Source: Deltaproteobacteria bacterium (GTDB lineage Bacteria; Desulfobacterota; Desulfobulbia; Desulfobulbales; BM004). From it: DNA of 47,029 nt. Below, in pieces: positions 1 to 47,029 of this stretch. How positions within the stretch are numbered: the stretch's first letter is position 1; every line of letters begins with the position of its first letter. A program made the position numbers and the translations under genes. Location: positions 1-47,029 of the forward strand of contig JAHEID010000001.1 in the NCBI GenBank assembly GCA_024639555.1, read 5' to 3'. The notes below the pieces were generated by a model. That model was not told the DNA's origin. It was given only the letters and a program-made list of their open reading frames with translations, and searched no databases.

Positions 1-76
1 TGAATGAGAAGAATTTTACCAGCCGGAATGGTCTCAGAGAGTCAATTTTAGTTTTTTGAGAACTGGAAGTTATCAT
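1..76 (-). CDS. N-terminal fragment of an unidentified ORF running off the left edge
   Basis: ATG at 74-76 directly follows the TAA (77-79) of the upstream radical SAM gene. My translation is MITSSSQKTKIDSLRPFRLVKFFSF..., which is too short to assign a family. Confidence 0.3.
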   Translation of the reverse strand, partial: MITSSSQKTKIDSLRPFRLVKFFSF

Positions 77-1843
77 TTAGCAGACTCCGCAACGTTTACA
101 ATGGGACGTATCGCAGGGGACAGTTGTTTTTCCCCTTAAAGCTTTTTGGTATTCAGACCAGAGATATTGACGCTCAATACCGTGATCAATTATCTCCCAG
201 GGCAAAGGCTCAGTTGCATCTCTCTGGCGCAGAGTGTAATAATCCGGATTGATATTTTCTTTGGCAAAAGCCTGTTTCCAGGTACAGTTATTGAGCAGCA
301 TCGACAATAAGGCATGGCCGACCCTGCGGTCACCCCTGGAGAGAACAGCTTGGAAAAAAGCCTTTTCAGGACTTTCAGTCTTGATGCGAATGTTTGGTTC
401 GGCGGCAATTTTTTTACGTAGAAATTTTAGTTTCTGTTTCAAAAGCGAAACCTTTTCCATGGGATGAAATTGAAATGGTGTCCAGGGCTTTGGAATAAAA
501 CAGTTTATACTCAAAGTCAAGGTGCTGAGCCTGCCCCTGGCGCGGCCGGCAGTCAATATTTTATTCTTTACCTTCATGATCAGGTCTACCATTTCATCAA
601 GGTCTGATTGGGATTCGGTTGGCAGGCCAATCATAAAATAGAGTTTCAGGTTTTGAATACCTTTCTTTACAAGTATTTCAGCAGCTGCGAGCACATCGTT
701 TTCTGTTATACCTTTGTTGATGACCAGCCGCAAGCGTTCAGAACCACCATCCGGGGCAATAGCGGCACTTTTTAGTTTACTGCTGCCCAACAGTTCCACG
801 AGAGAAGAATTAATGATATCTGCCCGCAAAGAGGAAAAAGACAGGGAACATGACTGGTTGGAAAGATAGTCTGCAATTAAGGCTACATCTTCAGAGCGCG
901 CCATTTCCATACCTAGAAGACCAACCCTTGAAGTGTTATGTGGCCTGGAGTCAAGAGCATTTATTATTGATTGCGCCTTCCATAGCCGGGGGGGGCGATA
1001 GATAAAACCAGCTGCACAGAATCTGCAGCCGCGACTGCAACCCCGTCCCAGCTCAGTCATATAAAGATCAGAAAATTCTGCCAGAGGGGTGAGAATATGG
1101 GAGTGGGCCGCAACATTTCCGGGTGAATCCATGATTACTTTTTTAATTCTCTGAGGAAGTGTTGCATATTCTTCTTTGGGAGTGGTAGAAAGGAGAGCGC
1201 CATCAGGAGCATATGCAACCTCATAGAGTCCGGGAGCATAACATCCCGGGAGGTTTGTCCCTATTTCTTCCAGGAGTTTCACTTTATTTTTTCCGCCGAT
1301 TCCCGGTAACAGAAAAGCCATAGCAGAGTCCAGTATCGGTTCCGCTTCACCGATAATGAAAAGATCGACAAACGGGGCCAATGGTTCCGGATTCATGAAT
1401 GTGGCAACGCCACCGGCAACAACAAGGGGTTGCCCGCCTGCAGCCACAGCAGTTACAACCTGACTTTTTTCAGTTCTTTTAAGTGCCAGTGACGGGATGC
1501 CTGACATCTCCAGCAGCATGATCATGTGCTGATAGTCCTGTTCGAAACTGACGGAGAAAAAGAGCAGGGGGAAATCGGCAAGCGGTCTGCCTGATTCAAG
1601 GGATACAGGTTTTGTGCCGGATTCAGGGAGAAAAATCCTTTCAGCTACAATGGAATCATCACGGTTCAGCAGCTGGTAGACAAGCTGAAACCCAAGATTG
1701 GACATTCCGAGTGCATACTTGTTGGGATATATGAGAGCGATTGGGACCCGGTTTTTCCATTTTTTCTTAATACCCCCTTTTTCATGGAATAACTGTTCCC
1801 TGTTGCCGCCAACTCCAGCAGTCAATCTTGATTTTCGCCCCAT
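77..1843 (-). CDS. Radical SAM protein with B12-binding-like N-terminal module (TIGR03960-like, function unknown)
   Basis: 588-aa ORF. It has an N-terminal IALIYPNKYALGMSNLGFQLVY module, the CxxxCxxC motif CSRGCRFC, and a C-terminal Cx4Cx2Cx2C cluster (CDTSHCKRCGVC). It is an obvious paralogue of the N-terminal part of ORF 43853-46459. Confidence 0.85.
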   Translation of the reverse strand: MGRKSRLTAGVGGNREQLFHEKGGIKKKWKNRVPIALIYPNKYALGMSNLGFQLVYQLLNRDDSIVAERIFLPESGTKPVSLESGRPLADFPLLFFSVSFEQDYQHMIMLLEMSGIPSLALKRTEKSQVVTAVAAGGQPLVVAGGVATFMNPEPLAPFVDLFIIGEAEPILDSAMAFLLPGIGGKNKVKLLEEIGTNLPGCYAPGLYEVAYAPDGALLSTTPKEEYATLPQRIKKVIMDSPGNVAAHSHILTPLAEFSDLYMTELGRGCSRGCRFCAAGFIYRPPRLWKAQSIINALDSRPHNTSRVGLLGMEMARSEDVALIADYLSNQSCSLSFSSLRADIINSSLVELLGSSKLKSAAIAPDGGSERLRLVINKGITENDVLAAAEILVKKGIQNLKLYFMIGLPTESQSDLDEMVDLIMKVKNKILTAGRARGRLSTLTLSINCFIPKPWTPFQFHPMEKVSLLKQKLKFLRKKIAAEPNIRIKTESPEKAFFQAVLSRGDRRVGHALLSMLLNNCTWKQAFAKENINPDYYTLRQRDATEPLPWEIIDHGIERQYLWSEYQKALRGKTTVPCDTSHCKRCGVC

Positions 1844-2197
1844 AAAATAAAAACATCAGCTGTCAGAAAGGATGAGCTTATTGCAGCATGTATATTGATA
1901 CAATCGTAGATAAGCGTGGACTTCGAAAAGTCTCGCAGTCGGCAACAGGGCCTCATATAATTAAAAGATAATAGACGAGAAAGCAGCCCGTCGCGCCCTT
2001 TTCGAGACCGAAAATAATTTGCAAGATGGATTTTCACGGTTCACTTAATGAGTACTCTGCAAAGATGATCGATTTGTTAATTAACCAAGAAGGGGGATAT
2101 AAAGTAAAACTGTCCCCACGCAAATAAATATGAAAGTATATTAACCATTTTGGGGGAGAAGGCAATATAATCTCAAAACCAGCTTTTATCCTCTGCA

Positions 2198-3397
2198 TTA
2201 ATCTGCGGCCTGTCGTAAATATGTCGGTGTTTCCAGTTCAGCCTCGTCCAAAGTATCGGGAAAGGGCAATGGCTGTTTCCTGACAAGTCCCGGATTACGT
2301 CGGCTAAAGGCTTTGTTCGGCCTGCTGACGTTGTTGCCTGAAGAATTTGTGGGATTATTGTTGGCCTCAAGGTCTCTTTCCCGAGACTGGTCTTTATTGG
2401 CAACGGCTTGAATGGGCCTCTTGATAGTTTCAGCCTCTTCCATGCCGTTTACGCCGGTGGCGATAACCGTAACCCTTATCTCGTCATTGAGGCTGTCATC
2501 AAAAAGTGCACCAACAATGATATTTGCATCTTCATGAGCCTTCTGGGATATCAGGTTTGATGCTTCCATGAACTCATTCATTGTCAGAGAGTCTTCTGAG
2601 GCTGAAATGTTAATGAGTACACCTTTAGCGCCGTCAATTCCCACATCCTGCAACAGAGGATTGTCAATTGCACGTTTCGCAGCCTCTATAGCACGATTTT
2701 CACCTACACCTACACCGGCTCCCATTAATGCCGGTCCTACTTCTTTCATAACTGCTTTGAGATCGGCGAAGTCGACATTCATATGGCCGGGAAGATTTAT
2801 CAGGTCAGTAATGCCCTTTACGGCCTGCAAAAGGACCTCATCAGCCTTTTTCATCATGTCCATGAGCTTACTGCCTTTTTGCATGATGGTCAGAAGGCGG
2901 TCATTGGGAATTGTAATAATAGTGTCCACATGCTTCTTTAATTCCTTCCAGCCTTCTTCAGCTTTTTTCATCCTGGTCTTTGCTTCAAAAAAGAAAGGCT
3001 TGGTAACAACGGCAACGGTAAGCGCCCCGATCTCCTTGCTGAGCTTGGCTATTACGGGTGCACCACCGGTTCCTGTGCCACCCCCAAGGCCGGCTGTAAT
3101 AAAGACCATATCAGAGCCTTTGAGCACCGCCCGAATGTCTTCCAAACTTTCAAAGGCGGCTTCTTTCCCCCGTTCAGGGTCTGCCCCGGCCCCAAGCCCT
3201 TTTGTTATCCCGGGCCCCAGTTGCAGGCACACGTCAGCCCTGGAATTTTCCAGGGCTTGCATGTCAGTGTTGGCGGCAATGAATTCAATCCCTCGGAGAT
3301 TGTTTTCAACCATGGTATTGACGGCGTTTCCTCCACCACCACCGATACCGATAACCCTGATCCTGGCCAATGTTTCTTCTGCCATTCGAAATTCCAT
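2198..3397 (-). CDS. ftsZ: Cell division GTPase FtsZ
   Basis: IGIGGGGGNAVN, tubulin signature GLGGGTGTGGAPVIA, T7-loop NVDFADL, and C-terminal peptide ETPTYLRQ. A strong SD (aagggggaaag) lies upstream of the ATG at 3397. Confidence 0.97.
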   Translation of the reverse strand: MEFRMAEETLARIRVIGIGGGGGNAVNTMVENNLRGIEFIAANTDMQALENSRADVCLQLGPGITKGLGAGADPERGKEAAFESLEDIRAVLKGSDMVFITAGLGGGTGTGGAPVIAKLSKEIGALTVAVVTKPFFFEAKTRMKKAEEGWKELKKHVDTIITIPNDRLLTIMQKGSKLMDMMKKADEVLLQAVKGITDLINLPGHMNVDFADLKAVMKEVGPALMGAGVGVGENRAIEAAKRAIDNPLLQDVGIDGAKGVLINISASEDSLTMNEFMEASNLISQKAHEDANIIVGALFDDSLNDEIRVTVIATGVNGMEEAETIKRPIQAVANKDQSRERDLEANNNPTNSSGNNVSRPNKAFSRRNPGLVRKQPLPFPDTLDEAELETPTYLRQAAD

Positions 3398-3498
3398 CTT
3401 CTTTCCCCCTTCTTTCCATCCGTTTTGACTATTTGAAGCGTAACGTAGAACCGTTAAATATTAATAAGATTGTCACATGGTTTTTTATGTTTTGCCTG

Positions 3499-4731
3499 CT
3501 ACAGGTTGTTGCTGAACCAGCCTTTTACCCAGCCGACCACACCTCCTATGGCCTTTTTGCCTGGGACCCGCCATTTCTTCCCTGATGCATGCCTGCTGGC
3601 ATAGAAAACAAGCCCTACACCTGTTGCATGCTGAGGGGAGTTAGTACTTTCTGGAGCCTCATTGATATCGCGGGGATATCCAATTCTTACAGGCAGATCA
3701 AAAATCTGTTCTGCCAGATCGACAATATGCTCAAGAAGGCCTGTGCCGCCGCATATGACAACTCCGGCATTTAATCTGTCCTTGTATGAAGAGTCGATCA
3801 TTTCCTGGTTGAGGATGATCAGCATTTCCTCAATTCTCGGCTCCAGGATTTGGCCCATGATCCGTTGCTTGACTTTTCGGGGTTTTCTGTCCCCTACAGT
3901 GGGAACTTCTATAATGTTATCGCCATTTATCATGGAGGTCATGGCAGAACCGTAGAGGTTCTTTAACCGTTCAGCCTCTTGAAAAGGGGTGCGCAGGCCG
4001 ACAGACAAATCGTTGGTCAGGTTATTGCCACCCAGCCCGAGTTCATAGGTATGCTTAATTGTACCGCCGGAAAAGATGGCCAGATCAGAAGTGCCTCCAC
4101 CTATGTCAAGGAGGCCGACACCAAGGTCCATTTCTTCGCGGGATAGCACTGCATTTGCTGAGGCCAATGATTCCAGAACAATATCAGCGACCTCAAGGCC
4201 CGCCCTATTGCAACACATTACAAGGTTATGGATTGAGGTTGTATCGCCCGTTACGATGTGGACATTTGTCACCAGCCTGACCCCGGTCATTCCTAATGGA
4301 TCCTGAATGCCGGTGTGATCATCAACCATGAATTCCTGGGGTAGAACATGGATGATTTGTTGATTTTGTGAAAGGTTAACTGCCCTTGCAGCATCAATAA
4401 CGCGGTTTATGTCATCCTGCCGGATTTCCCTGTTTTTAATACCGACGATGCCCGGGCTGTTGAAACCTTTAATATGGCTGCCGGCAATGCCTACAGATAC
4501 GGTGTTGATTTCACATCCTGCCATTTCCTCAGCCTGTTCCACTGCCATACGGATGGAATGCACGGTGCTTTCGATGTTAACGACTACGCCCTTTTTCAGG
4601 CCTATTGAAGGATGGGTGCCTATACCGATAATATCAATCTTATTCTCGAAAGCCTCGCCGATGACAGCACAGATTTTTGTGGTGCCGACATCAAGTCCCA
4701 CTATCAGTTCTCCCCGATGCTTTTTTTCCAT
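3499..4731 (-). CDS. ftsA: Cell division protein FtsA (actin-like ATPase)
   Basis: GLDVGTTKICAVIGE and DIGGGTSDLAIF actin-fold motifs, plus a C-terminal amphipathic tail GWVKGWFSNNL. Position is between ftsQ and ftsZ. Confidence 0.95.
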   Translation of the reverse strand: MEKKHRGELIVGLDVGTTKICAVIGEAFENKIDIIGIGTHPSIGLKKGVVVNIESTVHSIRMAVEQAEEMAGCEINTVSVGIAGSHIKGFNSPGIVGIKNREIRQDDINRVIDAARAVNLSQNQQIIHVLPQEFMVDDHTGIQDPLGMTGVRLVTNVHIVTGDTTSIHNLVMCCNRAGLEVADIVLESLASANAVLSREEMDLGVGLLDIGGGTSDLAIFSGGTIKHTYELGLGGNNLTNDLSVGLRTPFQEAERLKNLYGSAMTSMINGDNIIEVPTVGDRKPRKVKQRIMGQILEPRIEEMLIILNQEMIDSSYKDRLNAGVVICGGTGLLEHIVDLAEQIFDLPVRIGYPRDINEAPESTNSPQHATGVGLVFYASRHASGKKWRVPGKKAIGGVVGWVKGWFSNNL

Positions 4732-4736
4732 TTATT

Positions 4737-5594
4737 TCATCCCCGGTGTACCTTGCCGGTTTCAATTTTGCCGACCAGAATAGTATCCTTCTGATAATCC
4801 AAGCGGATATATAAAACTTCAGAAAATTCACGAGTTTTATATAGATTCTTCAAAACCCTTACCAGCCGGTAATAACGTGTTGAAATTTTTCCTTCTGACC
4901 CCAGATATATAGGGAATGGCCTGTCAAGCAGATAAAGAATAAGCTCACCTTTTTCTGCGATATGAATCTCAGAGATATTTTGCTGGGGCAGTATCGGATT
5001 ATTTCTATTGGCTAACTTCAGTAAATCAAAAACATCCTTTAATGGTTCAGGAATTTGGGCTGATCCAGCTGTGTTAAAACTATAATTTTCTAGCCCGGTA
5101 ATAACCGGAAAGTCAAGTTCCTGTACAGGGGTTGCCGCTGCAATAATCTGACCGCTGCCGTCGAGGTAAAACAGTCCAGTTTCTCTGTTCAACAAGGCAA
5201 CAGGGGTTTTTTCCTTCAGGTTGATCAACAACCTGTTTGGCCAGTCGCGGATGACTTCTGCCTTGGCAATCCACGGATGGCTTTCGAGTAATGCCTGCAC
5301 CTGAACCACATTGATGGCCAGGAGATTGGAATGGATATCAACTCTGCTTAAGGCGGAAATCTGCTCTTTACTTGTCATGTGGTTGTTATTGATCCGGACA
5401 GAGGTTATTTGGAAGAAATCGCACTGGCACAGCCTTTGATATATATGCTTGCCCCCGAACCCAAGACCCAGGAGAAGGATAAGAAGTGCCAAAACCTTGA
5501 TGAGCAGCTTCGGCTCCTGGTTTAAGGCATGTTTTGGTCCTTTGGGGCTTTTGATTGATTTGATTTCTATGTTTGCAGCATGTGGCATATTCAT
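4737..5594 (-). CDS. ftsQ: Cell division protein FtsQ (POTRA domain)
   Basis: Single TM segment (LIKVLALLILLLGLGFGG) followed by a POTRA-like region. I chose the ATG at 5594 (MNMPHAAN) because the longer ORF-track start (5672) overlaps murB, whose stop is at 5599. Confidence 0.85.
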   Translation of the reverse strand: MNMPHAANIEIKSIKSPKGPKHALNQEPKLLIKVLALLILLLGLGFGGKHIYQRLCQCDFFQITSVRINNNHMTSKEQISALSRVDIHSNLLAINVVQVQALLESHPWIAKAEVIRDWPNRLLINLKEKTPVALLNRETGLFYLDGSGQIIAAATPVQELDFPVITGLENYSFNTAGSAQIPEPLKDVFDLLKLANRNNPILPQQNISEIHIAEKGELILYLLDRPFPIYLGSEGKISTRYYRLVRVLKNLYKTREFSEVLYIRLDYQKDTILVGKIETGKVHRG

Positions 5595-5598
5595 TTTT

Positions 5599-6552
5599 TT
5601 ACACTCCACCCAAAATATGAACTTCAGGCTCAAGTTTGATGCCAAAGCGTTTGTAGACTTTCTGTTGCACAACCTGCATGAGATTTAAGATATCAGCGGC
5701 GGAAGCCTTGCCGGTATTTACAATGAAATTGGCATGCTTTTCGGAAATTTTTGCACCACCAATTGATAATCCTTTAAGCCCTGCTTTTTCAATCAAGCGT
5801 CCTGCTGAATCAGCCACTGGATTTTTAAAGAAAGAACCAGCACTCAGTTCTGCAACCGGTTGATTTTTCTGACGCAATTCCTTGTATTTTCTACATGTTG
5901 CTTTAATCTCATCAATACTGCCAGGAGTTAAACTAAAGGTTGCCGAGAGCAGAACCATATTGGGTGGCATGGACCATTTTCTGTAAAAAAATCCTAGATT
6001 TCTTCCTTGTTCAGGAAATATGTCGCCGTTGCTGTCCATGAGGAGAACCTTATCAACCAGGCTGCCGATTTCGTATCCCCAGGCTCCGGCATTCATGACA
6101 ATTGCCCCGCCGATACTTCCCGGGATACCAACTCCAAATTCCAGGCCCGATAAACTTTGCAAGGTGCAGTAATTCACAAGCTTGGGAAGAAGGCATCCTG
6201 CACCGGCGCGGATGAGAACCTTTTCTTTTTTCTGGGGAGTGGTTGAATCCATGAGTTTTTCAATAGATCTGAAATCCCCTTCCAGGATAATGACTACCCC
6301 TGCAATTCCACTGTCAGGCACCAGAATGTTGCTACCTCTGCCGACAATCAACCAGCCAATTCCATGATTCTTCAACCAGCGGATCAAACTATTGAGTTCC
6401 TGGGTGTTCGACACCCCAATAATAGCCTCTGCAGGTCCACCGACTTTGAGAGTAGAGAATTGCGACATGGGACTGTCCCATAAAATTCTGCCCTTCCAGA
6501 AACGATCAAGGTCCCTTGCATGTGAATTAAGTCGCGCCATAATTTCAGTCAA
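5599..6552 (-). CDS. murB: UDP-N-acetylenolpyruvoylglucosamine reductase MurB
   Basis: FAD-binding MurB pattern (LKVGGPAEAII, VGRGSNILV, GAKISEKHANFIVN) and position after murC. Confidence 0.93.
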   Translation of the reverse strand: MTEIMARLNSHARDLDRFWKGRILWDSPMSQFSTLKVGGPAEAIIGVSNTQELNSLIRWLKNHGIGWLIVGRGSNILVPDSGIAGVVIILEGDFRSIEKLMDSTTPQKKEKVLIRAGAGCLLPKLVNYCTLQSLSGLEFGVGIPGSIGGAIVMNAGAWGYEIGSLVDKVLLMDSNGDIFPEQGRNLGFFYRKWSMPPNMVLLSATFSLTPGSIDEIKATCRKYKELRQKNQPVAELSAGSFFKNPVADSAGRLIEKAGLKGLSIGGAKISEKHANFIVNTGKASAADILNLMQVVQQKVYKRFGIKLEPEVHILGGV

Positions 6553-6562
6553 TTAGCCTGTT

Positions 6563-7942
6563 TTAGTCCTGCATCATTTCCAACAATTTTTCACCAGCCT
6601 GCCAGATGTTTCCGGCTCCCAGTGACAAGACCACGTCACCAGGGGCAAGAATGTCCATGGCCTTGTCAAGGAGCTCGGAAAAACTTGGTTCAAAATAAGC
6701 ATGTCTATGGCCATGCTGCTTTATGCCATTTAACAGTGCTTCTGCAGTCACACCGGGAATAGGGGATTCGCTGGCACTGTATATTTCGGTTAAAAGAAGG
6801 ATGTCAGCCTCATGAAAGGCTGTATAGAATTCTTCTGCCAAAGCTTTTGTCCTTGAATAACGATGTGGCTGAAACAGAACAACACGCCTGCGTTCAGGCC
6901 ACGCATCACGTAGGGCGGAGAGGGTTGCCCGTATTTCAGTAGGATGATGTCCATAATCATCAACAACTGTGATGTCTCTCCTTTCTCCTTTAATTTGCAA
7001 CCTTCGCTGCACCCCCGAAAAACTTTCTAAAGCAGCAGCAATAGTTGCAAACGGGATATCCAACTCCAACCCTACAGTGATTGTGGCTAAAGCATTGTAT
7101 ACATTGTGTACTCCGGCCAGGGAAAGATTGACTTCTCCAAGGACTTCATTTTCTACGCAGACTTCAAAGCGGGTGTTGAGCCCGGAGGTGTTAATTCCTT
7201 TGGCATAGACATTTGCCTGGCTGGTCAGGCCATAGGTCAGGAATCTTTTCTTGACCTCGGGCAGGATAGAGGCAACATGGGGATCGTCCAAGCAGAGTAT
7301 GACAGCGCCGTAAAAGGGGATTTTGTCGATAAAATCCAGAAAAACAGCTTTGATCTGTTCTATTGAACTGTAGTAATCCAGGTGCTCCTGGTCAATGTTG
7401 GTAACAATCTCAAGCACAGGGGCAAGCTTCAAAAAGGACCCGTCCGATTCATCCGCTTCTGCAACGAGAAAGTCTCCTCCTCCCAACTTGGCATTGATTC
7501 CACCCAGACAGTCGACTTTACCACCGATAACAACGGTCGGATCAAGCCCTGCCTCTGCAAGAAGCCAGGCCACCATGGATGCGGTTGTTGTTTTGCCGTG
7601 ACTTCCGGCAATGGCAATGCCGAACTTGGCGAGTCGCATCAGTTCTGCCAGCATCTCAGCCCTGGGAATGACGGGGATGAGAGAATTGACGGCAGCTTCG
7701 ACTTCCGGGTTGTCATCAGCAATGGCCGAGGAGATGACAACAACATCAGCTCCCCTTATCCAGTCGGCGTCATGGCCAATATGCAAGGTCCCGCCAAGGG
7801 ACTTCAGGCGGCGAGTTATGTCAGACTCATGCAGGTCTGATCCGCTGATCTTGTAGCCAAGATTCAGCAACAGTTCTGCAATGCCGCTCATGCCGATACC
7901 GCCTATGCCTACGAAGTGTATATGTTTGCTTTTCCTGTACAT
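6563..7942 (-). CDS. murC: UDP-N-acetylmuramate--L-alanine ligase MurC
   Basis: [18 protein letters not shown] Rossmann start and Mur ligase P-loop [11 protein letters not shown]. 459 aa. Confidence 0.95.
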
Positions 7943-7967
7943 TTCAAGGGTTCTTAATTTTATGCTT

Positions 7968-9119
7968 TTATAAGAAGGCTAAAGTTTTTCCAGTATTCTC
8001 TTGTAATTTGTCTTTCAAGAGTTCCATGCATATATTGACAATTGTTCCTGTGGCCTCTGGTTTGGCAACCTTTCCAGAGCTTGCTGACATTTCTGACAGA
8101 AGTTTTGTGTCAGCCAGAAGTCGTGTTATTTCCATGCCGAGTTTTTTCCCGTCCAGGTCAGATTGTCTGAACATGAGGCCACCACCTGCTTCGACAAGAT
8201 AGTGGCCGTTGATCTCCTGGTGATTATCTGCAGCAAAGGGAAACGGCACAAGAATTACAGGCTTGTGGAAGACTGTGAGTTCTGCAAGGGTGGTAGCTCC
8301 TGCCCGGGAAACAACAAGGTCGGCCTGGGAGTAGATCTCTGCCATATCACTGAAAAACGCTTGGACCCTGGCATTGATTCCAAGTTCAGCATATTTCCGC
8401 TTCACATGGATTTCGTCATGCTCACCCGTCTGGTGGATAATGTTGGGCATCGGTGTACGGTCAGCCAAAGAACTTTCAGCTGCTTCAAGCATAAGGCTAT
8501 TTAAGCGCTGTGCGCCTTGACTGCCACCCAAAATCAAGAGTGTCAAGGGTTCCTGGTATTTTTTCTGATCCATCTGATTTGCTGCCTTTATAATCGTGCT
8601 GCGCACCGGATTACCGCTTAATATAGTTTTGGAGTCTGAAAAATATTTTTCACTGCCGGGCAGGGAAACGAATATCCTGTCCGCAATATGGCCCAGCAGT
8701 CTGTTAGCCAGGCCAGGTATGGAATTCTGTTCATGGATGCAGGTTGTGATACCCAGCAGACGGGCCGCAAGAATTACCGGCCCAGTTACATAGCCACCCA
8801 CACCAAAAACAAGATCTGGTCTGAATTTTCGCATAATCCTGACTGCTTCGAAAAGCGCTTTCGGCTGTTGCAGCATGGCCCCTATTTTTGCAACCACGTT
8901 TTTACCTTTTATGCCCTGGCTTTTAATGGTCATGGTAGCAAAACCGAGGTCAGCCAGGGCGGTTTTATCAACCTTTCTCTCTGTGCCGATAAAAAGCACC
9001 TTGCAGCCGGGATAGGTCTGCATCATAGCCTGGGCCAGGGAGATCCCCGGAAAGAGATGGCCGCCGGTCCCGCCACCGGTAATGATAAGCCGCATGTAGT
9101 GTGCTTTTTCGTCTTCCAT
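7968..9119 (-). CDS. murG: Lipid II-forming GlcNAc transferase MurG
   Basis: [17 protein letters not shown] signature. The start is taken at ATG 9119 ([11 protein letters not shown]...), or alternatively 9095. The ORF-track extension to 9275 overlaps the murD 3' end and is not credible. Confidence 0.93.
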
Positions 9120-9120
9120 C

Positions 9121-10593
9121 TCACTGCACTGTCGTTTCTTTATTGATGCTGGCAGGATTTTCCCGCAGCCCAAGAACAGATTTCCTGAAAACATCACCGC
9201 GTTCAGCATAACTTGAAAACATGTCAAAGCTCGCGCAGGCTGGTGAGAGTAAAACAGCGTCACCGGGCGCAGCAAGACTTGCAGCTCTTAATACCGCTTC
9301 CTGGAGAGTGTCGAGCATCTCAACATTGGTAAATGCCAGAAAGGCGCGGGCCATTGTATCTTTTGCTTCGCCTATAAGCAGTATATGTTTTACTTTTTGC
9401 CGGACAGGCTCAACAAGGATTGAGTAATCTCCTCCCTTGTCCCTGCCGCCGGCAACAAGAATAATTGGTTGCTGCAGGGCTTCAAGAGCAGAGTAAACCG
9501 CCCCGACATTTGTAGCTTTTGAGTCATCGATATAGCTGACCCCACCAATTTCAGTTACCAGCGTCATGCGATGTTCAAGGGGTTCGAAGGAGGCAAGGCC
9601 TTTTTGAATAGCCTGCTGCGGACAGCCCATCAAGCGGGCACCAAGAATTGCTGCTGCTGCATTTTGCAGGTTGGGGGGATTTTTCAAACAGGTGACGGCT
9701 AAGTCATAGGACTCACCATGTATGTTGTTCGGAAGCGTTAATGAGCTGCTGTTTTTTAGATGAATTTTACTACCATGAATTGAAGCGCCGGCAAGATCAG
9801 CAAGATGTTTGCCGAAAAAGAACTTTTGGCATGCAGGCCAAAGATTTCTGCGGTTCATGATCTCAGCATCGTCAGCATTGAGTATTGCGTAATCATCAGG
9901 ACCCTGGGCAGCAAAAATTGTGAATTTGGAATCCACGTATGATGCAAAAGAGGTATATCGTTCCAGGTGATCCGGGGTGATATTCAGCAGGATGGCGGTT
10001 TTGAAAGGCAGGCTATTCTGGGAGCCGCCGGTGTCCAGTTGAAAGCTGCTGACCTCAGCCACTACTATATCAGCATCCTGAGCACCGGAAATATAATCAA
10101 AAAGCGGGGTGCCGATATTGCCGCCGACAAAAACTTTTCGGGAGGCGGCTTTGAAAATGTCCCCCAAGAGGGTGGCTACCGTGGTTTTGCCATTGGTACC
10201 TGTTACTGCAATTACAGGTGTCCGCATGAAATGTGCCGCTACTGCCAGCTCGCCAATGACGGGTATGTTGAGGCGTCTGGCTTCATTCAGAGGTTTAATG
10301 GTAAGAGGGATTCCCGGACTGACAAAAATAAGATCAGCTGAGGTGAAAAGGTCCATAGTGTGCCCATCTGTCTCACAGGCTATATTGTTCTCCCTGAGCC
10401 ATGCAATAAATTCAGGGGATATTGAGCTTTGGGGCGATGATTCTGACACAGAGACTCTGGCACCATGCTGCAGGAAAAACCTGACGGCAGCCTGGCCGGT
10501 TTTTCCCAGGCCAACGACAACAATATGTTGGCCATGCAGTTCAAAGATGGTGTCTGATTTTTTAAGCGTTTTTGTCATGTTAATTACAACCAT
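9121..10593 (-). CDS. murD: UDP-N-acetylmuramoylalanine--D-glutamate ligase MurD
   Basis: VVVGLGKTGQA Rossmann motif and Mur ligase P-loop [14 protein letters not shown]. An alternative ATG exists at 10578. The stop TGA at 9121-9123 lies 1 nt from the murG start. Confidence 0.93.
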   Translation of the reverse strand: MVVINMTKTLKKSDTIFELHGQHIVVVGLGKTGQAAVRFFLQHGARVSVSESSPQSSISPEFIAWLRENNIACETDGHTMDLFTSADLIFVSPGIPLTIKPLNEARRLNIPVIGELAVAAHFMRTPVIAVTGTNGKTTVATLLGDIFKAASRKVFVGGNIGTPLFDYISGAQDADIVVAEVSSFQLDTGGSQNSLPFKTAILLNITPDHLERYTSFASYVDSKFTIFAAQGPDDYAILNADDAEIMNRRNLWPACQKFFFGKHLADLAGASIHGSKIHLKNSSSLTLPNNIHGESYDLAVTCLKNPPNLQNAAAAILGARLMGCPQQAIQKGLASFEPLEHRMTLVTEIGGVSYIDDSKATNVGAVYSALEALQQPIILVAGGRDKGGDYSILVEPVRQKVKHILLIGEAKDTMARAFLAFTNVEMLDTLQEAVLRAASLAAPGDAVLLSPACASFDMFSSYAERGDVFRKSVLGLRENPASINKETTVQ

Positions 10594-10612
10594 TGCCGCA
10601 AAGATCTGAAAT

Positions 10613-11692
10613 TTACCTGAGTTTTAAAGTTGCAAGGGCCAGCAGAGCAAGAATGATGGAAATGATCCAGAAGCGCACCACAACCTTTGGTTCGGCCCAG
10701 CCCTTTTTTTCAAAATGATGGTGAAACGGGGCCATGAGGAATACCCGCTTTCCACCGGAAATCTTGAAAAAGCCCACTTGGATTATGACAGACAGGGCTT
10801 CCATAACAAAAATACCCCCGACAATCGCCAGCAAAATTTCCTGTTTCGTGATGATTGCTATGGTGCCCAGCGTTCCTCCCATGGCCAGTGAACCCACGTC
10901 ACCCATGAACATTTGGGCCGGATAGGCGTTGAACCAGAGAAAACCAAGGGCGCTACCCACGAGTGCACCGCAATAAACAGCAAGTTCCCCCGAACCCGGC
11001 ACAAAAGGTATCTGCAGGTAGTCTGCCAGGACTGCATGTCCGGCCAGGTAAGAAAATACAAGGTAAACTGAGCCGGTGATAATTATTGGTCCAGCAGCCA
11101 GGCCATCCAACCCGTCAGTGAGATTGACGGCATTGGAAGATCCGACAATTACGAACATGGCGAAAATGACATAAAACCAGCCAAGGTCCGGCTTGAGAGC
11201 TTTAAAGAAGGGAACACTCAGATGCCCGTCGAAATTAGGGTGACTGTAGAGAATAGCACCAATGAGCAGGGCGCCGACTACCTGCAGGAGTAGTTTACCC
11301 CGAGCACTCAACCCTTTGCTGTTGTTTATGGTGATTTTTCTAAAATCATCAATGGCGCCGATTAAACCGAACCACAGTGTAACCCCTAATATCACCCAGA
11401 CATAACGGTTGGTAAGGTTGGCCCAGAGCAGGGTGGTGTTGATAATGGTAAAGATGATAAGCATGCCGCCCATGGTGGGAATGCCTTCTTTCTGAAAGTG
11501 GGTTTCCGGGCCGTCGTTTCTGATCACCTGACCAATGTGCAGATTTCTGATGTAGCGGATAAAAGCCGGGGCAACTAAAACAAAGAAAAGAAATGCTGTT
11601 ACTGCGGCTCCAATGGTCCGAAAAGTGATGTAACGGAAAACATTGAAACCTGCAAATAGGGTGTTTAGTGGGTATAGGAGGTGGTATAGCAT
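10613..11692 (-). CDS. mraY: Phospho-N-acetylmuramoyl-pentapeptide transferase MraY
   Basis: Polytopic membrane protein with [13 protein letters not shown] and APFHHHFE motifs. Confidence 0.96.
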
Positions 11693-11697
11693 GAGTT

Positions 11698-14600
11698 TTA
11701 GTTGCCCGCTGCTTTGAAAGTAGAGTTGTTGTTGCGCAGAAGTTCAAGGACTTCTTCCATGCGCATGCCTCGTGAGCCTTTAACAAGAAACCAATCACCG
11801 GACTCGATCTTGCCCTCCTGCACTAATTTCTGCAGCCAGAAGGCCAGATCTTTTTTGCTGCTGAATCCTTTGGCCGCAGCCGGGTCCATGCCGGCATTTC
11901 TTGCACTTATGACCATATTTTCTGCCTGGCTGCCGAAAGCGGCTAGAAAGTCGATGCCAAGCCTTTTCACTGTGCGGCCCAAAGCTGCGTGAGCATCATC
12001 AGTTTTAGTGCCTAACTCCAGCATGTCGCCCAGAACAGCCACAGTCCGGTGGGTTTTTTTCAGGTCCAACAGGGTGTTGAGGGCAGCCTGCATTGATGCG
12101 GGATTGGCATTATAACAGTCGTTAAGAACCCTTACGCCTGAAGGCAGTTCCTCAACGCGGGTCCGCTTGTCATAAGGTCTGAAAGCAGCAAGCCCACTGG
12201 TAATTTCATCGATGCCGATGCCGGCTCCATGGGCCATGGCAGCTGCAGCAAGACTGTTTGTCACATTGTGCTTACCCAGACCTTGAATTGTGACCTGTCG
12301 GGTTTCATTATCTATATGGAGGCTAAATTCCATACCGCTTTCACCCAGGCTTTTTATTTTTGTAGCGCGAACAAGTGCATCCGGATGGCAGCCAAAGGTG
12401 ATTTTCTCCTGTCCTAATGTTTCAGCCAGAGAACTGACAATCTCGTCATCCAGGTTGACAGCAACCTTGCCGTCTGGTTTGAGGCCTGCGAAAAGTTCGC
12501 TTTTGGCTCTTGCTACACCCCAGATATCGCCAAGACCTTCCAGGTGCGCCTCTTGAACGTTGATGATGCAGGCAACGTCCGGGTCTGCGATTTCGGTCAA
12601 AGTCGCAATCTCACCTTGCCTGTTCATGCCCATTTCCAACACAGCTATTTCGTGCTCCGGTTTTAGTCCCAAAAGGGTTAAGGGCAGACCGATCAGGTTG
12701 TTGAAATTGCCTTCGGTTTTTAAAATGGCATGACTTTGACTGAGAATAGCCCCGGCCATTTCTTTGACTGTGGTTTTACCGGAACTGCCGGTTATGGCAA
12801 GGACCCGCAAATTTTTATTCCAGCGGCGCAAACTGCCGGCGAGTTGACCGAGAGCAACAACGGTATCGGGCACCAGCAGGACAGGGACGGTCTGGTGAAA
12901 ATCCAGATCAGATTGCTTCCGGCCAGGGATGTGATTAATGAGAAGTCCGGTTGCTCCTTTTTGTATTGCTTTTCCGCTAAACCTTCTGCCATCAAAGTTT
13001 TCACCTTTCAGGGCAACAAAGAGATCGCCGGCTTGTATTGTCCGGGTATCGGTAGAAATGTTGTTGAAGGTTACAGATTTTTCAAGGGGAAAGAGAAGCT
13101 GTCCGCCGGTGATCTGTTGCACCCATTCAAGTTTCCAGGCTGGGGGTGAACCGGACTTTGCCTGCAGTTGCATTTCAGCCTCAACCCGATCATCGAAGAA
13201 AATTTTTCCTTTTCTGCTGATCTGGTAATTTTCATGCCCTTTGCCGCTGATAAGGATGACATCATCCGGATTTGCAAATCTGATAGCTGTACTGATTGCC
13301 ACGTGCCGGTTCACCAGGGTGTCATATCCTTTCCCCTCTTGCTCCATGAGAGTTTTTGGCCCTGAAACCTTTTTAAGCCCACCCCTGGAAAGTCCCTCTT
13401 CAATCTGTGCCAGTATCATATCGGGAGATTCAGAACGGGGATTGTCGGAGGTTGCCAGCACCACATCACATAGTTTGCCTGCAATTTCACCCATAAGAAC
13501 CCTTTTCCCGCGGTCACGGTCGCCGCCACAGCCAAAAACACAGACCAGCCGTATGGGTTTGAGTTTCCGCAGGGCAGTCAATACATTTTTAAGGGCATCC
13601 GGGGTATGGGCGTAATCCACAAAAACTGCAGGGCAGGGTGCGATTGTATTTTCCAGCCCAACCCTTTCGAGTCTGCCTGGAATAGTTTTTACATCTTCCA
13701 GACCATTTTTCATGCAGCCCGGCTTTTCACCATGAGCTACACCGATACCGATGGCGCAGAGTATATTTCGCAGGTTGAATTCCCCAACCAGAGGAGTTGT
13801 AAGTGACATGGTCCCGGTAGGAGTTGTGACTTCAGAAGTAATGCCGCTGATGTCTATGGTGAAATTTTGCGGGTGTATATCACAGTCGCTGCTCATGCCA
13901 CATGTTATCATTGGAGGAGAATCTTCTCTGGCCTGAAACAGAGACTTCAGCTCCTCGTGCATCTGTTTACTCCAGTTATTGTTTTCACAGGATGCAGTTC
14001 TGTCGTCCTTTGCCTGGCCTGCTGCAACTTCAAGTACGATGACGATCCGGCCCCCGGGCTTTAAATAATTGGTGAAAAGCAGTTTTTTGCTCGTGAAATA
14101 ATGATGCATGTCAGTGTGAAAATCCAGGTGGTCCCTGCTTAAATTGGTAAACACACCTATATCAAATTCCATTCCCGTAAGTCTTGACTGGGCCAGGGCA
14201 TGTGATGATACTTCCATTACCACATCCGTGATATCCTCGTCAGCCATTGTACGCAGCAATGCAAAGAGGGTAGGTGATTCCGGTGTTGTAAAAGGGGCCT
14301 CCATTTCAATGTGCTTGTTGTTTTTGTCGTTATAGCGATAATTGACGGTACCTATTACTCCTGGGCGCCTGCCGCAGGCCTTTAACAGGGACTCAACCAG
14401 AAAAGTTGTTGTTGTTTTGCCGTTGGTTCCTGTCACCCCGATCACAGTGAGTTGCCGGTCAGGATGATCATAGTAGTTTGCCGCCACATATCCCAGGGCA
14501 GTTTTAGTGTCAGGGACCTCCACTATTGCGACCCGGGGCCAATCCTGTGCGTCCGCTACATATTCCTGCCAACCTTGGTTTACCAACAGGGCGGAGCAAC

Positions 14601-14799
14601 CTGCAGCAACTGCCTGGTTCAGATAGTTGTGCCCATCAACAGAAAGACCTTTAAGGGCGGCAAACATGTTTCCAGCCTGCACCTTCCTGGAATCTGAACA
14701 GAGACCGGTAATTTCAGTTTTTTCTATCTCCCCGGTAATGTTGTATTCAACCCCTTCAAGTAAGAGTTCGAGTTGTTTTGCTGTTGTAATTGCCGACAT
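11698..14799 (-). CDS. murEF: Fused MurE (meso-DAP-adding) :: MurF (D-Ala-D-Ala-adding) Mur ligases
   Basis: A single uninterrupted 1033-aa ORF with two complete Mur-ligase units. The first P-loop is [14 protein letters not shown] and this unit carries the MurE-type DNPR motif (TSDNPRSE). The second P-loop is [13 protein letters not shown] with MurF-like ends. The junction is near aa 545-555 (about nt 13150). Confidence 0.9.
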
Positions 14800-14842
14800 T
14801 AATATGATCCAAAAAACAGGCTGTTATTTATCTTTGCGTTGC

Positions 14843-16861
14843 TCATATCTCCTGCTGCATTTTCAGAATACATTCAGTACCGTTTATAAGTTCGGTGCCG
14901 GCGGCAGGATGTTGTGAAATTATTCTGCCTTTGCCGACAAGCTTAATTACCAGGTTGTAATGCTGAAGCACCTGCAGACCTGCCCGCAGGCTTTTCCCGG
15001 TGACGTCGGGCATATTTTTTTTGCTCTCGGTCGTTGCAGTAAGATTCTTTTTTTCAGACGCAAGAGAATCACTGTTTTTCGGTGATGCAGTCCCGCCGTT
15101 GGTCCAGAAATCCGGAGAAGGCACAAGGTGGGCCTGATCTGTCACATAGAGCATTTTTTGAATCATATCTTTGTCCGGGCTCAGCACAGAGAATTTGTTT
15201 CCAAAGGTTTTCAGCGCATCCGGATAGGCCGTATCATAATTTTCCGGATAGGAAAGTTGGGCGATCATGGTCAGTCTGGGATCTCTGCCGGGAATGGCCC
15301 CCAGCATTATACTTTGCCTGATGCGGGGACTTTGTTCGATCAGCGCGACTGTATCAGGTTTCGCCTTTGCCTGTCCAGAATTCTCAGGGGTTGCAGCTAA
15401 CCGGTGGGCTTCAAAAAACATCGGTACTTGTGAGATTTTGCCTCTACTGTGGATTTTCAACCATTTGGCCGCAAGGAAATCTGTTAAGTCCTCGCTGGTG
15501 TCAGGATGCAGTGCAGCAGTTTGTACAGCTTCAGTCAGGGTTGATTCCACCGGTGTGGGTTTTTCCTTTGGGTACGCCTTGTTGAGCAGATGCGGGGAAA
15601 CGATCTTGCCATTATTCACAAGTGCCGTGAAACCGGTGAGAAGGCGTAGGGCGGAGGTGTGAAAAGCTGGATCGGTTAGGGCAAGAGATGAAGCAACGGT
15701 AGCCTCATCTTTGAGAGGTATATCTGTCAATGGTTCTTGGTTAAAACCCAAAAGTTGGGCAAAGTGGACAAGATACTCAGGATCAACATTGTCAACGGGT
15801 GGCGCAACGGATAATCCTTTTCTTTTAAGTATTTCCGGCTTAATGACGCGCAAAGGCTCTGTTTCATCCATGTTGCCAAGGGTTTGCGATTTTCTTTCAT
15901 TATTGAAATTTATTGCCGCAGCCTGCTGGAAAATTAGAGCAAGTTCGCCGGGATATAGTGGTTCGGTAACAACATTGTTATTGAGAGCAGAGCTGGAAAA
16001 CTCCCAATAACGATTGGGATTAAAAGTAGGATAACTGGCCATGGCAAGTATACCGCCGGTATTGGCATCCATGAGGAGAACAGCACCGCTTTCAGCCCCG
16101 GTAATCTTGACCCTTTTTTCCAGAAAGCGTTCAATTTTGGACTGAAGCATCAGGTCAAGGTTGAGCACCAGATGGGTACCGGTCCGGCTAAGTTCTGATG
16201 CAGAACTGAAGTGCAGGGCGACCAGTTCTGCACTGTTTATCTCATCTCCCCGCAGGAGCGTATTGTATTGGAATTCTATCCCGTCGAGCCCCTGATCATT
16301 CTCGACAAAGCCTACTGCATGCGCAGCTGTTTCATAATTGGGATAGAAGCGTTTTGTCTCAACAACCGGGTAAATGCCTTTTATATTGCGTTCTTTTATG
16401 TTATCTGCCAGGCGTTGATCAATTCCCTTGGCAATCCAGACAAATCCCCGTTCACTTTTTAAGTTTGCTGAAAGCTTGTTTTGCCCTAACCCCAGGATTT
16501 CTTCCAGCAGGATGGCAGAAGCAGCCGGGTCTTCCATTTCAAGGGGGCGGGCGTATATGGCATAGGTCTCATAGGTGGCTGCCAGGCGTCTGAAATTGCG
16601 ATCGTAAATGTCGCCTCTGGGTGAGGCTGCTTGAATCGATGCCAGGGCTTTGCCAGGCTTGTTTTGCTTGAGCCAGGTGAGGACTTCTGAGATGACATAA
16701 AGTTTCTCTTTATGAAACAAGAAGGCCCCGGATCCTAAAATCAGGATAAGGGCCAGAAGAAGAAACACCTTCTTCTTTTTTATATTTAAGAGCGACTTTC
16801 GTCGTCTCTGAAATTGTTTTTTAGCGTGATCAGTCATGTAGCATTCCAAACTCCCATGCAT
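14843..16861 (-). CDS. Class B penicillin-binding protein at the ftsI position, with apparently degenerate transpeptidase motifs and a C-terminal PASTA domain
   Basis: N-terminal TM segment, then bPBP pedestal motifs (RGDIYDRN, AAHAVGFVENDQGLDGIEFQYN, LLMDANTGGILAMASYPTFNPN). YPGELALI sits where the SxxK motif is expected, and GKIS where KTG is expected. The C-terminal segment MPDVTGKSLRAGLQVL...HPAAGTELINGTECIL is PASTA-like. An alternative ATG exists at 16837. Confidence 0.8.
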   Translation of the reverse strand: MHGSLECYMTDHAKKQFQRRRKSLLNIKKKKVFLLLALILILGSGAFLFHKEKLYVISEVLTWLKQNKPGKALASIQAASPRGDIYDRNFRRLAATYETYAIYARPLEMEDPAASAILLEEILGLGQNKLSANLKSERGFVWIAKGIDQRLADNIKERNIKGIYPVVETKRFYPNYETAAHAVGFVENDQGLDGIEFQYNTLLRGDEINSAELVALHFSSASELSRTGTHLVLNLDLMLQSKIERFLEKRVKITGAESGAVLLMDANTGGILAMASYPTFNPNRYWEFSSSALNNNVVTEPLYPGELALIFQQAAAINFNNERKSQTLGNMDETEPLRVIKPEILKRKGLSVAPPVDNVDPEYLVHFAQLLGFNQEPLTDIPLKDEATVASSLALTDPAFHTSALRLLTGFTALVNNGKIVSPHLLNKAYPKEKPTPVESTLTEAVQTAALHPDTSEDLTDFLAAKWLKIHSRGKISQVPMFFEAHRLAATPENSGQAKAKPDTVALIEQSPRIRQSIMLGAIPGRDPRLTMIAQLSYPENYDTAYPDALKTFGNKFSVLSPDKDMIQKMLYVTDQAHLVPSPDFWTNGGTASPKNSDSLASEKKNLTATTESKKNMPDVTGKSLRAGLQVLQHYNLVIKLVGKGRIISQHPAAGTELINGTECILKMQQEI

Positions 16862-16937
16862 TGCTGCAAATATTTGTATTCTTATATAAATGAATTATAT
16901 CTCTATCTCCGGTGAATCGGTCAATGTATTGCTCCCT

Positions 16938-17306
16938 TTATGGATAACGGATTTGGTTTGTCGCAGGGGACTGTAAACCAAGTTTTTGAGTTGCAGTCTC
17001 CATGTGGTTCTGGCTCAGCATCAGGTCACGTTGCACAATCAGCAGTCTCTTTTCTTTAAGCAATTGATTGTTGGTAGATCTGTTGTTGCCGATTTGATCC
17101 AGGGCAACTTGAACCTGCAGGCCGTACCAGATAGTTGAACTGATGCCGATTATGACGGTTAGCAGAAGCATGGCACCAAGAGTTTTCCACATAAGTTTGG
17201 ATGCATGAAAAAGATCAGTGGAGGCAGCGGAAGACTTTTTCCGCGAATTTTTTATTTTGTTCCTGCCGTTTGCCAAGATAAAACCGCCGGAATAATCCTT
17301 GATCAT
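16938..17306 (-). CDS. ftsL: FtsL-like cell division protein
   Basis: 122 aa with a basic N-terminus, one TM segment (LGAMLLLTVIIGISSTIWYGL) and a short coiled-coil-like tail. The canonical slot between rsmH and ftsI supports the call. Confidence 0.75.
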   Translation of the reverse strand: MIKDYSGGFILANGRNKIKNSRKKSSAASTDLFHASKLMWKTLGAMLLLTVIIGISSTIWYGLQVQVALDQIGNNRSTNNQLLKEKRLLIVQRDLMLSQNHMETATQKLGLQSPATNQIRYP

Positions 17307-17325
17307 TTTGAGTTCCTCCTCTTTC

Positions 17326-18285
17326 TCAACCTTTCATATATGCTGCCCGAAGCTTTGCGCTTCTGGATCGTGGATTCATCCTGATCTCTTCTGCGCACGG
17401 AATTACAGGTTTTTTCGTTAATACATGCAGTTCAGGGTTGTCTTTGAATTTCCATTTTACCAACCTGTCTTCCAGGGAGTGGAAGGCAATGATGCATATC
17501 CTGCCGCCGGGTTTAAGAATTTTTGCTATGGTATCCAGTACAACAGTCAGGTTATCGAGTTCTTTATTAACGGCAATTCGCAGGGCTTGGAAAACCTTTG
17601 TTGCCGCATGAATTTTCCGGGGTTGAAATTTTCTTGGAACTGCACCGGTAACAATGCGGGCAAGATGCGAGGTCGTTGTTATCCTGTTTTGGGCCCTTTC
17701 AGCAACTATATGTGCAGCTATGCGCCGGGCCTGCCTTTCGTCACCGTAGTAATAAAAAATATCTGCAAGGTCTTCCCGGTCCAAATCGTTTATTATTTCT
17801 TCGGCGCTGGGGTGTGAACGCTTATCCATGCGCATATCGAGCGGTCCGTTCAACTGGTAGCTGAAACCTCTTTCTCCAGAGTCAAACTGTAATGAGGAAA
17901 CACCAAGATCCAATAATATTCCATCCACTTTGTGAATCCCCATTTCTGTTAGTCCAGCCATAATTTCAGCGTAGTTCCGATACTGAGCGTGAAATCTTTC
18001 CCCAAAAGGAGCGAGTCTTTTCCTGGCCAGTTCCAAGGCACTTGCATCACACTCAAAACCAATGACACGGCCTGAGGGCCCGCAAGACTGCAAAATTTTT
18101 TCAGTATGCCCACCAAGGCCAAGAGTGCCGTCAATATATATCCCTCCATCAACCGGTGCCAGGAAGCGGATTACTTCTTCGAGAAGAACAGGGGTGTGGA
18201 TTTTAGGGGAAGAATCCGGGTTTGAGGGTTGAACCATGGAGGAGCAAGGCTTTTTGGTATTAAGATTGTTCCTTGCATTCGTCAC
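17326..18285 (-). CDS. rsmH: 16S rRNA m4C1402 methyltransferase RsmH (MraW)
   Basis: HTPVLLEEV, DGTLGLGGH and DLGVSSLQFD motifs. A GTG start at 18285 is preceded by cgggga, and an alternative ATG exists at 18237. Confidence 0.93.
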   Translation of the reverse strand: MTNARNNLNTKKPCSSMVQPSNPDSSPKIHTPVLLEEVIRFLAPVDGGIYIDGTLGLGGHTEKILQSCGPSGRVIGFECDASALELARKRLAPFGERFHAQYRNYAEIMAGLTEMGIHKVDGILLDLGVSSLQFDSGERGFSYQLNGPLDMRMDKRSHPSAEEIINDLDREDLADIFYYYGDERQARRIAAHIVAERAQNRITTTSHLARIVTGAVPRKFQPRKIHAATKVFQALRIAVNKELDNLTVVLDTIAKILKPGGRICIIAFHSLEDRLVKWKFKDNPELHVLTKKPVIPCAEEIRMNPRSRSAKLRAAYMKG

Positions 18286-18296
18286 GGCATCCCCGA

Positions 18297-18776
18297 TTAA
18301 AGTATGCCCAGAGCGGATAAGCTTTGTTCGAAATCGCTGAATTTGTCTCTGGTCATCTTTCTTTCCTTTTCCCAGGCGCTTTTATCCCAGATTTCGAAGT
18401 GGTCGAGCATACCGTTCAGCACCACATCCTTTTTCAAGTCAAAATCCGTCCGCAGGGTAGGCGGCAGAAGGATTCTGCCTTGTTTGTCCAGAGTACATTC
18501 GCTCACACCGGAAATAACATAGCGCTTGAAAGAATCCATGCCGGGCTTTTTTTTCCCCTGCACAAGCAGTGTTGTTTCAATGCGTTCCCAGACTTTGACA
18601 GGAAAAGCTTTCAAGCACATGTGCCAGTTTGTGACCATCAACCGTTCATTCTTCTGGTCCTGGATCACATCACGAAACCTGCTTGGAATATTAAGCCTTC
18701 CCTTCACGTCCAGGGTGTGTTCCGAACGGCTGCGAAACCTGCTTTTTGATGCGTTGCTGCTGTCTGTTTTTGGCAC
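18297..18776 (-). CDS. mraZ: Transcriptional regulator MraZ
   Basis: Two SpoVT/AbrB-like halves (LDVKGRLNIPSRFR and LDKQGRILLPPTLR). It is the first gene of the dcw operon. GTG start, with a roughly 13-aa N-terminal extension relative to typical MraZ. Confidence 0.9.
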   Translation of the reverse strand: MPKTDSSNASKSRFRSRSEHTLDVKGRLNIPSRFRDVIQDQKNERLMVTNWHMCLKAFPVKVWERIETTLLVQGKKKPGMDSFKRYVISGVSECTLDKQGRILLPPTLRTDFDLKKDVVLNGMLDHFEIWDKSAWEKERKMTRDKFSDFEQSLSALGIL

Positions 18777-18782
18777 GGAGCC

Positions 18783-18817
18783 ACCCCTTTTTCCCCTTTT
18801 TTCCCACTTTGCACCAC
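18783..18817 (-). promoter_or_regulatory. Candidate MraZ operator: four G-rich pentamers at exact 10-nt spacing
   Basis: The minus strand reads GTGGT-gcaaa-GTGGG-aaaaa-AGGGG-aaaaa-GGGGT immediately upstream of the mraZ start and downstream of the -10. This resembles the TGGGN direct repeats with 5-nt spacers reported for E. coli MraZ. The last box overlaps the likely RBS. Confidence 0.5.
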
Positions 18818-18827
18818 TAGGGGTTCT

Positions 18828-18855
18828 TTTATAGGATAGATTGGGCCAATGTCAA
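18828..18855 (-). promoter_or_regulatory. Sigma70-type dcw promoter (Pmra-like)
   Basis: The minus strand reads TTGACA (18850-18855), a 16-nt spacer, then TATAAA (18828-18833), about 50 nt upstream of the mraZ start. Confidence 0.6.
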
Positions 18856-19059
18856 GTAAAAATTATTGAAAATTTAACTGGTCGCAGGGAAGGAATCGCA
18901 AAGTTTGGCCGCACAAAAGGCATTGTACACCATATGTTGTATAGCCTGGTTGCAGGTAGCACAACATACGGGAACAGTAGGGCTGAAAAATATTTTATTG
19001 CTGGAAACGGAAATGAGGAAATATAGTTGCGGCGCAATATGAAAGGTTAAGGGATAATT

Positions 19060-21054
19060 CTACCATTCAAGTCTGAGGATATTGCTTAAGGGATCTATTT
19101 TTGCAAGTTTGACCAGCACAGTGTCGCCAGCAGTAACTTTAAAGGCGGGGTTAAGGGGCAGGTCAGCATCAAGAAGGAATTCTTCCAGGAAGATATGCAC
19201 ACGCTTGGGGCCACTGTCAATAACAAGGGCAGGAAGCCTTTCTCCGTTTTTTGCCTGCAGGTATTTTAGGATCCAGTAGCGCTGGCGCAGATATTTGACC
19301 TGGTTGGCTTTTTCAAGGGTTGTCAGAATAATCGAGCCAAAATGTTTCATGTCTTTTTTACTGAAAAGAACACCTTTGCCCATGATCAGGTAACTGATTT
19401 GTAACTGCATGATCAGGTCAAGCAGACGCCGTATGGGAGAGGTGACAGTGGTGTATTGTGGTGCACCGACACAACTGTGGCCTTTGGGGGTGGTCAGCAG
19501 AGACATTGGCGAGAGGCGTTTGCGTTGCTGCATGATTTTAATAATATCCTTTTCAAAGCCTTCGATTAGGCGTTGACGGGGTTCAGCCTGGCAGCGGAAC
19601 AGCCCGGGTGCCTCGCGTTCAGCCACGAACTGGGCCCCAAGCGTATTTGCAAGAATCATGAATTCTGCAACAAGAATTCTACTTGGGGTATCAACAGCAG
19701 CACTATTAATTTCAATGCTGTCACCTGCCGTGATTTTGATATGTAATTCCGGCAGGGGCAGGAGTATAGCCCCGCGATTCACACGCCTTTGCCGCAGTAA
19801 TACACTCAATGCTGCCAGGGCAGCTAACTCTTGGTCCTGTTTGATCAACTGATCCGCAACCTGGTATGTCAGTTGTTGTTTTACAGATACGATACTACGA
19901 ACGATTTCGAAATTGAGAACTTCCGCTGTGGGACTGAGCAATACCAAAAAACTGAGCGCGGGACGTACCTGATCTTTCAAAAGACTTAATTTGTCTTCAG
20001 AAAGGGCTGCAGGAAGCATGGGGAGTTGTTTTTCAGGAAAATAGATGGAAGTGCCCCGCTTTAGAGCTTCTTCAAAAAGAGCGGTTCCCTGTTTTACATA
20101 AAGACCGACATCGGAGATATGGATACCGACAAGGTAATTGGCATCCTGTTTTTCAATGTGGAGGGCGTCATCAAAATCCCTGGTATCAGGTCCGTCAATG
20201 GTTAAAATCTGCAGGTCCCTGAGGTCCTTTCTGTCAGCAGCAGGCAGATCAGCGCCGTTCGGGAGCTTTATTTTTTCGATTTCAGCCAGGGCTTCATCGG
20301 AAAAAGAAGTAGGTATATCCTGTTTAAGAAGGTGGGTATTTTCGTTTTTATCCCAGAATCCAGCCGTTACCAGCAGGTAAAAGATATCATGGGGGCCGGT
20401 CAGTTCCGCGTTTTGAACTAGTTTGCGTGCCAAATCGGACTCGGAAGAATCCTTGCCGAAAAGGTAGTAATCAGCAAGTATTTGCAGGGTGGTATCCCGG
20501 TCTTCCCAATCTTCTGATGGTTCGCCGTTTTTGCGGAGACGACGCAGGGCAGTTGTTTTCTCGGCAATAAAAGTTGCCTGTTCTTTTTCTTTTTCCTGTT
20601 GAAGTTTTATCTGTTCAACAGTTTCAGTGGAATGGACATGAATACTGCCGGATTTGTATTTGAAATAGAGCCGGTTACCAATGACAGACCGCATGAAGGC
20701 AGCACACTGATCATCCGTGGGGTCATCGCCGAAATAAAGGCTTGCCATAAAGTCAACCCCAAAAGCATCTTCATGTTTTTCAGAGACAATTTCCCATATT
20801 TCATCAAGATTGATAGCGGCAGCCAGCACAGCCCGTTCTTTAGCGGTTTTCTGCAGGATGGTTATGATATCTTCCCTGGAAGAGGCTGGTGCAACCTTTT
20901 CATTTGTGGAGTGGACCACCCTGTTTGGCGCTAAATTGAGTTCCCGGCTGTTCTGGTTGAGCAAATGAAGACGAGTGCCATTATCTGCAAAGACATAGGC
21001 GCAGATGAATTTGCCGTTTTCCAGATATTCGACTATTCTGCCGTCTAATGCCAT
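19060..21054 (-). CDS. RNB-domain 3'-5' exoribonuclease (RNase II/R family)
   Basis: 664 aa with the RNB catalytic motif LTIDGPDTRDFDDALHIE, a later TSPIRR motif, and an S1/OB-like C-terminus. Confidence 0.88.
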   Translation of the reverse strand: MALDGRIVEYLENGKFICAYVFADNGTRLHLLNQNSRELNLAPNRVVHSTNEKVAPASSREDIITILQKTAKERAVLAAAINLDEIWEIVSEKHEDAFGVDFMASLYFGDDPTDDQCAAFMRSVIGNRLYFKYKSGSIHVHSTETVEQIKLQQEKEKEQATFIAEKTTALRRLRKNGEPSEDWEDRDTTLQILADYYLFGKDSSESDLARKLVQNAELTGPHDIFYLLVTAGFWDKNENTHLLKQDIPTSFSDEALAEIEKIKLPNGADLPAADRKDLRDLQILTIDGPDTRDFDDALHIEKQDANYLVGIHISDVGLYVKQGTALFEEALKRGTSIYFPEKQLPMLPAALSEDKLSLLKDQVRPALSFLVLLSPTAEVLNFEIVRSIVSVKQQLTYQVADQLIKQDQELAALAALSVLLRQRRVNRGAILLPLPELHIKITAGDSIEINSAAVDTPSRILVAEFMILANTLGAQFVAEREAPGLFRCQAEPRQRLIEGFEKDIIKIMQQRKRLSPMSLLTTPKGHSCVGAPQYTTVTSPIRRLLDLIMQLQISYLIMGKGVLFSKKDMKHFGSIILTTLEKANQVKYLRQRYWILKYLQAKNGERLPALVIDSGPKRVHIFLEEFLLDADLPLNPAFKVTAGDTVLVKLAKIDPLSNILRLEW

Positions 21055-21355
21055 TTGCTCAGTTTTTTAATATTGTTGACCGAAACAGCTGCCACCGAGT
21101 ATTTTAGGGCCCGCTGTACAAAGTCCGCACGAATTACCATGTATTCATGGTAGCGTAAAGCCATGAATGACTACTTCGGAAAATAATTCTATGTAATCTA
21201 TACGTGAAAGATAATTAAATCCAGGCACTTTTTCGCGTTCAGGGGAAATGAAAAGAATATATCACTCACACGAAACATATTTCGTAAAAGAATTAATGAA
21301 AGGGTCTGCTAACAATACGTGAGACCGTAACAGGATAAGAATTTTATAGATAGCG

Positions 21356-22249
21356 ATGCAGGAAGATACAATCAAATCAGGTATGGTAGCTATTGTCGGG
21401 CCACCAAATGCAGGCAAATCCACACTGCTGAATGCTTTGCTGGGGCAAAAGATTTCCATCGTAACACCCAAGCCCCAAACTACCCGGAACCGGATCATCG
21501 GTATCCTAAATGATCCTGCCTACCAGATAGTTATGCTCGATACGCCCGGCCTGCACAAGGCCAGGAAAGCCCTTAACCTGGAAATGGTGAAAATAGCTGT
21601 GTCAAGCCTTGCAGAGGTCGATGTGGTCCTGTTTCTTATCGATGTCTCCCTGCCCATGCCCGAAAAGCAGGCACAGGCGGTTGCATATCTCGATTCCACA
21701 ACAGTTCCGGCAATTCTGGTTTTAAATAAGATCGACCTCCTGTCAAAGGCCCAGATATTGCCCATGATAGAGGTGTATCGCAATATCTATCCCTTTGCTG
21801 CCATTGTTCCTGTTTCTGCCCTTTTGAAAAGTGGTACCGATGAGTTGCTGCAGGAACTTCTTCGTCTTTTGCCTGCTGGTCCCCATTTCTATCCGGATGA
21901 TATCCCGACAGATGCAAGCGAGCGCTTTATTGTCGGAGAGATTATCCGGGAGAAGATATTTCTTTTGACCGGGCAGGAAATCCCCTATTCTACCGCAGTA
22001 GTCATTGTCAGCTTCAAGGAAGACGAAAAAAAATCACTCGTAACAATTCATGCCACAATAGTTGTGGAGAAGTCTTCACAAAAAGCGATAATCATCGGCA
22101 AGAAAGGTTCAAAGCTCCAACAGATAGGAAAAAACGCCCGTCAGGATATTGAAAGACTCCTGGCGCAACATGTTTTGTTAAAGCTTTGGGTCAAGGTCCA
22201 CAAGAACTGGACCAAGGATATGCGCTTTATCCGTGAATTGGGCTTCTGA
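21356..22249 (+). CDS. era: GTPase Era
   Basis: G1 motif GPPNAGKSTLLN, DTPG, NKID, and a C-terminal KH domain (IIGKKGSKLQQIG). Confidence 0.95.
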   Translation: MQEDTIKSGMVAIVGPPNAGKSTLLNALLGQKISIVTPKPQTTRNRIIGILNDPAYQIVMLDTPGLHKARKALNLEMVKIAVSSLAEVDVVLFLIDVSLPMPEKQAQAVAYLDSTTVPAILVLNKIDLLSKAQILPMIEVYRNIYPFAAIVPVSALLKSGTDELLQELLRLLPAGPHFYPDDIPTDASERFIVGEIIREKIFLLTGQEIPYSTAVVIVSFKEDEKKSLVTIHATIVVEKSSQKAIIIGKKGSKLQQIGKNARQDIERLLAQHVLLKLWVKVHKNWTKDMRFIRELGF

Positions 22250-22303
22250 GAAGGAACAGTCTCCCGGGTCCTCCCGGCTTAAGGGGCAATTACCTGGAAT
22301 GCA

Positions 22304-23659
22304 TTACTTGGCGGTATTCTGCCCGGAAAGCACATTCAGGCTTTTGAGAACAAGCAGAGCGGTGTTAAGCTGGTAGTCGTTCTTAAGCTTTTCTTTTGTT
22401 TCCTCTTCAATTGTAACCTTATCTGAAATCAAGTTGCTTTCATCGATGGTCGGAGGCTGAGGTTTCTCATCTGCAGGTTGCAAATTGCCACCATTTTCAA
22501 GGTGATATCTCAAATCCTTTTCCCTGAAAAATTCCACGGGTCCTTCTGGGGTGTCTTCTTCAGCAGCAGCAATTTTAGGAACAAGAACATCGGGGGTAAT
22601 CCCGGTTGCCTGGATGGAGGTCCCGTTTGGCGTGAAATACCGGGCAGTAGTGAGTCGCAGCCCGGCACCGTCGGCCATGGGGATGATGGTCTGCACAGAG
22701 CCCTTACCAAAGGACTGGGTGCCGAGAATAAGACCTCTTTTATGATCCTGCAGGGCTCCGGCAACGATCTCAGATGCAGAGGCAGTGCCGCCGTTTATCA
22801 AAATGACTATGGGGAAATCGTATTCCGGTCCGCCGCTGTGCGCTGAAAATTCCATATTCTGGTCTTGAAGACGGCCCTTGGTGGAAACGATAATACCTTC
22901 ATCCAGAAAAATGTCCGCGATCTTTACAGACGAATCTAGAAGCCCACCCGGATTATTTCGCAGGTCAAGAATCACCCCTTTAAGAGTTCCTTCTTTAGCC
23001 AGGTCTTCAAGGCCATTTTGTAGATCCCGTGAGGTATTTCTCTGGAAGTTGGTGATCCTGATATATCCGTATCCGGTTTCAAGGACACTGGAGCGTACAG
23101 AGTGAATCGGTATCACGTCCCTGATAATGGTAAACTCCTGCAGGTCTGTCCAGCCTTCGCGAAGAATTGAAATGGTGACCTCCGAACCTTTTTGTCCACG
23201 AAGTGTTTTTACCGCTTCGACCAATGACATGTCCTTGGTGGATACGCCCTCAATCTTAATGATCCTGTCTCCTGCCTGTATGCCTGCCTTGAAGGCAGGA
23301 GTGTCCTCAATGGGCGAGACAACGGTAAGCATGGTGTCCTTGAGGGTGATTTCAATGCCAATGCCGCTGAAAGCGCCCGTGGTTTCGACCTGGAGCTCCT
23401 TGAAGTCATCCGGTTTCAAAAAGGAGGAATGGGGATCCAGGCTGGTGAGCATCCCTTTAATTGCTCCCTCAATGGTTTCCTGCGTGTCAATGTCATCGAC
23501 ATAATTCTGTTGGACGATGCTGAGGACATTTGCGAAGACCTCGAGACTTTTATAGGTTTCCTGAGTATCATCAGATGATTCCAGGGCCTGAAGGCTACTG
23601 GCAAAGAAGAGAGGGAGAATAAGCAGCGTAATGTGGAGAACTTTTTTAAACGTAGTCAT
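22304..23659 (-). CDS. ctpA: Carboxy-terminal processing (S41, tail-specific) protease
   Basis: Signal peptide, PDZ region (GIGIEITL...AGIQAGDRIIKIEG), and S41 core NGGTASASEIVAGALQD...SFGKGSVQ. Confidence 0.92.
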   Translation of the reverse strand: MTTFKKVLHITLLILPLFFASSLQALESSDDTQETYKSLEVFANVLSIVQQNYVDDIDTQETIEGAIKGMLTSLDPHSSFLKPDDFKELQVETTGAFSGIGIEITLKDTMLTVVSPIEDTPAFKAGIQAGDRIIKIEGVSTKDMSLVEAVKTLRGQKGSEVTISILREGWTDLQEFTIIRDVIPIHSVRSSVLETGYGYIRITNFQRNTSRDLQNGLEDLAKEGTLKGVILDLRNNPGGLLDSSVKIADIFLDEGIIVSTKGRLQDQNMEFSAHSGGPEYDFPIVILINGGTASASEIVAGALQDHKRGLILGTQSFGKGSVQTIIPMADGAGLRLTTARYFTPNGTSIQATGITPDVLVPKIAAAEEDTPEGPVEFFREKDLRYHLENGGNLQPADEKPQPPTIDESNLISDKVTIEEETKEKLKNDYQLNTALLVLKSLNVLSGQNTAK

Positions 23660-23914
23660 AATGTTCCTGTCTGTATGGGCCTTTAATTGCTTGGAATATG
23701 AGGAGTTTCTCGGCCAAAAAGAAATTTGTTCGATTTTGCAACTACACGAAGTGTTCTGTATAAAATAATTAAGTTATCATGCTGTGCCACATCAAACAAT
23801 ATAATATCAAGCTGATGAAAGTCCAACAGCGAATAGTGCAGAATATAAATTTTTACCGCTTTGCTGACCTCTTGCCCGCAATATCATGGGGCTGTATCGG
23901 GGATGAGCAAGAAT

Positions 23915-23951
23915 AAAAAAACAGGCAATAATATGGTAATGGGATTGCCTT
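23915..23951 (-). terminator. Possible intrinsic terminator after the ftsEX-envC-like operon
   Basis: On the minus strand there is a 7-bp stem AGGCAAT/ATTGCCT with a 14-nt loop, followed by G and a T7 run, about 30 nt downstream of the stop at 23983. The loop is rather large. Confidence 0.45.
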
Positions 23952-23982
23952 GCAAGTCGAGTTATATTTCCTAAATATTCTA

Positions 23983-25377
23983 TCAGGGAAGTAATTGGAC
24001 CTCCCGGGTTGGAGTTTCAAGCGGAAGGGCGTCATTTTTAAGCCACAAAATGGGGTCTTCAGGGGTTGAGCCTTTGCGTATTTCAAAGTGAAGACCTTTG
24101 CCGTACAAAGGATCTCCTTCACCGGTCATGCCGATAATCTCTCCGGTTGCGACCTTTTCGCCTTCCTTTTTGTAAAAGTCAGCTGCCCTGGAAATGAGGG
24201 AGAAGTACTGTTGCCCATGGTCAATAATAAGGAGGTTTCCATAGCCTCGCAGGTAGCCTGAATGTATAATCTTGCCATCGTAGACAGCCTTGATTTCTTG
24301 GCCTTTTTTTACCCTGATATCTATTCCGTCTGCTATGGTGTATGAATCAAACTTACCCGGGACCTTTTGTCTGAAATTAGTGATAACAGAACCCGGGACA
24401 GGGGGATCGAGTAATCCTTTCCGGCCTGGAAAGCCTTCTTGGACAGCGGCTGCTTTTTGAGACAGTTTTTTCTTTTCTGTATCAATCAGGCGCACAGGTC
24501 TTGGCGCAGCAGGCTGTGGTTGGGATGCTGTCTGCAGCCTTTGCAGGGTTTCAGCCAGATCAGTAGCAGCTTCTTCAATTTCCAAAACAGCTTGTTCATA
24601 GAGATGCTGTTCTGTGTTTACCTGTTTAAGCAGGTAGCTTTTTTCTTCCCGGATCCGGGTAAACTGTAATTCATTTTCGCTTACTTCATTCGCCAGCTTC
24701 ATGAGCCGCAACTTTTCCCGGGCATGTTCCTCCCTGGCAATGTTCGACTCCTTGAGCTGGCCGAGATATTCCTGGATGATGGCATGGTCATGCTGCACCA
24801 TGAGGCTGAAATATTCCTTGAAATCAAGGAGTTCCGGCAGTGATTCTGAAGCAAATACGACATTCATCAGCCCGACTGAACCCATGCGGTAATAGGATGC
24901 CAGCCTGTTTTTTACATGCACCTGATGCGCCCTTTTTTCAGCAAGGACCTGTTTTAAGTACTCCTGTTTGCCAGATAGCAGTAATTCCTGCTTCTCGGTT
25001 TCTGCCCGCAGGGTGACAAGCATACTTTTCTGTGCCTCGAGTTCCCTTTCAATTTTTTCAAGTTCTCCGAGAAGGGTTCTTTCCTTCTTTCTGGAATCGA
25101 GGATTTTTATTTTATGATCAATTATGCCTTCCTGCAGTTTCCGGATAGTGGCATTTTTTTCTATTATTTCCTGTTGTTGCTTTTTTGTGAGTTTATTGCG
25201 GTAAGATTCTTGCGGATTGTCCGGGAAATTTGCTTCCTGGGCATAAGCTTTATGGCTGCTTCCAGCTCCTCCAGGAAAACTAATGGGAATAAGAGAGCAG
25301 GCAGTTATTAGTGAGAAAAACAGGACGCGTGCCGGCTTTATTGGATTTCTCTTCAAGGTGTCGCGCAGGATTTTCAT
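23983..25377 (-). CDS. EnvC-like coiled-coil protein with degenerate LytM (M23) domain
   Basis: Signal peptide, long coiled-coil region, and a C-terminal M23 fold (GIDIRVKKGQEIKAVYDGKII...GYGNLLIIDHG...GLHFEIR). Its start ATG overlaps the ftsX stop region. Confidence 0.85.
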   Translation of the reverse strand: MKILRDTLKRNPIKPARVLFFSLITACSLIPISFPGGAGSSHKAYAQEANFPDNPQESYRNKLTKKQQQEIIEKNATIRKLQEGIIDHKIKILDSRKKERTLLGELEKIERELEAQKSMLVTLRAETEKQELLLSGKQEYLKQVLAEKRAHQVHVKNRLASYYRMGSVGLMNVVFASESLPELLDFKEYFSLMVQHDHAIIQEYLGQLKESNIAREEHAREKLRLMKLANEVSENELQFTRIREEKSYLLKQVNTEQHLYEQAVLEIEEAATDLAETLQRLQTASQPQPAAPRPVRLIDTEKKKLSQKAAAVQEGFPGRKGLLDPPVPGSVITNFRQKVPGKFDSYTIADGIDIRVKKGQEIKAVYDGKIIHSGYLRGYGNLLIIDHGQQYFSLISRAADFYKKEGEKVATGEIIGMTGEGDPLYGKGLHFEIRKGSTPEDPILWLKNDALPLETPTREVQLLP

Positions 25378-25378
25378 G

Positions 25379-26266
25379 TCAGATGCGCATGAATTTTCGC
25401 ATGGATGAAAAACTGCCTCCTATGCAAAGACTAATACTGGCAAAAATAATTATGCAGATTATCGCAGGAGAGAAAAAAGTAAATTGGACAAGCTGCAGGA
25501 TTCCAGGACCTGTAAAACGCAACTGTATCCAGCGGTACAAAAAGAACAGGGCCAACAAACCCAAAGAGGAGCCAAACAGACCTTGCAGAAAACCTTCAAT
25601 GAGAAACGGGGTGCGGATATAGTTGTTGGTCGCCCCCAAGAGTCTCAGTATTTCCAGCTCTGCCTGCCTGGCCACGACTGCCAACCGAATGGTATAAGCA
25701 ACCATAAAGGTAGCGGTCATGATAAGAAGAATGCCGCTTAAAAATACAATGATCTGCAAAAGTTTGGTAAAATAATTAAAGCGCTCAATCCATTCCTGAC
25801 CATATTGCACCTTGACAGCCCCGGGCAGGGTGGAAAGATATTCTGAGAACCGTTGTATCTGGGCCAGGGTGTTGAGGTTTTTTTGTGGATAGATCTCGAT
25901 CGAAGGGGGCAGGAATGATGCGTCCAGGTCATCAAGTACATCGACATTGTCTCCCAATTGTGTGGCAAGACGCTTGAAGGCATCATTTCTCGAGGTAAAA
26001 CGTATCTCTTCAACCGGACTGAAATTTATAATTTTTCGCACCAGTTGTGCCTGCATTTCCAGGACAGGTTCCTCTTCAAGATATATGGTAAGCCGCAGGT
26101 CATCTCCAAGTTTTTCACCTGTTTTGATTATGTTCGTATAAATCAGAAAGAAGAAGGAAAAGATCAGGACTGACAAAGTCACGGTCAGCAGGGTCATAAA
26201 CTGCGTCGGCCAGGTCTTCTGGAGGTTGCGGCCTGTTTGTACTGCTATGGTGTTGATAAATTTCAT
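25379..26266 (-). CDS. ftsX: Cell division ABC transporter permease-like FtsX
   Basis: Four TM segments with a large first periplasmic loop. ATGA overlap with ftsE at 26263-26266. Confidence 0.9.
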   Translation of the reverse strand: MKFINTIAVQTGRNLQKTWPTQFMTLLTVTLSVLIFSFFFLIYTNIIKTGEKLGDDLRLTIYLEEEPVLEMQAQLVRKIINFSPVEEIRFTSRNDAFKRLATQLGDNVDVLDDLDASFLPPSIEIYPQKNLNTLAQIQRFSEYLSTLPGAVKVQYGQEWIERFNYFTKLLQIIVFLSGILLIMTATFMVAYTIRLAVVARQAELEILRLLGATNNYIRTPFLIEGFLQGLFGSSLGLLALFFLYRWIQLRFTGPGILQLVQFTFFSPAIICIIIFASISLCIGGSFSSMRKFMRI

Positions 26267-26982
26267 GGCATATTATTAGACGTGGAGGTAGTCATGTCTT
26301 CCTGCGCTAAAAAGCGGCCGCTGTGCAACTCGAGTACACGATAATCTGTCTCCCTGTAAATATCTTCGTCGTGTGTGGCAATAATAACGGTTGTGCCAGA
26401 ACTATTGCAGTCCTCAAACAGTTTCATGACAAGTTTTGTAGTTTTGGAATCCAGGTTGCCGGTTGGTTCGTCAGCCAGAATAAGTGTTGGCGAGTTGGCT
26501 ACTGCACGGGCAATGGCAACACGCTGCTGTTCGCCACGCGACAGTCTTCCGGCCAGAGCATCATACTTATGCTCAAGTCTGAGTTTCTGCAGCAGTTCGA
26601 TGACCCTGTTCTTTATGGCCCTGATGTTGTGGTAGGCGACCTCCATGGCCATGGAAATATTTTGGGCCACGGTCCTGTCGGCCAGAAGCTTGAAATCCTG
26701 GTAGGCCATACCGATCTGCTGCCGCAGCCTTGGTATTTCGTTCGCTTTTATGCGGTTCATATCCTTGCCTGCCACCTCAACCAACCCCTTGTCAGGATAT
26801 TCAATGCCGCATATCAGTTTCAACAGTGTTGTCTTGCCGGCCCCACTCATGCCAGTCAGAAAAAGCATCTCGCCATATGGAATGGACAATGTAATATCCT
26901 CGAGTGCCACGACATCGGGAGGATAAATTTTAGTAGCCCTGACAATCTCGATTATAGGTTTGTTGGCTTGTTTTTTTTTCAT
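26263..26982 (-). CDS. ftsE: Cell division ABC ATPase FtsE
   Basis: Walker [16 protein letters not shown] signature [14 protein letters not shown], and Walker [12 protein letters not shown]. Confidence 0.93.
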
Positions 26983-27149
26983 GAAGAATAAATGGCTAGA
27001 CCGGGATCAGCAATGGGTCGGAAAAGTGAAATATTGCATACTGTTTTTATCCTAAATTAAAAATCCTTTTATCTTCCGGTACGTTATTTCAGACCTGAAG
27101 CAATTTTTCTATAACGATTACCAGGTTCTGTCAAGTCCAATCACAAGGC

Positions 27150-27908
27150 CTATTTAATGATTTTTGAAAAAATTTCATAGGCTTGCTGTATGACGGCCGC
27201 ATCTTCTGCCAGCTCAAGGTATGATTTGCCGCTCAACTCCTGCCGGATCAACTGGTCACTGCTTGAGAGGATTCCTGCCAGGGGAAGATCCGTGCTCTCA
27301 GTGGTTTCTTTTATCTTGGCATAGAGCTCGTCAGGTAAAGGATCAGGAGTGCGGTTGACTATTAGATACTTATCCTTAATTTCAATTTTCAAAGGCTTTG
27401 TAAGTTCGGAGATTCTTTTAGCCGTAAGAATTCCGCGGGCTGAAGGGTCTGAAATCACCAGTAGTATGTCTATGGCACGCAGGTTCATTCTGCTCAGGTG
27501 TTCCATGCCCGCTTCATTGTCTACCAGGATAAAGTTGTAGTTATCGGCCAGCTTGTCCATGGTCATGGCAAGATGCTGGTTGGCAGCACAGTAGCAGCCG
27601 GGGCCATCAGGCTGCCCCATTACAAGAAGATCAAAACCCGTGGCTTCAACCAGGGCCTGGTGGACCTTCATTTCCATGAACTGGTCCCTGGTAATATGGG
27701 CCGGGATATCACCCTTCAGATCTCTGCGTATTTCACCGAGGGTAAGATCGACATCCATGTTCAGGAGTTCATTCAAATTGGCATTGGCATCTGCGTCCAC
27801 TGCCAGGATAGGGGTCAAGCTGTTATGCAGCATATAGTTTATGAGCAGGGCGGAAATGGTTGTTTTCCCGGTGCCGCCTTTCCCTGCCATGGCAATTACT
27901 TTAGGCAT
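27150..27908 (-). CDS. CooC/AcsF-type P-loop ATPase (nickel-insertion accessory protein family)
   Basis: Deviant Walker A AMAGKGGTGKTT plus the family-typical CxC motif (GPGCYCAAN). 252 aa. Confidence 0.75.
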   Translation of the reverse strand: MPKVIAMAGKGGTGKTTISALLINYMLHNSLTPILAVDADANANLNELLNMDVDLTLGEIRRDLKGDIPAHITRDQFMEMKVHQALVEATGFDLLVMGQPDGPGCYCAANQHLAMTMDKLADNYNFILVDNEAGMEHLSRMNLRAIDILLVISDPSARGILTAKRISELTKPLKIEIKDKYLIVNRTPDPLPDELYAKIKETTESTDLPLAGILSSSDQLIRQELSGKSYLELAEDAAVIQQAYEIFSKIIK

Positions 27909-28365
27909 TAATCCCTCGTTGTGGTAAAAGTTGTTTGTTAAAAGATATATTCGCTGTATTTAAAGAGAACTGAAATACATTTATTAAATCATGGCATTTC
28001 ATAATTAGCCTGGGTGATTATATTAATCCGCAGTTTGCTTGTCAAACTGTAAACCCGGATTATTCTTGGGAATTGCTCCGAGGTGATTGTATTCGTGCAA
28101 TTCGGTCATGAGCCGGAAACGGATACTTTACTGCCTGGTGCGGGTTGAAAATTAAAGTCAAGATACTTCCCCCGGGCAAGGGAACTTTACCCTTGCAACT
28201 TGCTTATTACCTGTTATTTTAGCGGCAACGCGTCATTAAATGAGCTTTTTGTCAATGAGTAACGGGCTGGAATTTTCTGTTGGTATGAAGAAGATTCTTA
28301 CTTAATTTGGGTTTTGGCGGATTGCAGAAGTATTGGTAACTGATGAGGAAAAGGAGCAACAAGAA

Positions 28366-31197
28366 ATGGACTACCGGGCAACCCTAAATCTGCCCCAGAC
28401 AAGTTTTAAGATGAAGGCGAATCTGCCCCAGAAGGAACCTGAGTTTTTGAAGCAATGGGAAAAAGTGGACCTGTATGGACAGATAGAGGCTGAGACAAGA
28501 AACAAACCCCTTTATATTCTCCATGATGGGCCGCCTTATGCAAACGGCCACATTCATCTTGGCACAGCTTTTAACAAGGTGCTCAAGGATATTATTCTTA
28601 AGTCAAAACGGATGGCAGGGTATCACTGCCCCTATGTTCCCGGTTGGGATTGTCATGGTCTTCCCATAGAGCACAATGTTGACAAGGAGCTGGGATCCAA
28701 GAAAAAAGAGATCCCCATCCTGTCTGTACGAGCGGCCTGCCGGAAATATGCTGAAAAATGGATAAAAATTCAGAAGGATGAGTTCAAGCGGCTCGGTGTT
28801 CTGGGGGATTGGGACAATCCATACCTGACAATCAATTATGGCTACGAGGCTTCCATTGCCAGGGAATTCAACAGGTTTTTACTCTCTGACGGAATAATAA
28901 GGAGTAAAAAACCAGTGTATTGGTGCTCATCGTGCCGTACTGCTCTGGCTGAAGCTGAAGTGGAGTATCACGATCACGGCTCCCCATCAATCTATGTCAA
29001 GTTCCCGGTGCTGGATGACCTTGGGCAGGTAGTTCCTGAATTGGCTGAGGAAAGACTTGCAGGTCGGAAAGTCTTCGCCCTGATCTGGACCACCACGCCC
29101 TGGACCCTGCCGGCCAACCTGGCTGTAGCTTTTCATCCGGACTACAATTATGGCGCGGTTGCGGTGGGAGATGAAATCTGGATTATGGCTGAAGACCTCA
29201 TTGAGCAGGCATTTGCCGGGTTCGGCGAGGATGTGATCAGCAGGGGGCATAAACTGCTCGCCACCTTTTCAGCTCGTGATATTGAAGGCAAAAAATGTAA
29301 ACATCCTTTCATGGAGCGCGAGTCGCTTATCATTCTGGCCAATTATGTGACGCTCGATACGGGCACCGGCATTGTGCATACCGCACCCGGTCATGGGCGG
29401 GAAGACTACATGAGCGGCCTGCAGTACAACTTGCCAATATTTTCTCCTGTTGATAGCGAGGGTGTTTTTACAGACGAAGCCGGGCCATACGAGGGGATAT
29501 TCATCTATGATGCCAACAAGCGCATCAATAGTGATTTGCAAGAGAAAGGGTTTCTGGTCAAGGAAGCTGCTATATCACACAGCTATCCGCACTGCTGGCG
29601 CTGCAAGAAGCCGGTTATTTTCCGGGCCACGGAACAGTGGTTCATCTCCATGGATAAAAACAACCTGCGTGACAATGCCCTGCTGGAGATAAAAAAGGTT
29701 GCCTGGACGCCGCGTTGGGGTATGGAGCGCATCTACGGCATGGTCGAAGTCAGGCCTGATTGGTGTCTCTCGCGGCAACGTGCCTGGGGGGTGCCGCTTA
29801 CCGTATTTACCTGTGAGGGCTGTGGTGAGATGCTCAAGGATGCAGCTGTGGCACAAAAAATTGTTTCCGTTTTTACAGCAGAGGGCGCTGATGCCTGGTT
29901 TAAACATGACGCAGCCCACTTCATTGGGGAGAATCGCAGCTGCGCAAACTGCGGTGGGACATCTTTCATTAAGGAAAATGATATCCTTGACGTCTGGTTT
30001 GATTCAGGAGTCAGTTATGCCGCTGTCCTGGAAGAGAGAGAGGAACTCAGAGCACCTGCTGATCTTTATCTGGAAGGAAGTGATCAGCATCGGGGATGGT
30101 TCCAGAGTTCTCTCCTGGCTTCGGTTGGAACGCGGGGGACCCCCCCATACAGGGGCGTCTTGACCCATGGCTTTGTGGTCGATGGGCAGGGCAAGAAAAT
30201 GTCCAAAAGTGTAGGGAACGTAATTGCTCCTGAAGAGATCATAAAAAAATACGGAGCCGAAATTCTCAGGCTCTGGGTGTCCAGTGAGGACTACCGTGAT
30301 GATATAAAGATCTCCGATGAGATATTGAAGCAACTGTCAGATGCCTATCGCAAGATCCGCAATACTATGCGGTTTTTCCTGGGGAATCTCTATGACTTTG
30401 ATCCTTCAACTGAAAGGGTTACCTATAAGGACATGGAAGAGCTTGACCGGTGGGCATTGCACCAGTTCGAGCTTTTGAAGCGTAAGGCAATCAAGGCTTA
30501 TGCTGATTTTGATTTTCATATTGTTTTTCATGGACTGCATCAGTTCTGCGGCGTTACCATGAGTGCCTTTTATCTCGATATTATCAAAGACAGGTTGTAT
30601 ACGGCTCTCCCGGATTCTTTAGAGAGGAAAGCAGCGCAGACGGTCCTGTATGATATTCTTGCCGGCCTGTTATGTATCATGGCGCCGGTGATGAATTTTA
30701 CTGCAGCTGAAGCATGGGAGCATCTGCCTCAGGCTGGTGGCGATGAGCAGCGCAAAGCCCATGAAGTTTTTCTGCAGGATTTTCCTGCAGAAAATGCAGA
30801 GGCAATTGATTCTGAACTGGATAAGAAATGGAAGCGCTTTTTGGCAGTACGATCTGAAATAACAAAGGCCCTTGAAGGAGCAAGGAGGGACAAGGTTATC
30901 GGTCATCCCCTGGAGGCAAAAGTCATGGTTAAGACAACCGGTTCTCTGGCTGAATTTCTTGCAGATAAATGGGATACCCTCAAGATGATATCCATTGTCT
31001 CGGAACTGTCCCAATCAGAGATTCTTGAAGGAGATATCTATACCAGTGAGGAATTACCCGAGTTGCAAGTCTCTATACTCCCTGCCTCCGGAGGGAAATG
31101 TGAAAGGTGCTGGCTTCGTTCTGAAACAGTGGGTGATGCAGCTGATCATCCTGAGCTTTGCAGCCGCTGCACCTCTGTTGTTACTCAATTAGTATAA
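28366..31197 (+). CDS. ileS: Isoleucyl-tRNA synthetase
   Basis: HIGH-type PPYANGHIHLGTA, KMSKS, CP1 editing domain, and C-terminal Zn knuckles CERCW...CSRC. Start taken at ATG 28366 (MDYRATLNLPQT) with SD aaggag. The ORF-track TTG at 28333 is less likely. Confidence 0.96.
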   Translation: MDYRATLNLPQTSFKMKANLPQKEPEFLKQWEKVDLYGQIEAETRNKPLYILHDGPPYANGHIHLGTAFNKVLKDIILKSKRMAGYHCPYVPGWDCHGLPIEHNVDKELGSKKKEIPILSVRAACRKYAEKWIKIQKDEFKRLGVLGDWDNPYLTINYGYEASIAREFNRFLLSDGIIRSKKPVYWCSSCRTALAEAEVEYHDHGSPSIYVKFPVLDDLGQVVPELAEERLAGRKVFALIWTTTPWTLPANLAVAFHPDYNYGAVAVGDEIWIMAEDLIEQAFAGFGEDVISRGHKLLATFSARDIEGKKCKHPFMERESLIILANYVTLDTGTGIVHTAPGHGREDYMSGLQYNLPIFSPVDSEGVFTDEAGPYEGIFIYDANKRINSDLQEKGFLVKEAAISHSYPHCWRCKKPVIFRATEQWFISMDKNNLRDNALLEIKKVAWTPRWGMERIYGMVEVRPDWCLSRQRAWGVPLTVFTCEGCGEMLKDAAVAQKIVSVFTAEGADAWFKHDAAHFIGENRSCANCGGTSFIKENDILDVWFDSGVSYAAVLEEREELRAPADLYLEGSDQHRGWFQSSLLASVGTRGTPPYRGVLTHGFVVDGQGKKMSKSVGNVIAPEEIIKKYGAEILRLWVSSEDYRDDIKISDEILKQLSDAYRKIRNTMRFFLGNLYDFDPSTERVTYKDMEELDRWALHQFELLKRKAIKAYADFDFHIVFHGLHQFCGVTMSAFYLDIIKDRLYTALPDSLERKAAQTVLYDILAGLLCIMAPVMNFTAAEAWEHLPQAGGDEQRKAHEVFLQDFPAENAEAIDSELDKKWKRFLAVRSEITKALEGARRDKVIGHPLEAKVMVKTTGSLAEFLADKWDTLKMISIVSELSQSEILEGDIYTSEELPELQVSILPASGGKCERCWLRSETVGDAADHPELCSRCTSVVTQLV

Positions 31198-31212
31198 AGA
31201 TAATGTTGCATC

Positions 31213-31737
31213 ATGTCAGGTTTGCCTGTGAATCCCAAGTATGAACTGAGAGATCTTATACCCTTCGGAATAGCTGTCGCAGTTGCAATTGTCGACCAGC
31301 TGACCAAGCTCTGGATAATGACAACATTTGCTCTCCACGAGCAGCAGAATATCATCCCCGGTGTATTTGACCTGGTCTATGTGACCAATACCGGGGCGGC
31401 CTTTGGATTTCTGGCGGGAAGTAAAAACTTGCTGCGCCAGGCTTTTTTTGTTGCAGTTGCCGTTATTGCCCTTATCGTCATAGTATTTGCCTACGGTCAC
31501 CTCAAGCGTCAGGGAAGAATTTTCGTTTACGCGCTGGGCTTGATCGCTGGGGGAGCTGTCGGCAACCTGATCGATCGGCTGCGTTTCGGTTCTGTAGTCG
31601 ACTTTCTGGACTTTTACCTTGGTTCGTACCACTGGCCGGCGTTTAATGTGGCTGATTCTGCAATTACCGTTGGCGTGGCATTGTTTCTGCTTGGCACCCT
31701 GCTGCAGCACCAGAAGCAGAAAAAAGAAGACAATTGA
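31213..31737 (+). CDS. lspA: Lipoprotein signal peptidase II
   Basis: Four TM segments and the conserved NTGAAFG and FNVADSAITVG motifs. Classic ileS-lspA pairing. Confidence 0.94.
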   Translation: MSGLPVNPKYELRDLIPFGIAVAVAIVDQLTKLWIMTTFALHEQQNIIPGVFDLVYVTNTGAAFGFLAGSKNLLRQAFFVAVAVIALIVIVFAYGHLKRQGRIFVYALGLIAGGAVGNLIDRLRFGSVVDFLDFYLGSYHWPAFNVADSAITVGVALFLLGTLLQHQKQKKEDN

Positions 31738-31746
31738 ACGTCAGTA

Positions 31747-31917
31747 ACTTTAGCTCACTTTAGGCACTTTAGTTAAATGCAGAATGACGAATGTCGAGTA
31801 ACGAATGACGGATAAAATTTAGATGGCAGTTGACAGATGGCAGCCATCAGCAAAAATAAACAATGAGTTGTCCGCTGACGGCTGAATGCTGACTGCTTAA
31901 TCAACTTTAGTCACTTT
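31747..31917. repeat. Mosaic of short degenerate tandem repeats filling the lspA-fabD spacer
   Basis: ACTTTAG occurs three times (31747, 31757, 31766) and again at 31904. One heptamer block is ATGACGA/ATGTCGA/GTAACGA/ATGACGG (31784-31811). A second is AGATGGC/AGTTGAC/AGATGGC/AGCCATC/AGCAAAA (31821-31855). A third is GCTGACG/GCTGAAT/GCTGACT/GCTTAAT (31874-31901). Confidence 0.8.
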
Positions 31918-31932
31918 TTTAGAGGATTCATA

Positions 31933-32883
31933 ATGCAGGGACATAAAATAGCAGTCCTTTTTCCCGGACAGGGCTCGCAGTTCATCGGTATGGGCAGGGA
32001 ATTTCTGGAGTCTGACGCAGAAGCTGATAAACTGATGGACCTTGCAGAATCAATAAGCTCAGCACCTTTAAGGAAATTATGCCTGGAAGGCCCCATGGAG
32101 GAATTAACCAGGGCAATTCACCTGCAGCCGGCATTGACGGCAATCAATCTGATATGCTGGCAGGCTGTCAGGAAAGCCGGGATACAGGCCGATTACTTTG
32201 CCGGGCACAGCCTTGGTGAGTACAGCGCTCTCTGTGGGGCAGGTATATTGACAGTTGAGGACACCATGAAACTGGTAAGTGAAAGGGGGGGGCTCAGTGA
32301 GCGGGAAGGCCGGGAAAACCCGGGAGGTATGCAGGCTGTTTTAGGTCTGACCCTGGAAGAGGTGGAGGATATTCTTGCTGCATTCCCGGAGGGTGATATG
32401 GTGTCGGTTGCTAATCATAACACGGAAACACAAATAGTCATTTCCGGTTACCATGACACCCTTGCTAAGGTTGATGCAATAGTGTCCGAAAAAGGAGGTA
32501 AGGCAATTCCCTTGAATATTGCTGTTGCCAACCATAGCCCACTGGTTGCCGGTGCTATTCCCGATTTTGAAAAAATCATGGCGGAGACCCCATTTTCCCC
32601 ACCGGGGAAGCCGATCCTGTTTAATGTAACTGCTGCTGAAGAAACAGACCCGACTGCCATCCGTTCAATCATGAGCAGGCAGATAGCCTCCAGGGTACGC
32701 TGGTTTGATATAATAAATTCCCTGGTGGCAAGAGGGGTGAATATGTTTGTTGAGGTAGGGCCCAAGAAGGTACTGACCGGATTAACGAAAAAAATTGTTC
32801 CAAAATCCTCAGGATGTAAATTATTTCAGGTTGATACCCCGGAAAATCTGGCGAAGTGTCTTAATGCTATACGGGCGGATTGA
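31933..32883 (+). CDS. fabD: Malonyl-CoA:ACP transacylase
   Basis: VLFPGQGSQ start, active-site GHSLGEYSAL, and later VANHSP. Confidence 0.93.
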   Translation: MQGHKIAVLFPGQGSQFIGMGREFLESDAEADKLMDLAESISSAPLRKLCLEGPMEELTRAIHLQPALTAINLICWQAVRKAGIQADYFAGHSLGEYSALCGAGILTVEDTMKLVSERGGLSEREGRENPGGMQAVLGLTLEEVEDILAAFPEGDMVSVANHNTETQIVISGYHDTLAKVDAIVSEKGGKAIPLNIAVANHSPLVAGAIPDFEKIMAETPFSPPGKPILFNVTAAEETDPTAIRSIMSRQIASRVRWFDIINSLVARGVNMFVEVGPKKVLTGLTKKIVPKSSGCKLFQVDTPENLAKCLNAIRAD

Positions 32884-33220
32884 TCCATCTTGTTATTATT
32901 CATAAAATAAAAAGCGCTCAAACTTGGGTAGCACGGTTCCCTGCCCGGGCAGCTGCATCCGTATTCGTTGCACGTAAAAAAATTACCCGTGGTCGGGCAT
33001 TGCTTGACTTTCGGTCAAGTTCCAATTATCTTTCCCTGTTTTTCAAAACGATCGGGGGCAGGCTGGGGTTACAGTCTGTTTAAAGGCGTTATAGTACAGA
33101 GGTATGGCCCCCAACATTTTTAGCTCGACTCTTCATTGCCATGACGGGAAACAACTTGTCTCAAGGTTGCGGCAAACAGTGGAGAGAGCCAAGTAGAAGG
33201 CGTATATTTGTGATTTGCAT

Positions 33221-34576
33221 ATGTTTGAAAATTTAACCGACAGACTGCAGAAAGTTTTCAAGGACCTGAGGGGATACGGCAGGCTCACTCCGGAAAACAT
33301 CGATGCGGCCCTGCGCCAGGTAAGGCTGGCCCTGCTGGAAGCAGATGTCAACTTCAAGGTGGTCAAGGAATTTATTGCCGCCATCTCCAAGCGTGCAGTG
33401 GGACAGGATGTACTCGAGAGTCTTACTCCCGGTCAGCAGGTAATAAAAATTGTCCACCAGGAATTGGTCGATCTGCTGGGCGGCCAGACTGAATTACTCA
33501 AACTTGATGGCAGACAGCCGGTTGTCATCATGCTGGCAGGCCTGCAGGGATCAGGTAAGACAACAACTGCGGCCAAACTGGCCAAATCCCTGAAGGGTAA
33601 AGGCAGAAGACCCTACCTGGTTCCTGCTGACGTCTATCGGCCTGCCGCTATCGATCAGCTCATGGTTCTGGGAGAATCCATAGGGGTTGAAGTATATCCA
33701 TCAGAATCAAGTCAAAACCCTGTAGCCATATGTCGCAATGCACTTATTGCGGCAGACGAGAAGAACCTGAACACTGTAATTATCGACACTGCAGGCCGTT
33801 TGCACATAGACCGGGAATTAATGGAAGAACTCCGGCAGATCAAGGTCCAGACTGAACCGGCTGAGATACTTTTTGTGGCTGATGCCATGACTGGACAGGA
33901 TGCCGTCACCGTAGCAGAGAAATTCAAGAATGACCTTGATTTGACAGGTGTGGTGCTCACCAAGATGGAAGGTGATGCCCGGGGCGGTGCGGCGCTTTCC
34001 ATCAAGAAGGTGACCGACCGTCCCATCAAGTTCGTTGGTGTGGGCGAGGGTATGGATGCCCTGGAGGTGTTCCATCCTGACCGTCTTGCCTCACGAATTC
34101 TTGGCATGGGTGATGTCCTTTCCTTGATTGAAAAGGCTGAGGAAGTTGTTGATAAGAAACAAGCTGAAAAGCTTGCCAAGAAAATCCAGAAAAATGAATT
34201 TTCCTTAGAGGATTTCCGGGATCAGATCCAGCAGATCAAGAAGATGGGCAGCCTTGAGCAGATAATGGGTATGATCCCCGGCCTCAACAAGATGAAGCAG
34301 ATGCAGAACATGCCCAAGCCGGATGAGAGTGAGCTGGTGCGCACTGAGGCAATAATAAATTCCATGACCCGGGTTGAGCGGCGGAATTACCAGATAATCA
34401 ATGCCAGCCGCCGGCAGCGCATTGCCAGCGGCAGCGGCACCAGTGTCCAGGATGTGAACAGGGTTATTAAAAGTTACTCCCAGATGCTGAAGATGATGAG
34501 AAAAATGAAGGGTTTTCCCGGGGGTATGGCGAGAGGCAAGAAAAAGCGGAAACTACCCAAGGGATTAAGACGCTAG
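33221..34576 (+). CDS. ffh: Signal recognition particle protein Ffh
   Basis: MFENLTDRLQ start, G1 motif GLQGSGKTTTAAKLA, DTAGR, and a Met-rich M domain. ATG 33221 is preferred over the TTG at 33215. Confidence 0.96.
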   Translation: MFENLTDRLQKVFKDLRGYGRLTPENIDAALRQVRLALLEADVNFKVVKEFIAAISKRAVGQDVLESLTPGQQVIKIVHQELVDLLGGQTELLKLDGRQPVVIMLAGLQGSGKTTTAAKLAKSLKGKGRRPYLVPADVYRPAAIDQLMVLGESIGVEVYPSESSQNPVAICRNALIAADEKNLNTVIIDTAGRLHIDRELMEELRQIKVQTEPAEILFVADAMTGQDAVTVAEKFKNDLDLTGVVLTKMEGDARGGAALSIKKVTDRPIKFVGVGEGMDALEVFHPDRLASRILGMGDVLSLIEKAEEVVDKKQAEKLAKKIQKNEFSLEDFRDQIQQIKKMGSLEQIMGMIPGLNKMKQMQNMPKPDESELVRTEAIINSMTRVERRNYQIINASRRQRIASGSGTSVQDVNRVIKSYSQMLKMMRKMKGFPGGMARGKKKRKLPKGLRR

Positions 34577-34700
34577 CATTATGATTTTATTTAAGGTATA
34601 ATATTAAATTCTGCTTTTTGGGATAAATAGTATGCCGTACTGGTAAAATTGGATAATTTAATTAATAAATTGCACTATAAATGAGGAGGAAACTCACAGA

Positions 34701-34961
34701 ATGGCGGTAAAAATTCGTTTGACAAGACTTGGAAGAAAAAAAATGCCCTACTACCGCATTGTTGTTGCAGATGTTGAGGCAAAGCGTGACGGCAGGTTTC
34801 TTGATATTGTCGGCACCTATGATCCATTGAAAGATCCGGCTGAGATTCATTTTGATGCAGCAAAGCTTCAGTCATGGCTTGATCAGGGTGCCAAACCAAC
34901 GCAGACTGTTAAAAGCCTGATTGCCAAACATGCAAGTGCTGAGACAGCCGTTGCGGAATAG
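34701..34961 (+). CDS. rpsP: 30S ribosomal protein S16
   Basis: [24 protein letters not shown], with SD gaggagg upstream. Confidence 0.96.
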
Positions 34962-34966
34962 GTTGT

Positions 34967-35197
34967 ATGAAAGAGTTGATTCACTATATTGTGACTGCAC
35001 TGGTTGATCATCCTGATGAGGTCCAGGTAAAAGAAACTGAACAGGATGATACCATTGTCGTTGAATTGAAGGTTGCGAAAGGGGATCTTGGCAAGGTGAT
35101 CGGCAAGCAGGGGAGAACGGCCCGGGCTATGCGTTCACTGCTTTCTGCTGCGGCAGGGAAGATCAACAAGCGTTCAAGGCTTGAAATTATGGAATAG
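34967..35197 (+). CDS. KH-domain RNA-binding protein (UPF0109/YlqC-like)
   Basis: 76 aa with the [20 protein letters not shown] motif. Conserved slot between rpsP and rimM. Confidence 0.85.
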
Positions 35198-35198
35198 A

Positions 35199-35762
35199 AT
35201 GACCCGGAACTCCGCCGGACGAAAAACTGAAATGGCTGACGATCTTGTTGTGATAGGCGAAGTTGCCAAGCCGCATGGTATCCGGGGAGAGGTAAAGGTA
35301 TATTCCTATTCTGAAAAGCCTGAAAATTTTAAGCACTATAAAAAAATTGTCCTGCAGGAACCGGCAGCAGGCAGGACAGATATATACAAAGTAGTTAAAA
35401 GCCGGGAGCAGGGTAAGCTGGCAATTCTGCAGCTGGAAGGTGTGGCTAGCAGGGAGGCAGCGGAAGCCCTCCAGGGAAGTACGGTCTGGTTACAGAAAGC
35501 TGACTTACCGAAACTGGATTCTGATGAATATTACTGGCACCAATTGATAGGCCTGCAGGTATGCACCGAGAGCGGCAGAGAGTTGGGAAAAGTTGCAGGT
35601 TTTGTTACCACCAAGGCCCATGATATATTGGTTGTGACGGGTGCAGGCCATGAATACATGATCCCGTTAAAAGGGGATATTATCAGAAACATTGATGAGC
35701 AGGGAGAAAAGCTGTTAATCGCCCCACCTCCGGGACTGCTGGAAGCAAATGAGGAAGATTAG
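35199..35762 (+). CDS. rimM: 16S rRNA processing protein RimM
   Basis: [19 protein letters not shown] and a PRC-barrel C-terminus. The start is uncertain: ATG 35199 or 35232, or the ORF-track TTG at 35181. Confidence 0.88.
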
Positions 35763-35812
35763 TTTGCAGGTTATCTGTAAAAATAACTGAGACAAAAAAT
35801 ATTCTTGAGTTG

Positions 35813-36568
35813 ATGCGATTTGACATCCTGACAATTTTCCCGCAGTTGCTGGATTCCCCTCTGCAGGAAGGGATTATCCGGAGGGCGGTTGCAGCAGGTA
35901 AGATACGTGTCAATATCCATGATATAAGAGATTTTGCTCTGGATAAACATGCCATGACGGATGACCGACCTTTTGGGGGCGGTGAGGGCATGGTCATGAA
36001 ACCGGAGCCGATTGCAGGATCCCTGCGTGCTATTGAGAAAAAAAATCCCGGTGGCCGGGTTATATTTCTTTCTCCCCAGGGCAGGAGATATACCCAAAAG
36101 GAAGCGGAAAGACTTGCAGCTTATGAACATCTCATCCTGCTTTGCGGCAGATATGAAGGGGTTGATGAGAGGATCAGGGCAAATTATGTGGATGAAGAGA
36201 TCTCCATAGGTGATTATATCCTTACCGGTGGAGAACTGGCGGCAATGGTCATGGTTGATTCGATTACCAGGCTGCTGCCAGGGGTTTTGGGATGCGGCGA
36301 TTCGGTGGAAAATGATACGTTCAGCCGCGGACTCTTGAAAAATCCTCAATATACCAGGCCAAGGGAATTTGAAGGATATACGGTCCCTGAGGTTCTGATA
36401 AGTGGAGATCATTCTGCCATAGCAGAGTGGAGGCTTGTTACATCGGTACAGCAGACCTTGCAAAAAAGGCCGGAATTGCTAACACTGGCAGTTTTTAGCA
36501 AAGAAGAACTGCAGATTTTGAAAAAAAATAAGCTGCTTGAGGCTGTTGAACAGGAACAACGAGGCTGA
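35813..36568 (+). CDS. trmD: tRNA (guanine37-N1)-methyltransferase TrmD
   Basis: [22 protein letters not shown] and [14 protein letters not shown] motifs. ATG 35813 is preferred over the TTG at 35810. Confidence 0.95.
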
Positions 36569-36584
36569 TCCCGCAACTTGCTGC

Positions 36585-36650
36585 AGGGTTAGTACCCTTA
36601 GAAACAGGGCATAAACACCCTAAATAACAGGGTATAAACGAACGAATCTC
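36585..36650 (+). repeat. Three imperfect tandem units of about 21-23 nt, the first two hairpin-forming
   Basis: The units are AGGGTTAGTACCCTTAGAAAC, AGGGCATAAACACCCTAAATAAC and AGGGTATAAACGAACGAATC, starting at 36585, 36606 and 36629. The first two contain AGGG...CCCT inverted arms. Confidence 0.7.
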
Positions 36651-36793
36651 CGAAAAATAAAATCCTTACCTAAGGAAATTCCCGTGAGTTATACTGAGAC
36701 TGGGTAAAGCAGCTGCGGAAAGCATCAAAAATATTGATATATACAGCAGTAAAACCTCATTAACCACGTTGAATAAGCTGTATACAAGATAAA

Positions 36794-37396
36794 GTGACAG
36801 AGCAGGAGGTTGGAAAGGTCAGGATAGATTTGGCACTGATTCATTATCCGGTAATCAACAAAAACCAGGAAATAATCGGCTCAGCAGTTACAAATCTGGA
36901 CCTGCATGATATTTCACGGGCGGCAAAGACTTTCGGTGTTGGTTCCCTTTACGTTGTCACGCCATATAGTGACCAGCAGGAACTCTTCCAGGAACTGCTG
37001 GACCATTGGCTGAAAGGCCACGGGGCGGAATATAATGCCAAACGCGGTGAGGCCCTGTCCCTGGTAGATATTTGTGATGACCTGGGTCAGGTTCTTGCAA
37101 AAGTGACGGAAAAAAGGCAGCAGAAGCCTACAGTTCTGGCAACCTGCGCCCAGGAGAGACATTCCTCCATATGGCCGTACAGCATAGTGCGCCAAAAAAT
37201 TGCAGACGGGGAATGCTTTCTCATCCTTTTTGGTACCGCCTGGGGGTTGGCACAGGAAGTGATTGCAGCAGGAGACGGGATATTGCCGCCCATTGCCGGT
37301 GCAGGGAGTTACAACCACCTGTCGGTCAGGTCGGCTGCAGCTATTGTCCTTGACCGGCTGCTCGGAACAAGAGAGCAAGAAGTTAAAAAGATTTAG
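36794..37396 (+). CDS. Predicted SPOUT-class RNA methyltransferase (Methyltrn_RNA_4 / Thermotoga TM1570-like; tentative)
   Basis: 200 aa. The N-terminal LALIHYPVINKNQEIIGSAVTNLDLHDISRAAKTFGV stretch matches my memory of that family, and the location next to trmD is typical. The GTG start is uncertain. Confidence 0.65.
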   Translation: MTEQEVGKVRIDLALIHYPVINKNQEIIGSAVTNLDLHDISRAAKTFGVGSLYVVTPYSDQQELFQELLDHWLKGHGAEYNAKRGEALSLVDICDDLGQVLAKVTEKRQQKPTVLATCAQERHSSIWPYSIVRQKIADGECFLILFGTAWGLAQEVIAAGDGILPPIAGAGSYNHLSVRSAAAIVLDRLLGTREQEVKKI

Positions 37397-37540
37397 GACG
37401 AGTATATTATGTTAGGGACCCGGATCCAACGGGTTAATGGGAAAAAAGGTTTCAGTATCCGTAAACTGGGAAGATTTATTTAATAGGGGTGATGTGGAGG
37501 CACCCATCGGAAAAGAGAAGCAATCCGAGAACAGCAGAAC

Positions 37541-37894
37541 ATGAGTACCAATATTATTGAACGAATCGACAGAGAGCAGATGCGCTATGATATGCCGGAT
37601 TTCCGTGCCGGTGACTCAGTCAGGGTCCATATCCGTATCATTGAAGGCAACAAGGAAAGGGTCCAGATCTTTGAGGGTGTTGTTATCCGGCGTAGAAAAG
37701 GCAATATGGGAGCCACTTTTACCGTGCGGAAGATATCTCACGGCGTAGGAGTTGAAAAAACCTTTGCCCTGCATTCACCCAGGCTGGAAAAGGTGGAGAT
37801 TGTCTCCCGCGGTAAAGTTCGCCGCTCACGACTCTACTACCTGCGTGAACTCCGCGGTAAAGCTGCCCGTATCAAAGAAAAAGGCTTGCGCTAA
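37541..37894 (+). CDS. rplS: 50S ribosomal protein L19
   Basis: [29 protein letters not shown]...RRSRLYYLR. Confidence 0.96.
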
Positions 37895-37912
37895 CTGGCG
37901 GGGGGAGCAGGG

Positions 37913-38557
37913 ATGGGTCCGGAGAAACTATGGCCTGATTCTGAACCCGACACGTATACTCTGGAAAGATGCCTCCGCCGGAAGGGATACCGGTGGGTTG
38001 GTGGCCTTGATGAAGTAGGCCGTGGACCCCTGGCAGGACCGGTGGTTGCCGCCTGTGTTATTTTGGAGGTAAACTGCGATTATAGCAGTTTCGTTGACTC
38101 CAAGATCATCAACGCCGAGAAGCGTTCCCTCTTGTATGAAAAACTGCAGAATAATGGTGCAAAAATCGGTGTCGGTATCGTTTCAGAGACAGACATTGAC
38201 CGGGTCAATATTCTGCAGGCCTCCCTGCTGGCCATGAAAAAGGCTGTTCTCGCCATGCCTCTCCAGCCGGACTTTCTTCTTGTGGACGGCAACCAACCAA
38301 TACCAATGATTATTCCGCAGCAGACCCTGGTCAAGGGAGAGTCAAAAAGTGCCTCCGTTGCAGCGGCCTCCATTGTTGCCAAGGTTGTGCGGGATGAATT
38401 GATGGACCGGTATCATCTTCAGTATCCTGAATATAATTTTCAGCAGAATCGAGGATACCCAACCCGCGAACACCGGCAGGCAATAAAAATTCACGGCCCT
38501 TGCGCCATCCACCGGCAGAGCTTCAAATGCGTCAAGGAGTTCGTTGCAGAAACCTGA
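37913..38557 (+). CDS. rnhB: Ribonuclease HII
   Basis: GLDEVGRGPLAGPVVAA catalytic motif and DSKIINAEKR. Confidence 0.93.
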   Translation: MGPEKLWPDSEPDTYTLERCLRRKGYRWVGGLDEVGRGPLAGPVVAACVILEVNCDYSSFVDSKIINAEKRSLLYEKLQNNGAKIGVGIVSETDIDRVNILQASLLAMKKAVLAMPLQPDFLLVDGNQPIPMIIPQQTLVKGESKSASVAAASIVAKVVRDELMDRYHLQYPEYNFQQNRGYPTREHRQAIKIHGPCAIHRQSFKCVKEFVAET

Positions 38558-38689
38558 AGCGGCAAATATGCTGAATTCTGAAAAGGTCTCGTAGTCAGCA
38601 ACCTGCAACATAAAAAAATCACAAGTGCAAATACCCACCACCAGCGGAGTGATTTTATGAGGCCGACAAATACAATCTGCTGATATCAT

Positions 38690-39085
38690 ATGACTTTCCC
38701 AAGAAAAGAACTGGGAGCAAGAGGCGAGGAAATAGCGGTTCGCTATTTGAAGAACCGGGGATACCGGATACTTGAACGTAACTATCGCATCAAGCTTGGT
38801 GAAATCGATATTATCGCCGAACAGGGCGGGGATCTGGTTTTTATTGAAGTAAAGACCCGATCAGATAGCCTCTTCGGTTCCCCCTTTGATTCAGTGACAG
38901 TCCCTAAACAGATGCAGCTCTCAAAAGTTGCTCTTGAATATATAGGCAAACGCGGCTGGCATAACCGTCCAGCCCGCTTTGATGTTGTCGGTGTCCAGTT
39001 GAAGGCAGCGAATGCTGCACGATCCCTGGGTGCCAAAGTGGAATTAATGCAAAATGCATTTGATCTCTGTTATGGCATTGAGTGA
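38690..39085 (+). CDS. yraN: YraN-family (UPF0102) endonuclease-like protein
   Basis: GEEIAVRYLKNRGYRILERNYR...GEIDIIA...LVFIEVKTR pattern. Conserved neighbour of rnhB. Confidence 0.88.
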   Translation: MTFPRKELGARGEEIAVRYLKNRGYRILERNYRIKLGEIDIIAEQGGDLVFIEVKTRSDSLFGSPFDSVTVPKQMQLSKVALEYIGKRGWHNRPARFDVVGVQLKAANAARSLGAKVELMQNAFDLCYGIE

Positions 39086-39137
39086 ATATGAGGCATAAAG
39101 ATATATTGTTTTTTTCATTTGGAGGTTTGGCCGGCTG

Positions 39138-40187
39138 ATGCACAATGCAGACACCACGAATAATAATTCCCCCAACAGGCCGAATCTGGTCGCTATTACC
39201 ATGGGGTGCCCTGTTGGTATCGGACCGGAAATAATTCTGCGTTTTCTGACTAAGAAAAAATCAGTTGAACAGTATCTGCCGATTGTTGTTGGCGATATAG
39301 GAGTCCTGCAGCGCTGCGCAAAAGAGTTACAGATTAGCGTTGATATAAGTGCGTGGCAGCCTGGGGATCCGGTTCATGAGGAGAAAATTCAGGTCTTTGA
39401 GCCAAAGAGAAGTAAGCAGTATGAACTGCAGCCTGAAAGTTTGTCATGGGGCGTGCCGGGGAAGGAAACAGGGCATGCAGCAGCAGCCTACATCATGGAG
39501 GCTGTGCGTCTGATTACTCATGGAGAGCTGGATGCAATGGTGACGTGTCCGATTGCGAAATATGCCATCCACCTTGCAGGCTATAAGTTTCCCGGGCATA
39601 CTGAGATGCTGGCATCTTTATGTGATGTGCAAAATTTCGGCATGATGATGGCCGGAAACAGGTTAAAGGTCTCACTGGTCACCATACACACACCTTTATC
39701 CAAGGTTGCTGAACAATTGGATCAGGCAGACGTTAGGCGGATAATTAATCTTACCGGTGAAACACTCCTAAAAGATTTTGCTCTTGCCAAACCGCGTATT
39801 GCTGTTGCCGGTTTTAACCCCCATGCCGGGGAGTCAGGCCTTTTCGGCCATGAGGAGACAGAGATAATTGTACCGGCTGTTGCCGGCTCAGTTTCAGAAA
39901 AATGGGAGTTGGCAGGTCCCCTGCCGCCTGATACGGTCTTCAAGATGGCTTTTGACAATAAATTTGATGCGGTTGTAGCCATGTATCATGACCAGGGCCT
40001 TATCCCCTTTAAACTTGTGCACTTTGAGGACGGGGTCAATCTTACCATGGGGCTTCCCATTATCCGTACATCTGTGGATCACGGCACGGCCTATGATATC
40101 GCGGGGAAAGGGCTGGCAAGCGATTCCAGCCTGGAAGCTGCCTTTTTTTTGGCAACTCAGATCATTGGCAACAGGAAAAAGACATAA
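39138..40187 (+). CDS. pdxA: 4-hydroxythreonine-4-phosphate dehydrogenase PdxA family
   Basis: ITMGCPVGIGPEII, FPGHTE, GFNPHAGE and YHDQGLIPFK motifs. Confidence 0.9.
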   Translation: MHNADTTNNNSPNRPNLVAITMGCPVGIGPEIILRFLTKKKSVEQYLPIVVGDIGVLQRCAKELQISVDISAWQPGDPVHEEKIQVFEPKRSKQYELQPESLSWGVPGKETGHAAAAYIMEAVRLITHGELDAMVTCPIAKYAIHLAGYKFPGHTEMLASLCDVQNFGMMMAGNRLKVSLVTIHTPLSKVAEQLDQADVRRIINLTGETLLKDFALAKPRIAVAGFNPHAGESGLFGHEETEIIVPAVAGSVSEKWELAGPLPPDTVFKMAFDNKFDAVVAMYHDQGLIPFKLVHFEDGVNLTMGLPIIRTSVDHGTAYDIAGKGLASDSSLEAAFFLATQIIGNRKKT

Positions 40188-40345
40188 AAATGCCTGGATG
40201 CGCTGGTGGCAAAACATGCAATCAAGTTGATAAATGTATGGCTTGAACAAAAGCTCTTTGTTAATAATAAATAACGCCGGGGCAGAATGTAGCCCGGGTT
40301 TTATATTAGAGAATATATGAATAACTACCGGAATTATTTGAGACT

Positions 40346-41038
40346 ATGAAAACAGGGGATTCTCAGTCTAGCCAGTTGGATGAGCTGGAGTCTGCTCAGA
40401 AAGACCCCCAGCTTATACCTGATGGTCTGTTTATCGTTTTTGAGGGTATAGACGGGACAGGCAAATCAACCCAACTCCACTTGCTTGCTGAAAGGCTCAG
40501 GCAGCTTGGTTATGCTGTTGTCGCGACCCGTGAACCCACCAATGGCCCTTACGGGCAAAAAATCAGGGAGTTGTTTGTTGACCGTGGTGCTGTGTCCCAG
40601 GAAGAAGAACTGGAGCTTTTCATTGCGGACCGGGACCAGCATGTAAAGGAAATAATTGCACCTGCCCTGTCAGATGGTTGTGTTGTGATCTGTGACCGAT
40701 ACTATCTCTCAACGGTTGCGTACCAGGGTGCCAATGGCATGGACCAGGATCTCATATTGAAAAAAAATGAAGATTTTCCGGTTCCTGACCTGGCGATAAT
40801 TCTCGAGATAGAACCGGCCCATGGTATTCATCGCATCCGGAACCAGCGGCATGAACATCCCAATACTTTTGAGGAAGAAGCAAACCTGCAAAAAGTGGCA
40901 GGAATTTTTAGTGCCATGCAGCAGGACTATATTGAAAGGATAAACGGCTCAGATTCCATAGAAAATGTTCATCGTTTTGTGTTTGGGGCGGTTGCGAAAG
41001 TGCTGGCCCAAAAAGCAACACAACAGGTGGAAAGCTGA
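40346..41038 (+). CDS. tmk: Thymidylate kinase
   Basis: FIVFEGIDGTGKSTQ P-loop and DRY motif (CDRYYLST). It has an N-terminal extension of about 25 aa. Confidence 0.92.
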   Translation: MKTGDSQSSQLDELESAQKDPQLIPDGLFIVFEGIDGTGKSTQLHLLAERLRQLGYAVVATREPTNGPYGQKIRELFVDRGAVSQEEELELFIADRDQHVKEIIAPALSDGCVVICDRYYLSTVAYQGANGMDQDLILKKNEDFPVPDLAIILEIEPAHGIHRIRNQRHEHPNTFEEEANLQKVAGIFSAMQQDYIERINGSDSIENVHRFVFGAVAKVLAQKATQQVES

Positions 41039-41103
41039 GAAAAACGCACTCACAATTCTTTTGCCGGTTTTGATCTGAATAAAGATCAAGAGTTTAATTC
41101 GTT

Positions 41104-42939
41104 ATGCAGAGTAAAAGTCCCTTATACAAGGCAATGTGGCTTAACATGAAGCGCCTTATGCCTGTTCGGCATAAGGTTAGGGAATACAAGTATCTTTCCC
41201 TCTTCCATCCTGTAGGCCTGTTGAGTTTTGTTCTTCTTTTTGTATCCTGTGCGGTCCCATCACTGGAAACCCCATCCCTGGATAAAGTTCCCACCGGTTA
41301 CGACGACGCTGAGCAGGAAAAAGAGGCCGCGGTCAACGACGTGGCCTGCTCCTATTTTTATTATCTTTGGGGCAAGACTGCTGAGAACAACCAGAGTTTT
41401 GAGGAAGCTCTAGAGGCATATGAGAAGGCATTGTTATGTGATGAGGAAAGTGTACATATCAAACACAACCTGGCAATTCTCCTTATTAAGATGGATCGCA
41501 AGGAACAGGCGGCAAGAGAGCTTGAAAAGATTATCAGCAGGAATCCCCAGAATTTCGAGGATAGGATTTTGTTAGCCAAGGTCTATAGCAGTCTGGGGCG
41601 CAATGATGAGGCCGTTGCTATATATCAGGACCTGCTGGAAATAAAAGAAGATCATGACACATTGCTCATGCTCGGAACGCTCTATGCTCAAAATAGAGAG
41701 TATGACAAAGCCCAGAATATACTCAACCGACTGGTCAAACTCGAAGGCGATTCTTACATGGCCTATTATTACCTGGCAAGATTATACCGGGAACTGCAGT
41801 ATTACGATAAGGCGGCGGCCTCGTATGAAAAGGCGCTGGAACTGAACTGGTTTGAGAGGCTGGCCTATGAGGTGGCTGAATTTTATGAAGACCGTCAGGA
41901 GTACGATAAGGCTGTCGTGGTATACCGCAATATTGTTAATGAGGGTGAGTCAAGCGATATAGCCAAAACAAGGCTTGTCAATCTGTACCTGACCCTGGAG
42001 GAGAATGACAAAGCCCTGGAACTTCTGCGTGATTTAAGATCTGTCCTGCCGGAATCCCATAACGTTGACTTAACCATGAGCCGAATTCTCTTAAGCCAGG
42101 AAAAATATGACGAAGCTATAATGATCCTGGAGGATGTTTTACAGACCAATCCGGAGTTGACGACTATGCGCTACCTCATTGGTATGGCCTATTACCGGAA
42201 TAATGATAGTCAAAAGGCTGAAGAGCAGTTAAAACTCATCCCCACCGAGTCCACTCTTTACGAGGATAGTATTTTCCTGCAGGTCAGGATATTGAGCGAG
42301 AGTGATAATTACCCCGGTGCTATTGATCTCCTGCAAAAAGAGATTGGTGATGCTGCCACCAGGAAGTCCAGTTTTTATATTCTCCTCGCATCACTGTATA
42401 GGCAAAATGAAGAAATTGAGCAGGGCAGGGAGGTTTATGAGCAGGCCACCAGATTATACCCGGACGACATTGATCTTCTCTACAACTACGGCATATTTCT
42501 TGAGAAAATAGGGGAGCATGACAACGCCATGGCCAGGATGCAGGCCGTACTGGTACTTGATCCTGACAATGGTGCCGCGCTCAACTATATCGGTTACACC
42601 TGGGCGGACAATAATATTCACCTGGAAAAGGCCTTGGAATATATTAAAAAGGCAGTGGAACTTATGCCGGATGACGGGTTTATCAGAGATAGTCTTGGCT
42701 GGGTCTATTATAAGATCGGTGATGTAGAGCAGGCTATCATTGAACTTGAAAAAGCTTCCGAGATGGTGGGTGACGACCCGGTTATTAAAGAACATCTCGG
42801 AGATGTCTATATGCAGACGAAACAGTATGATAAGGCACTGGCTGCTTATGAAGAGGCCTACGAACTCTATGGGGAAGAGGAAAAGAAGGAAAGTGTCAAT
42901 GCCAAAATTCATTCCGTCAAATCCAGGAGCGCAAAGTGA
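41104..42939 (+). CDS. TPR-repeat lipoprotein
   Basis: Signal peptide with a lipobox-like LFVSC, then more than 10 TPR-like repeats through to the C-terminus. The start could instead be an internal Met (MKRLMPV). Confidence 0.85.
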   Translation: MQSKSPLYKAMWLNMKRLMPVRHKVREYKYLSLFHPVGLLSFVLLFVSCAVPSLETPSLDKVPTGYDDAEQEKEAAVNDVACSYFYYLWGKTAENNQSFEEALEAYEKALLCDEESVHIKHNLAILLIKMDRKEQAARELEKIISRNPQNFEDRILLAKVYSSLGRNDEAVAIYQDLLEIKEDHDTLLMLGTLYAQNREYDKAQNILNRLVKLEGDSYMAYYYLARLYRELQYYDKAAASYEKALELNWFERLAYEVAEFYEDRQEYDKAVVVYRNIVNEGESSDIAKTRLVNLYLTLEENDKALELLRDLRSVLPESHNVDLTMSRILLSQEKYDEAIMILEDVLQTNPELTTMRYLIGMAYYRNNDSQKAEEQLKLIPTESTLYEDSIFLQVRILSESDNYPGAIDLLQKEIGDAATRKSSFYILLASLYRQNEEIEQGREVYEQATRLYPDDIDLLYNYGIFLEKIGEHDNAMARMQAVLVLDPDNGAALNYIGYTWADNNIHLEKALEYIKKAVELMPDDGFIRDSLGWVYYKIGDVEQAIIELEKASEMVGDDPVIKEHLGDVYMQTKQYDKALAAYEEAYELYGEEEKKESVNAKIHSVKSRSAK

Positions 42940-43838
42940 GGAGATTTTTGCGTCACGGCCTCCAATATCTTTTGGTATTACTTTTTTTTTCCCTGGTTTT
43001 TATCCAGGGTTGTGCCAGATCAATTCTGCAAACCTATCCTGCCGGCGACCAAGAGATTGAAGCAGTATTGGAAGCGTTTACCCGCTACCATAAGATAAGC
43101 GAGGGAGTCTGCACTTGCTGCCTCGATGCTGAAGCCGATGCTGCTCTTTCTGTTTCAGGCTGGTTCAGTGACCATACGGGAAAGCTCTACGGCTATTTAC
43201 AGGCAATGAAGCCCGGTTATGTCAAGTTTGTCGCGCAAAACCCCCTGGGGCAACCCCTCTTTATATTCGTCACAGACGGAGAAATGTTCAAAAGCCTCAA
43301 TGTTTTTGAGGAGAAAGCCTATTTGGGTTCAGTGCATTCCAAAGCTTACAAGAAATTCGCCCCACCAGGTTTTGAGCCGCAGTTCTCCTATTACTGGCTG
43401 ACCGGGAGATTGCCGCCGGGAGATATAAGAATCCAGGCAGTGATGCGAGACAGGGAACAGGGAAAATTCTGGCTGCAGATAAGACATGCCGATGCAAACA
43501 CAGAGAGCATGGTCTTGTTTGATCCCGAGGAGTTGCTGATTCTGCGTCATGTATTAAGAGATGAGCGGGGTGAGCATCTCGTGGATATTCTCTATGCAGA
43601 CCACCAAGCGCTGCCCGGGAAAACGGGTACAAATGCAGGGAATGCTCCTGCCATTATTCCAACTCCTGATATAGTAAAAGCACCATGCGCAGTTCCGACA
43701 AAATTAACTGCTTCCGCCAACGGTGATACTGAGAAGATTGATGTAAAGCTTTATTCATTTTTAGACGATGCACGCTTTTCTGCAGAGGATTTCACTCTTA
43801 ATATTCCGGATAATTTTGAACAATTGTTCGTCAAATAA
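42936..43838 (+). CDS. Predicted lipoprotein (LolB/DUF4292-like; tentative)
   Basis: 300 aa with signal peptide and lipobox FIQGC. Its GTG start overlaps the TPR gene stop (GTGA at 42936-42939). The family assignment rests on weak recollection only. Confidence 0.7.
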   Translation: MRRFLRHGLQYLLVLLFFSLVFIQGCARSILQTYPAGDQEIEAVLEAFTRYHKISEGVCTCCLDAEADAALSVSGWFSDHTGKLYGYLQAMKPGYVKFVAQNPLGQPLFIFVTDGEMFKSLNVFEEKAYLGSVHSKAYKKFAPPGFEPQFSYYWLTGRLPPGDIRIQAVMRDREQGKFWLQIRHADANTESMVLFDPEELLILRHVLRDERGEHLVDILYADHQALPGKTGTNAGNAPAIIPTPDIVKAPCAVPTKLTASANGDTEKIDVKLYSFLDDARFSAEDFTLNIPDNFEQLFVK

Positions 43839-43852
43839 TTGTAATTTTATAT

Positions 43853-46459
43853 ATGAGTCCTGTGCCCGAGCGAATGCCTGAAAATATAGGCAAACTTCTT
43901 TCCCAAGTTAAAAAGCCGAGCCGGTATCTCGGCAATGAGTTCAACGCCTGTTATAAGAATTGGGAAAAAGCCGATCTCCGGGTTGCCCTGGTATTCCCTG
44001 ACCTTTATGAAATAGGCATGTCACACCATGGCCTGCAGATCCTTTATTCTGTCATAAATGCGCAGGAGGATTTGCTGGCCGACAGGGTGTACGGACCTGA
44101 CAAGGATCTAGAAGAACTGTTGTTGAGTCGGCAGGGGGCGATTTTTGCAGTGGAATCCCGTAGGCCACTGGCGGAATTTGACATGATCGGCATCACCCTG
44201 CCCTATGAACTCTGCTACACGAATATCCTGACAATTCTTGCCCTGGGCCATATTCCAATTCGCTCAACAGAGCGGCTTGATTCGCATCCATTTGTTATCG
44301 GCGGAGGATCCGGCAGTTTCAATCCTGAGCCTGTTGCAGATTTTTTTGATGCTGTTCTTCTGGGGGATGGGGAGAAGGCTGTTCTTGAAATTACAGCAGC
44401 TTTAAAAACTGCCAAGGAGAAAGAACTGGACCGGCAGAAGACCCTTGAGGAACTTGCTGAAATACCCGGTGTCTATGTGCCCTCGTTTTTTGCACCGCGT
44501 TATGACCGTCAAGGAAAACTGCTTGCAGTCGATTCCCTGAAAAAAGGCCATGAAAAAATTCAGCGGAGCATTCTTCCTGACCTTGAAACTTCCCAGATTC
44601 CCGAAAAACCGCTTGTCCCACTGGTCCGCATAGTACATGATCGCTTGGGTATCGAGGTGGCACGTGGGTGTACCCGCGGCTGCCGTTTCTGCCAGGCAGG
44701 CATTATATACAGGCCGGTGCGGGAACGTACGGCCGACAGGGTGGTGGAACTTGCTGAAAAAGGCATGGCGGCAGGCGGGTTCGAGGAACTTGCCCTGCTG
44801 TCCTTATCAACGGGTGATTATTCATGTCTTTCACCGGTCCTTGGCCGTTTGATGGACAGGTTCGTAAAGGAGTACGTGTCTGTTTCCATGCCGTCCATGC
44901 GTGTCGGCACTCTGACACCTGAAATCATGAACCAGATAAAACGGGTAAGAAAAACAGGGTTCACTCTGGCTCCTGAGGCAGGAACCGACAGGCTCCGCAA
45001 GGTTATCAACAAGGGTATAACAGAAGAAGACCTGCTGGCTACCTGCAGAGATGCCAATGTCCTGGGATGGAAACTGTTGAAGTTTTACTTCATGGTCGGT
45101 CTGCCCACGGAGACAGAAGAAGATATCCGGGCCATTGCTGATCTTGTGCGCAAAGCTGCCCGGACATCTATTGACAGGCAGCTGCGGATTAACGTCAGTG
45201 TGGCGACCTTTGTACCCAAGCCGCACACACCGTTTCAGTGGGAACCGCAGATCACAATCGATGAAGCCTTTGCCAGGATTAACCTGCTGCGAAAGAGTCT
45301 GCCGAAAGGAAACTACAAGCTGAAGTGGCAGGATCCGCGCCAGAGTTTTCTTGAAGGGGTGATGTCAAGGGGTGACCGATTATTATCAAGGGTTATTGAG
45401 GAGGCCTGGCAGCGTGGAGCACGTCTTGATGCCTGGTCTGAGCACTATGACCTAAGCATCTGGCAGGCTGCAGCCGAGGCCTGCAATGTAGATCTTTCAC
45501 AGTATTTGCGGCGACGTGATTTTGCAGAGGTTCTTCCCTGGCAGCATCTGGATACCGGAGTTGAGCAGGAATTTCTGCTGGCTGAACTGGAAAAATCGCT
45601 GACAGGTGAATATACACCGGATTGCCGCGTGCACGGCTGCCATAATTGTGGTGCCTGCGATTTTAAAGAAGTCCAACCTGTGGTCCGGTGTAAACAGAAA
45701 AACCAGAATGCCAGCAGGGAACAAGAAAGCATTGAAGCCGCCACTGATGCCCAGGAAGAGGAGATTGCCGCGCAGAGACCGGGCGAAGAGAAAAAAGCTG
45801 AACAGGAGAACCCCCATCATTGGTATCGATTGTTCTATGCCAAGCAGGGTGATATCAGATTATTAAGCCATCTAGAGGTAATTCAGGTTTTTTTCCAGGC
45901 TTTAAGGAGGGCAGAGGTAAAAATGCATTACACGCAAGGGTTCAACCCGGTACCAAAAGCCTCTTTCAGCCCCGCCCTGCCTGTTGGCACCGAAAGCCTG
46001 GCCGAATATCTGGATATCGACCTCATAGAAGCAATTACAGATGAAAATGAATTCATGCATACTATCAATGCACAGCTTCCTGAAGGCATAGCTGTTAAGA
46101 CTGTGGCTGATGTTCCTGACAAAAAAGGTACTGCTGCTGTGAAGAATCTTACTTGCTATCATATTAATTTTGACAGTGACCTTTCAGGAGAAGACAGGGA
46201 AAAACTTGGAAGTTTCATGAAATGTGAAAGTTTCACCATAAATAAGTTCAGGAAAGGTAAAAAACGTGTAATTGACGTCAGGGAACAGGTTGAGAGCCTG
46301 GTTGTATCGGGAAACAACAGCCTTGAGATGGTTTTGCTCAGTGAAGAGGGCAAGGCTGCAAGCAAGCCTGTTACAATACTCAAGGCAGTGTTGGATTTAA
46401 CCCAGGAGCAGGGCCTGGACATTGATATCCTTAAGGTTTGGAGTAAACCGGCTCCTTAA
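43853..46459 (+). CDS. Radical SAM protein (TIGR03960-like) fused to a DUF2344/TIGR03936-like domain
   Basis: 868 aa. The N-terminus has VALVFPDLYEIGMSHHGLQILY, CTRGCRFC, and an auxiliary cluster CRVHGCHNCGAC. An acidic/Gln-rich linker follows. The C-terminal domain begins WYRLFYAKQGDIRLLSHLEV, which is typical of the radical-SAM-linked protein family. Confidence 0.88.
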   Translation: MSPVPERMPENIGKLLSQVKKPSRYLGNEFNACYKNWEKADLRVALVFPDLYEIGMSHHGLQILYSVINAQEDLLADRVYGPDKDLEELLLSRQGAIFAVESRRPLAEFDMIGITLPYELCYTNILTILALGHIPIRSTERLDSHPFVIGGGSGSFNPEPVADFFDAVLLGDGEKAVLEITAALKTAKEKELDRQKTLEELAEIPGVYVPSFFAPRYDRQGKLLAVDSLKKGHEKIQRSILPDLETSQIPEKPLVPLVRIVHDRLGIEVARGCTRGCRFCQAGIIYRPVRERTADRVVELAEKGMAAGGFEELALLSLSTGDYSCLSPVLGRLMDRFVKEYVSVSMPSMRVGTLTPEIMNQIKRVRKTGFTLAPEAGTDRLRKVINKGITEEDLLATCRDANVLGWKLLKFYFMVGLPTETEEDIRAIADLVRKAARTSIDRQLRINVSVATFVPKPHTPFQWEPQITIDEAFARINLLRKSLPKGNYKLKWQDPRQSFLEGVMSRGDRLLSRVIEEAWQRGARLDAWSEHYDLSIWQAAAEACNVDLSQYLRRRDFAEVLPWQHLDTGVEQEFLLAELEKSLTGEYTPDCRVHGCHNCGACDFKEVQPVVRCKQKNQNASREQESIEAATDAQEEEIAAQRPGEEKKAEQENPHHWYRLFYAKQGDIRLLSHLEVIQVFFQALRRAEVKMHYTQGFNPVPKASFSPALPVGTESLAEYLDIDLIEAITDENEFMHTINAQLPEGIAVKTVADVPDKKGTAAVKNLTCYHINFDSDLSGEDREKLGSFMKCESFTINKFRKGKKRVIDVREQVESLVVSGNNSLEMVLLSEEGKAASKPVTILKAVLDLTQEQGLDIDILKVWSKPAP

Positions 46460-46712
46460 TGAGCAGATTCCAGGACAAAGGTTGAAGAACTACCTCCATT
46501 GGTTCAGGGCTATAGATTCTTGTTTATATTTTTTTTAACCTGGCACCCAGTACATAATGCCCAGCATCTTATTTTTCCGCTTATCCCCTTTCACCCTTTA
46601 CCACTCTTTTCACATTTAGGTTTGCGATTTGAAAAACTTTATAGTAATGCTGTATCAGCGTTTGCGGATGGTATATAGAGCTGAAAAAAGTTGCTAATGG
46701 AAAGGAGAAAGT

Positions 46713-47029
46713 ATGAGTCAAAAAAAGATTGTTCTGCGCGAAGATGAAATGCCCAAACAGTGGTATAACATCTGCCCTGATATCCCAAATGGAATGCAAC
46801 CGCCACTGGATCCGGGAACAAAAGAACCCATGGCGCCTGAGAAACTCGCCGCAATTTTCCCGATGGGACTTCTCGAACAGGAGATGAGCCCTAACCGCTG
46901 GATAGATATTCCGGACGAGGTAAGGGAGATATACTCCATCTGGCGTCCCTCACCTTTGATCAGGGCTACCAAACTCGAACAGGCCCTGGGTACCAAGGCC
47001 AAGATCTACTATAAGAATGAAGGGGTTTC
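46713..47029 (+). CDS. TrpB2-type tryptophan synthase beta-like PLP enzyme (5' part, runs off the right edge)
   Basis: Not in the ORF track because no stop lies within the window. My translation from ATG 46713 (SD aaggag upstream) is [25 protein letters not shown]...[40 protein letters not shown], which resembles the N-terminus of long TrpB2 proteins. Confidence 0.75.

What the first reader, a model, noticed from the sequence alone, without database searches (positions are those of the whole stretch)
14843..16861. The ftsI-position class B PBP seems to have lost SxxK, SxN and KTG yet keeps its pedestal and carries a PASTA domain
This 672-aa ORF sits exactly where ftsI belongs, between ftsL and murE. 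Its N-terminal half aligns well by eye to bPBP pedestal domains. E. coli FtsI carries the acylation motif in ...FEPGS307TVK310P..., but this protein reads LYPGELALI. I verified those codons on the sequence at 15935-15955, so Glu replaces the Ser nucleophile and Leu replaces the Lys. I could not find an SxN motif in the following roughly 60 residues. The KTG position reads GKIS (about 15430-15442). In-frame remnants of the domain persist (TSALRLLTGFTALVNNGKIVSPHLL; GAIPGRDPRLTMIAQL), so this is divergence rather than a frameshift or pseudogene. The C-terminal roughly 50 aa (about 14858-15013) look like one PASTA domain. All precursor-synthesis genes around it look intact. A catalytically dead, PASTA-bearing bPBP at the core of a functional dcw operon would point to a scaffold, regulatory or muropeptide-sensing role. 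Septal cross-linking would then be supplied from elsewhere in the genome.
Basis: partly seen in the sequence, partly recalled or inferred. Interest (0 to 1): 0.7.

Follow-up and report, generated by a model that had tools for sequence, protein, structure and literature searches.

The report
Catalytically dead FtsI, no ftsW
The cell-division transpeptidase gene ftsI of this sulfate-reducer relative encodes an intact, selected protein with no catalytic residues, and across the order Desulfobulbales this goes with loss of ftsW from the division gene cluster, so the septal wall is probably built without the supposedly universal FtsW-FtsI enzyme pair.

Summary
The ORF at 14843-16861(-), whose real start is probably 16837 (664 aa), is a full-length class B PBP: TM anchor, pedestal, transpeptidase-like fold and one PASTA domain. 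Profile, profile-profile and structure-based alignments agree on the active site. Glu and Leu replace the SxxK Ser and Lys. The SxN segment is deleted. The beta3 strand has no K[TS]G.

This is neither an error nor a pseudogene. The same state occurs in every homologue within three deep clades plus a small intermediate group. Source names on a minority of these proteins and loci place them in Desulfobulbales, including the cultured Desulfofustis glycolicus. All 150 best 50%-identity cluster representatives lack the motifs. dN/dS is about 0.2. On pedestal and PASTA columns the dead proteins form one clade (98.5% bootstrap).

It is absent in all 10 dead loci and present in 45 of 45 canonical loci.

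The pedestal and PASTA domains keep invariant residues, while the transpeptidase-like domain keeps almost none.

Best reading: a non-catalytic pseudo-FtsI kept as a divisome subunit, with septal peptidoglycan made by other synthases. I could not test which synthases. This is a new natural variant of a known kind.

The parts
14843..16837 (-). pseudo-ftsI coding sequence (664 aa plus stop). The mechanical ORF runs on to an upstream ATG at 16861.
   Evidence: all homologues begin MTDHA.
16658..16837 (-). Basic cytoplasmic tail and single TM helix (aa 1-60; VFLLLALILILGSGAFLF).
   Evidence: Sequence. AlphaFold2 models one long helix at 3-41.
16118..16657 (-). Pedestal (non-penicillin-binding) domain, aa 61-240. 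It contains RGDIYDRNF, RFYPN and GLDGIEFQYNTLLRG.
   Evidence: Pfam PF03717, E 8e-13. Sixteen residues are invariant across all dead clades. Motifs read.
15083..16117 (-). Transpeptidase-like domain without catalytic motifs, aa 241-585.
   Evidence: HHalign probability 100% over 582 columns. Foldseek matches to PBP3, SpoVD and PBP2x at E about 1e-31. pLDDT is mostly above 85 in the core. Only 3 residues are invariant across the dead clades.
15935..15946 (-). ELAL at the SxxK position. Glu298 replaces the Ser nucleophile and Leu301 replaces the Lys.
   Evidence: The helix at 297-321 starts here.
15398..15421 (-). MFFEAHRL, the strand equivalent to beta3, with no K[TS]G.
14846..15013 (-). Single PASTA domain (aa 609-664), the most conserved domain in the dead clade.
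   Evidence: Pfam PF03793, 32.6 bits. Mean pairwise identity is 0.74 against 0.655 for the pedestal and 0.555 for the TP-like domain.
16938..17306 (-). 122-aa bitopic ORF at the ftsL position.
   Evidence: Position and topology only. It has no family hit of its own. Positional equivalents hit FtsL models weakly, E 0.004.
17326..18776 (-). rsmH (17326-18285) and mraZ (18297-18776), the head of the dcw operon.
11698..14799 (-). Fused murE-murF (1033 aa).
   Evidence: Pfam shows two sets of Mur ligase domains.
9121..11692 (-). mraY (10613-11692) and murD (9121-10593).
9093..9123 (-). murD stop codon directly abutting the murG start. ftsW normally lies here, but there is no room for a gene.
2198..9119 (-). 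murG, murC, murB, ftsQ, ftsA and ftsZ, all intact.
22304..26982 (-). ftsE, ftsX, an M23 (EnvC-like) peptidase and an S41 Ctp peptidase. The septal hydrolysis control module is intact.
   Evidence: The same synteny is seen in L083.

Best explanation
The gene encodes a pseudo-FtsI. It descends from the dcw-encoded division transpeptidase and can no longer be acylated or cross-link peptidoglycan. It is kept as a non-catalytic divisome subunit.

Shown:
- All three catalytic motifs are gone, yet the bPBP fold, TM anchor, pedestal and PASTA domain remain.
- The protein is under purifying selection.
- This state is shared by one large monophyletic group. The organism names available for a minority of its members are all Desulfobulbales or broader labels compatible with that order.
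- The state coincides exactly with absence of ftsW from the dcw cluster.

Inferred:
- The TM helix and pedestal still dock into the divisome. This is probably through the FtsL-like and FtsQ proteins encoded beside it, and possibly onto a SEDS polymerase or a class A PBP.
- The PASTA domain holds or positions the complex on septal peptidoglycan or its precursor.
- The degenerate transpeptidase-like domain serves mainly as a folded spacer.
- Septal glycan polymerisation and cross-linking come from other synthases encoded elsewhere, such as RodA-PBP2, class A PBPs or L,D-transpeptidases.
For: - **Catalytic loss.** Searches show it by sequence and profile. Searches show Glu298 at the N-terminus of the active-site helix, a beta3-equivalent strand without K[TS]G, and a whole-fold match to PBP3, SpoVD and PBP2x at E about 1e-31.
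- **The residue at the Ser position is not conserved between dead clades.** It is E in clade 1, mostly E/K/Q/G/T in clade 2 and P/S/V in clade 3. A new catalytic residue there is therefore unlikely.
- **Not an artefact.** The motifs are absent in 95 + 120 + about 75 clusters at 90% identity. They are also absent in 150 of 150 best 50%-identity representatives.
- **Selection.** dN/dS is 0.16-0.19 for the pedestal, 0.23-0.24 for the TP-like domain and 0.16-0.27 for PASTA.
- **The conservation pattern is inverted.** In the dead clade identity is PASTA 0.74 > pedestal 0.655 > TP 0.555. In canonical relatives it is TP 0.653 > pedestal 0.603 > PASTA 0.58. Across all dead clades the invariant residues number 16 in the pedestal, 9 in PASTA and 3 in the 345-residue TP-like domain.
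- **Single origin.** The dead sequences are monophyletic in 98.5% of 200 bootstrap replicates on pedestal and PASTA columns.
- **Coupling to ftsW.** No FtsW ORF lies between murD and murG in the window or in 9 other dead loci. An FtsW ORF is present in 45 of 45 canonical loci where both flanking genes are in view.
- **Literature.** ftsW is reported absent from four Desulfobulbaceae genomes, while PBP2 and RodA are present (PMC7873302). B. subtilis PBP2B has a structural role independent of catalysis (PMC5656894). S. aureus PBP1 PASTA domains bind peptidoglycan and are essential apart from transpeptidase activity (PMC9426605).
Against: - An ftsW or a second division-type bPBP elsewhere in this genome is not excluded. 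Bacilli, for example, keep ftsW outside the dcw cluster (PMC10693644).
- The interaction partners are inferred from synteny only.
- The FtsL assignment of the neighbouring ORF is weak.
- The TP-like domain is still under clear purifying selection within clades (dN/dS about 0.24). Helix alpha2 (YPGELALIFQQAA) is nearly invariant in clade 1. A clade-specific binding function of the old cleft therefore cannot be excluded.
- The coupling with ftsW loss is in effect one evolutionary event, so it is a correlation with n = 1.
Confidence: 0.62

Rival explanations
1. The protein is a non-catalytic activator of a SEDS polymerase that is still present. [quoted passage not shown] Pseudo-FtsI passes on the FtsQLB activation signal, and another PBP cross-links in trans. 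This would be the natural counterpart of B. subtilis PBP2B(S309A) with PBP3. It is a specific sub-case of the best explanation rather than a contradiction of it.
For: The pedestal and TM region are retained and constrained. All three pedestal motifs are intact. The precedent is PMC5656894. RodA and PBP2 are reported in related genomes (PMC7873302).
Against: No SEDS gene lies in the 47-kb window or in any of the dead loci. ftsW is reported absent genome-wide in four relatives. No test of pseudo-FtsI pairing with RodA is available.
Confidence: 0.3
2. The protein is still an enzyme with a relocated or different nucleophile. It might still process peptidoglycan stem peptides or bind beta-lactam-like ligands using residues outside the classical motifs.
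For: Within clade 1 the old active-site helix is almost invariant, and the Glu at the Ser position is conserved. The TP-like fold is kept.
Against: Across the three dead clades nothing in the cleft is conserved. The Ser-position residue varies freely. The SxN segment is deleted and the beta3 strand has no shared motif. Only 3 residues are invariant in the 345 residues of the domain, and all 3 lie before the cleft.
Confidence: 0.05
3. The gene is a decaying relic or an assembly artefact. On this view it is on its way to loss and has no function, or the substitutions are errors in a metagenome-assembled genome.
For: The TP-like domain evolves faster than the pedestal. Pfam barely recognises it.
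Against: The reading frame is intact and of conserved length (about 600-690 aa) in hundreds of independent assemblies. These include an isolate genome (GCA_900130015.1) and a 5.1-Mb contig. dN/dS is 0.14-0.25. The lineage is deep enough to span at least 150 clusters at 50% identity. Synteny is conserved.
Confidence: 0.03

Closest known systems
FtsI / PBP3 of E. coli and P. aeruginosa (class B3 PBP, the dcw-encoded septal DD-transpeptidase that pairs with FtsW)
   Same: Same gene position, after rsmH and ftsL and before murE. Same architecture of TM anchor, pedestal and transpeptidase fold. It is the best sequence and structure match. Canonical FtsI-PASTA proteins of Geobacter-type relatives align along the full length.
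   Different: There is no SxxK, SxN or KTG. No ftsW lies between murD and murG. The TP domain is the least conserved part rather than the most conserved.
B. subtilis PBP2B(S309A) supported by PBP3 (Sassine et al. 2017, PMC5656894)
   Same: A division bPBP whose catalysis is dispensable but whose presence is structurally required. Cross-linking is supplied in trans.
   Different: That is an engineered point mutant in a monoderm that keeps FtsW. Here the inactivation is natural and ancient, removes all motifs, and comes with loss of ftsW from the cluster.
Clostridioides difficile divisome without a canonical FtsW-FtsI pair, where the class A PBP1 builds the septum (Shrestha et al. 2023, PMC10693644; PMC12539705)
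   Same: A lineage in which the supposedly universal FtsW-FtsI septal synthase is not used for vegetative division.
   Different: In C. difficile the dcw-encoded pair (SpoVE/SpoVD) is catalytically intact and repurposed for sporulation. Here the SEDS gene is gone and the bPBP remains as a dead protein, in a non-sporulating diderm order.
S. aureus PBP1 and S. pneumoniae PBP2x (division bPBPs with C-terminal PASTA domains; Wacnik et al. 2022, PMC9426605)
   Same: Pedestal-TP-PASTA architecture. The PASTA domains have a non-enzymatic role that is essential and involves binding peptidoglycan.
   Different: Those proteins have two PASTA domains and an active transpeptidase site. This one has a single PASTA domain and no active site.
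'Pedestal but no canonical TPase domain' proteins counted in a domain-architecture survey (PMC12516126)
   Same: bPBP-like proteins in which domain searches find the pedestal but not PF00905. Clades 2 and 3 here would be scored that way.
   Different: In its main text that survey lists no Desulfobacterota or Thermodesulfobacteriota among the phyla carrying such proteins. There it also does not analyse motifs, selection or the link to ftsW. Its supplementary tables were not available. Here the TP fold is still present but degenerate.

Membership tests
Class B PBP / FtsI orthologue | N-terminal membrane anchor followed by a pedestal (PBP_dimer, PF03717) domain carrying the three conserved non-penicillin-binding-module motifs (RGxxxDRxG, RxYPxG, GxxGxE; recalled from Goffin & Ghuysen 1998) | tested here: met
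   PF03717 at E 8e-13, 49.6 bits against a cut-off of 24.4. RGDIYDRNF, RFYPN and GLDGIEFQ are read from the sequence and are invariant across dead and live proteins.
Class B PBP / FtsI orthologue | dcw position between ftsL and murE | tested here: met
   Order is mraZ-rsmH-(ftsL-like)-X-murEF-mraY-murD... in the window and in every related locus.
Class B PBP / FtsI orthologue | Penicilloyl-serine transferase fold | tested here: met
   HHalign probability 100% with 582 aligned columns. AlphaFold2 pLDDT 77 and pTM 0.70. Foldseek PDB matches of about 550 columns to PBP3, SpoVD and PBP2x at E 1e-31.
Class B PBP / FtsI orthologue | SxxK with the nucleophilic Ser at the N-terminus of helix alpha2 | tested here: not met
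   ELAL at that position. No dead-family member has SxxK at the aligned position. None of the 150 representatives has PGSxxK there.
Class B PBP / FtsI orthologue | SxN motif | tested here: not met
   The segment is deleted in the profile-profile alignment. No SxN at the aligned columns.
Class B PBP / FtsI orthologue | K[TS]G on strand beta3 | tested here: not met
   The beta3 equivalent is MFFEAHRL. No K[TS]G at the aligned position in any clade.
Class B PBP / FtsI orthologue | Cognate SEDS glycosyltransferase FtsW | tested here: not met
   There is no FtsW ORF or remnant in the window or in 11 related loci. Genome-wide absence could not be tested for this organism. It is reported for four relatives (PMC7873302).
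Class B PBP / FtsI orthologue | Covalent binding of beta-lactams and DD-transpeptidase activity | not testable with these tools
   Needs Bocillin-FL labelling or an in vitro cross-linking assay.
PASTA-domain proteins (PF03793) | Match to the PASTA profile above the curated threshold | tested here: met
   32.6 bits against a cut-off of 23.2, aa 617-663 of the 672-aa ORF. The alpha/beta element is modelled at pLDDT about 85.
PASTA-domain proteins (PF03793) | Binding of peptidoglycan, muropeptide or lipid II | not testable with these tools
   Only inferred, from the domain's high conservation and from the precedent of S. aureus PBP1.
Pseudoenzyme (a dead homologue retained for a non-catalytic role) | Catalytic residues lost while the fold is retained | tested here: met
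Pseudoenzyme (a dead homologue retained for a non-catalytic role) | Long-term purifying selection after inactivation | tested here: met
   dN/dS 0.14-0.25. Monophyletic dead clade spanning at least 150 clusters at 50% identity.
Pseudoenzyme (a dead homologue retained for a non-catalytic role) | A demonstrated non-catalytic function | not testable with these tools
   Needs localisation, depletion and interaction experiments.
Pseudogene | Frameshifts, premature stops or neutral evolution | tested here: not met
   The ORF is intact with conserved length and start. dN/dS is well below 1.

The most novel reading that the evidence does not exclude
An entire order of free-living diderm bacteria, Desulfobulbales, has dismantled the FtsW-FtsI septal synthase. 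The order includes the Desulfocapsa and Desulfofustis lineages and probably Desulfobulbus and the cable bacteria. FtsW was lost, and FtsI was converted once, in the common ancestor, into a pedestal-plus-PASTA adaptor. That adaptor now couples the FtsQLB-type activation signal to a different synthase, either the sole SEDS RodA or a class A PBP. This would be a natural system in which the allosteric and scaffolding function of a bPBP is fully separated from catalysis.
Probability: 0.4. Interest if true: 0.82.

Novelty: new variant of a known kind. Interest (0 to 1): 0.68.

Why it matters
FtsW-FtsI is treated as the universal, essential engine of septal peptidoglycan synthesis and is a major beta-lactam target. 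The known exceptions are wall-less or FtsZ-less lineages and, since 2023, some Clostridia.

A large, old, free-living diderm lineage that keeps FtsZ, FtsA, FtsQ, an FtsL-like protein, FtsEX and all lipid II enzymes, but has no ftsW in its dcw cluster and only a dead FtsI, would be a second and mechanistically different exception.

It also offers a natural separation of function. Evolution has kept the pedestal and PASTA domains and discarded the active site. This points to which parts of a division bPBP carry its non-enzymatic role.

The finding bears on how cable bacteria and their relatives build septa. It predicts insensitivity of their division to FtsI-specific beta-lactams. It also warns that annotations such as 'FtsI' or 'penicillin-binding protein 3' in these genomes should not be read as enzymes.

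Tried and rejected
- **Looking up the window's own protein in the contig index.** It is not on record.
- **The genome-contig scan.** Only a few Desulfobulbales loci came back and the window's own assembly was not among them. I compensated with two more protein searches and contig look-ups.
- **Organism names for clusters.** These were mostly unavailable. I could therefore not check directly that Desulfobulbus propionicus or Electrothrix FtsI are dead. That extension is an inference from the phylogenetic breadth and from PMC7873302.
- **A whole-genome inventory of SEDS proteins, bPBPs, aPBPs and LDTs.** This is impossible with flanks of at most 10 kb.
- **Supplementary tables of the survey paper.** Not held.
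- **FtsL assignment of the neighbouring ORF.** No hit in PDB and no family hit for the window protein. There were only weak FtsL hits for positional equivalents.
- **Rfam and tRNA scans of the window.** Nothing found.
- **Pseudogene or assembly error.** Considered and rejected.
- **A paralogue that displaced the real ftsI.** Rejected on synteny and the tree.
- **A shifted SxxK or KTG missed by the alignment.** Regex over whole proteins finds only scattered, non-homologous matches.
- **A new nucleophile at the Ser position.** Rejected because that residue is not conserved between clades.
- **PASTA as a new acquisition.** Rejected because it is present in canonical relatives.
Full report
**1. 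What is in the sequence**

The ORF at 14843..16861 on the minus strand is real and uninterrupted, at 672 aa. The database copy of the protein and every homologue begin at MTDHA. The start is therefore most likely the ATG at 16837, giving 664 aa. I use the 664-aa numbering below.

Pfam finds a pedestal domain (PBP_dimer, E 8e-13) and one C-terminal PASTA domain (32.6 bits against a cut-off of 23.2). The Transpeptidase model matches only its first 43 of 299 positions. NCBIfam models for FtsI, PBP2/PenA, MrdA and SpoVD all match only up to about residue 300-328, at scores five- to ten-fold below their cut-offs. phmmer against the PDB behaves the same way. It aligns YPGELALIF to EPGSTVKPF of P. 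aeruginosa PBP3.

**2. Are the catalytic motifs really absent?**

Canonical relatives recovered in the same search (27% identity, also PASTA-bearing) have S291xxK, S345SN and K491TG. A profile-profile alignment of 44 dead-clade sequences against 20 canonical ones gives probability 100% over 582 columns. In that alignment:
- Glu298 falls on the Ser and Leu301 on the Lys.
- The SxN motif falls in a deletion of about 12 residues in the dead clade.
- GKTGT aligns to a stretch with no such motif.

An AlphaFold2 model built on a 97-sequence alignment has mean pLDDT 77.4 and pTM 0.70. It has a helix at 297-321 that begins at Gly297/Glu298. Strand 473-480 (MFFEAHRL) is followed by strands 506-515 and 522-529, which is the beta3-beta4-beta5 sheet. 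Confidence is low just before the position of the missing SxN segment (322-340) and after beta3 (485-502).

Foldseek matches the model over about 550 columns to SpoVD, PBP3, PBP2x and S. aureus PBP1 at E about 1e-31. The fold is therefore kept and the active site is gone.

The structural equivalent lies just downstream, at 15398-15421. The conclusion is unaffected.

**3. It is a family, not an accident**

The first search returned 95 clusters (at 90% identity) that are 45-100% identical to the window protein. All read YPGELALIFQQAA or a near variant and lack SxN and KTG. The next hits were a small 30% group (HPGALGSLFQ) and then canonical FtsI at 27%.

Other Desulfobulbales loci from the genome scan are also dead. 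These carry the record titles 'Desulfocapsa sp.' and 'Desulfobulbaceae bacterium' SB20 and Madre3, and their sequences are quite different, for example IPEEIRKFFRDA and LPDELKIYFRDL. Searches seeded with two of them gave two more large clades. All 120 listed hits of the first and about 75 of the second lack the motifs. There is a sharp score gap before the canonical proteins.

Organism names are attached to only a minority of these proteins and loci. The named members include:
- the cultured Desulfofustis glycolicus (GCA_900130015.1)
- Candidatus Desulfatifera sulfidica
- Desulfocapsa MAGs
- 'Desulfobacterales bacterium SG8_35'

All names that specify a family or genus lie within Desulfobulbales. 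The remaining labels are broader ('Thermodesulfobacteriota', 'Deltaproteobacteria', 'Proteobacteria').

A profile of all the dead clades was searched against 1.84 billion 50%-identity representatives. All 150 best hits lack PGSxxK and GK[TS]G[TS] at the proper place. The three regex matches lie at unrelated positions.

A neighbour-joining tree on pedestal and PASTA columns only (283 columns, 53 sequences) recovers all dead proteins as one clade in 98.5% of 200 bootstrap replicates. One ancestral inactivation is the parsimonious reading. Long-branch effects remain a caveat.

**4. Selection**

Nei-Gojobori estimates compare the window with relatives of 84%, 70% and 65% protein identity:

| Domain | dN/dS |
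|---|---|
| Pedestal | 0.16-0.19 |
| TP-like | 0.23-0.24 |
| PASTA | 0.16-0.27 |

The protein is under purifying selection throughout.

The pattern of constraint is inverted relative to active enzymes (mean pairwise identity):

| Group | PASTA | Pedestal | TP domain |
|---|---|---|---|
| Dead clade | 0.74 | 0.655 | 0.555 |
| Canonical relatives | 0.58 | 0.603 | 0.653 |

Across all dead clades together, 16 residues are invariant in the 180-residue pedestal and 9 in the 56-residue PASTA domain. Only 3 are invariant in the 345-residue TP-like domain (G261, P270, P296), and all 3 lie ahead of the former cleft. The residue at the Ser position varies freely between clades. This argues against a relocated chemistry.

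**5. Context: ftsW is missing**

All genes of the window's dcw cluster lie on the minus strand. In transcription order they are:
- mraZ, rsmH and a 122-aa bitopic ORF at the ftsL position
- pseudo-ftsI
- a fused murE-murF
- mraY, murD, murG, murC and murB
- ftsQ, ftsA and ftsZ

The murD stop codon (9121-9123) directly abuts the murG start. ftsW normally lies there.

I classified 83 related loci by motif state and gene order. In 45 of 45 loci with canonical SxxK, SxN and KTG where both murD and murG are in view, an FtsW-like ORF lies between or beside them. Three of these ORFs were confirmed as PF01098 at E below 1e-110. All dead loci with both genes in view lack it. These are L003, L005, L014, L067 and L083, then L084, L086, L087 and L088, plus the window, which makes ten.

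tblastn with three FtsW queries finds no remnant in the window or in 11 dead loci. The same queries detect FtsW at 38-68% identity in control loci from other phyla.

Because the dead proteins form one clade, this is effectively a single evolutionary coincidence. It is nevertheless a complete one.

Independently, Geerlings et al. reported that ftsW, zipA and ftsN are absent from two Electrothrix and two Desulfobulbus genomes, while mreBCD, PBP2 and RodA are present. They assumed that FtsI is active (PMC7873302).

The window also carries intact ftsE, ftsX, an M23 EnvC-like peptidase and a Ctp peptidase just upstream. The same synteny is seen on an 869-kb contig of a relative.

**6. How it most likely works**

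Shown:
- a bitopic membrane protein with the whole bPBP fold and no catalytic residues
- kept under selection for a long time
- constraint concentrated in the pedestal and PASTA domains
- a lineage whose dcw cluster has no SEDS partner

Inferred: it persists as a non-catalytic divisome subunit.

In studied systems the TM helix and pedestal of bPBPs bind the SEDS polymerase and the FtsQLB complex. This is established knowledge of FtsWI and RodA-PBP2 and was not tested here. A catalytically dead PBP2B still supports B. subtilis division because it has a structural role (PMC5656894). The PASTA domains of S. aureus PBP1 bind peptidoglycan and are essential separately from transpeptidase activity (PMC9426605).

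I therefore propose the following:
- Pseudo-FtsI docks through its pedestal to the FtsL-like/FtsQ module.
- It anchors or senses septal peptidoglycan through the PASTA domain.
- It recruits or activates another synthase, either RodA-PBP2 or a class A PBP. C. difficile, which uses an aPBP for septation, is a precedent (PMC10693644).
- The degenerate TP-like domain acts mostly as a folded spacer.

I could not test which synthase is used.

**7. Comparison with what is known, and novelty**

By descent the protein belongs to the FtsI/bPBP family. Position, pedestal motifs and fold were all tested and met. It fails every catalytic criterion of that family and lacks the cognate FtsW. It should be called a pseudo-FtsI, not a penicillin-binding protein.

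Engineered dead division bPBPs and a Clostridial lineage without FtsW-FtsI are known. A domain-architecture survey counted 'pedestal without TPase' proteins in other phyla without analysing them (PMC12516126).

I found no paper in the searchable library that describes a naturally inactivated, conserved FtsI coupled to ftsW loss in Desulfobulbales. Public annotations call these proteins 'FtsI', 'penicillin-binding transpeptidase domain-containing protein' or 'PASTA domain-containing protein'.

I rate it a new variant of a known kind, of clear interest to the cell-division field.

**8. Limits**

- There is no whole-genome inventory for this organism.
- Organism names were available for only a minority of clusters, so the order-wide reach and the extension to Desulfobulbus and cable bacteria are inferred.
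- The FtsL assignment is weak.
- The tree is a simple distance tree.

Noticed in passing
window 11698-14799 (-): murE and murF are fused into one 1033-aa protein. The fusion is shared by most dead-FtsI loci (L001, L003, L014, L067, L083, L084, L086, L087). The genes are split in L005 and in all Geobacter-type loci. MurE-MurF chimeras are a known type (PMC10214165).
   Followed up: partly
window 9093-9123 and the whole dcw cluster 2198-18776: There is no ftsW and no ddl in the cluster. The murD stop codon abuts the murG start. tblastn finds no FtsW remnant anywhere in the 47 kb.
   Followed up: yes
window 22304-26982 (-): ftsE, ftsX, an M23 (EnvC-like) peptidase and an S41 C-terminal processing peptidase sit together upstream of the dcw cluster. 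An era-like GTPase gene and an RNase II gene lie between them and the cluster. The same arrangement occurs in L083.
   Followed up: partly
window 16938-17306 (-): A 122-aa ORF at the ftsL position, with one TM segment followed by a probable coiled coil, has no Pfam, NCBIfam or PDB hit of its own. Positional equivalents in Desulfofustis loci hit FtsL models only at E 0.004-0.15. A paper reports ftsL as apparently absent from many Desulfobulbaceae, which may simply reflect this divergence.
   Followed up: partly
window 77-1843 (-) and 43853-46459 (+): Two radical SAM proteins with the Radical_SAM_N2 N-terminal domain lie at the two ends of the window. The second is 868 aa and has a C-terminal DUF2344.
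   Followed up: no
window 27909-28332: This is a divergent intergenic region. All genes to the left, starting with a ParA/MinD-like ATPase gene, are on the minus strand. The genes to the right, starting with ileS, are on the plus strand. GC skew becomes clearly positive to the right.
   Followed up: no
window 42936-43838 (+) and 35771-36463 (-): A 300-aa ORF and a 230-aa ORF have no Pfam hit. The 230-aa ORF overlaps trmD on the opposite strand and is probably not a gene.
   Followed up: no
L080 (Gammaproteobacteria MAG, canonical FtsI): My BLAST classification found murD but neither ftsW nor murG in 9.6 kb downstream of a canonical ftsI. This may be divergence or a rearranged cluster.
   Followed up: no
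L005 and P0096/P0097: An intermediate dead group (YPGGLNRLFQLA / HPGALGSLFQ, 30% identical to the window protein) has separate murE and murF and also lacks ftsW. Many of the more distant 50%-identity representatives resemble this group. The dead family may therefore extend beyond the three named clades.
   Followed up: partly
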